Positions 1-64,000 of a stretch of 64,000 bases of DNA are shown piece after piece (within the stretch, counting starts at the first letter, position 1; every line of letters begins with the position of its first letter). Position numbers and translations under genes: made by a program. This DNA comes from Tubiluchus corallicola (lineage: Eukaryota; Animalia; Priapulida). Under the pieces are notes generated by a model. The model was not told the DNA's origin and did not search any database. It saw only the letters and a program-made list of their open reading frames with translations. Where the stretch lies: the NCBI GenBank assembly GCA_030141605.1, contig JAQGDQ010000055.1, forward strand, positions 372,001 to 436,000, in the 5' to 3' direction.

Positions 1-3000
1 TAAGATATAACTTTATAGTTTTTTGGCTTTTATTCTAGCTGAAAATGAGTGAAATGGAAAATAATTTTAACTTTTATATTTATTGATTTTTCTCAGATAG
101 GAATATCAAACAGTAAATAAATTTAATGGAAAAGTGATGTCACATTAAGTCTGGTGTTCTCGCATTATAATATGTGGGAAACTGAAATTCCTAGCCAGTA
201 CTACTGGGTTAACACCTAGCAAATTTCAGTGATATAACCGTAATTGTAAGTGTTCATTTTCGTAAATCAAGCAATTTTTCTAGCTAATTATTTACAAATT
301 TGGATAATCTTGCCAACTTTGAAGCTGACTCGGTGTAGTATACAACTAGTAGGACTATAAGCAGTTATTGCAAGACAAGAATGTTAGTGCAGCATGCTTC
401 GATTTTGTCCTTGGGTGATTTCCTGCCTATTCTTGTGAATCTGAGAAGCTGACTTTGACCCAGCTACTTTTGTTCTAATAGTTTGGTAAATTTATCAAGA
501 AAACTTAGATACCGGTACTAATTAATCTACTACTGAAGCACAGTTATTCCGGATTTTTTATTTAGACTGCTTAGGGTTCAATTTCACATGTCAAATAAGC
601 GTTGATGAAAAAAGAGCATACTTCCAACGAAAATCTATTAAGTGGAAATTTGGGCATCTTCATCATTATCAATTAATTAATTATGAATGTTAAATAATAT
701 AACAATAAGCTATTTGAGGATGCAGTATATTGGAAAATTCTCTTTATGACAGTCATATGTGTTTGCAGCCCTGTTTCCTTTGAACATCTCACTTTTAGCA
801 TCAGCTTCTGATTTCATAAGGGAAGCATATGTGCCGTTTCGCTCGTGTAACACTGTGTTATTGACTAGTGTTGTTACTTTATTATCACCGTTATCTCTTT
901 CCATGCTTTACTGACATCCTATGGTAAAAGCCATGTAAACAGGCAGCATCCTAAGGGGAATCTTCCCAGTTATAAAAAGCAACTTTAGTGACTGGATAAT
1001 AGCTTTAGCCTTTTACTAAGCATACTCAGAAAATATTTAGTGGAGTCTGCTTTCCAACATATAAGTCTGATGGATCACTTTGGGAACACATTAACACTAC
1101 TTTACGTGGATAAAGCTTCTGAGCTAGCCTTCAGTCAGACAGAATAAAAGACGATGAGTCAATTAATAAAGGTAACCTATTGTTGAGCAAGGAATAGTGG
1201 AGTATCCATAAAAATGTCTTCCTCAAAATTTGCCTTAATACTGTCCTTCTATGTCTGTGGCGATAAATTCTGAACCATGTTTCTTTTGTATTGAAGTGTC
1301 AGTGTATTGAAGAATGACTAGAGACTAACTGCTGCTTTTTCTTGCCTGAGCCCATCTTGGTGGCTGAGATTCGGACAGTCAGGGACACTAGTTTGATGAC
1401 TTGTGCTTTTGTTATGCAAACGCAGATGTGAGTTCGTGTTTTGCAAGTACTTCACAAATGAGTGCAACCATTTTTTTGTTAAAAATTCCTTAAATTTTAT
1501 TTTTAAATCTGGTAATAGATTCTCCACATACCTGTTAGGCCTATTCTTCTTGTTGCCTTGTTGCAGTTCTGATGATTGTGCATGAAGTCCGTCATTTTGG
1601 GACTATATTCAGGAGACTAAATAGAATTACAGTCTAACAGTCTGTATATGAAGTCGACTGGAGGTTTACTGAAGTACTATTTTGGATTAACTGTTGAAAC
1701 TGGGTTTTCTGTAGGTCATTGAAAGAATGCCAAGATGACAGTGATGACATCACAGCTCAAAAAACACTTGAAAACACATTACAGAATTACTGAATAAACC
1801 CAAGATCATTTACCAGAGCTCTTTCTTGAGGCCATTCCTAGATCGCAATGACAATATTGCATTTGAAAGGGCATCTCATGGCATATAATCTACTCACAGA
1901 AATTTATTTTTCCCCAAAGTTCGCTAAGCTTTAGGTGTCAAACTTAGTCACATAATAACTGTGTAGAATTTTGCTTCAGCTTCATCTATTTCTCATTAAT
2001 GAAGATTATAAGGTGCCTTTCTGCTAGGATCAGATCATCAGATGTCTTACCTTACAACTCATTTGTAACTAAATTCTTTGGAAAAGGCTTCTAGCAGCTT
2101 TGAATTGCTTGGAAAACTTTAGGATAAAACCCTTTGCTTAAGACGATTAGATGATGTCGTACATCAGTCTTCAACATTGGGACCAGCCATTGTGGTAACA
2201 CTTAACAATATCCTTTTTTTATTCAGTCTAGATTGAGCTTGAACGAGCTTTGAGCTAGATTGATATATTATTAAGTTTTTCCAGCACATAAATCGTACTA
2301 ATTTTCGTTTTATTATTTTTTATGTATTGTAACATGGTGCTTTTGCTAGCAATCTACAAATTTTGCAGTAGTTGTATTAAACTAATAAATCTCTACTTAA
2401 TTATATTCTATGAAAAACTTGAGTCTACCATCTGATATTCGTTATTTACCCCATTTTCAACTTTGTTAGATACAAATTTAGATATATTTGTTAGAGAATC
2501 TAGATACTCGAAGATTCTTTTATTGGTTGGTGTTGTGTGTGTTTACGCATTATGATGTAATATCAATATCATATCAGTTTCACTTCTCACCATCTAAATG
2601 TCATTCATATAAATTTACATAGTGCTGGTGGTTCTAAAGTGGCGTTTAAGTAGCATCCGGAATTCGTTAAGCGTTAACCAATTGTGGAATAGCGGCGGAA
2701 AAAACAACAGGATATAGCTACTGAAAAAAATAACGCATAACGCAGATCTGATAAACGGGTGCATTGAAAACAATATAAACCGAGTTTATCTATTCCGCAC
2801 CCCCATAACGTATACGCATTCCGGTCGCTACATAAACGCCACTCAAGAGGTGAGAAAATGGTGTTCATTGCTTCTGATGTTGGTCACCGTACCAACGAGA
2901 ATCCGCCTGCCTTCTGGTGGTTGTAAATCGACTGTAATGTCTAAATGTTCACGCAACAAACGAGGAAAACTAGCGGACGCCGGACTGCCACGCAAATGCA

Positions 3001-4567
3001 ATTTGAATGCCCGAATCATCTATTATTTACTCGCTTAATTCACTTTTGCCTCCTGTTTTCTTGAATAATTTAGTACTAATTACTCAAAGATTGTCAGTTA
3101 CCTAGTCCAGTAGTAAATATCTTCACCATTTTCTCGAATTTTTTCTGGAACAGTGATTTGATCAAGGCGTTGTAATGTAACGTAATGTGAACGGGGGTTA
3201 ACATAGCAAGTTCTTCAAGAGTGCAACTAAAATGTTTAGATATTGATTGATATCAGAGCTCTAAGTGAATTGAAGTGAATTCTATACAGTTCTTTCATCA
3301 GAGATTTCAGGCTAAACAAAAATCGTTGCGCTCATTTCTGTGGTAAAATATGTGACCTAAGTGATCGATCTAGAGCTACTGTAAGTCCTAGGACTTCAAA
3401 CTTTAATGCATTAGGATAGTTTATTAGACGCCACAATAAGTTACTCAAGGTACTCTAAACTGTAACGGACGTTTGCTTTTCATTGCAACACAAATATGCT
3501 TTAAATCTGGTAGGTTTTGTCACGTCTTGAGCTTGAGATTTATTGGCATTTCTCTGCTGGAAGAGACATGATTATAAATAATAAGTAGAAACCGCGTGAA
3601 ACGGAAGTGTGCTATCATTCACCACGTTGAAATAACCGAGGAAAGAATTTTGCTGAGCGCTAGAAAATTTATGACCTCAGAGTAGCAAGAATTCTTACGA
3701 ATGGCGTCTTCGATGATTAGATCGTTTTTGGCTTGTTTCAAAACTTTCAAAAAATGTGTGGAGTTAAAAGAAAATGGGTCTGTGTTTTTAGTTAATTTAT
3801 AGTCAGGTCAATTTATGGTGCGATAACAACATTACTCAAAATGTCGCTTTCTGAGAAACAGAATCATTCCCTACTAATTAATAGTTACTCGGGTAGAAAG
3901 TCTAAACTAGTTAGAATGAGGAAGGTTTAAAAATGCTCCATTACATTTTGTATGTTAATAAATTTCTTTGCAAATTTCTCGGCAAACGATAGTTTGACAT
4001 TATGTCTTTCACCACAGCTATACAATAATTACAATGGCCACGGGGCACTTGTGGCATTCTATTTTAAATTTTTGGATAATAATTAACCCTAGCTGGACGT
4101 AGTGATATTTACTCTATACTGTCGTGAACTGCCGACGGACTTCTAGTAATGAACCGGTTGGCGGCAGTACCGCTGAACGTGAATTGTAAAAATAGGCCAT
4201 TGTGTGTAGCTCACCGTCTATAGTGAAGCCCTTCTTGTGCCTAAGCCCTCCAGCGTGAGTGTTGTTAGCTTGTTCTGATACACGTATATGTATCTCATTA
4301 AAAAATTCAATACGCTAAACAAGGCAGACTGCAGGTAAAACATGGAATGAGCTCGTGCAGATGTGGCACAATAGGCTCCTGCACGCAACGGTTGTATTGA
4401 TCTTCAATCTAGCCTAAAGCACTCAAATATTAGTCCAACCTTACCTGCTCAGGTAATTAAACTACATTGATTATCATTATCGTCCAGATGGTGTTCCACC
4501 CCATAATCTCCAATGGCTTCACGAGTGGGAGGTGTTACCGAGCAGGATTCTTGAATAGCAGCACTAG

Positions 4568-4993
4568 TACAATCAAACACATTAGCTGAGATATGCCAGT
4601 TAATCAGTAGAGTCAAAGTGAAACAGGTGTATTCAATAGGTAAATTAGGAATAGGTTATGTTAGGTTAGGTTAAGCTATACTGTACTAGGTTTTTGTTAA
4701 TTTAAACGTACAATCAAGCACATTAGCTGAGATATGCTAGATGATTAGAAGAGTCAAAGTGGAACAAGTGTATTCAATATGTAAATTAGGAATGGGTTAT
4801 GTTAGATTAGGTTAGGTTAGCTTAACCATGCTGTACTAGATTTTTGCTGATTTGAACATACAATCAGGCACATTAGCTGATATATGCTAGTTGTTCATCA
4901 GAGTGAAAGTGAAATAGGTGTATTCAATTGGTAAATTAGGAATGGGTTATGTTAGGTTAGGTTAAACTATACTGTACTAGGTTTTTGTTGATT
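4568..4993. repeat. Tandem repeat, ~141-150 bp x3, containing short (GTTAG)n runs
   Basis: Unit tacaatcaa.cacattagctgagatatgc...aattaggaatgggttatgttaggttaggtt...ctgtactaggtttttg restarts at 4568, 4709 and 4859. Confidence 0.9.
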
Positions 4994-6723
4994 TTTGTAA
5001 AACTCTGTAATTGTAGCTCTAAAAATAGAATTTATTCCCTGTCCCGGCAAAACTCATGAATGCTATGTTATGTGCCTTTTTTAAGTAATTCTTTCCTCCC
5101 TAAAACATCTGTGAAAACATTGAAGATTTTGTGTCTTTGAACAATCGTTTATTGACTGTTTCTACTAAGCTATCGTCACAAAATTACTCGCATGCATTGG
5201 CGGAAGAGTAATAGATGAGCAGTCACAGTGTTTGTTTAGCTAAACTGGTGAAGCATTGCTAACCCTAGTTAGTAAATGGATAGGTAGCCAAGCTGAGCTG
5301 TTTTACTTCTCATATTGCCTCTAGATATTTACTAAATTGAGAGACATTGTACGGTGATTGTGCCACAGCTGTTCAATGTTAGTAATAGGTCTTGTTTTGA
5401 ATGCTTAATATCCTCTTGAAATGCAGAGTGCAGACAGTATAAAAACGGTTTGCGACACCCTATTTTTCAACTATTTGCTTTTTTCTTGGTCAAAGGTTAA
5501 TTTCACATACGCATTAGAATGTCAGAGACTAAGAGTCTGTATAAATACAAAAATAAATAAATGATAAAGTTATTTTGACTAACTGCAAGGTTATCAACTG
5601 GGTGGTTTGAAAGGGCTGCAAATTGTGTCCTAAGACCAACAAAAATAGTTCATACGTGCCAAGACCCAAAGTTCCAAACTCAACTACAGGGTTGAAACCC
5701 TGACCCTGAAATAATAGTCTTGTCTGTACTGTGTGTGTGGTCATAGCTAGTAGCATCATTTACGTACATATAATCATTTAGTTATACAGGCGTATATACT
5801 TGAACTTACTAGACCCGTGTTTTAATTGAGACGGAAAATGCTAAGCCAGGGAAGTGCAATACTCCACTCTAGTGTACAGCTGGCTACACCTCTGCAGACC
5901 TCCATGGTTACATGTCTGACAGCACTGCAGCCTAGATACTTCCAGTTACAATTTTGAAGCGAAATGAACTAACTGTCTAGCCATTTACATCAGCTTATCA
6001 AAGCTGAGTGTGGTTATACTGCTAATTTGCATTTCACCTATCAAACTCTTAAAGGCGTAAAAAGCTTTATTTGAAGCTTGCAAAATAATTATTTTAAATT
6101 GCCTCATGAATAGCCAAGTATCAAGAAAATTCTAGATTACAACTACATGTAATTTACTGCTTATCATAACAAAGTTGCAGTTTTGAACCGTTTTCATGCA
6201 TTGTTTGCAAAATAAAGAAATTTGGGATAAAAACTTGTAAAAGTTCAAACAAAAGCAAAAACTTTGCATTAGTTTAACTTTACAGAAGTTGATTTGTCCA
6301 TCATAATAGGTAGGTAAATTCGACTTTATAGAGACTTATGCATAGTTATGCAAATTGATTTAGGATAACATCAGTTCTAAGCCCTTGTCAATTTAGTACT
6401 TTCTGTACAGTACAACTTATTAATTGTTTATGGCGTCTTACTATTCCAAACGTAACTATTTTTTCAACATTTGCACAGTGGCATGAAAAAAGTTTGAAAG
6501 CATTTGCCTTATCTGCTGAGTTTTTTTGCCTAGGCACACATATGTTCATTGTTTTTTACGGCTTAATGCAGTTACAACGCAGCGTGCCAGAATTTGGTTT
6601 GGAATAATTGAGAAAATGAACATCCTTTTGCTATGGATAGCTTCTGTGTGCTTTATGTTTAGTACAAGTTCCAGAATATGGGATATACAATTTCCAAATA
6701 ATATTTTGACACTGTATCCAAAG

Positions 6724-7360
6724 TGCAAAATTATGCCTGACCCATACACATGTTTTTGCTTAGAAGGATATACTGGAAGCAGCTTTAACACATTCAATCC
6801 CTGCTCTTCAAATCCATGTCTCAATGATGGATCATGTGAAAATACAGCCAATTCTTATACATGCTCATGTGTGCAAGGATATTTTGTAGTCTTCAAACCC
6901 ATGTCTGAATAATGGAACATGCACAAACATGCCTGATTCGTACATGTCTTCTTCCAAACAATGATATAGCAGGTCTAACTGCAACTTACTTGATTTCTGT
7001 ATATCAGATCCATGTCTGATTAATGGAACAAACACAAGCATGCCAGAGTCATACATGTGCTCTTGTGCACAAGGATATATCGGCTCTAACTGTAACTCAT
7101 ATGATTTTTGCATGTTAGAGACTTGTCTGAATAATGGAACATGCAACAATATGCCTGACTCATACCAATGTCTTTATTTAGAAGGATATACTGGAAGCAA
7201 CTGTAGCACATTCAGTACTGCACTTCAAGTCCATATCTCATTGTTGGATCATGCGAAAATACAGCCAATTCTTATACATGCTCTTGTGTGCAAGGATGTT
7301 TTGGATCAAACTGTAGCTCATTTGGTCCTTGTTTTTCAAACCCATGTCTGAATGATGGAA
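6724..7360 (+). pseudogene. Decayed tandem EGF-like repeat remnant (Notch/fibropellin-type), ~7 units of ~37 aa
   Basis: Units such as PCSSNPCLNDGSCENTANSYTCSCVQGY, FCISDPCLINGT...YMCSCAQGYIGSNC and FCMLETCLNNGTCNNMPDSYQCLYLEGYTGSNC. Broken by a deletion (~6883), an in-frame TGA (~6962), a frameshift (~7218) and lost cysteines. Confidence 0.85.
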
Positions 7361-9295
7361 TCTGTCGTTATTTCGATTTGTTACCAATTCGGCACTCAGC
7401 CAATATCTGCCAGTTGCTACATAGTATATCATACGTGAGTACGACTTGAGTTGCAAATGTTTGAAAATACTAAAGGTTTCCATTGGTATAGGAGAGACTA
7501 GAAGTAGTTCCGTTTTTACAATTTAAATTAAACTTTGTTAATAGAACCTAAAATTGGTATGATTAGATTATAAATAACAACTGTGTGTCTAAGTAGTGTT
7601 GTTAGATCATTGTTATTGCTTCATATATGTATCTGGCCATTTTTGCATATAAGCTTATGAAATTGGTCACAACCGTGCAGTAGGATATAGTTACAACTAT
7701 GACTATTTGTGTTGTTTTATTGTAGGTGAGACCACCCTCCAATGACTGTAAATTAGTGGATTTGAGATGTCTTGAATAAATTGTTTATAATACTATGTAG
7801 AAACTTTTTGATGTCTCCTTTTATGAGATTCCTTTGGAGATTTCCTAATAAATATACTAAACATTTATTTTTTCAAAGCTCAATTTATGTCTGTTTCATA
7901 TAGGGCTACCTAGTGCTGTAGCTGTGTAACTAAATTTTGATGTGTACTATACACTCTAAAAAGTTTGACTTAGTGGGAGTCACTGCTACACACTGGGTAT
8001 CGTAAGTGAAAAGCCTCAATCAATTTACAATGTAAGGTGGTAGCAATTGACGTCTGCAAGATGGTTGACGAGGGTTCAGCCAGTTAGAATAAGCTGCATT
8101 CGAATTTCATGTTTTAAAATTATGATAAATAAGACAGTACGTGACATATGTCCCCACGTCCGTTTCAAGACAATTTTTCTATTTAACACAATTCTATGAT
8201 GAACTAACCATATTTAGGCAAACCTGCTATTGACTTGTATGAGGCAACAAATTCGAAGGTAATTGAATTTCCAATAACACCTACACAATTGTATATATAT
8301 ATATATATATATATATAGTAGCTTTTTTGGTCATTGGAGCTAATCATCTAAACTTAGAAATCTTTCTATTAACTTTGAATTTTTTAAAAACATTGGGTTG
8401 GATAGTAAAAAGCATATTTTTCTAATTGTTATTCATATGAAATGTTTCGTCGGAATTTGTTGATTTCCTCTTTATTAAATGAAATTAAGTACGAGTATCA
8501 AATGGGGTTGAGACAGTTGTACTACTTGTGGTTCTAAAGGATTATTCATAGTTGTAGAGATGACCTTGTGTGATAATTTCTTCTGTTTGTTACCTCTTAA
8601 AGGGTTGAACTCTCAGTAGCTAAATCTAACTTGATTAGATGAGGTTACCCAGTGAACTTTTTATTTTATTTTGACTATTCCAGCATTTGAAGTTAAATCT
8701 GACAAAAAAGTTCATTTCAATTTGAGCAGCAAGGGAGGTGCTATAATTTGACAAGAATAATCCATTTTGAATGAGATTGAGTGTAGTACACATATAGATT
8801 AGCGGTCAAGTTCTCGTGATATGTTCTGAAAGAACTTCTGTTTGCGTTTATTGTTAATTTTTGCTGTTAAATGGCACAGTGAATTTAGAGAATTAGAATA
8901 TAGAAGAGAAAATTATAATTAGTTCGTGTGCTTCACTACTGCTTTTTGTAAATTCCATTAGAGATCTAAGGTCATTTTCTGGATTTTACTGTCATTATAC
9001 TCGTTATCTACAGATGCTAGGTGTCTTTTTTCAATTTCCCATTAAAATCCACTTTTTGGGATGGGCTCCATGCGGTTCTTCGTTTCTAAATCGCACTTCG
9101 TTCTTCGAAACTGGTTTGTGGATCTTTTTCAATCCTTTCTTAAAGTGAAGGATTAGGCTTGCTCTGCTGATGATAATCATTGTTGAAGGGTTGATATTGT
9201 ATGTGACCTGACCTTGCTATTCTTTGGCACCTAGGTGAGGTAAGCTCGATTTTACTTAAGTAGATTTGCATTAAATGAGCTTGATTTTTTTACAG

Positions 9296-9373
9296 GTGCG
9301 GACACTATTTGTTAGTGGACTTCCACTTGACGCCAAACCTAGAGAACTGTACCTGCTATTTCGGGCATATGAG
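9296..9373 (+). CDS. cpo: couch potato/RBPMS-family RNA-binding protein, first visible exon (RRM1 RNP2: [26 protein letters not shown])
   Basis: tttttttacag acceptor, GTATGT donor, 78 nt, phase 0/0; peptide matches the start of the cpo/RBPMS/MEC-8 RRM. Confidence 0.93.
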
Positions 9374-9584
9374 GTATGTGTATGTAATTACTATATATTG
9401 AATTTCTGGCTCCATCAGGTTGATTAGGAAATGGCAAAATGAGAGAAGATGATATTTACCAAGCAAATTAGCAGTACAAGCAGTTTTTCAAATAATTGCA
9501 TTTTTACATTGTGCTGCTGCCTTGGATTTGCCATCAACCTTCTTTACATGAAACATTTTAGATTCGCAGTTTATTCACCTAGAA

Positions 9585-9731
9585 ATATTTCAAAAATAAC
9601 TGCAACAGGATCTGCTAGTTATCTCTTGTGATATTTCAGAAATAACTGCAACAGAGTAATCTATTAGTTATTTTTAGTGATATTTCAGAAATAACTGCAG
9701 CAAGATTTGCTAGTTATCTCTAGAGATATTT
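9585..9731. repeat. Tandem repeat ~46-50 bp x3
   Basis: atatttcagaaataactgcaacag...ctagttatctc repeated three times. Confidence 0.75.
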
Positions 9732-11032
9732 AAAAAGTAATGGTGGTTAAAACTGTCCTTTTTCCTTCTTTTAGATTGTATAATAGATATACACGCTTGT
9801 TTCCAAAGTTGGAAAAGCATTGCGAAGTCAAATCTTGCTACGTAACTAAATTTGCTGTGTTACTTTCGTTAAGGCTGATTTTCCATGGATGGTCTAAAAT
9901 GCTTTTTAGTAAGTTGGATGGGTGGCTGGAGTAGCTGATGCGTTATCCTGTTCTGTGGCTGGTCAAAATGGGAAAAATTTTCGGGATGTTTTCAATTACT
10001 TGACATCAATTAGTGCAAATATTTTTGAACGGGAACATTAATAGTTTAATAAATTATATTTTCCATGGCATTTTTTTCCACGTGAGCAAATAACTTTAAA
10101 AATGCCAAGTTTAAAACTCTAAAACCTAAAGTTACGAACTAATTGTAGCTGTTCTAGAAAATACTGAATGAATTGTTCCAATAGGAACAATAAAATTTCT
10201 CGCGGTATAATTACAGGAAATGACAAATTTATATATGAACTGGTAGAGATGAGTTGCACTGGATGCTTACGCATCGTGCTTAGCTGCGTGTTCTGAGTGT
10301 TACTGAGCAAGCCTGGTCTATTATGCAAAACTAGTAAAATTCTATTTTATAGTTCACATAAATCATATTGAACGCACCCAGGAAATGATTTCTAAGCATT
10401 GTTGTAAAACCGGCTTGATGTCTGCTTTCGTTTTGAACGGCATGAACGATAATAATTAGTTTCATATTCGCTCGATCTGCACCAATTCACTGTGCAAAGC
10501 ACCCAAACGTTCGTTCAGCAATTCAACATTATAATTAATCACAATTATCGTTATAAACTAGAATCTTCAATGCAGGTCTAACTGGTTACAGTTCATAAAA
10601 CAATTTTCCATTTCTGTTCTGATATTTCGACCTGTTAACTACGGTATAGGTTGCTATGTAGTGATAGAGTGATTGTTACATTTTGGAAACGATGTCTTTA
10701 AGTTTACAAAGTTCACAAGGACAGGTGATGTTTCATAGCTTCTTAACAGTGAGATATAAAGAAGAGAAAAATTATTTTGAAACTTGCGGTAGCAGCGCAT
10801 TTGAAAAGGTCTTAAGATGCTCTTTATTAACTTAAATTAGATCGGACTTAAGTAAATGAGATGGTAGGACAGTTTTATTCTTTGAAATGTGCCCTGAAGT
10901 CAAAACCATTTGATGGAACTAAGTGAATCTGTAAAGGTCATCTCATTCTCTATAGTAAGAATATGGATATAAATATGTTTGGAGAATGATATGTATCTCA
11001 TATAGTATATCAAACAAACAAAAAATTTTTAA

Positions 11033-11504
11033 AGGAAGACAGAATGATTTTCCATATACTACCCCATTTTCAAGTCCAATAAAAAGTATACATTTTAATA
11101 CAATTAATACTGCAAAAGCATTTCTGATAATTAAATGATAAATTAAAATCTTAATTAACGCCGGACGAGCCCAACAATTAATGACATCAAAAACTAACAT
11201 AATATTCAACAACAAAAATATTCTACAAACGTGTTGCCTAGTTTAAGTTTTAAGATAAAAAAATTTCAAATTTTACATTTACCGCTGTGCTTACTCATGA
11301 GTTGTAGAACGTATGGAGTTCGTCACAAACTAACACATTTGAACTGAGAGTTACAGCATCTGTTTTTTGTGCAGTGCATTTCCAAAATGCAGGGGCTAGT
11401 AAATGGCGAAATGCATGTAACAGCCAAGAACTAGTGGTGCAAACGTGAAATTGTATTTATGTGGTAATAATTCTTTCACGTACGATATTAGGTCCGGTTT
11501 TGCT
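11033..11504. mobile_element. Non-autonomous DNA transposon, family K1 (Kolobok-like)
   Basis: TTAA|AGGAAGACAGAA...TCCGGTTTTGCT|TTAA; internal sequence shared with copies at 33331, 39190 and 60073. Confidence 0.75.
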
Positions 11505-12199
11505 TTAAAATTATGTACCAGGCATTATTAGCTCTTGGCCTGTTAATGAATTAGATTTTGTGGTGAGCTCTCTATCACATCTGTCTTCATGTATCACGTT
11601 ATCTGTTGCCTTGATCTTCATCATCATTAGTTCTCTGCTAAGCATGTGCTGCTTCATCAATTATTGCTTCAAAAGCGCAATTTGATTAATTAATTAGACG
11701 TCAAATCATGGCGCGGCTCGTTAATTATTCAATCGTTATTGTTGATTATTTCCCTGATTTTTGTCCTCGGTGTTGAATTTTTAATGAGCGCAAGATTGCT
11801 ACCTGCAGATTGCGTCTTCCTGGCGCACCTGTCTCGCGTGAAAGAGCAGTTTAGGCCAGGTACGTGATCACCTGTCACTGCAGTAGAGCTATAACCTTCA
11901 AGTTTTAGTTGACATTTACCAGGGGAACAATAGTACACACCTATCTATAGCTTATGTGTTATGAAATCTTTAACATAATAACGTAATGGCAAGCTACTTT
12001 ACAATAGTGATCAAGTACAGATTCTCCAGAAAATGCAATGTCGAATACAAGGACAACTTTGTCATAATTGTGACTTTACCACATAATGACTTTACCGTTG
12101 CGTTGCCCTTTAATTATTAGTGAGTGCATTGTTCGTGTTCTTTGTCACATGACATCTTTGCACATTATACATCCCGTAATTACTGCAGTAACCGATAAT

Positions 12200-12312
12200 A
12201 AAGTTACAGGAAAAAAAATCACAATTTTGGCTGAGGTTAGGGTTAGGATTATTGTTATTTTTCCCGTGACTTTTTTCTGTGACGTTTTGCCTGCGACTTT
12301 TTTACCTGGATA
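12200..12312. repeat. Short dispersed repeat (tcacaattttggct..ggttagggtta..gtgactttt..tttacctg); other copies ~15068-15200 and ~16600-16700
   Basis: Three similar ~110 bp segments within the large cpo intron. Confidence 0.65.
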
Positions 12313-13527
12313 AATTTCAGAGCAATACGCGTTGCGTTTATCTAATTCATATTTTCTTTTTCCATCACTGTATGAATCGCTGTAACAGTACATCTAGTAT
12401 TTGAAACCACCGCGGCGTGAGTTCAATCCCATTCAGAAACTATTTCCATTATCGAGTTAGTTTCTTATCAGTAAGTTGGCTTGTTCTAAATTGAATGCAC
12501 ATCATGAAACGGACCGCCGGGTGCGTGTAAGTGTGTATCTTGTCTGGTTTCGTCGAGACAGAATGTCATGGAACTCAATTTCCATTGGCTACATATAAAG
12601 CAAAGCTGTCTGCAAAAGCGATCAAAGGCTGCATTTAAGGAAAACGCTCTAATAACTTCTCTCTTTAGCTGCACAGTAATGGTATTTTTCTGCGGAGGGT
12701 TTATTTTCATCTCGTTCACAAAAACGCCGAGAATAGTATACCGTGACGCAGAATTTCCCGCCATCGATTTGCTGGGCACTGAGCAACGCGTTCACGTGTT
12801 GACATTGACGATGCTGTCTACCCCGGAAGGGGGGGGGAGACTGTGATCATGACAATCTTTAGACTTATATAATAGTTTAATTACACATTCGGGTTACAAT
12901 TTACAAAACCTCCCCCTATTTGTTTACCGTCATCCGAATTAATTATAACAGCCGAACGATTCGTTATTTCGCCTTAATTAAGTTTCCGTTTTGATTTGGG
13001 ACGACTGTGTCTGTGTGTGTTGACTGTTGATGGCAATTGTAGAGCGTCTGGTACATGGCTATATCACCTAGAGTCTATTTGCTGACTTACTGATATAGGA
13101 TAATAAATTCCTGGATTATGTCTCTTCATCTCTTTTTTGTCTGTCCCCCCCCCTCTCTCTCTCTTCCCTTTTCTCGCTTGTTCCTCGATTTCTACATGGG
13201 ATACACTCATTTCACCCCAGAATACGCTACGATTAATTCACAATGTTTACCGAATCATTATCCTGGCACTTTCAAATACGATCGTTAACATTGTGCCACA
13301 AAAGCCGTTGCTCATAGGTAAAAAGTAGCTGCCGAGCTTTCCGTGGCGTGCTGTACGAAATCAATTTATCTTTTCCTCTGAAATTCTTCGGGTTCTTAAT
13401 AAGCGCATAAAACGTACAGTTTTGTCTGTGCAGTGGAATCCGCTCGGCTATAAAGCTATAAGCTTGAATTGGAGTGTAGCCGTTCAGTAATGTGCTTGAA
13501 GCAGCCAAGATGATGGCCATACTCTGA

Positions 13528-14048
13528 AGGAAAGAACAAGTCACTCAGTATCTTGAGTTTATTTTACTGTTATCACTTAAACTTAGAAAAATTATAACAA
13601 AGAAATTTGCGGAAAAAACTGCCTGTATAGCATAAATTTACAATACACTGCCTCTGAGTAAAAATTTTCAGGCGTGGTGGTTGCCGCCAAACTGGAATTT
13701 CGTGACTTTTCGTAAGTGCATCGTGGCTTTCCGTAAGCGCGCGCCGCTTAAACTAATTCAAATTCTCCAGCTTACTTAAGATTCACACAAAAATATTACA
13801 AAGCTAGCGATCTAATTTTTTTTTGTAAAAACTTATTACTCTTTTGATGAAGATTGACAGTGCGCTACACAGGACAAAAATGACGTCAATGGAAGAAGAA
13901 TGGACATTTAAAATGGGAGCGCCCAAGCATGAAGTGATTTTACTAATTACGCGAGGCGCTTATTATTACTAAACCACTAAATCCTAACATTTTTCGTAAG
14001 CATTGAAATACGCCTAACAGTAACTTCCTAGAAGACTTAGCCTTTACT
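13528..14048. mobile_element. Non-autonomous DNA transposon, family K2 (Kolobok-like, degraded)
   Basis: AGGAAAGAACAAGTC...GACTTAGCCTTTACT termini; colinear similarity to 25130-25683. Confidence 0.6.
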
Positions 14049-14100
14049 TCATTACAAAACTGGTAATAGGTGAGATTTTTAATATAAATGTGATGATAGA

Positions 14101-14734
14101 CAGGGCCGAATTAAGATCTCAAGAGGCCCTGAACACTGAATATATTCAGAGTAAAACGCAATACCGAACTGTAAAATGAAGTTTTATCTTTCGAAATGAA
14201 AAAAAGTTGCAACAAGATTTATTTACAGTAAATACAAAGCATCAGCTTTGCATTGTATGAAAAAGTGATATTAGATTAAAAATAGAGAAACTAAATCTTT
14301 GGCTAAATCTAATGTAGCCTAAACATAGTTAAACAATGCCTAGGCTAAATCTTATAAATGAGCCGCCATTTAGCATATCTACATGCGAATTGGATACCAG
14401 TAAACAAAGAGCAGCATAATATATAGTAAAAAACTTATCCTAGCAAACTCAGTGAAAACATTTTCATTTCTTATGCTAATTGAAATGAGTAAAAAATGCG
14501 AATACAAACATTTACTTAACAAATTTCTTATATAGAAATGGATGTTGGTCCATTTAATATTATATATGTTGCCGTCCGTACCGTCATATTGTAAACAATT
14601 GCAGAAGCTGCCACACATATTACCCTATCTCTTACTTTTGGGAAATTATTCGATTTAAAGAAACTGTGTGGGGGCCCTTTACCCCCGAGGCCCTAAGCAC
14701 GTGCTTATTTTGCTTAATGGTTAATCCAAGGCTA
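14101..14734. mobile_element. hAT-like MITE
   Basis: CAGGGCCGAATTAA...TTAATCCAAGGCTA imperfect TIRs, subterminal gaggccct motifs, degenerate 8-bp flanks atgataga/ataatagg. Confidence 0.55.
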
Positions 14735-15661
14735 ATAATAGGTTGCACTTTTAGGGCAAACCTTGTAACGAAAATTGATTCATTTTAGGTGAATATTGAA
14801 ATAGGCCCTTAGCTTATTGCATATGGTCATATGTTAACATATGATCTACCACGGTTGGCAGTTTGCCCTCTTGCAGACTCGACATTGTGTACCGCTTTTA
14901 TTGGGATGTCAGTATAACGCGCCTGTCAGTGTGGATGTTTTTTGCAGTCATACAGTGCAAATGTTAATTTGAAATTTTCGCGAAAGCTCGTGTAAATTTG
15001 TAATTTTGTATAGAATTTTACGCAATTTTTTTCGTGTATATAGAATAATGCGCGGCTATTGTAATGAAGTCACAATTTTGGCTAGGGAAAGTGACAGGAA
15101 ACAGTCACAATTAATTTTGGTTAGAGTTGAGGTTAGGGTTATTTCTTTTTTCCTGTGACTTTTTCTTGTGACTTTTTTACCCGTGAGATTTTTACCTGCA
15201 TTCGATTTGACAGCAGACTAAATTCCGAAACTACCTGATTATTTTGAGAATTTTGAGCTAGCTAATTGACCAGTGTCCGTTGACATTCGCCTATGACATT
15301 TCATTAGCAATAACATTATCTAGTAGCAACTCTCTAGCTATACATAGATGACATTCTTCTTGAAAGATAGACATTTATCTTATCTTTCCGCGTAGCGTAT
15401 AAATCAATGAATCTCAGAGTCTTTCTTGTAATTATTAAGCCATTCGCGAGATAGCATTTAGGAAAAGTTGGTGATTTTTCCTCGGTTTACACACAGGCAC
15501 CCGCGCTGCGCTGTGCTCGTGTAGTCCCAAGGTGACACTAAGTTGCCAGTCAACAGTTGCGATAGATCTAGACTCTAGAGCGTGTACAGGTGTTATGACA
15601 AAAGCTTCAGCAGAGTCTGAGTCCATGTACAGTAGACTTCCCACCTGCCTGAAATCAAATA

Positions 15662-15778
15662 AACAGTACCGGTGTGTGAAGAAATTCACAGTGACAAATA
15701 CTGACAATCACTAAATTTGACAGTACAGGTGTGTGAAGAAATTCACATTGACAAATACTGACAATCGCTAAATTTGAC
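15662..15778. repeat. Tandem duplication ~58 bp x2
   Basis: acagtac.ggtgtgtgaagaaattcaca.tgacaaatactgacaatc.ctaaatttg twice. Confidence 0.85.
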
Positions 15779-18700
15779 TTTAAGAGCCAAAAGTAGATTT
15801 TATTATGGAGAAAAAGTGGTCTTTTCCATATTTAAGATAAGGCCTGGAATACTAAAAGTGAATAAATCCGGCTGTAGTATTATTACATAAAATATGTTAA
15901 AAACAAAAGAGAAAAATGACTGTTATGCATGTTGATTCTGTTTTTGAACTTAGAGTAATTTTGTCACTGATTTATCAACTGTACATGATTACATAGCCAG
16001 GGAGTCCCTACACAATTTATACAATGGATATTTTAGCGTGTTTATATTAAATAAACCCGTTTTCTCTGCCAACCCATGTGACGTCACTAAACCTTTATAG
16101 TTCATGGAGGCAACTTCGTTGATAACATGCTTTTGCACATAAAATGTCCTAAATCTATTTAACCTGGTTGCTCCAGCGTAGTATTTGCCGTCTAATTTTA
16201 CGTGTAGCTACTGTGCATATATTAAAACTGGCTGGAGAGCGTAATCTTTCGAGATGTGACAGTATTTACAAACAGTATCACGTGGTAGGATAAAACAGTC
16301 GTTTCAAACATGTAGCTAAGGTTACAATCAGGCAACATTAAGTTTTTTTAAATCAGTTAAGTAGGATACTTTGTGAATACTTTCCTCATTAGCGAGTAAC
16401 GAATCTGTTACTTTTTGAAAAATTAGCACCACAACTAACATTAACTATGCTTATTTTTGTAGTAAATCGATGTTATATTTGTCTTATTAGGCCTCTTTAT
16501 CAAATCGTGCATGTATGTATTTAAGGGGGCTTTTTAGAGCTTGTCAAGCCATCTTCATTCACCAGCTTCATCATCTATTGATGAACCGATAATAACGTCA
16601 CAGGAAAACGGCCACAATTAATTTTGATTAGGGGTTAGGGTTATTTCTTTTTTCTGTGGTTTTTTGCTTTGAATTTTTTATCTGCGACTTTTTACCTGAA
16701 TGCCACCTACTACTAATAATAAGACAAAATACGCCGTAGAGTATCTTTTCAAGTACGGGCTTGATTTTAATAATACATTTTGATCAAGTTATAAGTGGGA
16801 TGAAAACTCAAAGTCATGTAAGGCGTGCATTGTAGGGCTGTAATTGCTATTGTAATGATTTACAACAAGTTACAGATATAACGGTAATAATTATGTCGCT
16901 AATTAAAAGGCTTATTAATAACATGTGAATGGTTAGCGTTCTGTGGGCCTGTGACCCTATTTAGTGCAATATTTCAGCTTTTACAAAGCTAGGGTTCAAT
17001 AACATGAGCCTGGTTTCCTCGCCAACTGATTTAAAAATCCCAGTGTGTTATTTTTGGGATGTGATTGTTTTCTTATCAATATTTTTAAAGCCGTAAGTAG
17101 GTAATTGCGAGCAAAGGACTCGCTGTTAGACTCATTCATCCTCTAAAATGGATTAACTGAACATTCTGGATCATTTCTGCTTTGTTTACAAACACAAGGC
17201 CCTTGTAAAATTCTTGACGCACTTTGCAGTCTAATGTCTGGTCTCTGTGTACGTTGCCTTCATTACAATTTGCAGATACGCAATGAAAACTGCCATCTAG
17301 TTATCGATCAGGTTCCAAATTGATTAACTTCCATTGCTAAATGAACACCGCGACGAATCGGCGATCTGTCGCCTCTCGTTTATAAAATCTTATTTGATTA
17401 CCTACAGTTGCGAAAATGTACTTTTTTGTGAAAGTTCTTAAAAACGCGCCGTTCTGATTGTACAGGTAATTAACCAAGTGGCTTACTTGATAGCCAACGT
17501 ACTATTCTCGTTAATCTCGGGAATAGGTCCTTACTTCTTACTCCCCATCTCTTCAACATTATACTACTAGGAAAGCTGAAATACTGAGGGTTGCTATTAA
17601 TTAATGAATGTATCGGTGAATGAATTTGGTTTTATGCAAACTCTGCTCTCGTATTGCATAGGAGAAAGAGCTTATTGCTCAGTGATTTAATTGCTCAATT
17701 ACGCAGAAAACGCCAAATACGGCGGATCTATGATCAAGGTGTACAGAATGGGGCTGTTCTACATTCAACATTAGTGAACTTGATTATTCCGATCAACGTG
17801 GCAAATAGGTTATTAAAAATCACATTAAGGTGTTCGCATCAAGACCTTCTCTTCCTGGGCGGTCATTTTTGTCCCATTGTACGTATGAGGATGTGCTCAG
17901 GTGAGTGACCGCTTGACCAGTGTCCGCATCACTGGTAGGATTAATGTTTGAAGATTCTTTCAAGTGTTGTATTTCTACCTGAGCTCTCCGCAGGTCGTTA
18001 CCTGCATGACCTTGGAGAGGATTTGTGAAGATTTCAGGGACAAGACTGTTTTTACAATCTTGAGTTGTTGCATTTGCCTGCACTGCTGCTGCATGAAATT
18101 TTAACCTACTCTCTCGGCGATCTCAAATGCATTTATATTTTGCACAACCTCAGTGGTTTGACTAACTATTATAGGTGCCCACTGCTCTGCGAAGTGCCCA
18201 GTAAGTAGAAAAACAGTAGTATTATATGGGCTTACCGATTCCTAATGCAATGTAACTGACTAAGTAATGTGGGCCATATAATATCAGTTCAATCTGTCTG
18301 TTTGTCTATCACCAGCTTTTGTGAGCCATGGAGTGGTCTAGAAAGCTATATTTGTTAATTTAATTAAATAGGTTTTGCAAATTATACTTGTTTTTTTCGA
18401 TCGCATCTAATGGTCTTCGATTACGAAAAATGTTTATTGGTATTAAACCTTAGCTTTATACGTAACTTAACTCTTAATTAATAAAAAAATCAATCGCACT
18501 GTAAAGTGAAAAAACAACACTAAATCGCCCTAATTTCGTTGTTGGGACATTTTCAATTATTTTTCCAAACCTTGACATTTTGATGACTTGGAGAGATTGC
18601 TTTCGGGTTAAACGGTGTGATGTGGTTTCGTTGTTCAAGTTTAAAGCAAAAGCGTGATTCGTTAAGCTTGATTTTTTCCTTAGCTTTGATATTGAGTGTG

Positions 18701-19048
18701 TATTACTGAAACAAGGACTAACAATATCGCTTTTGTTTGTAACTTGAGGTTTACTATCCAAATTGCGCTAACGTTTTTTTAAACGTGGTTACAGGTTTCA
18801 GTGTCCAGTAAAGGGAGAAAAGAGGTTGTTGGTTTTGGTGTTATTTTTGAGAGTTCACCTCTACATCCCTTTACTGAGCTTCCATTTCTTTTCCAAGATT
18901 ACAGATAGTCAGTTCTAGCTGTGTGAATCTTATGCCCTCTTTCGTGACCTTCCCTATGCTGGCTTCTTCCAACTACGTAACTAGTATTATTGAATTTCTT
19001 TGGTGCATGTATTGCTGTGCTACATTTGTCAAAATCTTGCTTTTATAG

Positions 19049-19102
19049 GGTTATGAGAGCTCGCTACTCAAGATGACAAGTAAAAACGGCAAAACGCAAT
19101 CG
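19049..19102 (+). CDS. cpo: cpo exon (GYESSLLKMTSKNGKTQS)
   Basis: ttttatag acceptor, GTAAGT donor, 54 nt, phase 0/0; continues RRM1. Confidence 0.92.
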
Positions 19103-19431
19103 GTAAGTATCCCTTGACATTTATACAAAGCAAAGATTGTCATTAGGTGAAGTGCTAAGAACTTATCCAAGTCAGTCAGGTTTTAAAAAGCATAAAAGAA
19201 GCCATTGTCTTAGTTACAGAGTAGGCAGTTTTTCCCTTTAATATACACTTAGTAGTTTATAGATTAGGCTATACATATATAAACCAAGTGAAAAAAATAA
19301 TTGAGAACAGCTAATTTGCACACAACTTTAATTCCTGTAAGTTTTTTGATATATAGTCTAGTCAGTACCCAGGCCAGATTAGATCTGTTCCACTATTATG
19401 CTGAGTACAGATTCTGTATCGTCTCAGGTGA

Positions 19432-19870
19432 TGACTAGAGTATGGACTCGGGCACCAGACCAGACTACGACTTTAGCTACGAACAAGGCTGTGGAGTCGG
19501 AGTCGGCAGTAAATTTACTGCTAAATGAGTCGGAGTCGAGACTTGGGAGTGCACTTATTGTTAGAGGAGTCGGCGTTAGAGTCTGTAAAAAATAGGCAAA
19601 CTCCAGTTACTTTTAAGTTTTGACGTTTTTAAGCATAACGCCCCATTTTGCGATGCTTTCGTATTGGTGTCTATGCAGCTAAACTATTTTTTGAGCATAA
19701 GAAGTAGTGATGAAATGCCACTGTAGCTAAATATTGAGAGTACTACAAACTATCACTTAAAGGCAGGAGTCAGGAGTTGGGGTTCCAAAAATGTTAGGAG
19801 TCAGAGTTGGATCTAAAATTTTTGGAGTCAGAGTTGGATCTAAAATTTTAGGAGCCGGAGTTGGATCTTC
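19432..19870. mobile_element. MITE-like remnant with GGAGTC(G/A) subterminal repeats
   Basis: Clusters of ggagtcggagtcgg / ggagtcagagttgg, typical of a common hAT-derived non-autonomous family; ends not resolved. Confidence 0.45.
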
Positions 19871-20146
19871 TAAATCGCAAACGAATGTAATTTTCAACGT
19901 CAAAAACATTCCACTAGCGTGTTGGCGCGTGTTTGTGAAAGCGAAAATTGAAGTACAGTGCTACAGTAAGATATATTCAGTGTGTTGTACTAAAACTAGG
20001 CAAGACTTAAAACATAAATTCAAATTTCAAGGCAAATTTGTGTAGTAATAATTGTTCACGTAAGTCATTCTTTAAAAAATAGTATGTTTCCTTTCAATAT
20101 TTTAAAGAATACGTTGTTCTGACCTATAGTTTAACATTGGGTCTAG

Positions 20147-20331
20147 TTTTGCTTTGGTAAGCAATAAAATTACGTTAAATAACACGCAAAAAATTACCAT
20201 TCCGGGGGGTTTGCTTTAGTAAACAATAAAATTGCGTTAAATAACACGCAAAAAATTACCATTCCGGGGGTTTTGCTTTGGTAAACAATAAAATTACGTT
20301 AAATAACACGCAAAAATTACCATTCTGGGGG
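20147..20331. repeat. Tandem repeat ~62-63 bp x3
   Basis: ttttgctttggtaaacaataaaattacgttaaataacacgcaaaaaattaccattccggggg three times. Confidence 0.9.
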
Positions 20332-20810
20332 TTGAGATTCAGTACATCATCCTCTGATAATTTTCTCATTTTTTTTACATAATTTTATTGTTTAATAGCT
20401 ACTATACTATACAGGTCTAATTTTTTCCTAGAACTGACTTTGTTATTTTTGTAGTGTTTTTCTTAGACCTTTGGACAATTTTTTGTGATCATCGTACTAA
20501 ATGTTGTTTTTGACCTTATTTTCAGCTTAGTAATGGTTTTCATGCAGAAGTGATCATTGCTACTGTAAATAAAGCGAGTTGATTTCTAGGAACTGGTTTT
20601 TTGCATGTTTGACTAACTGTTTATTTTGAAATATGACTATAAGTCTTGATATTTGATGCTTTTCGAAGGTTTTATTACTAGTAATGGTAAACAGCATTTA
20701 AAATCAATAAGCTATTCCTACAGCTAAATAATCTTACTTTTAACTTTGAACACGTGAAATTGATGTATGAATCTTTAATGTAACCATTACAAATTTTTCA
20801 CCGTTTTTAG

Positions 20811-20873
20811 CCGGTTGGTTTCGTTACATTTCACACAAGAGCTTCAGCTGAAGTAGCCAAACAAGATTTACAG
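20811..20873 (+). CDS. cpo: cpo exon (RRM1 RNP1: PVGFVTFHTRASAEVAKQDLQ)
   Basis: cgtttttag acceptor, GTAAAC donor, 63 nt, phase 0/0. Confidence 0.93.
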
Positions 20874-20979
20874 GTAAACAATGACAAATTTGTTTATTTA
20901 CTTGTTTATTATTTAGCACTGTTTTGCATATAATAACATGTGCATATAGGTATTGTTGTTTACTGGTAGGTACTGACTG

Positions 20980-21262
<283 letters not shown>

Positions 21263-22842
21263 CCCCCATCTTCCTCTTTCCGTTTGTCTTTCTCTCCCTT
21301 TCTGTATTCTTTATTTACTTTATTCTATTTTATATTATATTTTATTTTATTTTTAAAATAAAAGAGATTTAATAAATAAATAAATCTGTCTTCTCTCTCT
21401 TCTTTCTCTCCCTCTCTCTCATAATGAAAATCACGAGGTAGGTTCATATGCTTTGTTTTTGCTCAAACAGAAACAGAACAAAATGCTGGTATTTCATTTC
21501 TTAAGTTCTCGGTTTTGTCTCTAGTGAACCAGCCACATACTGTAAAGTTGTTGAATTGCTTTGTAAATCTGATGGGTTGAGTTCACCTGTCATTAGACAG
21601 TGATATTGATTTTGACCCAGTTTTGTTCAGAGCTGTGCTTTTAATCTCAGCATGCACAGTGTGCATACCAAACAGTGTGTAAGTCTTTCGTTTATCCCCT
21701 TATTAAAATTACGTAACCGATGGTCACAAATCTCTATACATTCCCAGAGAGACTAAAGATGTTGAATAATGATACATTCAGGTGCTTAACTGCACTGTGT
21801 GTCAGTCGTGGGAATAGACCCACCAATTCTTTAGCCTATTCATGAATTTTAGAAGGGAAGAAAAGGCAATTTTAAAGCAAGTCCCAAAAAAATTTTCCAC
21901 ACAAAGCTACGTTACTTAGCATTAAACTTGCTTGCTTGAAGCTCTGTATAAGTAGAAAAGAAAATTCTTAGTAAATGACAATGTTTATGCCAACTGGTAA
22001 AATGTCATTTACTTACCTTCCCACTGTGTCACCAAAAACGTATTTTTAATCTTATTGACAAGATGCATTGATTTGTAATTTTGTTTAGTTAGCAAAGAGT
22101 GTGCTACGAACGAAAGTTCTGGTTATTTTTTCAAACTACAATGTCATTTTAACTTGTTTCAAACGACATTGTTAAATTGGCTGCGCCTTACGGTTGTCGC
22201 GGAATTTAAATTTACAAGTTTTATACAAAGTACTGCTTACACAAGCTCTGTATGCAATAAGACAGCTTGTAAGTGATGTTAAATTTCAAGACGATTTTAT
22301 TTTTTAGTTTTATTTAACTAGAGGGGTTTCTTATGCTTTAACTAAATTATGGTTGCTTGGCAGGCATATTAATTTAATATCTTGTTATGTTTGCTGTTAC
22401 AAAATTGAGAATAAAATATCTTAAATTTGTAATTGTGTGTTGTGAACCCTAAATGTTATGAACATAGGACAGGACAATGCCCTTATGAATTAAAAGGAGA
22501 ACGTGTGTTACGCAGGTTAAATCGGTAACAAAGCAATATTGTTAAGATGCTGCTAGTTTTTGTGAGTGATTAACTAACTACCGAATTTTCGTAAAATGTT
22601 TGCAATTAAAAAAATAATAATTAAGAAAAATGAAATTGGGGAAATCGTTCAACAAAAGGAGGCGTGTAAGGAAGCGATTGATGTAGATAATTATGTTAAA
22701 TTGCTGTGCTTTAAAATGTCCATTCATTAAGCTTCATTAAGTTTTTCTATGAATTTGTGAGTGCTGTTTTGTGTTCAAGTGTGAATGGATGTAAATCATA
22801 TGCAGATTTAAACATAAATATGGAGGGTAATATTATCCATTT

Positions 22843-23110
22843 CACAGTTTCATTGTGCGCACAAGCAATTGGTGCAGGTCAAAGGTTAGGTGTATCACAG
22901 CAACGCGTCTTGACTGCAACCGTCACGTGATATGCATGTAAAGCAAAGCTGTCTACCGCGTCAGTTCAGTAACTTCAATTGTTTGACGTGGACTTTACTT
23001 AATTATACATCAGTCTATGCATAGAATGATTTCCTAGCAGGATCTTGCTTCGGAACAAGAAACATTGAACTAGATAAGGTTCTTGCTAGCTGTTAAAACT
23101 GTTACTATTA
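22843..23110. mobile_element. MITE family M3, partial copy
   Basis: tcacagtttcattgtgcgcac...ggtcaaagg...tggactttacttaattat...gctagctgttaaaactgtt shared with 27311-27600 and (inverted) 36149-36520. Confidence 0.65.
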
Positions 23111-24162
23111 TTTGCCAACCAAGTAATTCATTGCTTATACATTTTGGAAGAAATAGATTTTAGAATGTGATTTTGTTTTCAAATTATAAGACGTTATTAC
23201 CTCGTTGATTCTTTTGCTTTTCAGTACTGTTTAAAAATTAAAAAATTGAAATGGTAAGCAGTCAGATAGTAACAGGTGCAAGATTTTTCAAAAGCCAAAA
23301 ATTTTTAAAAGGTAGTTTTAAATGCTGTCATTATCTACTTTAATATGGATAGCGGCTTAAAAATTTCATTTGATGTCGTGTGCCGTCTCATTTCTGCTGT
23401 TAGCTTTACCATTGTGTAGTGTCGGAGCATGAAAAGTCTAGGTAACGTTTCCCTGGCTTGTGAAACCATTGCCGAGAGGAAACCATTCTCATTTGGCTTC
23501 GTTTACTTAAGTGTCAGGTGTTGTTCATATTGATTTCGTGTGTCAATACCACTTTTAACTCAAACTTTGAGTGCGAAATAGTTTTCATGCATTTGCAAAG
23601 TTCACGGCAGTGCTGATGTTAAGTGTTGATCCAGGTGGAAGTAGCAGAATCCACTACCAAGTATGTATTAGAACTTAACAAAAAAAAGAAGTTTTATGTC
23701 CTTTACAATTTGATTTCCTGATAAACGAATTTCGTTTGTTTTATTGGGGAAGCTCTGTCATTTTGTACATTTATTTTGTAAGTTATGATAAAAGACATAA
23801 ATCTGTCAGATTTGCTTTTGTTGTTGATTAATTCAGCATTGTTTGAAAAGTAGATTAGTGCATATAAACAACATGTGGTTTAAGTATAGAAAACTACAAT
23901 AAGCCAATCATAAATTCATTTGTTTTGTTTACAACAACGTAGTGTTATTGGCCAGGAGTGCCATAAAATTAGAATCATTACAAGCAAGAGCTAGTCACTT
24001 TGCAGGTAATGCCCGCCTTGTTTTTACTGCAAACATTAATTCAGTTTTTGACTGTTTTACATGTTTGCTTTTTGTGTGGGAAAATTTGCGTTTACACATG
24101 AATGTTTGTGCATTTCGTACGCGTGACTGCTAGCGAGTGATTGTCGATTTTTCTTGTTGCAG

Positions 24163-24301
24163 CAGGGTGTTAGATTTGATCCTGATTTACCTCAGACACT
24201 GAGACTAGAGTTTGCCAAGAGCAACACGAAAGTCAGCAAGCCAAAACAGCAGAGTCCGCAGCCAGCGGCCCACCCAACGATCGTTTATCCGTTTGCAGCT
24301 C
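24163..24301 (+). CDS. cpo: cpo exon ((Q)GVRFDPDLPQTLRLEFAKSNTKVSKPKQQSPQPAAHPTIVYPFAA), NAGNAG acceptor (alternative start 24166)
   Basis: ttcttgttgCAGCAG acceptor, GTAAGT donor at 24302, ends in phase 1; end of RRM1 matches the cpo family. Confidence 0.93.
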
Positions 24302-24541
24302 GTAAGTGTAACGCAGCTTTAATCAATTTATAACAAGTGAAACTACCGTGTGTTACTGTCAGGTGTTTTGAAAGTGTTGACTACTTTGAGTAATTTAATC
24401 TGATGTTTTCATTAAGGGGCCCAAAATGTCAAAATCCTGATTTTCTACCTGTGCTGTTGACAAACTTGCAGACTAAGTTTTCTACTGTTTATAGTTTGTT
24501 TATTTTTATTTGCTATAATTTGTTTATCTTCATTTGTTATA

Positions 24542-24827
24542 CAGGTAGTCGTCGACTGACGACTATAGTATGTCTGGCGAATTGGTTGTAAGACGAATTG
24601 GACGCAAGTCGATCTCATATATTCAAGCAGTGCGCCCCCTACATGCAAGACATTGCGCGTTTACGCGCACTAAATATGGCAGCACCTACGATAAATTTAT
24701 CAAAATAGATAGCTATTTAAAGTTAATTTGTTTAAAAAATGGAATAAAATATAAGTTATAGTGTGATTAATTAATTAAGTTGCGGTTGGGTCTTAAATTC
24801 GAACAGTTGCAAGTTGACGACTACCTG
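24542..24827. mobile_element. Tc1/pogo(Tigger)-like MITE
   Basis: TA|CAGGTAGTCGTCGACT...AGTTGACGACTACCTG|TA, 15/16 TIR match with TA duplication. Confidence 0.85.
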
Positions 24828-25129
24828 TAAAAGCACTTTACATTTTTGTAGCGAAGTTTATCCCGGCTTTCATAAGAGCACAATCATTTTTCAGTCGATA
24901 TGTAAATTTGTGCATTGACATTTTAAAATGGAAGGTTTTGCATATTTTCAGCTAAATGGGTTCCGTATGCAGACACTGGTGCGCTATCCGCAAGAACGGT
25001 AGACTTCGGTATGTATTTTTTGCTGTAGGAAAATTTTAGGATTTTTTCGTTGTAGCTAGCACTCTAGTGACTGCAGGAAGTGAAAACATTTCTCACATAG
25101 CGTAGTGGCAAAATTGAACTTAAAATTAA

Positions 25130-25683
25130 AGGAAAGGACAAGTCACTTAGCATGTTTTTTACTATTATCACTTAAGCTTAGAAAAATACCACAAATTTGC
25201 AAAAAACTGTCTATAAAGCATGAAGTTCATTTGTACTGTCGCTCAATAGAAACTTTCAGGTGCTGTGGTAGCCACCATTCTGTTGAAAATTATGATGTAA
25301 TTGGTGGACTTCGTGACTTTTCTTAAATGCTTAGTAGCTTTCTATAAGCGCGCTTTGCTTCAACTGATTTAAACTTGTGCAGTTTGTCTAATGGTCATGT
25401 GATAATATCACAAAATTAGCTACGTACTTTTTATAAAAATTTGTTATACTTTTGACGTTCCTTTTCTTCAGCCGATGAACGACATCATTAGTGGAAGAAT
25501 GAGTGTTCAAAATTGGAGCACTCGTGAGTGAAGTGATCGCAGTTTTAAAGTGATTTTGAAATGATCGCGATTTTAAAGTGATTTCTCTAATTACACGAGA
25601 TGCTTGACTCACTTTTATTACTTTCTAGCATTTTTCATTCACATTGAAGTAAGCTTAACTTTCCAGAAGGCTTGGCCTTTCCT
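25130..25683. mobile_element. Non-autonomous DNA transposon, family K2 (Kolobok-like)
   Basis: TTAA|AGGAAAGGACAAG...CTTGGCCTTTCCT|TCAA; similar to 13528-14048. Confidence 0.65.
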
Positions 25684-27310
25684 TCAAGAATCATTGCATT
25701 GCAGCAGTCAAACCTGTTAAGTGAGATTAGAAGGTTTCCTATTTACTTACGTAACTCTTGTGATGTAGCCACCTTCGAAACACATTAAATTAATAACGAA
25801 AAATTGCCGTAATAATACCTGTTGCTATGTCCGTATGTGTGTATTCCTGTCAGACATTTCTTGAGTTTTTCGAAATAATTATATGGCATTGTTTACTTGT
25901 GATTGTTTGTTTACATTGTTTTTGTGAAACCTTGCTTGTGAGTGTTTGTTTACTTTGTTGTTGTGAAACCTTGCTGTGTTTGTTTTACTTGACCCAGTTC
26001 TGTCATTATTTGAAAATGCTTCCTGTCTGCTCAATTACTGTTCAACTTTATTCATCAAAAGAGCTGTGACAGCCATTACTACTAGATATACTAATTGTTT
26101 TTAACTTATTTACTACTAATGACTCTGCGGCAGCCACTGAAGAGACTGTATTTGTCCCTTACGACAATTCGGTCGATTGTAAAACTTTGTACAAGTTGGT
26201 CAACTGATTATGGGACAAACACAGTATTCAATGGCTTTAATAGGGTTTTTAGTAATAGGTGAATAGCATTTTTACTGCTATCTTCCTTCGTTTGTAATTT
26301 TCATCCTCTTGTGTGATTCAAGATTGAAAAATACATTCGGTTGTCATAATCTTTTTACCTGCTAGTCATTCAGCAAGAAAATTTTCGAAATTTTGCAGTT
26401 TTAGCACTAATGTTTTCTATCCTTTGTGTTATACCGTCATTAAAACCCTCTGCTAAAGCAGAATTCCGCGTTATGAATTCTTTTCATTGTAGACAGCAAT
26501 TTGGTACTTTCCTTGCATTCATTGGTACCTAATCATGGTGATATCAGTGTAGTTCAACAATGAATCAAGCAGATGGAGAAATTATCTTCCATTTTTTGCA
26601 TTTTTCTTGCCTATAAAGCGAGTAAAGTTTGGGGGGGGGGTAATGTGGAACAGGTTTTTGCACTGGATGTTCATTTTAACGCTCCAGCTGAATTGTGTGA
26701 TTTCGTAGAGAGGTTTTAAATGCTTTCTAGTTGAGTGTTTTTCTATCGTATAATTACAGCACCACAGAGCCGGTTGGCGGTGTCTATCGTTTTTTGTGAA
26801 CTTTGCGATTACTGCGCCCTCCGTTGCGTGACATTGATGATAAAATTGCGTCTAATTTGTGCGCGTTCGCACGGCTGACAACATAATGATTAACAGCTCG
26901 TTTGCACATGCTGACGTACAGTTTTTGTTGCAAATACAAGAAAAATTGTATTATTCATATAATAAGCTGCTCTTTAAAAAACTGTAACCTTGAAAGCACA
27001 GTGAAGGCGTGCTGAGCTGTTTGTTATAATGCGTACTGAATGAAATCTTGAGTGTAAATATTGCAGATTCAGCTTGTAGTTTAAGCGAGTTTTGCTGGGC
27101 ACGAAGCTACTCAACCATTTCCATTTTCAGCCTGTGTGTCCTGCTACTGCTAATATTGCCAGTTTCTTAAGACCATCATAATAATAAGTCGCTAAGTGCT
27201 GTAATATTAGTTCTTTCTATGAGGCAGCAATGATCTTCAATGGAAAACCAAAAAACTTTGCTGATTTTTTGTATGTAAGCTATACAAGTGACTTGAATTT
27301 TCATAACACA

Positions 27311-27600
27311 ATAAGCCTTATCACAGTTTCGTTGTGCGCACGCGCAGTTGCTGTAGGTCAAAGGTTTTACATGGACTTTACTTAATTATGCATTAGTCTG
27401 TGAGTATAGTGATTTTCTAGCAGAATCTTATTTGGTGACAAGGAAAAATGGCAAAGTTTTAGCTAGCTGTTAAAACTGTTGCTATTACAATAGCATGGGC
27501 TGCGAGGCATTGTCAAGTGTATACAACTTGGTTGTCTGGTACACTTAACTTTTGACCTTTCACGATCATCATCAGTCGCTAAAACTGTGAAAAGGCTTAT
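27311..27600. mobile_element. MITE family M3
   Basis: ATAAGCCTTATCACAGTTT...AAACTGTGAAAAGGCTTAT terminal inverted repeats. Confidence 0.8.
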
Positions 27601-27785
27601 TGGGCGTTTTCTCAAAATATTTAGGATGGTAGTATGTGAAAGTATTTAAGTATTACATTAAGGTATTAATCTCAAAATTTAGAAGCTATTACATACATTG
27701 ATGGCCGAAGTAAAACGTCTCATATTATTGCTAACATATTATACTGTTATTTGTGTAAAGTACATTTATATACGTTGTATTTCAG

Positions 27786-27907
27786 CCACGGGGACGAGTT
27801 TTCTGCCCGAAACTTGGGCCCATCATCCACTAGCCGCAGCCTACACAGAGCTCACACCGGCGACTATGCCGCACCCCGCACTTATGCACCCTGCACTACA
27901 CGCACAG
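27786..27907 (+). CDS. cpo: cpo exon, Pro/His/Ala-rich linker (PTGTSFLPETWAHHPLAAAYTELTPATMPHPALMHPALHAQ)
   Basis: tatttcag acceptor, GTACTA donor, 122 nt, phase 1/0 fits both neighbouring exons. Confidence 0.88.
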
Positions 27908-28653
27908 GTACTAATCTTCACACTTTTTACCGAATGCAGTATTCAAGTACTAATCAATGGCGTCATCTCACATTAATGTTTAATTAGTTCATCAACTGAT
28001 TGCTCGTGATTTATGGCCACGTCGGTTTATGGACTAATTAGAATGCAATGATGATATTGTGTAGTGTTTCGCCGATAACAATTAACTTAATTAAAAGGTT
28101 CGTGCAAGGAGAATAAGATGAAGTAGGCCATTCAATAATGGCAATGTAGTGCATCAGCTTTTTGTCTTTTACTGTTCATCAATCGTGATTATTAGTTTTG
28201 TTTTTATTGATCCTTTGAAATTTGTAATTTTTTTCTAGTTAAATTTGTTTTAATTTTACGTATAGTAAAAGAGTGATTTACGAAAGTGTTCTGCGGTCAA
28301 ACTAGTTGACTAGAGTATAGATTCTAGTATTTAGTTATAGTTTAGTTCTGAAAAACACAAGTAATTATCGTTTGAAATGTACTTGAGATTTTTGTTTGAT
28401 TAAATTGAACTGTTCAGCAAAAAGCAATAAGTTCAGAAATTTAACTCAATTATTTTTCTCCATATTATGAGTTTTAATTACTGAAACTGCATTTAAAATG
28501 TTATTGCTCAATGACTTGCTCCAAGTAGTAGTGGTCTTACTAAAACTGTAATTCAGTGCCTACTTTGCTCCTTGGATTTGACTATTAGAAAGTGTTATTA
28601 TTGTTGTTGATTAAAAAATTTAAGCTTTTGGATACCTGAATTGCTAGAATATA

Positions 28654-29126
28654 CAGTTAAAACACCACAACTTTGTTAAAACTTTTAATTTACATAGTTA
28701 AAAATCCATGTCAAATGTTTTGACAGAGCTACTGCTGTCATCATCAGCGGTAAATTTTTACAAACATACGACCGGTTTATATAGACAGAGCCTACAGTAT
28801 AGAACGTTATGCATTATGTGTTTAACAGAAGCCAAATAGATAATGAATAAGCAGACCAGTAGAAAAGAAATTCATACACTAAATTATGCACAAATTATGT
28901 GTTTACAAAAATCCAAATATGTAATGATTAAATGCATGATTTTGGCTTCAGTTAAATCCATAATTAATGCATAATGTTCTATATTGTAGACTCTGCTTAT
29001 ATAAACTGGGTGTATGTTTGTAAAAATTTACCACTGATATTGGCAGGAGTAGATCTGACGAAATGTTTGTCCTGATTTTTAACTATATAAATTAAAAGTT
29101 TTAATAAAGTTGTAGTGTTTTAACTA
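28654..29126. mobile_element. Foldback MITE with ~185-bp imperfect inverted arms (Tc1/mariner-like ends)
   Basis: Arm 28654-28836 is the reverse complement of ~28941-29126 (cagttaaaacaccacaactt...gaagccaaa / tttggcttc...aagttgtagtgttttaacta), flanked by TA. Confidence 0.85.
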
Positions 29127-30475
29127 TAAATGCTTTTAAGTGCCTGTAATAAAAAAAAATTACTGAAGTATATATCCTTAAAATTGCTTTTTTTGCTCTT
29201 AAGTATAAATTTCCAATTTCTGTGCCAGGGAATGTGAGAAGATGCCACAAGAGTTAATTTTGTACAATCCTAGTAGATTAGACTAGCTTTTCTGTGATCA
29301 TAATAACAAAACTGCACGTTGCATGTACAGTTTTACAGTGCTCTCTTCCGGATTTTCCACGAAGTTTGCTCCGTATTCCGTTGAAAGAGTTAGTTCACAA
29401 AACAGCACACTCTAACGCTGGCATCAATGCATATTGATGTAATTACTGGTGCATAATGTGAATAATTCCACTAGGAAAACTTTTATTTTGCTTAGCGAGA
29501 GTGCCGAAGCCTTGTTAATCATTGCAGATTTTGCCATTAGCACGTGAAATGCACAGAGGAATAGAGCAGACTGAGCAATTAGCAGATACGAGTATTTGTT
29601 CTTAGAAATATTTGCTCGTGTGTATTGACACTGTAGTTTTTTTGCAGTACTGTAAACATTTTCAGGGTTTTTCTTCCTAAAGTAAACTGCATGGCTTCTA
29701 TCTACATTCATGCCTCGCATTTTACTATTTCAGCATAATTTTCTTTCATAATTACCATCATTGAGCATGTTTCGATCAAGTTAAAGTGAAATCCCAGTCT
29801 CACCAACAATTTCTACCAAAAGTTTAAGAAGCAGGTGTTGAAGTGGTATTCCTATTGCTTTTGTAAAATAATTAAGTAATTACATAAATAATTTAGGAAT
29901 TTTGCTCACACCAATTGTTGTATACACGCAATTCGGCGGTCGGGCAGCCATTCACTCATGATGTTAAGGCAGGAAACTATAGTACCTCTTTTTAAATGCA
30001 AGAAACCGTTGCTAGCCGTTTACTGTCAGTTCCCGGGTTGGGAACTCGGGGTATTTTGCACACGTATAACGTACAAAAATGTTGCACGCCAAAAAAATGA
30101 ACTTCTGTATTACCAACAGTTCAACATGTGACAGCTCGTCAGACAAGTACAATAGCTACATTATCATTGACTACGTAAATACTGGCACAGACATCAGATA
30201 ATGCTTTTTGGACAATCCTGCCGTGACGTCATTCACAATACGCAGCCAAAGTTTGGCTAGTCCAGATACAGTATCGCAAATGTTCAAATTGATGAGATCT
30301 AATGCGTTTTATTAGTTAATTAATTCACATAGTTACACGCAGAAAAACTGGGGTATTTGATTTAGTTATTTCTTTTCTGCTGAAGTTGTTGATTTTCATA
30401 ATTATAAAAAATGATTGGGCATTTATTTCAATATTAAGGCTGAGCTCTGTTTGTATATTTTATTACGTTTTCTAG

Positions 30476-30681
30476 GCACATGGTACTTTGTCCATAGTCA
30501 ATCCGGCTGCAGTTGCACAGCAGCAGCTGGCAGCGCATCTGCCTCATCCGCAGATGGCCACAAGTCCCGTGCTTGCCTCGCCAGTAGGAAGCGCCACTGG
30601 CAACCCGCCGTGCTCAACTTTGTTTGTTGCTAATCTGGGCCAGTTTACGTCAGAACAGGAACTGAAGGACGTGTACAGCAG
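30476..30681 (+). CDS. cpo: cpo exon, linker and start of RRM2 (...NPPCSTLFVANLGQFTSEQELKDVYS)
   Basis: gttttctag acceptor, GTGAGA donor, 206 nt, phase 0/2. Confidence 0.92.
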
Positions 30682-31168
30682 GTGAGATTGTCTCTTGTAT
30701 GTTAGATCTTAAATTTCTGCTTGCTTAATGTGAAAAAGGTGTAACTCACTGCTTCTTAATTTAATGTAGCAAAACCATTATTAATACCAATATTCACTAT
30801 TATGTGTTGTCTGATATATCCTACTTCGTAACTGTTAAATTTTCAAGAAATCAGCTCGTATCAAATGTGTAATGATAATCGTTACATCACAGCTTCAGTT
30901 TTTGGTATTTGAAGAAGGAATCTGAATTCGTTAAGAAAATCAGCAGTGGTCATGTGTTCGAAAGCAACATTTTATTGCCACAGAACATCGTGACCCAGCT
31001 ATGTTTGGTGGGTCTTCATGTTCTATGACAATAAAATGTTTTGTAGTACGTTATTTGTGCTCGTTTTTAATTTTCCTTGTTTTTCTTTAGCACACTTTTG
31101 GATAATGTCTCGAGAAAGTCAAGAAATCAAAATTTTTTCCCTCGTTTTTGTATATTGAATAATAGTGA

Positions 31169-31310
31169 CCGGCTGGCGTAGCTCAATAGTAGCGTGCTCG
31201 CTTACCACCCGGGAGGATATGGGTTCAACTCTCGACCGAGTCATACCAAAGACTTGAAAATGGTACCGCTGGTTCTTCTACCAAGCATGCGGCTTTATCG
31301 AAGTAACGTG
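31169..31310 (+). mobile_element. tRNA-derived SINE
   Basis: A box tagctcaatagt, B box ggttcaactc, followed by a SINE-core-like gtcataccaaagacttgaaaatggtac. Confidence 0.7.
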
Positions 31311-31443
31311 TGGGTAATAATATTCGGGACAACCTTGGAAATAAGTATTGAGTTACTTAAGCTGTTGTCCTTGGAATATGTCCTAAACGAAATTATTATC
31401 AGAATGACATTTATTCATCTAATTCCTGTAAACGTTTTTCTAG

Positions 31444-31513
31444 TTTTCCCGGATTCCGGAGGCTGCGCATGCATAATAAAGGTGGATCTCCCGTAGCTTT
31501 TGTTGAATTTGAG
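31444..31513 (+). CDS. cpo: cpo exon (RRM2: SFPGFRRLRMHNKGGSPVAFVEFE)
   Basis: gtttttctag acceptor, GTTGGT donor, 70 nt, phase 2/0. Confidence 0.92.
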
Positions 31514-32172
31514 GTTGGTACACTTTGAAATAATTTGCTTATTTTGTTCAATCCAGGTTATATCGTCCATGTAATAAGTTTTTTGAACCGTTCCCCTCTG
31601 ACCGTAGATATCGTTCAGTTAATGCTAATTACCACAAGGACTTAGAATTCTTTCTGTCAGGTTGCATTTCGCACTGTCAACAGTAAATTTCAGTAAACTT
31701 GCAAATATTTATCACATTATATACACTCATTTCTCGGTTTGCTGGACAAATGCTGGGAGACGTCAGACTGAATTTGCCAATTGTCCATATTTACCGATAC
31801 TAAGCTACTACAGAACGCACCTTGTATTAGACTCACTGTAATGTAGAATCAATCATCTAATTGTCTCAAAAACGTCTAGTATGGGCCGCTTCTATGCAAA
31901 AGTATATTAAAACCGTCGGCAATTGACTCATATAACTCTGCATTATTGACTCTATAATTGACTCTGATTAAACCACTTAAACATGCTGACATACATACTG
32001 TCATTACACGCTGCTTGGTTACACTGATGTAAACAAAGTGACAGCCTGCCAACTAACAGTCAGCTCGCGAAACAACGTAGTATGCGGGGCTTTTTAACAG
32101 TCCAGATTTTGTCTGACTTCCGAAATCCATAAAAGTGAGGTCTGGCAAACTGAGATATGAGCGTATATATAC

Positions 32173-32212
<40 letters not shown>

Positions 32213-32829
32213 TCTATATAGACATATACGACAAATCTCCATTTTACTGTAATATGAAGAGTTGTCATACATATATTGTTTTCAGCTGTGAAATAGTTTG
32301 TATAAGGCTACAGGAAGTGACATAAAGTAACGAACGGTAGATCTGTAGTGAAGTTTCATACTGTTTATTATTTTTTATTTTGCTAAGCGCTGCATTATGT
32401 CTTATCTGCTTCCAAACAATACAACAAAGTTTACACAAAGTTTTGTAAATATCTGCTTGCAAATGGAGGAGCTTTTTGTATTATAATTTTGTTCGATAAA
32501 AGATTTATCATTTGGTGAATTTACACCATTTCAACTTGTAATAAATTAAGTTTGTGCATTTCATTAAAATTTTATTTTTGTCCTTTTTTGAATCACAATT
32601 GTAATGTGATATTTAAGCTCATCTTAGAAAGTAATATTATTATTATTATCACTGCTGTCTTATTCTGTTTCTTGTGTGCATTTTTACCATCTGTTTCACC
32701 TTAGATTACTATCAGTGTTTTGAAGTTGATTTAGAAAAGAAACTTGCTTCAACCACTACTAGGGTGTGACTTGGTTGTTAAAGTTCTCCCTCAGATGCAT
32801 GTTTCAAGAACGGAGATTTTTCTTTACAG

Positions 32830-32937
32830 GATGTTAGGACGGCTACGCAGGCGCTACACGGTTTACAAGGTTTTACGTTGCTTTCATCTGAACGTGGTGG
32901 GATGAGGATAGAATATGCTAAACACAAGATGGGCGAG
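32830..32937 (+). CDS. cpo: cpo exon (RRM2 end: DVRTATQALHGLQGFTLLSSERGGMRIEYAKHKMGE)
   Basis: tttctttacag acceptor, GTACAT donor, 108 nt, phase 0/0. Confidence 0.92.
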
Positions 32938-33330
32938 GTACATAAATGTACTAAGTTCTTTTCAAAGTGGTTGCCACAGCTGACTTATGTATTAGGGATG
33001 TCAGTAAGCTCTGCCAGTACCAAAGCTTCAAAACTGAATCCAAGAATAGTTCTATGTTACTTTAGATCCGACTCGATTCAGCAGATTTAAAAAAATCCGC
33101 TTAGCTTCGACTGCAGTGGCAATTCGGTAGCGGTTTATTACCAAAGCAAAAATACACCCTTATACCTTTACCAACCTTTTGCCAGAAGATGTTGAGGCTG
33201 AGGCTGAATTTGAACAAATGGGCCTAGCTCAACCTAAATTCGGTCCCGACTTTTTTTTCGGTCAAGTTTCCTTGTAAAATTTCTGAACTAATGAGTTCAT
33301 TCCATCACTTTCCAATAATCTTGAAGTTAA

Positions 33331-33760
33331 AGGAAAGCAGGATTATTTTTCATATCCTAGTCCATCTTGAAATGCAGTAAAAAGTATACATTTTAACACC
33401 TATAATAATGCCAAAGCATGTCTGATGATTATGTATTAGGTTTAAAATTTAATTAAGAGTGGGCAATCCTAACTAGTGGTGATGCCACAAGTGAACATTA
33501 TTTTTAACAGCAGAAACATTTCAAGAGCATGTTACACATGTTTGCAATAAATAAAAATTGAAGTACAGTACTACTGTACAACATTCAGTGTGATATCTCC
33601 GACATGTGCACATCACAACAGAACCCTTCTAAGCTGAGAGGTAGAGCACCTGTTTTTTGTGCAACACTTTTCCGAGATGCAGGCACTAGTATAGCCATCT
33701 AACTAGCAAATAGCGATAAATGTATGAAACAGCAAAGAACTAGTTGTGATGCCACTAATG
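33331..33760. mobile_element. Family K1 (Kolobok-like) degraded copy
   Basis: TTAA|AGGAAAGCAGGA left end plus shared core (ctgagaggtagagcacctgttttttgtgcaac...gatgcaggcactagt); right end unclear. Confidence 0.6.
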
Positions 33761-34630
33761 CCTTTGCGGCTTCTAAGGAGGTTTTGTTTTCATCGTCGTC
33801 GACTTGTTGATTTGTTTATTAGTTAACAAAATCTTGCAAAAATTAGTTCACCGATTTCAACAAAACTTTCTTGGGATATAACAGTTTTGACAATTATCGA
33901 TTGAGAATTGCAGGAAGAAAATCAATTTTTATTGTGTGGAAATATTCCGTGTGATGTCGCAAAAGAGCACAGCAGAAAAATTGCAAAAAAAACAAGGGTT
34001 GTTCTGTCATAAATGCCAAAACAATATTTGACAATTGAAGCAGCTGTACAGTTTAGTAAATATGTATATACAGTAAATATATTTTGCAAGCCTCGGTGGC
34101 AGTCTGAGTTCTACCAAGAGCTTTTCTAGTATCATGATTATTTTAGGTTTTTTAACATAATTTTATTGAAGATATAACAACAAACCAGGTTTGAAACAGA
34201 CAGCTTTACAACTGATATATGTTCTTCCCTAATGGGAGCGAAATGTTAGAGACAGATGGATAATAATGGTGACCACAATGTACAAGAAATGTTGCAATAA
34301 TTATGGACATTACTATATAAGAAGAGTAACATAGTTAATGTTATTTAAAGCACTGTTTGAAATAAAAGACTGCACTAATACAAAAATTTGATTGTTCACA
34401 AAATTATCTAGGGTATTGTTCCTATGCAGGAACAAACGAACGAGTTTTTTTGTTGCAAGACTGTAAACATTGATGTTAAAGGCTGACAAAAGAGTGCAGA
34501 GATTTGTAAATAAATCATGTCTGGCCTGTTGATAAGGAGGGCAGAATTTAATTTAGGTTTGATTGATGTTTATGCATGTTGAAATAAATGAGTTTCTTTT
34601 TTGTTAGCTTTTATTGCTTTGTTGTTTCAG

Positions 34631-34702
34631 CAGACAGGTCACAAGGAGGATTTGGTCGGTCAAAGCCCGGTGCCGCCACCTACCGTGAATGGGTACGTTT
34701 GA
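34631..34702 (+). CDS. cpo: cpo probable terminal coding exon ((Q)TGHKEDLVGQSPVPPPTVNGYV*), NAGNAG acceptor
   Basis: Long pyrimidine tract then ttCAGCAG; GC-richer in-frame segment ending TGA 34700-34702; followed by a long U-rich UTR-like region. Confidence 0.7.
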   Translation, partial: QTGHKEDLVGQSPVPPPTVNGYV

Positions 34703-36148
34703 GAGGCGCATAGTGTGTAGCGATAAGCAATAAGTTGTTTTCCATTGGCTTGGACTGCTCAAACTGCACTTGTTGATTAAGCATCTGTAGCGAGCGTGCT
34801 TAGTAACCATGGCTACAGCGTGTGCACACGCAAAGATGGATCCAGAAAACCGAGCTCTGGTAGAACGGCGGGCTTTTTCTTTTCAGTTTCGTAACTGTAC
34901 TGACCTGTACTGTTGTTGTTGTTTCGGAAATCCCGAAGTTGTTTCGATGGGTTTGCTTCTCTGGATTCGTAGTTGTACAGTGACTTTCTAAAATGTTATT
35001 AAACGTACGTGTGTTTTGGTGGATCGATACGATTGTTAATTAAAGTCATTTATAGAGTGACCAAAATGCGTAAGGTTTGAAATAAACAGATGAGATTATG
35101 TGTTTCTTAAATAGGTCTAGTATCCATTAATTGCTGTAAACAACAGCCATGCAAGTTCAAACTTCTATTAAGAGAAGGGTAAAAAAACACGTTCTCATTT
35201 CTCCTGTTTGTGATTTCTTTTGAGATTAAGTATACAGCGTAACTGTGGTTTATTCTTCAGTCTACATTACAATTCGGTTATCAGAACAGGCAGTTGTTGG
35301 ACTTTTCAATAAATTTCTATTGTACGTTTTTGACTATATGTATCACTACTTAACCATTTTATAAGTGTAATGCAGCAATACTCAAAAATTTTTGGACTTT
35401 TGTTTTGCACATATGTTCTCTATGTTCATTTACGTAGTCGACGAAACTCTGTACATTTCTGAGACAAAAATTTAATTTTTCGTCAAATCTTAACTAGCAA
35501 AAAATCGTGTCTAAGTTTAACAGCCTTTAGCTGTTTATTTTAATTGCACAAAGCAGAAATTAGAGAACGTTTAAAACACGAGAAATGCACACTGATTTTG
35601 CAGATTCAAAAATATACTTTTGTGCTTTAACGAAGCACAAAGTTTCATTCAGAGTGAAGTGGGCTTACTTTGCAAACAAATTTTGAATCATTTTGATACA
35701 TTCCACATCTTTTCCATTCCACATTGATTTTTTTATACAAGTGTTTAACTGTTTTACATTAGTTAACAAATCATGTAATTTCAAAGTTGAATGGCACATC
35801 TCACCTGTGCTGACATTATGGCCAGTATGTGGTATTACTTACTGTTAGTGATTGAACATAAATATTCATTTGACTTGAGACTTTGTGGTTTTCATTATAT
35901 GTACATGTAGAATCTATGCAACGAAGTTGTTTTAAGATGGTGGATCCACCTGTAGGCAGAAACAGAAACAGTTCCACCTATCTCACTGTCACTTACTTAT
36001 AAAGGGTTTAAAATTTTAGCAAAGGAAATTTTCACTTGTTTGAAAGAGTTTTTGTGTGCTATATTTTGACCTGACATTGAAAAACATTTTTAAACAAGTC
36101 AAACTTCGTACAAATTTTCAATTATGAATTTGACGACTAATTCTAAAG

Positions 36149-36520
36149 ATAAGCCTTTTCACAGTTCCAGCGATTGATGACGATTGTGAATAGTTCAAAG
36201 GTTAAGTGTACCACACAACGCATTTGTGTACACTTAACAACGCCTCTCAGCCCATGCTATTGTAATAGTAATTAAGAAAAGGGATGCATGCTAGCTGTAG
36301 AACCTTAGCTAGTTCATTTTTTCTTGTTCCCAAACAGGATACCGTACAGTCTATTGGATAATTAAGTAAAGTCCATGAAAACAACTTAAGTTGCTGAACT
36401 GGGCTTTGCTTTACCCACATGTCACGTGAGTGTTGTAGCTAAGACACGTTGCTGTAGTACACTTAACTTTTGACATACAGCAACGGCGCATCTGCACAAT
36501 GAAACTGTGAAAAGGCTTAT
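36149..36520. mobile_element. MITE family M3, inverted relative to the intronic copies
   Basis: ATAAGCCTTTTCACAGTT...AACTGTGAAAAGGCTTAT perfect 18-bp TIR. Confidence 0.8.
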
Positions 36521-39062
36521 TTGTAATTCAATACAAATTTGGAATTTATCAGGTGTTGGTAAATAACTATAATCTTGCTACTCTCTAATGCCTTGACATC
36601 TTAAAACGACATTTCTGAAAGCTTGCTCATTGCTGGTGCGTCTGTGTGGACGTAAAAAGTGGTTTTTGATGACATTTTCAAGTATATTTCATGTGTTAGT
36701 GACTTTACTCGGATGCATTGTGATGGCAATAGTTAATTGTAATAATCAATATTATCAAGTTTTTGTATAAAACGTATGCATTAGAGTTATGTGTCTGAAA
36801 TGTGCATTTAAACTTATTGGAGAAATTGAAGAATCTCGTTTATTTGGTTGCACTCATTTGTGTGATTTAAAATGCTTTTTCAAGGCTGCTTGGACTATTA
36901 TCGTTCTTTGTCTAGTGATTGCAACTTTGCCCTTTTTTGGCATAAAGTTACTTAAAGTCCAAGTCTGTAGGTATTATAAGTTTCGCTTAAAATAGCAGAC
37001 CTAAAATCAACAGCTTCAGTTGTGTTATACTGATTCGTTGCATTGCCTAAATGTTGTTACTTGAAGTTGTTCAGACTTCCAACTGAGAGTAAACAGTTGG
37101 GATCGTTGGTGACTTAGTGGTAAACGCTTTGTATTTTGTATTTTGTGAAATACGTGTTCAAATTGAAATTTTCATTTATCTACTCAGCATCACATGTGTG
37201 ATGGTGACAGTCGTGTTTAATTTTGTTTTTTAGTAAAGGAACTGGTTACCCATTGTCAGCTATAGACTTAGATCTATAACTATTATTATATTTGTTTTGA
37301 AAGACAATTATTTTTTTGTTATAACAAAATTTATTGTTTACACTTGCCATAGTTGATTGCTCTGTTAAATGCTGGATGAGATTTCTTTTGTCGTTTTTTC
37401 TGATAGATGGCACCACCTGACGTGTTCACTTGTCAAACTACCTATAATTATTTTGGTGATTATTGTTACAATAATCGATGTGACTTAACTCTTTCACATA
37501 GCAGTAGGTGATGATGAGGAGCGATTGTGGACGACTTTGATACAGATTTCATGCTGCTTGTGCCTTGAATACTCTTCGAGCGTTTCAGCTTTATTTTCTT
37601 GTCGGTTATCTAGCTTTAATTAAACAGCATTGGCGCAAGTGCACCATCTGTTGATTGCTGTGAAAACTTTTCATTATTGTCAAACAGCAGTTGGCGTGCT
37701 CTGCCTTTGCTTTTGTTTCAAAATGATATCATTAACCTGTCCGTCCATTTTCTCAATTTAACAATGTCCCGGCATGTTTATTATAGCTTGCTGGCTTAGC
37801 CCTAGGATGTGAGATTTCTTTAGCGTACGTGTTATTGTCGCAGCGTTTTGGAGTAGAATACGTTTTGTGTTTTTTGTGTGACCATACAATCATATTGCTT
37901 TGTGTAATAACAACGGACCAATTGTGATAGTTGCTTTATATATTTATGAGATTCAGGTTACGTTACGTCACAGTTCAGTTTATATGTAAAACTTATACTA
38001 GTAGCATTTGTATGTACATGTAGGAAGTCTGTGCAATTTTTAGGCAGACTTATATATATATTTTCATTTTTTCTATTTTATTTGAAATGATCGTCTCATT
38101 CAACTGCACAGTTTTGATCTACCAGTGAATCTGAAGAAGTTCCTTTTCATCGGAAAATTAGCACAATTCATTTTCTTTATTTGTGTAAAATTTGTGGAGT
38201 CACTTGATTTTTTTATTATATTGAAACTGTGCAAGTGAATAGAGTGACCATTCCTGAAAGAACGCATAATCATTCCCTATTTATTGTGACTTTTACAAAT
38301 CCCTTTTCCTTTTTAAAGGGAATGAGTTTATTTCATGATCGAGCATCGATCCTTAATTTATTAATGTCATTTTTCTTGCCTCGATTTTCGTTTGAATATT
38401 GATTTTTTTTCACAATGGATCTCATAACACTGTGCCCGTCAAGACCTAACTGTAAGTGTACAAATTTTTCAGAATTTTTGTAATTTTCTCAGTACTAATT
38501 TAAATCATGAACTAAATTAAATTGTACTATTCAAGTGTATTGACCAAATGCTTTTGCATTAAGTAAAATTTCATCAAATTTTCTTTTAGAATTCTTGCAT
38601 CAAACTAATAATTATATTTGACCAATTAAATAAGATGCACTTACAGGAATTGGTCAATGGCTCACAGCAATATTGACATTTGTGCCCCTAGTGGTTTTGA
38701 TTTGAAGTACAGGGTTAATTTTTAAATCTCACTGTAAACTATGGTAGCTATTGCTTACAATTTCCATATATTATAATTATTTTCCTTGTTATAATATTAT
38801 ATTACATAATTATATCTAGATGAAATTTTTGCATAATGAAGTAAATTAAAACTGATATTATAGCAAATTTCTTTTGTGTTATGTAATTTGATTTGCGCGC
38901 ATACCACAGGTCTTGTTTATACATTGTTAATGCAAAGATGTTTTAATTGTACGAATAAGATTTTGATTTGTAGCGTAACTGTGGAAGACTGAATAAATCC
39001 AGTCATTTATTATAGACATCTCATTGTTGTCTGTGAATGTTTTTAATCATATTCTTGTAATA

Positions 39063-39625
39063 CAGTCAAACCTCTATATTGCCTTCTTTGGGACTGCAAA
39101 AAAGTTGGCATTATAGCGAGTTTGGAATTGTAAACGAGGTGCATTAATTCTACATTTTCTATGCAGATATAGACATTTTGCTTTGTTAAAGGAAGACAGG
39201 ATGATTTTCATATGCTATCCCATTTTCAACAGCAAAAATGTTCCACGAGCGTGTTGCACGTGTTTGCAAAAGCGAAAATTGATGTACAGTGCTATTGTAA
39301 GATATTCAGTGTGTTGTACTAAAACTAGGTAAGTTTTAAGATAAAAATTCAGATTTCCCGCCGTGCTCACGCATCAACCTGTATAGTTCGTCACAAACTA
39401 ACACATCTGCATTGAGAAGTACAGCACCTGTTCTTTGTGCAATGCATTCTCGAAATGCAGGCGCTAGTGCCCGTCTAACTAGCGAAGGCAAAATGCATGT
39501 AACAGAGAACTAGCGGCGCGAACGTGAAATTGTGTTTGTGTGGTAATAATTGCGTTTGCTTTAAAAATTTGGACGTTAAGCGAGGTTGCCATTATAAATG
39601 GTGGTGTTATAACGAGATTTGACTG
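39063..39625. mobile_element. Tc1/pogo-like MITE carrying a nested K1 element
   Basis: TA|CAGTCAAACCTC...GAGATTTGACTG|TA. Confidence 0.8.
39190..39560. mobile_element. Family K1 (Kolobok-like) copy nested in the TA-MITE
   Basis: TTAA|AGGAAGACAGGA...GTTTGCT|TTAA with shared K1 core. Confidence 0.75.
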
Positions 39626-41031
39626 TACATGTATTTGAAAATATCATTACACATTAACAGTAGTAGTAGTTAATTTATTGACATATCCAAACATCACACA
39701 AAGTTATGACAGCATGTCCTTTAATTAATAACAAATACTCAAACTTATTCAGAGTGCAATTAAAACAGGTCAAAACATTTTTTGCAAAACTAGCTAGATC
39801 TACATGATTACTGATAGCACACAAGGTAGGAACATTAGTAAAGATGAAGCTGTTTGAATAAACGCATCTGAGGTGCACTGATTTAGGTCATTAACAAAAT
39901 ATGTTCCTCCGTCTGAATGCTAGTTGTGTCACAGGTACACAGGCGTTGTTCTCGAAGACTAGATCAGTGGTTCCTAACCTTTTACTTAGCCATGTACCTT
40001 TTAGAAATTCAGCGATCTGTCGCGTACAATATGAGTTTCAAGAAAACATTTCTACTTGAATGATTTAAATACACAAGCGTAATTTAATTACACAAGCAAA
40101 GCCGATAAACGAAACACCAAATTCAATAACAACCTGCAAAAAAGACAATCGGATGTCAAATCAGAAAACGAACTTGCAATTGAACTATGAAGTAGTCTGA
40201 ATCAAAAATATCTAAACATACAACAAGATAATAAGCAAAAGGCAATGATAACTATAACGCAAATAATGCGGTACAAATGAACATAAAAATAATCAAAATT
40301 CAAGCTGTCATATCGTCCATGCATAATTCAAAATGAGAAAAACAAAATAATAACAACAAAAAAAACAAATTAAATAAGCGAACTAGCGAAACAGAAATGT
40401 AAAATTAAATTTCAAACAGGGAACTGAATCATGCTGCAAAATAAACGCATTAAAATATAACAAAAGTGTCTGAATAATAAACAAAGCAAAAGAAAAACAA
40501 ATAACAGCCAAGTTTGAGTCAGATAGCGAAAATTGATACTGCTGACTAATTTATGACTGTAATTCATACAGTCCTATCCTAATGTATACATAAATATGAT
40601 ATTTTCCTAGATTATAAACTTATGACAGATTTCTGCTATCATGAAGCACTATTATAACATATATGTGTACTCGGAAAATTTTCAAAATAGAAAAATAACT
40701 GTAAATGTATGAGGAACAATAATGATAAGTGTAAGCGAAATTTTCGAGAAACTGATCTAAAGAAGGAATTGTTAGTGAATTCTCTCGGAAGTTTATTCCA
40801 CAGCAAAGTGCCATTATGTTTTAAGGTACTTAGCCCAAAAGAAATAAGGTATTACAATTTTAATGTTAAGATTACATTAATCAATTACCCACGGGTATTT
40901 CAGAATCAAAATTAATAGCTATTAGTGAGAGTCACTCTACTGTGAGCGATCTAACATTGGAAAAACTAAATTCGGTTGGTCAGCTATAAGGAATATTTGG
41001 ATGAATTTTGGACTGTCCTTGACCACTGGAA

Positions 41032-41105
41032 GATATAGTGGCCGGTTGGTCTTAGGCGTCTGGCGTGCAAGTAGAATGTCCCTGGTTCAAATCCAGGCTG
41101 TATCC
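41032..41105 (+). pseudogene. tRNA-like cloverleaf (TGC/Ala-type anticodon position), probably a tRNA pseudogene or SINE head
   Basis: Acceptor gatatag/ctgtatc, D stem gcc/ggc, T arm cctgg-ttcaaat-ccagg, TTTT at 41110; anticodon stem has a G.G mismatch and G at position 33. Confidence 0.6.
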
Positions 41106-41861
41106 CTACTTTTCACACTTTGCCATTTCCGTTACCTTCTTCCGAGGGATCACAATAGGCTCGGAGATCGAAGGAGTTCATGCTAGGCTGATTTTGCACC
41201 TCATTTCTAGCATTTCTGTAGTTGCCACACATCAACGGAGTTTCAGTCAAAAAATAAACAAAAAATTGCCCCTTTTGGTTCATGTAAGAGCTTGCAGAGA
41301 TTGGAGAAAAATTTTAAACGAAAATTAGAAATTAAAGTGTGGAGTGACTTTTGAGACATCCTGTATCTTACAACTTTGCCTACTCTGGTCCAAACGAAGC
41401 CAGTTCGTGTATGAGAGTTTACTAATCTACTGCTTTTAAAAATTATTAAACTGAGTAAGTTTACAAAAAAGAGAGAAAAGAGAGATAAACAGAGACTTAT
41501 CTTTATAAGTCTTCTTTCACATTGCATCATGGAATTCTTGAATGGTTACTTCAAAGAAGTCCGTTAAGACACCAAACCATATACAAGTTAGAAGTGAAGA
41601 GGCTTCCTTTATCAAAAAAAGGTTTTAAATACAGTGATACATATTACTTTAGGCTACCAACTTTAGATCTAGCAGCTAAATCATGTTTCTCACACGATTT
41701 CTTTTGAAACTTTCAAAGTAAGTCCGACAAAAATCGTGCGTGTGTCAGTTGCCGTTACAAATACAACAGATGGAGAAAACAGTCACAAATTAATAACTTA
41801 ACTAAATTAATTAACACTAAACACAATGATTTCTATTAAACAGCGCGTCTATCCTATTCGT

Positions 41862-41990
41862 CTAGGGCTGTTCAGTGGTGCACAACACGGCTTCAGTTGT
41901 TGAGGTGTTCGTGTTGTAAGATGGCGACCAAGGAAGTTGTGGTCTGAACTGCCGCAACAGTATAAAGTATGTGACTAGCAGTCCCAGAGT
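41862..41990 (-). CDS. Gustatory receptor(-like) shared constant exon 3 (TLGLLVTYFILLRQFRPQLPWSPSYNTNTSTTEAVLCTTEQP*)
   Basis: aaaatttcag acceptor, phase 0, TYhhhhhQF superfamily signature (TYFILLRQF), TAG stop. Confidence 0.9.
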   Translation of the reverse strand, partial: TLGLLVTYFILLRQFRPQLPWSPSYNTNTSTTEAVLCTTEQP

Positions 41991-42417
41991 CTGAAATTTT
42001 GAGTACATGTAATTATTATCACGCATGCAATGGCAAAGTTAAGTAAAAAAACAGCTACCTCGTTTGTCAATGTTTATTACTCCGAATGAGTACGTCAGAT
42101 ACTCAGCTTGAGTCCTGGATTACTCAGCTTTAGCAAAGAAACTGCCAAATGTTGCATAGCTTTTTAATTAGTAGTAAAATATTGATATAACTTTATATAA
42201 AATTTAACAATTTGTTTTAAAATTATTAAATTACTAATTATTCGTTTGAAACACTAGTTGTAGGTAATTTTCACTAATGCCTTTGGCCCACTCACCAGCA
42301 GCCCACATTTTACTAAAGGAGCTAGCAATTTCAAATCAATACGTGCTACACTTTACCGGACAAATGGCATTTATTATAAGGCATAGCATGAGATAGTTTA
42401 AGTTTAGCGAAACTTAC

Positions 42418-42507
42418 TGTTAGAACAAATTTTCTGTCTATGGAGTAAAAGTTTGCAGCTGTAAATCCAATCCTTGGGCCACTTAGTCGCTTTACAAACA
42501 GACTGAC
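42418..42507 (-). CDS. Gustatory receptor(-like) shared constant exon 2 (VSLFVKRLSGPRIGFTAANFYSIDRKFVLT)
   Basis: tttttcataatag acceptor, GTAAGT donor, 90 nt, phase 0/0; typical GR pre-TM7 motif FTAxxF(F/Y)xI. Confidence 0.9.
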
Positions 42508-43031
42508 CTATTATGAAAAAACAACAAATGCTGTCAAAATTGCATGCAGTTAATGACTTGAAGAATCGATTCTATTTAAAAAATAAAACGAAAATTTACC
42601 GGCTGGCAAATGTTCAAACTGAAAAAATACAAGAAGTATGCTAATCGATTTGTGGATAATCTGGGTTAAACTTCCAAAATATTTTAGGCTTTATAATTTA
42701 CTTATATACGCTAACAAAGAACGCAGAAAATTTTACACAATAGCAGCCCAGCCGAAACCTGCCATTTGTGAATTCAGTACAACAGTAAGTTTTAGCAGAA
42801 ATTCGAATTTTAATACACTTACTTTTAACACTTATTAATATTGCAAATTTGCAATGCAGTAGTTCATATTAAGATATAAAAATGTTCGTTTCTGAAAACA
42901 CATTTGAACGAAAATATGTAGATAATCAGGGTAACATGAGGTGTCTAAATGTTTGTCCATGGTTTGAACACCACAACTATTTTACCTTTCCTCGAGAGAA
43001 TAAACGCAAAAATATGACAAAACTAGCTTAC

Positions 43032-43100
43032 CTGAAACTGCTGTTCAGGTGTTAATGGAGACTCGTTTATATTATGTAACAGATCAATTGGTTCTTCTGC
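43032..43100 (-). CDS. Gustatory receptor(-like) shared constant exon 1 (AEEPIDLLHNINESPLTPEQQFQ)
   Basis: gcttttgcag acceptor, GTAAGC donor, 69 nt, phase 0/0. Confidence 0.85.
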
Positions 43101-43939
43101 CTGCAAAAGCAACCGTGATCTTTATAGTTAGGCTTAAAAACGAGGCTCGCGATGCAGGCAGATGTATACTTACATGCTTTTTGGAAACTAGATCTGCACG
43201 CGCATGTTATTGACTAGCGTCTATATGCCGTCTAAATAGCTGATTAATCGTCGATACCATAAAATCAGAATTGCTCTACATAAGTTACAAACATAGACAA
43301 ATTGCATGTAAGTTATAATTGTATAAAATAAACACTGAAAGGAAAATAAAATTTCATTGTTCTGTGAAGCACGCATTTTTCAATTGCCATTATTTTGCCC
43401 ATCTTTCCATTTCTTACCTTTCTGCATTCAAATGACCTTTGACCTTGGGTAAAAAATACTGAATTCAATGAACAGTCAGTCAGAGATGATGCTCTTTGAT
43501 TCTTTGTTCTTAATTCTATTGTTTCAGTGGGGGGGGGGGGGGTATGTAAATGACACACTTTTGTATAGTCACAGAAGGTAAAGCAAAACGGGTAAAAAAT
43601 AGACGAAAGCTCTTGATTAGCTTATGTAAGGAACCAAGACTCTACATCTCTTCGCACATTATAACGTGTCTCACTTATTGTTTTACACTTAAACTTTTTA
43701 ATGTATATACGTATATTTAATGACAGAGAAATAAATAAATATATTAACAAATAAAGAAATAACAGTAAGGATGAGCGCGTTTTTATATTCAGTATCAGAA
43801 ATCATTCAATAAAATCATTCTAGGATATTCTGACGATAAAATTACCATGATCCTATTGTTTTGATTTCATTTTATCCAAATAAAAAGTCCAATGAAGTTA
43901 TTAGTTCCACTGTTTGGAGAGCATTTTTATTATACTTAC

Positions 43940-44959
43940 GTTCTCTGTAACATCGTCACTGGTGAAACTGACAATAATCAACCAATAGAAATGACAAAAC
44001 AGTGTGACCGTAATCTGTAATAAAAACTGCCATCCCAGCTTCCAAAAACTCTTTTCGGCAATGATGTACACGCAGAACAAGATGGCCGCAGTGCTGACCA
44101 TTGTACCGCTCATAATGACCGGTCCAAAAGTTTCGTTCGTGTCGCAAGTGAGTTGACAAAGTCGTGCGTGGACAAGCCGATGTTTTCTAATTTCTTTAAC
44201 AGGATTGACTTGGGTGGACATCAAATTGAAGGTTGCTTTAAATTCACTTTTTAACATCAAGGCAAAAACTAGAAATAATGTCATTGCAGCCCATGCATTG
44301 ACGTAATACATGATGCCGAAGAAGAAAGCTACGCCAATGATCATGAGTTGTACCGTCGGTTGCGCTTCATAGTTTGGAAGTTTTGAGGATTCTTTAACGT
44401 ATGTTAAACCCAAAAGAAATGATGTTATACTTCCTAACGTGACGACCATTAACAAAGTTGCAGCTGTTCGGAGTTTTACCATCTTTGACATGCGACGCAG
44501 AGCGTCTCCTTTTTGATTTAGGTAGCTTTCCCAGCTGAGTAACAACTTTTCAATCTTTCGTCGACATTTTAGTACAAAAAGGATGTTTGCAGTTGCCTGA
44601 ATCACCATCACAAAAAACGGCATTTGGATAATTACGTCATCGTATTCATCAGTACTAAATGCTATTGCCAAAAGAAGTGAGAAAGTCGTGCTGATGACAG
44701 AAACGATGTATAAAACAGCGATTAACCAGGAAAGACATCCGCAACACTTGCTATAGGCGTTAAAATTTCCCTTGGTCGAGTATGGCCAACTTCCAAAGAA
44801 CTTCATACACATAAGAAGAGGTCTCAACGCGCTCCAAAATTTCTTCCTGTCTGGGAAGGGCACAATAGAGGAGGTAGATGGCGTTTTGTCAAAAGTAGAA
44901 GAGCTCCATTTGAAGGAGTCAATTTTCCGCGGCTTTGTCACAAAAACGAATTCAGACAT
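43940..44959 (-). CDS. Gustatory receptor(-like) variable first exon D (340 codons, TM1-TM6; isoform 435 aa)
   Basis: ATG 44959; KKFWSALRPLLMCMKFFGSWPYS motif; six hydrophobic segments; ends DDVTEN|GTAAGT, phase 0. Confidence 0.9.
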
Positions 44960-46079
44960 TAGTAATTAAGCTGCTAGTAAATTTCACTGTCTATAAAAGG
45001 GGAATGGTGCCGTCAAGTTTCTACCTGCAATCATGTTGATTTGTAGTTTTTCTCGCACGTTTAACTTTTACTAAAAGCAAGTTTTAGACGATGAGCGAAT
45101 GAAGAACTAAATAAATTCATGAACTGTTTGACTGAATAGCTCTGCAATCAAGGATGTCTCAATACTACAAAATACTCACGAAAGAAGTGGGTTTAAAGTT
45201 TGTCTAACAGGCAAAAAATGACCTGAAATATAGATTCATAGAGAAAAACTAAAATGAATATCAAAGAAGTTAAAAGAAACATGCAGAGGCCTGCAAAATA
45301 GCTACTAATAGCAAATTGGTTAGAAAGGGTAATAACAAAATAGTTAACTAATAACTTAAATCATCCTAGCAATATGATTTAATTATTTGATTGTTTGAAT
45401 TAACTTTTTATCACTTTTGTAATCTTCTTCATTCATATCAAGAAGAAATTGATTAAATATCCCTAATTTTAATTAACAGAAGTGGAAGAGCAGACAATGA
45501 AAACTTTGTCCCTCTAGCAGCCATGCCTTGAACCGCTGCATCTTGCTATGAAATCCTGCCATCCTGCCATTGTTACAACATTTCAATGTCCCGTTCTAAT
45601 GCGTCTAAAACAAGACGGTATTTCCGCGCTTTTGCATGAAACAATGCACTGACTCTGTTCTGTGTTGCTTTGTAATGTGCTGGACTACTTTTCACCACCT
45701 CTTTTCTGACTCATTTAAAAATAAATAGTTATCTAAATAGTTTATACCTTAACGCGGTCGAAATAGTTAATGATAAGAAATACCACAGCAATAACACTTA
45801 AAAAGAGGACTAAACAGAGCAAATATCACGACGCAGCAACGATGGCAATCCAGTAACATGAGTCAACAACAAACAATGCTTGGAATAATGACTGATAATT
45901 TTATGGTAAGTGAAAATTACAGGTCAACGTGTCAGTCATAATCATGTGTGTTCGCAATGTTAAATAATGGATGACAAAGACATTCACCAGACGTTTGCAA
46001 AGATGCCCTCATTTACTAGACTGCCACCACCGTTTTTGCTGATTATATGAATATGTCCATAGAACAAAAAGTTGCTTAC

Positions 46080-47081
46080 GTTTTCAGTGACTTTTCCACA
46101 AACAAAGCACAACGCAGTTAGACAGCAAAGGTGGGCAATCATTATCAAGAAAATCTGCAACAGTAGATGCCAATATGTCTCAAACGTTGCATCCCAATAT
46201 TCCGAGATGGCGTAGAGACTAAATAGTGTGGCAGCGATGTCCACCATAGTGGCAACAGCGACAATTGGCCCGAAAGTATTGTCAGTATCGCAGGTGAGTT
46301 GACAAACTTTCTGATGTGCCTGTCTGTGACTCCCCACCTGCCGGACCAGATCCTTCGCTGCTCTCATCGATTTTGTCACAGCCTTGAATTCACTTCTCAG
46401 TGACAAGGCAAACGCCAGGAAAAGAGATGCAGAAGACCAAGCATTCATGTAGAACATAAAGCTTAGAAGAAAACTTGGAATAGTAGCTAACAACAGGTAG
46501 TAGATTCGAATTTCTGCGATCTGACGTGCATACTCATATCCCACGTAAACTGACGTTCCAGTCGCTAAAATGCTTATCGTCATTAACAAAATTACAGTCA
46601 AGACCTTAACATATTTTGCCAGTTTCTGCAGAAAATCAGGTCTCTGCCATTGCTCCTCAACAACATAGTGTTCCCACTTGACTAGCAGTGTTTGTACCCT
46701 GCGGCCATACACCACGAAGAATATGACGTTAAACGCCGCTTGGACTGCCATGATGAAGAAGGGAAGCTTCAGCACGATGGTTTCAAGAACACCGATCAGT
46801 AGGAACGACAATAAACAAGTGACAATAGAACAAAGATAACATACGCCAACCAACTTCGATGCGAGCAAACAACACGTGTTTCTCATCTGGAAGTTTCCTC
46901 TTGTTGAATAAGGCCAACTTCCAAATACTTTCATGCACAGCAGCAATGGTCGTATGGATGCCCAAAACTTCTTCTTGCCTTCATTTTCTTGTCTCACAAC
47001 GATTGTGGCATCACTAGAAGTAAACGCATTGGACTGTTTTGTTCCCGTTGAGGTTGCTGGTTCTATTTTATAAACTGACAT
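46080..47081 (-). CDS. Gustatory receptor(-like) variable first exon C (334 codons; isoform 429 aa)
   Basis: ATG 47081; KKFWASIRPLLLCMKVFGSWPYS; ends GKVTEN|GTAAGC, phase 0. Confidence 0.9.
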
Positions 47082-47896
47082 TTCTCACAATGGCTCTTCA
47101 ATGACTTTGATCTTCAATTGGAAAGTATCAATCAGTTATACCTGATAAGTGAAATTTTACTGAAGTATTCAACTAATAATATACGTTATGCACGTTAAGC
47201 GGTGTTTCGCATCAGCCGGCATCATAATACTGACAATAGAAATAAAGTAATAAACAAAAACATCTGTACTAAATACACAGCTAGTAAAAGCACATGTAAC
47301 ACAAAAAATTAGACTGCACTGAACAAAAAATTATGAATGTACAGTTTCTGTAACACATTAAACACAATAGACACTCACAGCAAGAAAAAATGCGAATATT
47401 TTTCATAAGTATTTTGCTATATAGTTGCTTTTATAAGTTAATCTGGAATTGGATTTTAATTAATCTGAATTACCCCTAATTTTCGTCAAGTTCTTTGGTT
47501 TTCCTCACATGAAATGTTTCGCTCAACACCTCAAAATGTGTAAAAACCAGGAAAATTAAACTTGGGTAACATAAGCACACAGAAGAAGCGATTTTTGTGA
47601 GGTACTTGTTGACTTTGGATCAGTGGCTTAAGGACAAGAAATTTCTATGAACAATTTGTTACTCAAAACGTTTGTTACTCTTAAATGTTTACGTTGGAAG
47701 CATTAAACAGGCCTGCTGAACAATTTACGCAACTGATAAACTATTCCAAAACTTTGCCTTATATTTGTTTTTTTAAATTCAAGTATTCTAAATCAGTGAC
47801 TGAAGAAGTCTTTGTTACAAGTTTAATTAAATTGTGGTATATGAGCATACTTTTCAAAATAAGTTCCCAAAGCAAATTTGAAGAACTGTACCAAGT

Positions 47897-48240
47897 TGGT
47901 AAATCTAACATTGGTTGTGGTAAATCTAACATTGACAGTGGTAATACTAGCACTGGCACTGGTAAATCTAACATTGGCAGTGGTAAGCCTTAAATTGGCT
48001 GTGGTAAATCTAACATTGGCAGTGGTAAACCTAACATTGGTAGTGGTAAATCTAGTATTGACAGTGGAAATCTAACATTGGCAGTGGCAAATCTAGCATT
48101 GGCAGTAGAAAATCTAGCAATGGCAACAGTAAATCTAGAATTGGCAGTGGTAAATCTAGCATTGGCAGTGGTAAATCTAACATTGACAGTGGTAAATCTA
48201 TCATTGACTGTGATACACCTAACATTGGTAGATAGTAAAT
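47897..48240. repeat. 21-bp minisatellite, ~16 copies (ggtaaatctaacattggcagt)
   Basis: Directly visible; accounts for the repetitive ORFs at 47685-48362. Confidence 0.95.
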
Positions 48241-48326
48241 CCTGGCATAATAGCAATTTTAATAATCGAACCCAGGATCTCAAGTGTAAATTTAAAAGCC
48301 ACAGGATATTAAAATCAGCTGCTTAC

Positions 48327-49349
48327 ATTCTTCGTTACTTGTCCACAGACCCATCCCAGTAGCACCAAGAAGACAATGTGACTGCTCAGAACAATAACAG
48401 TTTCGAAAAACAGGAAAGGTCCCACATCCCAGGTCAGACTAGCGATACGCTCAGCAATGATGTACAGGCAGAAGAGTGCGGCAGAAACATCAATGATGGT
48501 GCCTGTGACTGTGACTAATCCAAACGTGGCGTTGGTGTTATTAACAAACTGACAGACTCGCTGATGGGCATTTCTGTGCTTTTTAATATTGTAAGCAATA
48601 TTTGTGTCGCTTTTTATCGATTCTGTAATAAGTTTAAATTCTCTTGCAAACATAACTGCAAAAGTTATAAGAAGACATAGTGGAGCCCAAGCGTTCACAT
48701 GGAAGAGGCACACTAAACCGAAGACCTTGAGAACCACCATCAAATGTACTTGAAATCCACTGACAGAGTCACACTGCTTGCCCGTGAAGTCGATGCCCAT
48801 GTAAACGGCCGTGGTTACAGCTATTGTACAAATGCCAAGTAGAACAGCCAGAGTCAAAAATTTCACTGTCTTTGAAAGATGTTGTGTAACATCATCTCTT
48901 TCCTGATCCCTTTCTATCACAAACAGCTCCAACTCCTGCAGCAAAGTCTGTATCTCGTATCGAGCTTGAAGTATGAATAGAACGTTTGTAGTCGCCTGCA
49001 GTATTATCAGGAAAAATGGCAACTGAAGTAGGATTTCTCTGTTAGGCACATCGTACAACAAGTAGAGCATTGTCCACACCGTGCCTGCGATGAGGCAACC
49101 AATGTATGCAGATGCCACCGTTCTGGAAAGACACAGACAACATTTGCTGTCGACCTGGAAGTTTCCTTTAGTAGAATATGGCCACGCTCCGCATGTCTTC
49201 ATGCAAAGAAGCAACGGTCTCAAGGAAGACCAAAACTTCCTGTCAGATGACGCTTCAACTTTCACCAACGTGCTGCTGGAAGAATGCGGTTCTATGGTAT
49301 TGTTGGAAATGGATGGCACTACAAATTCGACACTGTGGTTCTGTGGCAT
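48327..49349 (-). CDS. Gustatory receptor(-like) variable first exon B (341 codons; isoform 436 aa)
   Basis: ATG 49349; RKFWSSLRPLLLCMKTCGAWPYS; ends GQVTKN|GTAAGC, phase 0. Confidence 0.9.
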
Positions 49350-50446
49350 TTTCTGTTCTGTTAAAATTAAGAATCGATGAGTGACGGTGGTGGCCAGCCG
49401 AAGGTGCCAAGAGGCTTATACATATTTTCCTTTGTACATTAAAATGTTTCGCGTGCCAAATCTCATTACTGAATTTTGTTGTTCAAATAAAAATCAACAC
49501 AGTTAGTCACATTAGTGAATTTGAAGAACCAATAGTTTAACAGACATCTTTTCACATTTTAAACATAAAGTCCAAAAACATAATCAGTGAACATTATCAG
49601 TGACACACGAGCACACGAAAAGCAAAGTTTATAGTTCGTTGTATTTTGTTGTTTATTTTTATAAATTATTGTTTATTGTAGTACACAAGCCAAATAAGCA
49701 TTTTTAATTTTAAAAATATCCGAATTAAGAAGGCGTGACATGAGATTTCTCTATTTTTCACAGAATCTTTTGCTGACTTTTCTTGGGTAATCATATAGTT
49801 TTATACAGCAATATTTGGTGGGTTTTTTACCATGTAGTATCATATCTAGATTGAGTTATTAACGCACACATAGAGACACAGACCAGATGATGAACAGGAA
49901 AGGCAGTAAAGCAAGAAAAACTTGTTAAGTAGGACGTTGACTAACAAAAAACACTGCTGCGCATGTAGTAATGATAAAGTACATTTAAAGTAGCTATAAA
50001 ATTAAACAAACGCTTCAGACGAGGTGAAAAAATGGGAAGTTTTTTTCCACATTTCATCCCACGGGTTTATGAAATATAATAACAGCCATCAAATCAAAAA
50101 TGATAATAACTTTCCAGGTGTAGCTAATAATAGGTTATAAATGTAAACAAATTAAGTCGAGCACAGAAAGGCAAATTTACCGAGGGAAATAAGCGAAATA
50201 TACCTCAACTCAGTTTCGAAGACGCTTTCCTACACAAGACTCCAAGAAAATATAATTTCTGAATCTGCATATTGGTTCGTGAAATATGTTGAGATTGTTC
50301 TAACAGTAAAACACAACTTTGGAATATCACACATATTATAAGTTCGTTATTTTTATGGCGGATTAAAAATCGATCTCGATCAATTAGTTCCATCAAGCCT
50401 TAAAAGCTTAATTTGTGAGTGAGCCTTCGCTTTGTGTTTTTTTTGC

Positions 50447-50699
50447 GAAGGCCTACGAATATGGAAGGCCTACGCGAATATGAAAGGCCTACACGAATAT
50501 GGAAGGACTACACGAATATGGAAGGCCTACACGAATATGGAAAGTCTACACGAATATGGAAGGCCTGCACGAATACGGAAGGCCTACACGAATATGGAAG
50601 GCCTATACGAATATGGAAGGCCTACACGAATATGGAAAGCCTACACGAATATGGAAGGCCTACACGAATATGGAAAGCCTACATGAGTATGAAAGACCT
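50447..50699. repeat. 19-bp minisatellite, ~13 copies (gaaggcctacacgaatatg)
   Basis: Directly visible; open in all three + frames with a 19-aa period, as expected for a stop-free 19-mer array. Confidence 0.95.
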
Positions 50700-51109
50700 T
50701 TGCCATTCATGGTTCCTGTACAGGTCACATCAAAAATTCATAGCTAATTCTGGGTATCCTGTTTCAAAGAGATAACCTTCATGTAAAATTGATTGTAAAT
50801 TAAATAGCCACTTTAACCAACGGATTAAGTTTTACAGCCTCGGTTAGCAAGATTCACGATTTCTGCTTGGGTAGGCAAAATATCGCAAGAAGATGGAACG
50901 TGCTTCAGTAAAAGCAGCTAAATAGGGCAATAGTGTGACTGTTACTTGTAGCCAAGTGACGTTCGAACGCAAAAGCTTATGTAAACAGCTGAACCAATCA
51001 TACTGAATGTATGCGTATATGCTCGGACTAGCATCAGTAGTGACAAATGTATTACAGTATTAGTAATCTGTGTAAAATAGATCCGTAAGTGTATTGTAAA
51101 AAATCTTAC

Positions 51110-52162
51110 TTTTTCAGTGACCATTCCTGAGCCAATGGACAACGTGGCTAAGAAAAAGAGCTGACCAGTGAGAATCAATCCCACTTGAAACATGGCCAAC
51201 CATCCCATTGCCCGGTAACTGTCTTCTGAGAGGACATACAAGTAAAAAAGTGAAGCGCCAATGCTGACGCTCGTTCCAAGGAATATGACGGTGCCGAACG
51301 CATTGTTGGTTTCAGACGTTAGACAGCTGACACGTTGATGGGCTTGCCTGTGTTTCCCTACCTCATTCACTAGATTCGTTGACTCTTCCATGGATTTCGT
51401 GACCACCTGAAACTCTTTTGCCAAAACGATAACAAATGACATCAGAAGAGCTAATGGCGTCCATGCATCCATGAAGAACAATGATGTCACGACGAATATT
51501 ATTATCATGGCAATCACTATCGCTCCTGTCGGTAAGTCGACATCATCACCGTCATCATAACCTTCAAGCAGGACACTTGGGTCATAATCAAAGCACAAGA
51601 ATGCCGCCGTTGAGAAAGCTAGTATACTGACAATCAGCACAGTACCCGTCGTCATAGCAATTACTTGTATCTTTAATTGGCGTAGAATGTCTCCTCCTTC
51701 TTCGTACCTTTTCGTTGAGTAACGCTCCCACATGAGCAACACGTTTTGAAGATTCTGGCGACAGACTGTAAAAAATACGATGTTTATTGCAGATTGGCAT
51801 GCTGTCATGAGGATGGGCAGTTGTAGCAGTATTGATCCAATGACCTCCTGTCTTTGTTCCTCACCCTGATGAGTGTTAACTATCAGCGATATCACAGAAA
51901 TGAGACCGCCAATACAAGCAATGTAACCCAAAACCATGAGCCTTGACAGAAAAGAGTAACATGGGCGTCGATTGTTGAAGTTACCGCTGATAGAATACGG
52001 CCAAATTCCCACGGCTTTCATGCATATCAACAAGGGCTTCAAGGACGACCAGAACCTTTTCTCTGGATGATCCGCTTGGTTAGATGATTCTGGTGTTGTA
52101 GGTTCGGTCTCCAGATTTACCACACAATTCTCTGGCAAGTTGTTGTTAGATACCTTCGTCAT
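51110..52162 (-). CDS. Gustatory receptor(-like) variable first exon A (351 codons; isoform 446 aa)
   Basis: ATG 52162; KRFWSSLKPLLICMKAVGIWPYS; ends GMVTEK|GTAAGA, phase 0. Confidence 0.9.
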
Positions 52163-54507
52163 ACTGTGTGACTTGTGGCACTGATCAGCAGGTCTCTTAG
52201 CCCATACTCTACAAGAATATTTGACGTCAAATCACGAAAATTTGCATCCGTCTCAAGATGATCAAACCTGCCACCTAATGTGCTGTCATTAAAAGTTTCA
52301 ATTAAAGTGAACTGGGTTAACATCATTCGCGCTAGGCAAACACTATGCAAGTTATACAAGCATTGTTTCTTAATAAATAACGAATTTAATAAATATATAC
52401 GCTATTACATATTTATCACTTCTATTCTAAATCGTAATTTCTTAGCTTTTTTTCAAAGTACGTTAAGACAAAACGCCTGGATTTAAATAACTAATTATTA
52501 AACAACGATTATTAAATAACCAAGTATTGCTTGACCATTACCTATTATTAATTACTTTCCATTCTATATTAACTAGCAAATATGTTTAGTAAGACCGCTT
52601 TAAGAACAAAAATACATTTTCAGAATTTTGTGAAACAAAACAACTATTTTGAAAGACAAAATGTATTTCATTATGAATTTTGCTTACACGCCGCAATTTA
52701 ATGTTTAATGGTTCCAAAAGTAAATAATTTGATAAATAAAACAGGGTCAATACATGCTTACAACACAGCTGAAATTATATGATAAGTAATGAATTAACAT
52801 TGAAGATTTACGATAAGAAATGTTAAAGAGTCAAGCCATAATCCAAGCAAACAAACAAAATCAAATCGAACAGAAGATGATCTTTTGAATAACAATATAA
52901 AATAGTGAAAAATACTACTAATTACTAGTATTTGTTAATTTTTATTGCTATTCAAAATCTATTTCGCATCGTTGATTACAGTGACTAATATAAGAAGTCA
53001 AACTGACACCGCACAAAACTTCTACAATGTTTGATTTTTAAATACAAAAATTCCAACGAACGCAAATTAAATAAAAATTCAAAAGTTACTACTTCAATTT
53101 CATGAATTCTGAATATCTTAAAATCTTAACAAAAAATGTTCGATCATTAATGTAATTTATAAACTGAAGACAATTCGCAATTTGGTAGAAAAAGCAATTT
53201 GGTTGAAATACGGTGTTTTAATAATCTGTTGACATTTCGAAAATTTCTTACAACGAAAAAAATCCCAAATAAGAAACAAAAATTTTAAAATGGAGGAAAC
53301 TCAGTCATCAATTATGCAAATGCATGACTGCGTTGTTTAAGTTTTTCGCATTTTTCTACGTACGCATTAGCTGGTTCATTCCAAACTGATTCTGGCGGCA
53401 AATTAAAACAAGTTCATAGAGGCCTAACATTTTCATGACTCGCCGCTAAAGAATTATGATGTTAAATTAGAGTATTAAAACACCGTTAAGTTTGCGTGAA
53501 AATTTGCTGACTTACCCGTTGCTTATCAGACACAAAATAACCATTAACTAATACGCGTCATAACTGCGCTGTTTGCGGCTTATTGACGGTGAAGCCAAAA
53601 CCTTAATGGCGCATCTAAAACACTGTCCAAACGTCCAAACGAAGGTTCACCAGTTACGTTAAACACATCGTTAAATAATATGTGGGCAAATCTTCGCAAA
53701 GTATCCCATCTCAATTGCAACACTATTTGCAACAACGAAGCTTATTCATACAATTTTCAAGGTTTTTAAACTTTATATGATAATTACAAGCAACGCATTC
53801 CTGCCCGCCGCTCGCCAAGCACCTTTGTGCAAAATTATATATACATTAGCATCACCAATAAACGTATTTCATGTATGTTTGTTTGCATTATATTAGTTGT
53901 GCTCACAGCAACAAATGTAACAGCAAACGGAGCGGCTCCTGAAAGGGATGATCACAAATATGATCGGAAGAAATATCTAATCTTAACTTTTTGTTTGATT
54001 CATTGGATAAGTAAGTGAACAATGTGTTTTGAACTTCACTGAAGCAGTCTGATTTGGTTTCATTGCAATAACCGTGTGACAGATTAGAGGCATAGCCATT
54101 TTGGTGTGATGGCACCCCTTTGCGTATGAAGGTGCAAACAAACAAACAGCACTTAATGCACCTGTACGCTGCAATTATTTCCCGAAACTGGGGCACAAAG
54201 GGAACACAACACCTATAACTGAACTTGTAATACCTTGTTTTGTTTGCCTTCACACTTAACTTATTAATAATAATTCGTTTACTCAGCCAAGTCGGCTTAT
54301 GTTCGCTTTACTTTTCTGTTGGTCTCTGTGTTCAACACACACCCGCAACTTTTTTACGGTATGGTGGCAGCACCAGTACGTAGTCTGAATGGAAGCCACT
54401 ACAACAGACTCTTAATGCCTAGCCCACAATGTCCTTCAAAAGAGTAATATTCAAAACCTGAACTCCGTTCACACGAGTAGTTTTCACTATTTATTATAAT
54501 AATATTA

Positions 54508-54547
54508 ATTATTATTATTATTATTATTATTATTATTGTTGTAGTTG

Positions 54548-54593
<46 letters not shown>
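54508..54593. repeat. (ATT)n/(GTT)n microsatellite
   Basis: Directly visible. Confidence 0.95.
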
Positions 54594-54594
<1 letters not shown>

Positions 54595-56033
54595 AGTCTT
54601 TTATCGCTTTATAATGATATAGGAGTAGATACGTCTTTCTAAGTAAATTAAACGCATTCTGACATTTTAAAACTGCATTGATACTGTTTTAGCGTTGCTT
54701 TAGTTTTGCTATAAAGCAATAATATAGTGTCTAATTAGTTTATAATTTATATCATTTTAGTATGTAACGCGGAGAAACCCGATTAGCAGGCTCTCGTTAG
54801 AAAATTAACCGACGTTAGAAAATTGATAGATTCTAGTTGTTAGGCAGAACTTGTTAAGATGATATGCTCAAATATGGGTGACATATTTCTATCCATGCGC
54901 ATAAATCAATTGCGCATCCATAGGTTTAACAAAAGGGGCCACCTTCCCAGTCCGGGGACAGAAAGAGCCTGTGTCTTGATAACTTTATACCAGCTTGTAC
55001 CTGAAACGTCTAGTTCTGATCTACGTATCTAATAAATGTTGGTTTTGTAATTCGAAACTTTATGGTTTTACAGCCTTCTTGGCTGTTCACGCACATTGAC
55101 TCATACGAATTCATGGACCACCAGAAGGAGCTGCAAACAGCCACGGAAGGCAACTTTATTAAGCAGCATTACCAGCGGCATTAAGGGGAACAGCTACTTA
55201 GTTCTTTCCTTCATTATGGTACTTCCTGTTTACTAACGTGTTACCTTGATGTTCATCCACCTGTGTGTGTGTGTCACCTGGCGTTCTGCTGAGTCTTTCT
55301 TTTTTTCTGTTTGAAGAGAATTCTGATTTTGCCGATGGTCTGAAGTAATTTGAGAACTTTTGTCATAACATCATAAACGTGAATTCTGTTAGATTTTCTT
55401 TGTTGTGAACTCGCTTAAAATATATTTGCGCTCCACTGTGCAAATTATTAGTGTATAAAATAATAATTACAACAATTCCTGGTGTCTGGTATACATAATT
55501 ATGTATATCACCGGTTCGTGGCAGTGTTTTTAAGCAGTTAGTTTTAATTTTAATACACTCGATAAATCTGCTATGTTCTTCTGAATTACGAAATTTTTTG
55601 AAACTGCGGACATGGGAACTACAACGCTGACACCCCAAAATCGTTGTCATTTTGATTTGCAATTGTGCGGCAATTTTGCGATGAAATTCACATTTATTTT
55701 GCTGTTTCTTATGTCGTATGGTCTGTTACGCGAGTTATTTACAAATTTTTTCCGTGGTTCGTCTTACAACTTACATGATATACGAGAACGACGAAGATTA
55801 ACAGTTAACGTAGCCTTGACTGCCTGCGATAATAAGACACGTGTTCTGGAACAATTTAACATTTTAGTAAAATCTACTCTTATGGTTACAACTTCTTTAA
55901 TTCACCTTCACATCTTTACTGATAATAACAACACGAAGAAACAAGCGATCGAAATACTAAATGAAATGAATAAAACGAAAACATTTGTAGCAAACTTTTA
56001 CTATGAACTATTGAACTATGAATTTTATTCCAC

Positions 56034-56720
56034 ACATCAAAATACATTATTATACACATAAATAAACAATAAATAAAATAATTTGAGTAGTGTGAGGTGA
56101 GTGTACGACCATACGGTCATTAACACACTCACCTTACTTAAATGAAAAAATTAATAAAGTTATGCGTGCTTTTTTAGATGACTCAATGAAAAAGGAAACA
56201 TTAGAAAAACATAATATGTAATTACGATTTTGATATGAATATTGAAATAATTTTGAAATAAAGTAAATGATGTAATAATAGCAAGGAAACATAAGAAAAA
56301 AATAATATGGAATTACGATTTAGATATGAATATTGAAATAATTTTGAAATAAAGTAAATGATGTAATAATAGCAAGGAAACATAAGAAAAACATAATATG
56401 GAATTACGATTTTGATACGAATATTGAAATAATTTTGAAATAAAGTAAATGATATAATAATAGCAAGGAAACATAATATGTAAAAACGATTTTGATATAG
56501 ACTGCGATGAATGAATAATTCATTTAAATTGATTTATACATTTTACTAATAAAGTAACATTAGTAAAAGAAAAACATTAGTGCAAAAAGACACACATGCA
56601 CAAAAAGAGAAAAAAAAGCTCTAGTTTTCTACGCCAATGAATATTTACTAAGTAAAAATATCTTGTATTGTTTGGTAGCTATTTGTAAAGAAGGAGAGGA
56701 AATGATTGTATTGGGTACAC
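56034..56720. mobile_element. 687-bp insertion flanked by the 8-bp direct repeat TATTCCAC
   Basis: TATTCCAC at 56026-33 and 56721-28, exactly where GXYLT similarity stops and resumes; no GT/AG at the junctions. Confidence 0.7.
56192..56499. repeat. 91-bp tandem repeat x3.4
   Basis: aaggaaaca... restarts at 56192, 56283, 56374 and 56465. Confidence 0.92.
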
Positions 56721-59218
56721 TATTCCACCCCTGGTATCCTATAGTGAAAACTATACCAAGTAGTTGAACCCAGCAAAGAAACGCTGCAACACAGCATGGC
56801 TTTTCCTTCCAGATGTTTTATCAAATGTGGACAAGATTTTGGCAATTGACTTGCACGTAATTGTAGTGAAACCTCTAGAAGTACTCTGGCGTCATTTTGA
56901 AAATATGTCACAATCTCAGATGATGGGTCTCGCATTTGATTACCCTGGACCGCATACTACTCGTTTGCGTCGTCGTTATCATCATTATCGTAGTCATCGC
57001 CGTCGTTATCACAAACATAAAATATCCGAGTCATTTCTTACACACTACAAGGGCTTAAATTCTGGAGTAGTTTTACTGGACTTGAAGAAAATGCGAAAAT
57101 CAAACTGGAAGACAGAAGTAATGCGAATATTTAAAATTACTAGCGAGTGTTCGCCTGCTAAAGGAGTTTTTACAGATTGTTTGGTACCGCAAAACACTTG
57201 CAATATGTACTTTTATGAAAATCCCGAAAGACTTTATTTTCTTCCCTCTCACTGGAACTTCTGGTGGGGACAGGGTTTCTTTGAAGGATACTGCAAGACT
57301 GCTTAGGCACATGGCATAGGAATTTTACACGGTGCGTGGGAAACTTTTTACAAAAAAGAAGACGAATGTAAATGGATATTTTCTTATTTGTTCAAATTTT
57401 ACAAGTCCGTGCGCGTTAATGAAACCAAAGTTTCTGTGATCGAAAAATCGAAAAAAATTCGTGATCAAACTCCATTTCAAAATGAAAAGTCTATAGAAAA
57501 ATTCACACGATGCATGACACTTGTAGAATTCATTCTCTTATCTCTAAATATAAATTACTGAGAAAATAGAAAAGTTAGAAGTATTATTGAAACTACATTT
57601 TGTGATTGAAGGTGGTCTATCATGTTATATCTAATATCTAATAAATTCAAAAGAACAGGTATTATTAAATGCTGAGTGCATCATACTAAAATGTCTTCCT
57701 CTTGAAAATTACATAAATACATCATTTAACACAGGTGTAGTTTCAAATAATAATGCAACCAACATTATTTCTTAATCTGTGTTAAACATAAAAAGGGGGC
57801 TAAGAATTTTGCTAATGTTTGCAGTCGTGTTTTATAAATTAAACTAGAAAGCTCAATTACTTTATATGTAGTTACATTACTAAAAAGAACGCTGATAGTT
57901 TTAGTTTTCGGTTCGACCTACGTCACCTGCCGAGGGGTCACTCTAACGATTGAGCTAATTATATTTCTGACCATAGCCTACCCTACCCATCAAATTTCGG
58001 TGTACGTAGTAGACATAGGACGGAGTAGACTCCAATTGTCCATTTTAGGGGAAACAGCGCATCTAATCAAGATCCATTTATGACAGTTAGAAAACTATCG
58101 TTACAGTATTTGCACTTAGCTTAAAGTTGATCATTTATCAATCATCTAATAATTGTTTTTAGCACATTAATCTATCGATTACTTATCGTGGCTAGGGCAA
58201 TGGGTCGGCAAGTTCTAGAAAGAATGTGCTCTACAAGGAGGTGGCGCGTTCAAGCGTTTAACAGCAGTTTGAAACGCTGACATTATACGACTAAAAATAC
58301 TTCACAAATATGATCGGTCTCTTTGCTGCATTGCGTGAAATACATATTTTGAGTTTTTTGTTAGAAAACTTAGAAACTGAATGTGTTTACACTATATGAA
58401 ACAGAACACCCCACTATCTTGGTACCCTAGATAGTGAAAGTGAAAAATTGTTTTTTAATCTGCGTTGTTTATTTAGTATAGTAAGTTCATACATAGTACC
58501 TATATCTAAACTTGCGTGTTATAGCACTTTAGTGTATAGTGTAGTGTACTTCTAGTGTAAAGCGTTCATTAGCTTACAATGAAATGTTGCGTCTTCATTT
58601 ACTTAAAAGATTATACGTTTGAAAAGTTTTAAACTGCTTTTTCCTCTTTGCGTGAGGTTGTTCAGTTGTTTAAGTTTGAAGTGGAAATTGAATTTTTTTA
58701 TGCTGAAATTTTAACCGTGGTGTAGACAAACATGTTTAAACATGTGAATATTATCATTTGGATTGTTCAAAGGCTTCTTACTGTGATCACCTAATTGCCT
58801 TTTCTATCAACTTTATCACTTTGAACTGCACATGTTTAACTATTAAGTGAGACCCTAGTCAACGTGGATGACGGCCCGTCAGGTGGGCCTGCTACAAATG
58901 TTTGTGAGCCAAGATTACGGTTAAATCTGAATAACAGTTTCTATCAAATTATCTAGAGTTCTCGACCGAAGTCATCTCATGCAAAAATGTAGCTTATCCT
59001 TTAAAGAAGAAACAATGGCGCAACACCTGCGCACAAGAATAGGCATTGCTCCATCTAAGGTAGATAATGCTCATCGAATCATTTTTAACTATAAGGTGCT
59101 ACGCTATGGTCATCTACGAGTTATTAGCAGTTCCATAATGACTTAGATCAGCGCCAAGAAATGGAATTTGAGTGCATGACTTTGACATCAAGTAGTTTAC
59201 TAACATGGTAATTAAAAG

Positions 59219-59896
59219 ATGCAAAACATGCAAAGAGGGGAGTGGTATGAAACAGACACGCCCATTGACTACATCTTTCAATACACCATCATTTTCCTCT
59301 GTTTGTTCAGCAATGGACTTGTCCTTGTAGTATTCTTCCGTGAAAGGGTGTTCAATTATGCAAAGTACTTCTACTTCGTCAGCCTTTCACTAGCAGGAGT
59401 TCTTTTGACAATAGGCTACACCATTGAAGTTACTGCCAGATTATTTGGCAGCACAAATGACATCCTTTGCACGGTGGTCTTCAGCATAATACAGGCAGCC
59501 GCAGCCGCCATGATGTACCAAATCTTCATCGTGACAGTGGACAGGTACATAAGCGTGGTTCACACGTTCTGGTACGCCGAGCATGTTACGAAGAGGACAA
59601 CACGTGTGACGACGACATTAGTGTGGACGTTAGGTGCCATCTTTGGGTTGGCAACTGGAATTTTCACCATAGGTGATAGTGCAGAAACGTGCAATTTCAC
59701 TTGGATGTACGGACACAGTTACACCTGGACCGTGACCATCATTTGCGTGTACCTGCCAATTGCCATTATGATTGTGCTTTATGCCAGAATGTTTGCAGTG
59801 GCTAGAAGGCATGTCAAAAGGATGAGTTCCATGCCTAGTGTGGCTTCTTATGTTAATCAGAATGGTAGTGATTTACCAACAACTACCTCTCAAATG
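59219..59896 (+). CDS. Class A (rhodopsin-like) GPCR exon 1, TM1-TM5 (adenosine-receptor-like orphan)
   Basis: SNGLV (TM1), C3.25, VDRY, LVW (TM4), YLP..LY (TM5); donor ATG|GTAAGA, phase 0. Confidence 0.9.
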
Positions 59897-60072
59897 GTAA
59901 GATCTCATAATCAAACTATTAATTAAACTCTACCAGATCAATCTCAGTCAGGTGTAAGGGAACATGAGAAAAATATAGATGACTAAAATAATTGATGTCT
60001 GCTGAAAATAGAGATCGATAAAACAGCACATTTAATGACACCCAAAATACTGTTGTGCTTGTAAGTAGTTAA

Positions 60073-60703
60073 AGGAAAACAGGATGATTTTTCAAAGTCT
60101 ACCCATTTTGAAATACGGTGAAAAGCAGAGGCATTTTAAGACCTATAATAACGCTAACGCCTTTCTGTAATGAAATAATAGGTTAAAAACTTAATTAACA
60201 GCTGAATCACAGCTGAAACAGATGGCATCACAACTGAACGTATTTATTAATAGCATAAACATCGGTAATGAGCGTGTTGCCCGTGTTTGCGGAAGCGAAA
60301 ATTGATGTATAATGCTACTGAACATTATGTACAACATTGGGTGGGATATAGAAAAACTCGGAAAATTTTAAGCTTAGAATTTAAATTTCAAATTTACTAC
60401 TATGGTCACGCATGAGCTTTCGAACGTGTGCACTACCTCACAACTGAATACCACTAAACTGAGAGGTGCACCACCTGGTTTTTGTGCAACGCAATTCTGA
60501 GATGCAGGCACTAGTGCTCATCTAACTAGCGAATAGAGAAGTGCATGTAACAGCGAAGAACTAGTGGCGTGAACGTGAAATTACTTTCATTACTGGTAAT
60601 AATTCTTTCACGAAGGTCATTATAGTAAAAGTAGGATGTTTCCTTTCAGCATTTTATAGGGTAGATTGTTTAAGCAACAGTTTAACTGAGGTCCGGTTTT
60701 CCT
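60073..60703. mobile_element. Family K1 (Kolobok-like) copy filling most of the GPCR intron
   Basis: TTAA|AGGAAAACAGGA...TCCGGTTTTCCT|TTAA (11/12 TIR). Confidence 0.8.
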
Positions 60704-60821
60704 TTAAGATCTGAAGTTCAAAAAAAATGAATGCCCATGAATTCCAAGTTACATGAATTTCTCAAGAGAAACAACCTCGCTTGTGAAATGCAAGGACCCA
60801 CAACTGTTTTTATTATTTTAG

Positions 60822-61895
60822 AGAAGAAGTTCTCGAAACTCGCTTCTAACAAACTTGAAGAACAACTGGAAGGCTGCAATCACAATATCCATTGTATTTG
60901 GAGCATTTCTGATAACGTGGGGACCGTTCATGATCATCTCAAAATTAGACGCATACGACGTCATCGAGACAGAAATCTTTGAAAATCCATCAATATTCGG
61001 CATGCTAGCTGTGTGTAATGTGATTTTAAATCCGATAATATACATAATAAGAAGCGAGGAATTCCGGAAAGCATTGAAGCGTCTGTTTAAGTCGTGTTCC
61101 TCTTGTGGAACACACGTAGACCTCAACAGTTCGCTAAGTCAAAGTATTTTCTATATAACAGACAATTTCGTGAACAATGGTCTTCAGCACGCTTACACAA
61201 ATAATTTGTACAGCTCCAGGGATGACATTGACACTAACTGTGTGGGTAGCCCTACATCAGAGGACGCACATATGCACAGCGACAGTGCAGGTGTGGCTGC
61301 AATGTTTTGGATTGGTGATGATTCCGTTGATGAAGATGCTAACAGCAGTGTTTTGAACAACACTTATGAGTCAATTGACTGGAATGCACTGCCCAACGGC
61401 AGCACTAATAATGACACAAATGCTTCACATTCAGAGCGCAACAGCTACGATACACTGAATATAGTCGGTGCAAGATCTCAAAGAAGTGAAGTAAGAAAGC
61501 ACTTGTTCTTAGATATTAACAGTGGGCAAATACACTTTAATAATGGCAGCCATATTATCCACAGTCAAACAAATGGATCTGCAGATGTATGCACTAATAC
61601 CACAAATGGAAGGGCTGCAGCATTCTACATAGGACCAGAATTATCAGAAACGGGTGACACAATGAATAAAGGCGAAACGCAAGATAAAGTTGGTACCATT
61701 AACACTAACACAACTAAAGTCAAGAAACCAAATGATAGTCCGACTAGGACAGTAACATTTCAATTAGATACTGACCCTACGGCAAAAGAAACTGACCTCA
61801 CCAAGCATTTTGAATGCAGTAATGTTAAAATCACAAATAGTGCCATGGTGTCAGAAAATAAGTCAGATAATGCGGTATTCTATTTAGAATTATGA
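60822..61895 (+). CDS. Class A GPCR exon 2, TM6-TM7 and long C-tail (total 583 aa)
   Basis: tattattttag acceptor, phase 0, in frame with KAAITISIVFGAFLITWGPF, NPIIY, EEFRKALKRLF; TGA ends at 61895. Confidence 0.9.
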   Translation, partial: RRSSRNSLLTNLKNNWKAAITISIVFGAFLITWGPFMIISKLDAYDVIETEIFENPSIFGMLAVCNVILNPIIYIIRSEEFRKALKRLFKSCSSCGTHVDLNSSLSQSIFYITDNFVNNGLQHAYTNNLYSSRDDIDTNCVGSPTSEDAHMHSDSAGVAAMFWIGDDSVDEDANSSVLNNTYESIDWNALPNGSTNNDTNASHSERNSYDTLNIVGARSQRSEVRKHLFLDINSGQIHFNNGSHIIHSQTNGSADVCTNTTNGRAAAFYIGPELSETGDTMNKGETQDKVGTINTNTTKVKKPNDSPTRTVTFQLDTDPTAKETDLTKHFECSNVKITNSAMVSENKSDNAVFYLEL

Positions 61896-61923
61896 AAAAG
61901 AGATATTAGAGCAACAGGCGTTC

Positions 61924-62687
61924 AGACCGGGAGCCCAGAGCACTTTAATCCAAAATTCCAACACATAAGGTTTGAGTAGCAAAACAGAAAGCACAAAGGC
62001 CAAGTTTCAAAAATATGTTTGTCTTGTGTTGTGCAATCAGTAATGAGAGGTCAAAGGTCAAGTAAAATAAGCCAAAAATAACTATTTAATGCAAAATTTG
62101 AGCACAAAATTTTTCTTGCCAGTGTCTAAAGCATGGTCAGTAGTGCTTAGATTCATGGTCAAGACGAAAAAATACTGAATCTGTATTCAAGACAAAAGAA
62201 ATGCAGTCGTAAATATCCTTAAGACAAAAAAATTGTATACTGTCCACAGTGATCATCGTTCAAAATTATAACTGAAGAAATTACAAACGTCTATAATAAT
62301 TTTGTTACAATAATATTTATACGGTAATTGGTTTGGCGTACATAATGGATACGTAAGCATTAAAACAATGGGATTTCATTTGCTCAAATAGCTAGCTTTA
62401 CTTAAAATTTGACCAATTTACTGTAACTGACACAATAAACTAATTTGGATAAATTCAATTTTGGAGATACAATAAATTCAATATCAGTTGTAACGTGTTT
62501 CCTGCAAAACATTTAATAAAAATTTTTGCCAATATTTCAATTTTGTAGACATGGAGTTTGAAATTATGACCGATTTTCAGGTGACAAAAAATCCCATAAG
62601 TCACAAATTGCAGGTTGTAGCTAGATTGTATCTCAAACCTTTTGTGCTCAAATTTTGCATTTAAAAAATGCTCTGGGCTCCCGGTCT
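61924..62687. mobile_element. MITE with ~55-bp imperfect TIRs just 3' of the GPCR stop
   Basis: AGACCGGGAGCCCAGAGCA...aaggtttgag / ctcaaacctt...TGCTCTGGGCTCCCGGTCT. Confidence 0.85.
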
Positions 62688-64000
62688 ATTTGTGTACAAA
62701 AGCATAACTGTAAAAATGGGGTATGAACGCGCAAATAATTAATAATTTAATAATAAACTAAATAAATTTTGTTGTAAATAGAAAGGCCAAAGGCACTATA
62801 TTAAAAAGTTATTAAGTTAAAACTGGAATTATGTTAAAACTCCTAAAATGATGTCATTTTGCAATTAATTTTATTAACCTTAGATACACAACTGCATATA
62901 CAATACTATATACAGCTACAGCATTATAAATAAATTTACCCAAATCAAAATGCGCCTTCACAAAAAGAGATGACAGAAACGCGAAATTTGTTGTCAGTTT
63001 TTGTGAGGATTTTTGCAAAAACAAACATATCAGTAAGTAAGCATAAAAACCAAAGATAAACACAAGAATACTAATGGCACTGCCGTGTTAATCAGTAAAA
63101 GACACTATTACTCTCATATCAGCATCATGTTTCGTCATTGCAACAATGAAGGGTGCAATTGCTCAACGGACCAGTTACACATCAATAGCTGAGAAACCTA
63201 GCTTTACAGATTGTCTAACAAACTAGCTTTAAATATTTACAAAATTTCAGTGTACTACAAACCGAAAATTTCCCAAACTGGGTGAAAATGACATCAGACT
63301 TTCAGGATAAAATGTGACAAATCAAAGGTCTCTGTCAGCAACACAATTATGTCAACAAGTAAGTATATAATAATATGCATTGCTTATATGTTACACATGC
63401 GAATGATTACAGCTATGTTCACAATAAATTTATATACAAATTGAAAAAATATTTATGACAGTGTCATTAACATCAAGAAAAAGTAATATACAAGGGAGTT
63501 ATACTGCAAATAAGTTCTTCAAGTAGTTTAGACTGGTGATGGGCAATTAATAGACTAATTGAATTAATCGAGATTTCAACGATGCATAAATCGATATAAT
63601 CGAGAGAAAAATATATGCCACACGCTGACTAAAATGCAGTGCTTTAGTACAAATAAACGGAATTCTTACATGTTTTCTTGATTTTTCTCACCTTACACTA
63701 TGCACACAATTGCAAACTAGTGTTGCAAACTGTAGGCTTCAAATTCAGTTTCGTTTGAAATGTGCAGTGACAGTTAACGAATGCTGAGAGTACGAAAATG
63801 GTAGACATCAATGAAAGCTGTGAAAAAATTATATTTCAGTGCTCCAACGTTTAAAAAGTAGAGCTAAAACACTAGAAAATTGTCACAAATAATTAATCAT
63901 GACATCGAATTACAAGAACAAGATTATAATCGAATTACAAAATTTCAAAATTACCAATCACTAGTTCAGACTCAGATTACCAACAGACAGATGGAGAAAT

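Follow-up and report, generated by a model that had tools for sequence, protein, structure and literature searches.

The Drosophila Gr39a gene contains four large exons, encoding six transmembrane (TM) segments each, which are alternatively spliced to three small exons encoding TM7 and the C-terminus (PMC2204066). Other alternatively spliced GR loci are Gr60a-m of Blattella (13 isoforms), Gr214 of Tribolium (30) and GRs of Thermobia, and a paper of 2026 calls the layout frequent in hexapod GRs and describes exons of 69-72 and 90 bp as a structure shared by GR and GRL genes. The layout is common rather than rare and already well known in insects. Published GRL counts outside the arthropods are small, e.g. 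two per spionid worm, and no description of alternative long exons in non-arthropod GRLs was found in the literature searched. In the clustered protocadherin and UGT1 loci, variable large 5′ coding exons are also combined with constant 3′ exons, but the proteins are unrelated and the likeness is an analogy only.

Here we describe a locus within a 64-kb stretch of DNA that was analysed whole (the window). It has the same four-large/three-small layout as Gr39a, and it resembles the loci of the hexapod 'bitter GR supergroup' in the succession of a first exon that is long, a second of 69-72 bp, a third of 90 bp and a short last one, all in phase 0, and in having several long exons on a conserved core; it differs from these loci in having just four long exons. 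In our preferred reading, to which a probability of about 0.85 is given, this is one GR/GRL-type gene with four long exons in tandem, each of which is likely joined by splicing to a common trio of short exons, yielding four subunits.

Exon structure of the locus

The coordinates, ATGs, donors and product sizes proposed in the initial annotation were confirmed base for base, on the minus strand (Table 1). Long exons A to D measure 1053, 1023, 1002 and 1020 nt and the short exons 69, 90 and 129 nt, all divisible by three. Each long exon starts with ATG, and they end in VTEK, VTKN, VTEN and VTEN, respectively; GTAAG is present at all six donors and YAG at the three acceptors of the short exons, which are all in phase 0. 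As GTAAG occurs in the window at a rate of only 0.00086 per position, its presence at the homologous codon of four exons is not due to chance. The joined products have 446, 436, 429 and 435 aa, each with a single, terminal stop.

Table 1. Exons of the locus and acceptor-like sites before the long exons, by position in the window; the four acceptor-like sites are predictions from the sequence
Feature	Position	Strand	Remarks
Variable exon A	51110..52162	(-)	ATG to TM6, 351 codons, phase-0 GTAAG donor
Variable exon B	48327..49349	(-)	341 codons, phase-0 GTAAG donor
Variable exon C	46080..47081	(-)	334 codons, phase-0 GTAAG donor; ortholog joined to exon 2 in P0001
Variable exon D	43940..44959	(-)	340 codons, phase-0 GTAAG donor; closest long exon to the shared exons
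Shared exon 2	43032..43100	(-)	69 nt; predicted to extend TM6 into the cytosol
Shared exon 3	42418..42507	(-)	90 nt; putative S7a and hairpin preceding S7b; missing from P0001
Shared last coding exon	41862..41990	(-)	pore helix S7b, TYFILLRQF (starts 41972), short tail, stop
Acceptor-like YAG of A	52208..52230	(-)	46 nt before ATG; possible end of a 5′ UTR intron
Acceptor-like YAG of B	49357..49379	(-)	8 nt before ATG
Acceptor-like YAG of C	47141..47163	(-)	60 nt before ATG; weakest of the four
Acceptor-like YAG of D	44990..45012	(-)	31 nt before ATG; 11/12 pyrimidines

The four long exons share 34-40% mutual identity (blastp of exon A against C, D and B, E 2e-64 to 1e-57) with all frames intact, and in a substitution-only neutral simulation none of 2000 copies was still open at 40% identity, with 0.3% open at 78%. 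Six TM segments had been proposed for every long exon; hydropathy returned this number for C and D and seven segments for A and B, in which a long TM4 is split, and the last shared exon adds one segment.

When the frames are read past the donors, a stop follows 55 codons later in A, 3 in B, 31 in C and 12 in D, and polyA-like hexamers are present in every spacer. Both features, like the fact that no junction was seen for A or B, would suit a locus in which only D (and C) is productive, A and B being orphaned or ending in introns as pore-less six-helix proteins. Against this, each exon has retained its open frame and its GTAAG donor at the homologous codon, the tails added by read-through resemble one another neither in length nor in sequence, and such hexamers are common in AT-rich DNA; we consider this explanation improbable.

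A single set of 3′ exons

When the 95-aa constant part was compared by tblastn with the whole 64 kb, the three short exons were the only matches (E 3e-24, 4e-15 and 1e-12; next best 0.98). Private exons were sought in the three spacers as open AG..GT exons of 60-102 nt, and the best scores among the 18 candidates were 6 for exon 2 and 21 for exon 3, compared with self-scores of 121 and 149 for the true exons; the candidate scoring 21 stems from a 21-bp tandem repeat. In the six frames of the window, the TM7 motif pattern matched three times, a single one of them in the locus (41972). The proposal of one set of three 3′ exons, with none between the long exons, is borne out over the window by tblastn and the spacer scan.

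A similar picture would result from four ordinary genes in tandem if their own 3′ exons had been collapsed during assembly or had diverged too far to be detected, and no single contig of run X1 spans the whole locus. However, the window contains no N, X1 contigs track it along 47947-49692 and 49721-50829, the spacers between the long exons measure 1760, 1245 and 1120 nt, less than the 2078 nt that separate the D donor and the stop, and conservation in the family is highest at the 3′ end, which would be detected, so that we regard such a set of genes as highly improbable.

Family and predicted fold

The sequences support the assignment of the encoded receptors to the GR/GRL-type (7TMIC) seven-helix channels, with channel activity predicted. 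Members of this superfamily are ligand-gated cation channels that form tetramers and have the N-terminus in the cytosol; in their fold TM4-6 are long, and a hairpin splits TM7 into TM7a and TM7b. Exon D matched Pfam 7tm_7 (PF08395) with E 9e-8 and 32.2 bits (cutoff 26.6) over profile positions 1-296 of 370, whereas exons A, B and C scanned singly remained below the cutoff (one of four window exons passing); A-C are homologous to D with E<=6e-58. The motif TYhhhhhQF in TM7b is described for the GR/GRL superfamily (PMC7746228, PMC12635824), and TYFILLRQF fits it, with Arg at one of the five h positions. The phase-0 exons of 69 and 90 nt agree with the shared GR/GRL gene structure.

A search of 1.84 billion representative proteins returned seven matches, all Logan proteins (P0001-P0007), and no sequence link to fly GRs was found among them. 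Four of these seven relatives exceeded the 7tm_7 cutoff (31-45 bits), P0001 by itself remaining below it. The model of P0001 (pLDDT 77.8) gave Z scores of 17.8-21.6 against 20 GR, OR and Orco entries, the next fold reaching 9.5, and its best Foldseek match was BmGr9 (E 4.8e-4, TMq 0.68). For the model of exon D (pLDDT 57.6), the best 20 matches listed were all ORs or GRs, and a PDB sequence search with an 11-row profile produced a single chance match (E 0.2). Thus, membership of the GR/GRL/OR superfamily, as first proposed, is upheld by the Pfam match of D, the TM7 motif, the phase-0 exons and the fold.

Like SkowGRL1 and SpurGRL1, two non-arthropod GRLs, the locus has the TM7 motif and the 3′ introns (PMC7746228). 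Compared by eye over 45 ungapped residues from exon 3 to QF, it matches SkowGRL1 at 17 positions, a dipluran GR at 19 and Drosophila Gr64a at 11, and 10 positions agree between SpurGRL1 and an 18-mer from the N-terminal part of D. The 45-residue matches do not place the lineage, being split between the GRL of a hemichordate and the GR of a dipluran.

In the P0001 model, exon 2 prolongs the TM6 helix, and by analogy with known structures exon 3 would carry S7a. The anchor domain is made up of S7a together with those portions of S4, S5 and S6 that lie in the cytosol (PMC12635824). The 'identical pore/anchor module' of the initial annotation thus stands for the pore helix, which is common to all predicted products, and in part for the anchor, as S4 and S5 lie in the variable exons.

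A splice junction in a related protein

P0001 is a Logan-only protein, encoded on a contig of 2032 nt, with 78% identity to exon C over 263 aa. Its sequence leaves the C ortholog and enters shared exon 2 at the very codon predicted, with 22 of the 23 aa of exon 2 identical, and its last exon is 80% identical and has the same end. Opposite its first residue, exon C has a TTG codon, as would result from a bacterial-type start call. Prodigal is a gene caller that does not consider splicing. This program was used to call the Logan genes (Logan preprint). Given that the span matching P0001 occupies 5007 nt in this genome, the contig corresponds to a spliced sequence, and from this comparison of sequences the exon C ortholog is spliced to shared exon 2 in the relative. 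As P0001 does not contain exon 3, it is not a canonical transcript.

Exon C is 38-40% identical to D and 78% to P0001, and the tree makes D far older than the split between C and P0001; the P0001 splice therefore probably skips a D-type exon. In all six of P0002-P0007, Val directly follows the homologous codon, as given by read-through of a phase-0 GT donor, and two of them sit on contigs of 4101 nt each. It is very likely from these sequences that the long exons are used alternatively on the shared 3′ exons, the C junction being taken from the relative and those of A, B and D predicted.

Other searches returned little. Among four candidate proteins with the constant end, one was confirmed, P0001 itself; a word-based homolog search with exon D gave none of 4903 candidates at E<=0.001; metagenome scans confirmed none of 83 and none of 182 pattern matches; and an exact look-up of the read-through ORFs found none of five. 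Run X2 gave no matching records over 41.2-53.2 kb or 43.85-47.15 kb, a result that says nothing about expression.

Upstream regions of the long exons

In the usual reading of Gr39a-type loci, transcription starts separately at each long exon. Here, a promoter of its own for each long exon, probably accompanied by a leader exon that is short and non-coding, would be the most likely arrangement, and it is favoured by a modest margin only. No promoter was identified at the locus. A YAG was found within 70 nt of all four ATGs, preceded by 8, 9, 7 and 11 pyrimidines of 12 (P~0.003 against two backgrounds, with a crude score and a test applied once the sites had been seen). The long exons had been described as variable first exons, and each does have its own ATG, but the acceptor-like sites 8-60 nt before these make the status of first exon tentative; they may be first coding exons, not first exons. 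This is also a difference from Gr39a, for which the figure legend puts the first acceptor at the block of small exons (PMC2204066).

The same four products could arise if a single promoter lay upstream of A together with a non-coding leader and the long exons served as internal cassettes that exclude one another, or if trans-splicing took place at the acceptors. In addition to the acceptor-like sites and the contrast with the Gr39a legend, this would fit the donor-like sites upstream of A (52687, 52761, 53251, 53515 and 53906), in a CpG-richer stretch where four of five windows from 52301 to 53800 have a CpG o/e of 1.4-1.7 (the fifth 0.79), and the A-B spacer, which has no GT[AG]AG donor except A's own and hence none for a private leader of B. 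On the other hand, the acceptor test is crude and post hoc, and a strong GTGAGT donor is located at 47378 for C and at 45179 for D, in each case 190-240 nt upstream of the acceptor, a position that fits private leaders, although such sites often occur by chance. Furthermore, docking/selector RNA pairing did not exceed shuffles (fractions 0.55, 0.90 and 0.13), and the four leaders have no upstream 8-mer in common. No convincing long inverted repeats were found. A common leader is therefore judged unlikely, while deserving some weight.

Proposed model and function

In the single-gene model with alternative long exons, A, B and D would splice onto the shared exons as C does, each transcript using the donor of its long exon and the acceptor at 43100. 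From GR structures, S1-S6 would form an extracellular ligand pocket that differs among the four subunits, and S7b would line the tetramer pore; the shared S7 end would permit co-assembly of isoforms, though the S4/S5 anchor surfaces differ. The locus would have grown through tandem duplications in an ancestral gene composed of a long exon, which was the part copied, followed by the 69-nt, 90-nt and terminal exons.

By analogy with the family, chemical sensing is the most likely role. The splicing model could also hold for channels that sense heat or light, given that Gr28b.d is heat-sensing and LITE-type GRLs are UV-responsive (PMC12635824), or that act in development, a GRL role cited in the literature. 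A non-chemical role is nevertheless the less likely option in view of the tandem diversification of the pocket-bearing part, of at least six further family members and of the allele differences, which cluster in an extracellular loop, a pattern that would be that of ligand-tuned receptors. These differences come from run X1, in which a single DNA contig of 1755 nt covers exon B with two coding differences. Weighing against the single-gene model, all five differences inside large exons in the near-identical X1 contigs change an amino acid, and the density of differences in exons (5/2199) and non-exon sequence (17/3009) was not significantly different (P=0.08).

A more far-reaching and distinctly doubtful reading is that a cassette like that of Gr39a arose independently in a non-arthropod invertebrate, with a different switch. 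In it, a single non-coding leader would serve all the receptor-body exons, which would exclude one another; a form that skips exon 3 in frame might act as a modulating subunit, and P0002-P0007 would be further arrays of a sizeable GRL repertoire missed by annotation. If the host lies outside the arthropods, the ancestral long-exon/short-tail gene would repeatedly become a cassette array across phyla; if it is an arthropod, the locus is a case of routine GR annotation. Gene finders would predict one receptor at such a locus, or four truncated ones, so repertoires would be undercounted. With four pockets on one pore helix, the locus would lend itself naturally to tests of ligand tuning and of the mixing of subunits.

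Surroundings of the locus

Rfam and tRNA scans gave no matches, with noise from relaxed ARAGORN, and for a neighbouring GPCR exon none of 3402 longer proteins matched at E<=1e-10. The window also includes a SINE-like stretch, no motif of which was found in two supplement files of the MetaSINE paper. The neighbouring gene is of the couch potato/mec-8 type, in its two-RRM form.

Organization of the receptor locus

The receptor locus spans 41.9-52.2 kb of the window on the minus strand, and the anatomy described in the initial annotation, four long exons (A to D, 5' to 3') followed by three short ones, was borne out in its coordinates, frames and donors, as was the presence of a single 3' exon set (see table). 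The lengths of all seven exons are divisible by three and the six donors all read GTAAG, a motif with a background of 0.00086 per position; when joined to the short exons, A, B, C and D give predicted products of 446, 436, 429 and 435 aa, respectively. Tblastn with the 95-aa constant part revealed no second copy in the window (next best match, E 0.98), the spacers yielded 18 short-exon candidates, all unlike exons 2 and 3, and TYFILLRQF, the TM7 motif, is encoded just once in the locus. The long exons are 34-40% identical to each other, with the alignment reaching the final codon, and in neutral simulations none of 2000 copies remained open at 40% identity, so that the open frames of A-D require selection. 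Protocadherin and UGT1 loci offer an analogy for this variable/constant layout. Minisatellites were detected in the A-B and B-C spacers.

Features of the analysed DNA
Feature	Position	Strand	Remarks
Long exon A	51110-52162	-	open frame
Long exon B	48327-49349	-	open frame
Long exon C	46080-47081	-	open frame
Long exon D	43940-44959	-	open frame
Short exon 2	43032-43100	-	69 nt
Short exon 3	42418-42507	-	90 nt
Short last exon	41862-41990	-	with TM7 motif
Tail after QF	41862-41945	-	N-glycosylation sequon
X1 differences	51535-51579 (A), 48766 (B), 44355-44388 (D)		almost all alter an amino acid; clustered in the extracellular TM3-TM4 loop
Minisatellite	50447-50699		19 nt x 13 copies; A-B spacer; 114 nt shorter in DNA run X1
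Minisatellite	47897-48241		21 nt x 16 copies; B-C spacer
couch potato/mec-8 gene	9296-34700	+	exons near 9296, 19049, 20811, 24166, 30477, 31444, 32830, 34631
EGF-repeat frames	6520-7446	+	degraded; stops, shifts, 111-nt period
MITE-like inverted repeat	28646-29134		imperfect, ~490 nt, 77% identity
SINE-like stretches	31165-31360, 41015-41215		tRNA-headed, single-copy
GT8-like frames	55585-57306	+	broken, AT-rich; PF01501 E 4.6e-8 for 56764-57303
Class A GPCR	59225-61895	+	two exons; 7tm_1 E 5.9e-23

Family membership and known counterparts

The assignment to the GR/GRL/OR ion-channel superfamily (insect gustatory, gustatory-receptor-like and odorant receptors) was upheld by the Pfam 7tm_7 scan for exon D, whose match, covering positions 1-296 of the 370-position profile, exceeded the cutoff, whereas A, B and C, each alone, remained below it. 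When 1.84 billion representatives were scanned in full with HMMER, seven relatives were retrieved (P0001-P0007, E 1e-40 to 2e-11), all of them Logan-only and with no named protein among the matches; four of the seven passed 7tm_7. Predicted models of D (pLDDT 57.6) and P0001 (pLDDT 77.8) matched insect GR/OR/Orco structures (for P0001, Z 17.8-21.6 across 20 entries, against 9.5 for the next fold), and the language-model neighbours were GR clusters (0.93-0.95).

The hallmarks published for GR/GRL proteins are the motif TYhhhhhQF and a set of three phase-0 introns at the 3' end of the gene (10.1101/2022.12.13.519744; PMC7746228). Exons 2 and 3 agree in size with the shared GR/GRL structure as described in PMC13388675, and GRLs are reported absent from chordates (PMC7746228). 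Compared by eye with published sequences, the 45-residue stretch running from exon 3 up to QF matched a dipluran GR at 19 positions, SkowGRL1 at 17 and Drosophila Gr64a at 11. That no named protein was hit among the 1.84 billion representatives speaks, weakly, against one of the well-studied insect orders as host; by our judgement a non-arthropod host is slightly more likely than not.

The locus is real, well supported and of an already known kind. The rarity at first attributed to its layout did not hold: Gr39a likewise places four large exons encoding six TM segments on three small ones (PMC2204066), in Blattella alternative splicing affects 26 GR genes, with as many as 13 isoforms (PMC6175461), Tribolium Gr214 has 30 isoforms (PMC6720082), the layout recurs in firebrat ORs (PMC6080948) and the pattern is called frequent in GRs and ORs (PMC13388675). 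In the full-text literature covered, which included parts of PMC5850775, PMC4244043, PMC7067487 and PMC11730519, no report of the layout outside hexapods was found.

As side observations, the family includes two more long-exon ORFs in P0003 and P0006, both located on contigs of 4101 nt, possibly one and the same contig carrying a second tandem array; and the sequon in the tail after QF is kept in both this gene and P0001, which fits an extracellular C-terminus.

Proposed splicing onto the shared exons

One of the relatives, P0001, is 78% identical to C over 263 aa, its first Met aligning to a TTG codon in C, and runs from the C-like part into exon 2 (22/23 identical) at the predicted junction. 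It is encoded on a single 2032-nt Logan contig. Prodigal does not splice. Logan gene calls were made with this program (Logan preprint), and the span matching P0001 occupies 5007 nt in the present genome; therefore, the contig represents a spliced sequence, an mRNA or, less likely, a retrocopy. C and P0001 grouped in the tree with support 100/99 (11 rows, P0001 trimmed to the variable part). Judged from this tree, C and D diverged long before C and P0001, so that the splice in the genome of P0001 probably bypasses a D-type exon; alternatively, such an exon may have been lost there. Read-through into Val at the homologous position, the pattern typical of a phase-0 GT donor, was present in all six other relatives (P0002-P0007), thus extending the long-exon donor structure to the whole family. 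The proposal of four spliced isoforms gains junction support for the C ortholog in this relative. When homologs joining a different N-terminus to the constant end were sought, P0001 was the sole one retrieved, and hence for A, B and D we infer the junctions with the shared exons.

P0001 also joins exon 2 directly to the last exon, exon 3 (90 nt) being missing in frame. Such a product may reflect splicing noise or an isoform with a modulating role, and the skipping would take out the S7a/hairpin region.

Solved GR structures show a pocket built from S1-S6, a pore lined by S7b and an anchor consisting of S7a plus cytosolic parts of S4-S6 (PMC12635824). By this layout the pocket and a portion of the anchor would be encoded in the variable exons, and the shared exons would carry S7a, the pore helix and the terminal part of S6; in the predicted model, exon 2 prolongs the TM6 helix. 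Of the 'identical pore/anchor module' initially proposed, the pore helix thus stays in the shared exons, whereas the anchor would lie partly in the variable ones.

Possible routes to long-exon choice

Acceptor-like YAG sequences lie 46, 8, 60 and 31 nt upstream of the ATGs of A, B, C and D, respectively. Their summed score, a crude one applied post hoc, was compared with random windows (P 0.0037) and with 1099 other ATGs (P 0.0030), and the result suggests putative 5' UTR introns. Such introns would be fed by private leader exons or by a single leader upstream of A. Candidate private-leader donors at 47378 and 45179 would suit C and D, and no strong one was found for B; we favour private promoters, with a probability of about 0.6, and consider a shared leader or trans-splicing improbable, to much the same degree as a chance origin of the acceptor-like sites. 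No docking-site pairing was found.

Variation in the large exons

Contigs of X1, a DNA run that may derive from the source sample, cover B as well as portions of A, C and D. Those that are near-identical showed five large-exon differences, all amino-acid changing; four of these, three of them linked on one contig, map to the TM3-TM4 loop (A 195, 201 and 210; B 195), a region comprising ~7% of the large-exon bases covered. The piece matching D, 173 nt of a weak 213-nt contig, is 93% alike with 12 differences (seven of the nine listed at codons 191-202). Given this likeness and an end that is presumably adapter, it could represent a paralog or an artefact. The loop-clustered changes are taken as a lead for possible diversifying selection.

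Neighbouring genes and repeats

The receptor locus lies tail to tail with a couch potato/mec-8 gene that has two RRMs; the RRM2 exon of this gene matches MEC-8 (E 1e-8), its RRM1 exon matches RBPMS, and its exon at 24166 has a tandem CAGCAG acceptor in front of it. The class A GPCR has a long C-terminal tail, and no homolog longer than it was found at E<=1e-10. Taken with the reported absence of GRLs from chordates, the neighbouring genes suggest that the host is probably a bilaterian invertebrate. A 91-nt tandem repeat breaks up the glycosyltransferase family 8-like frames, and the EGF-repeat frames precede the first RRM exon that was detected.
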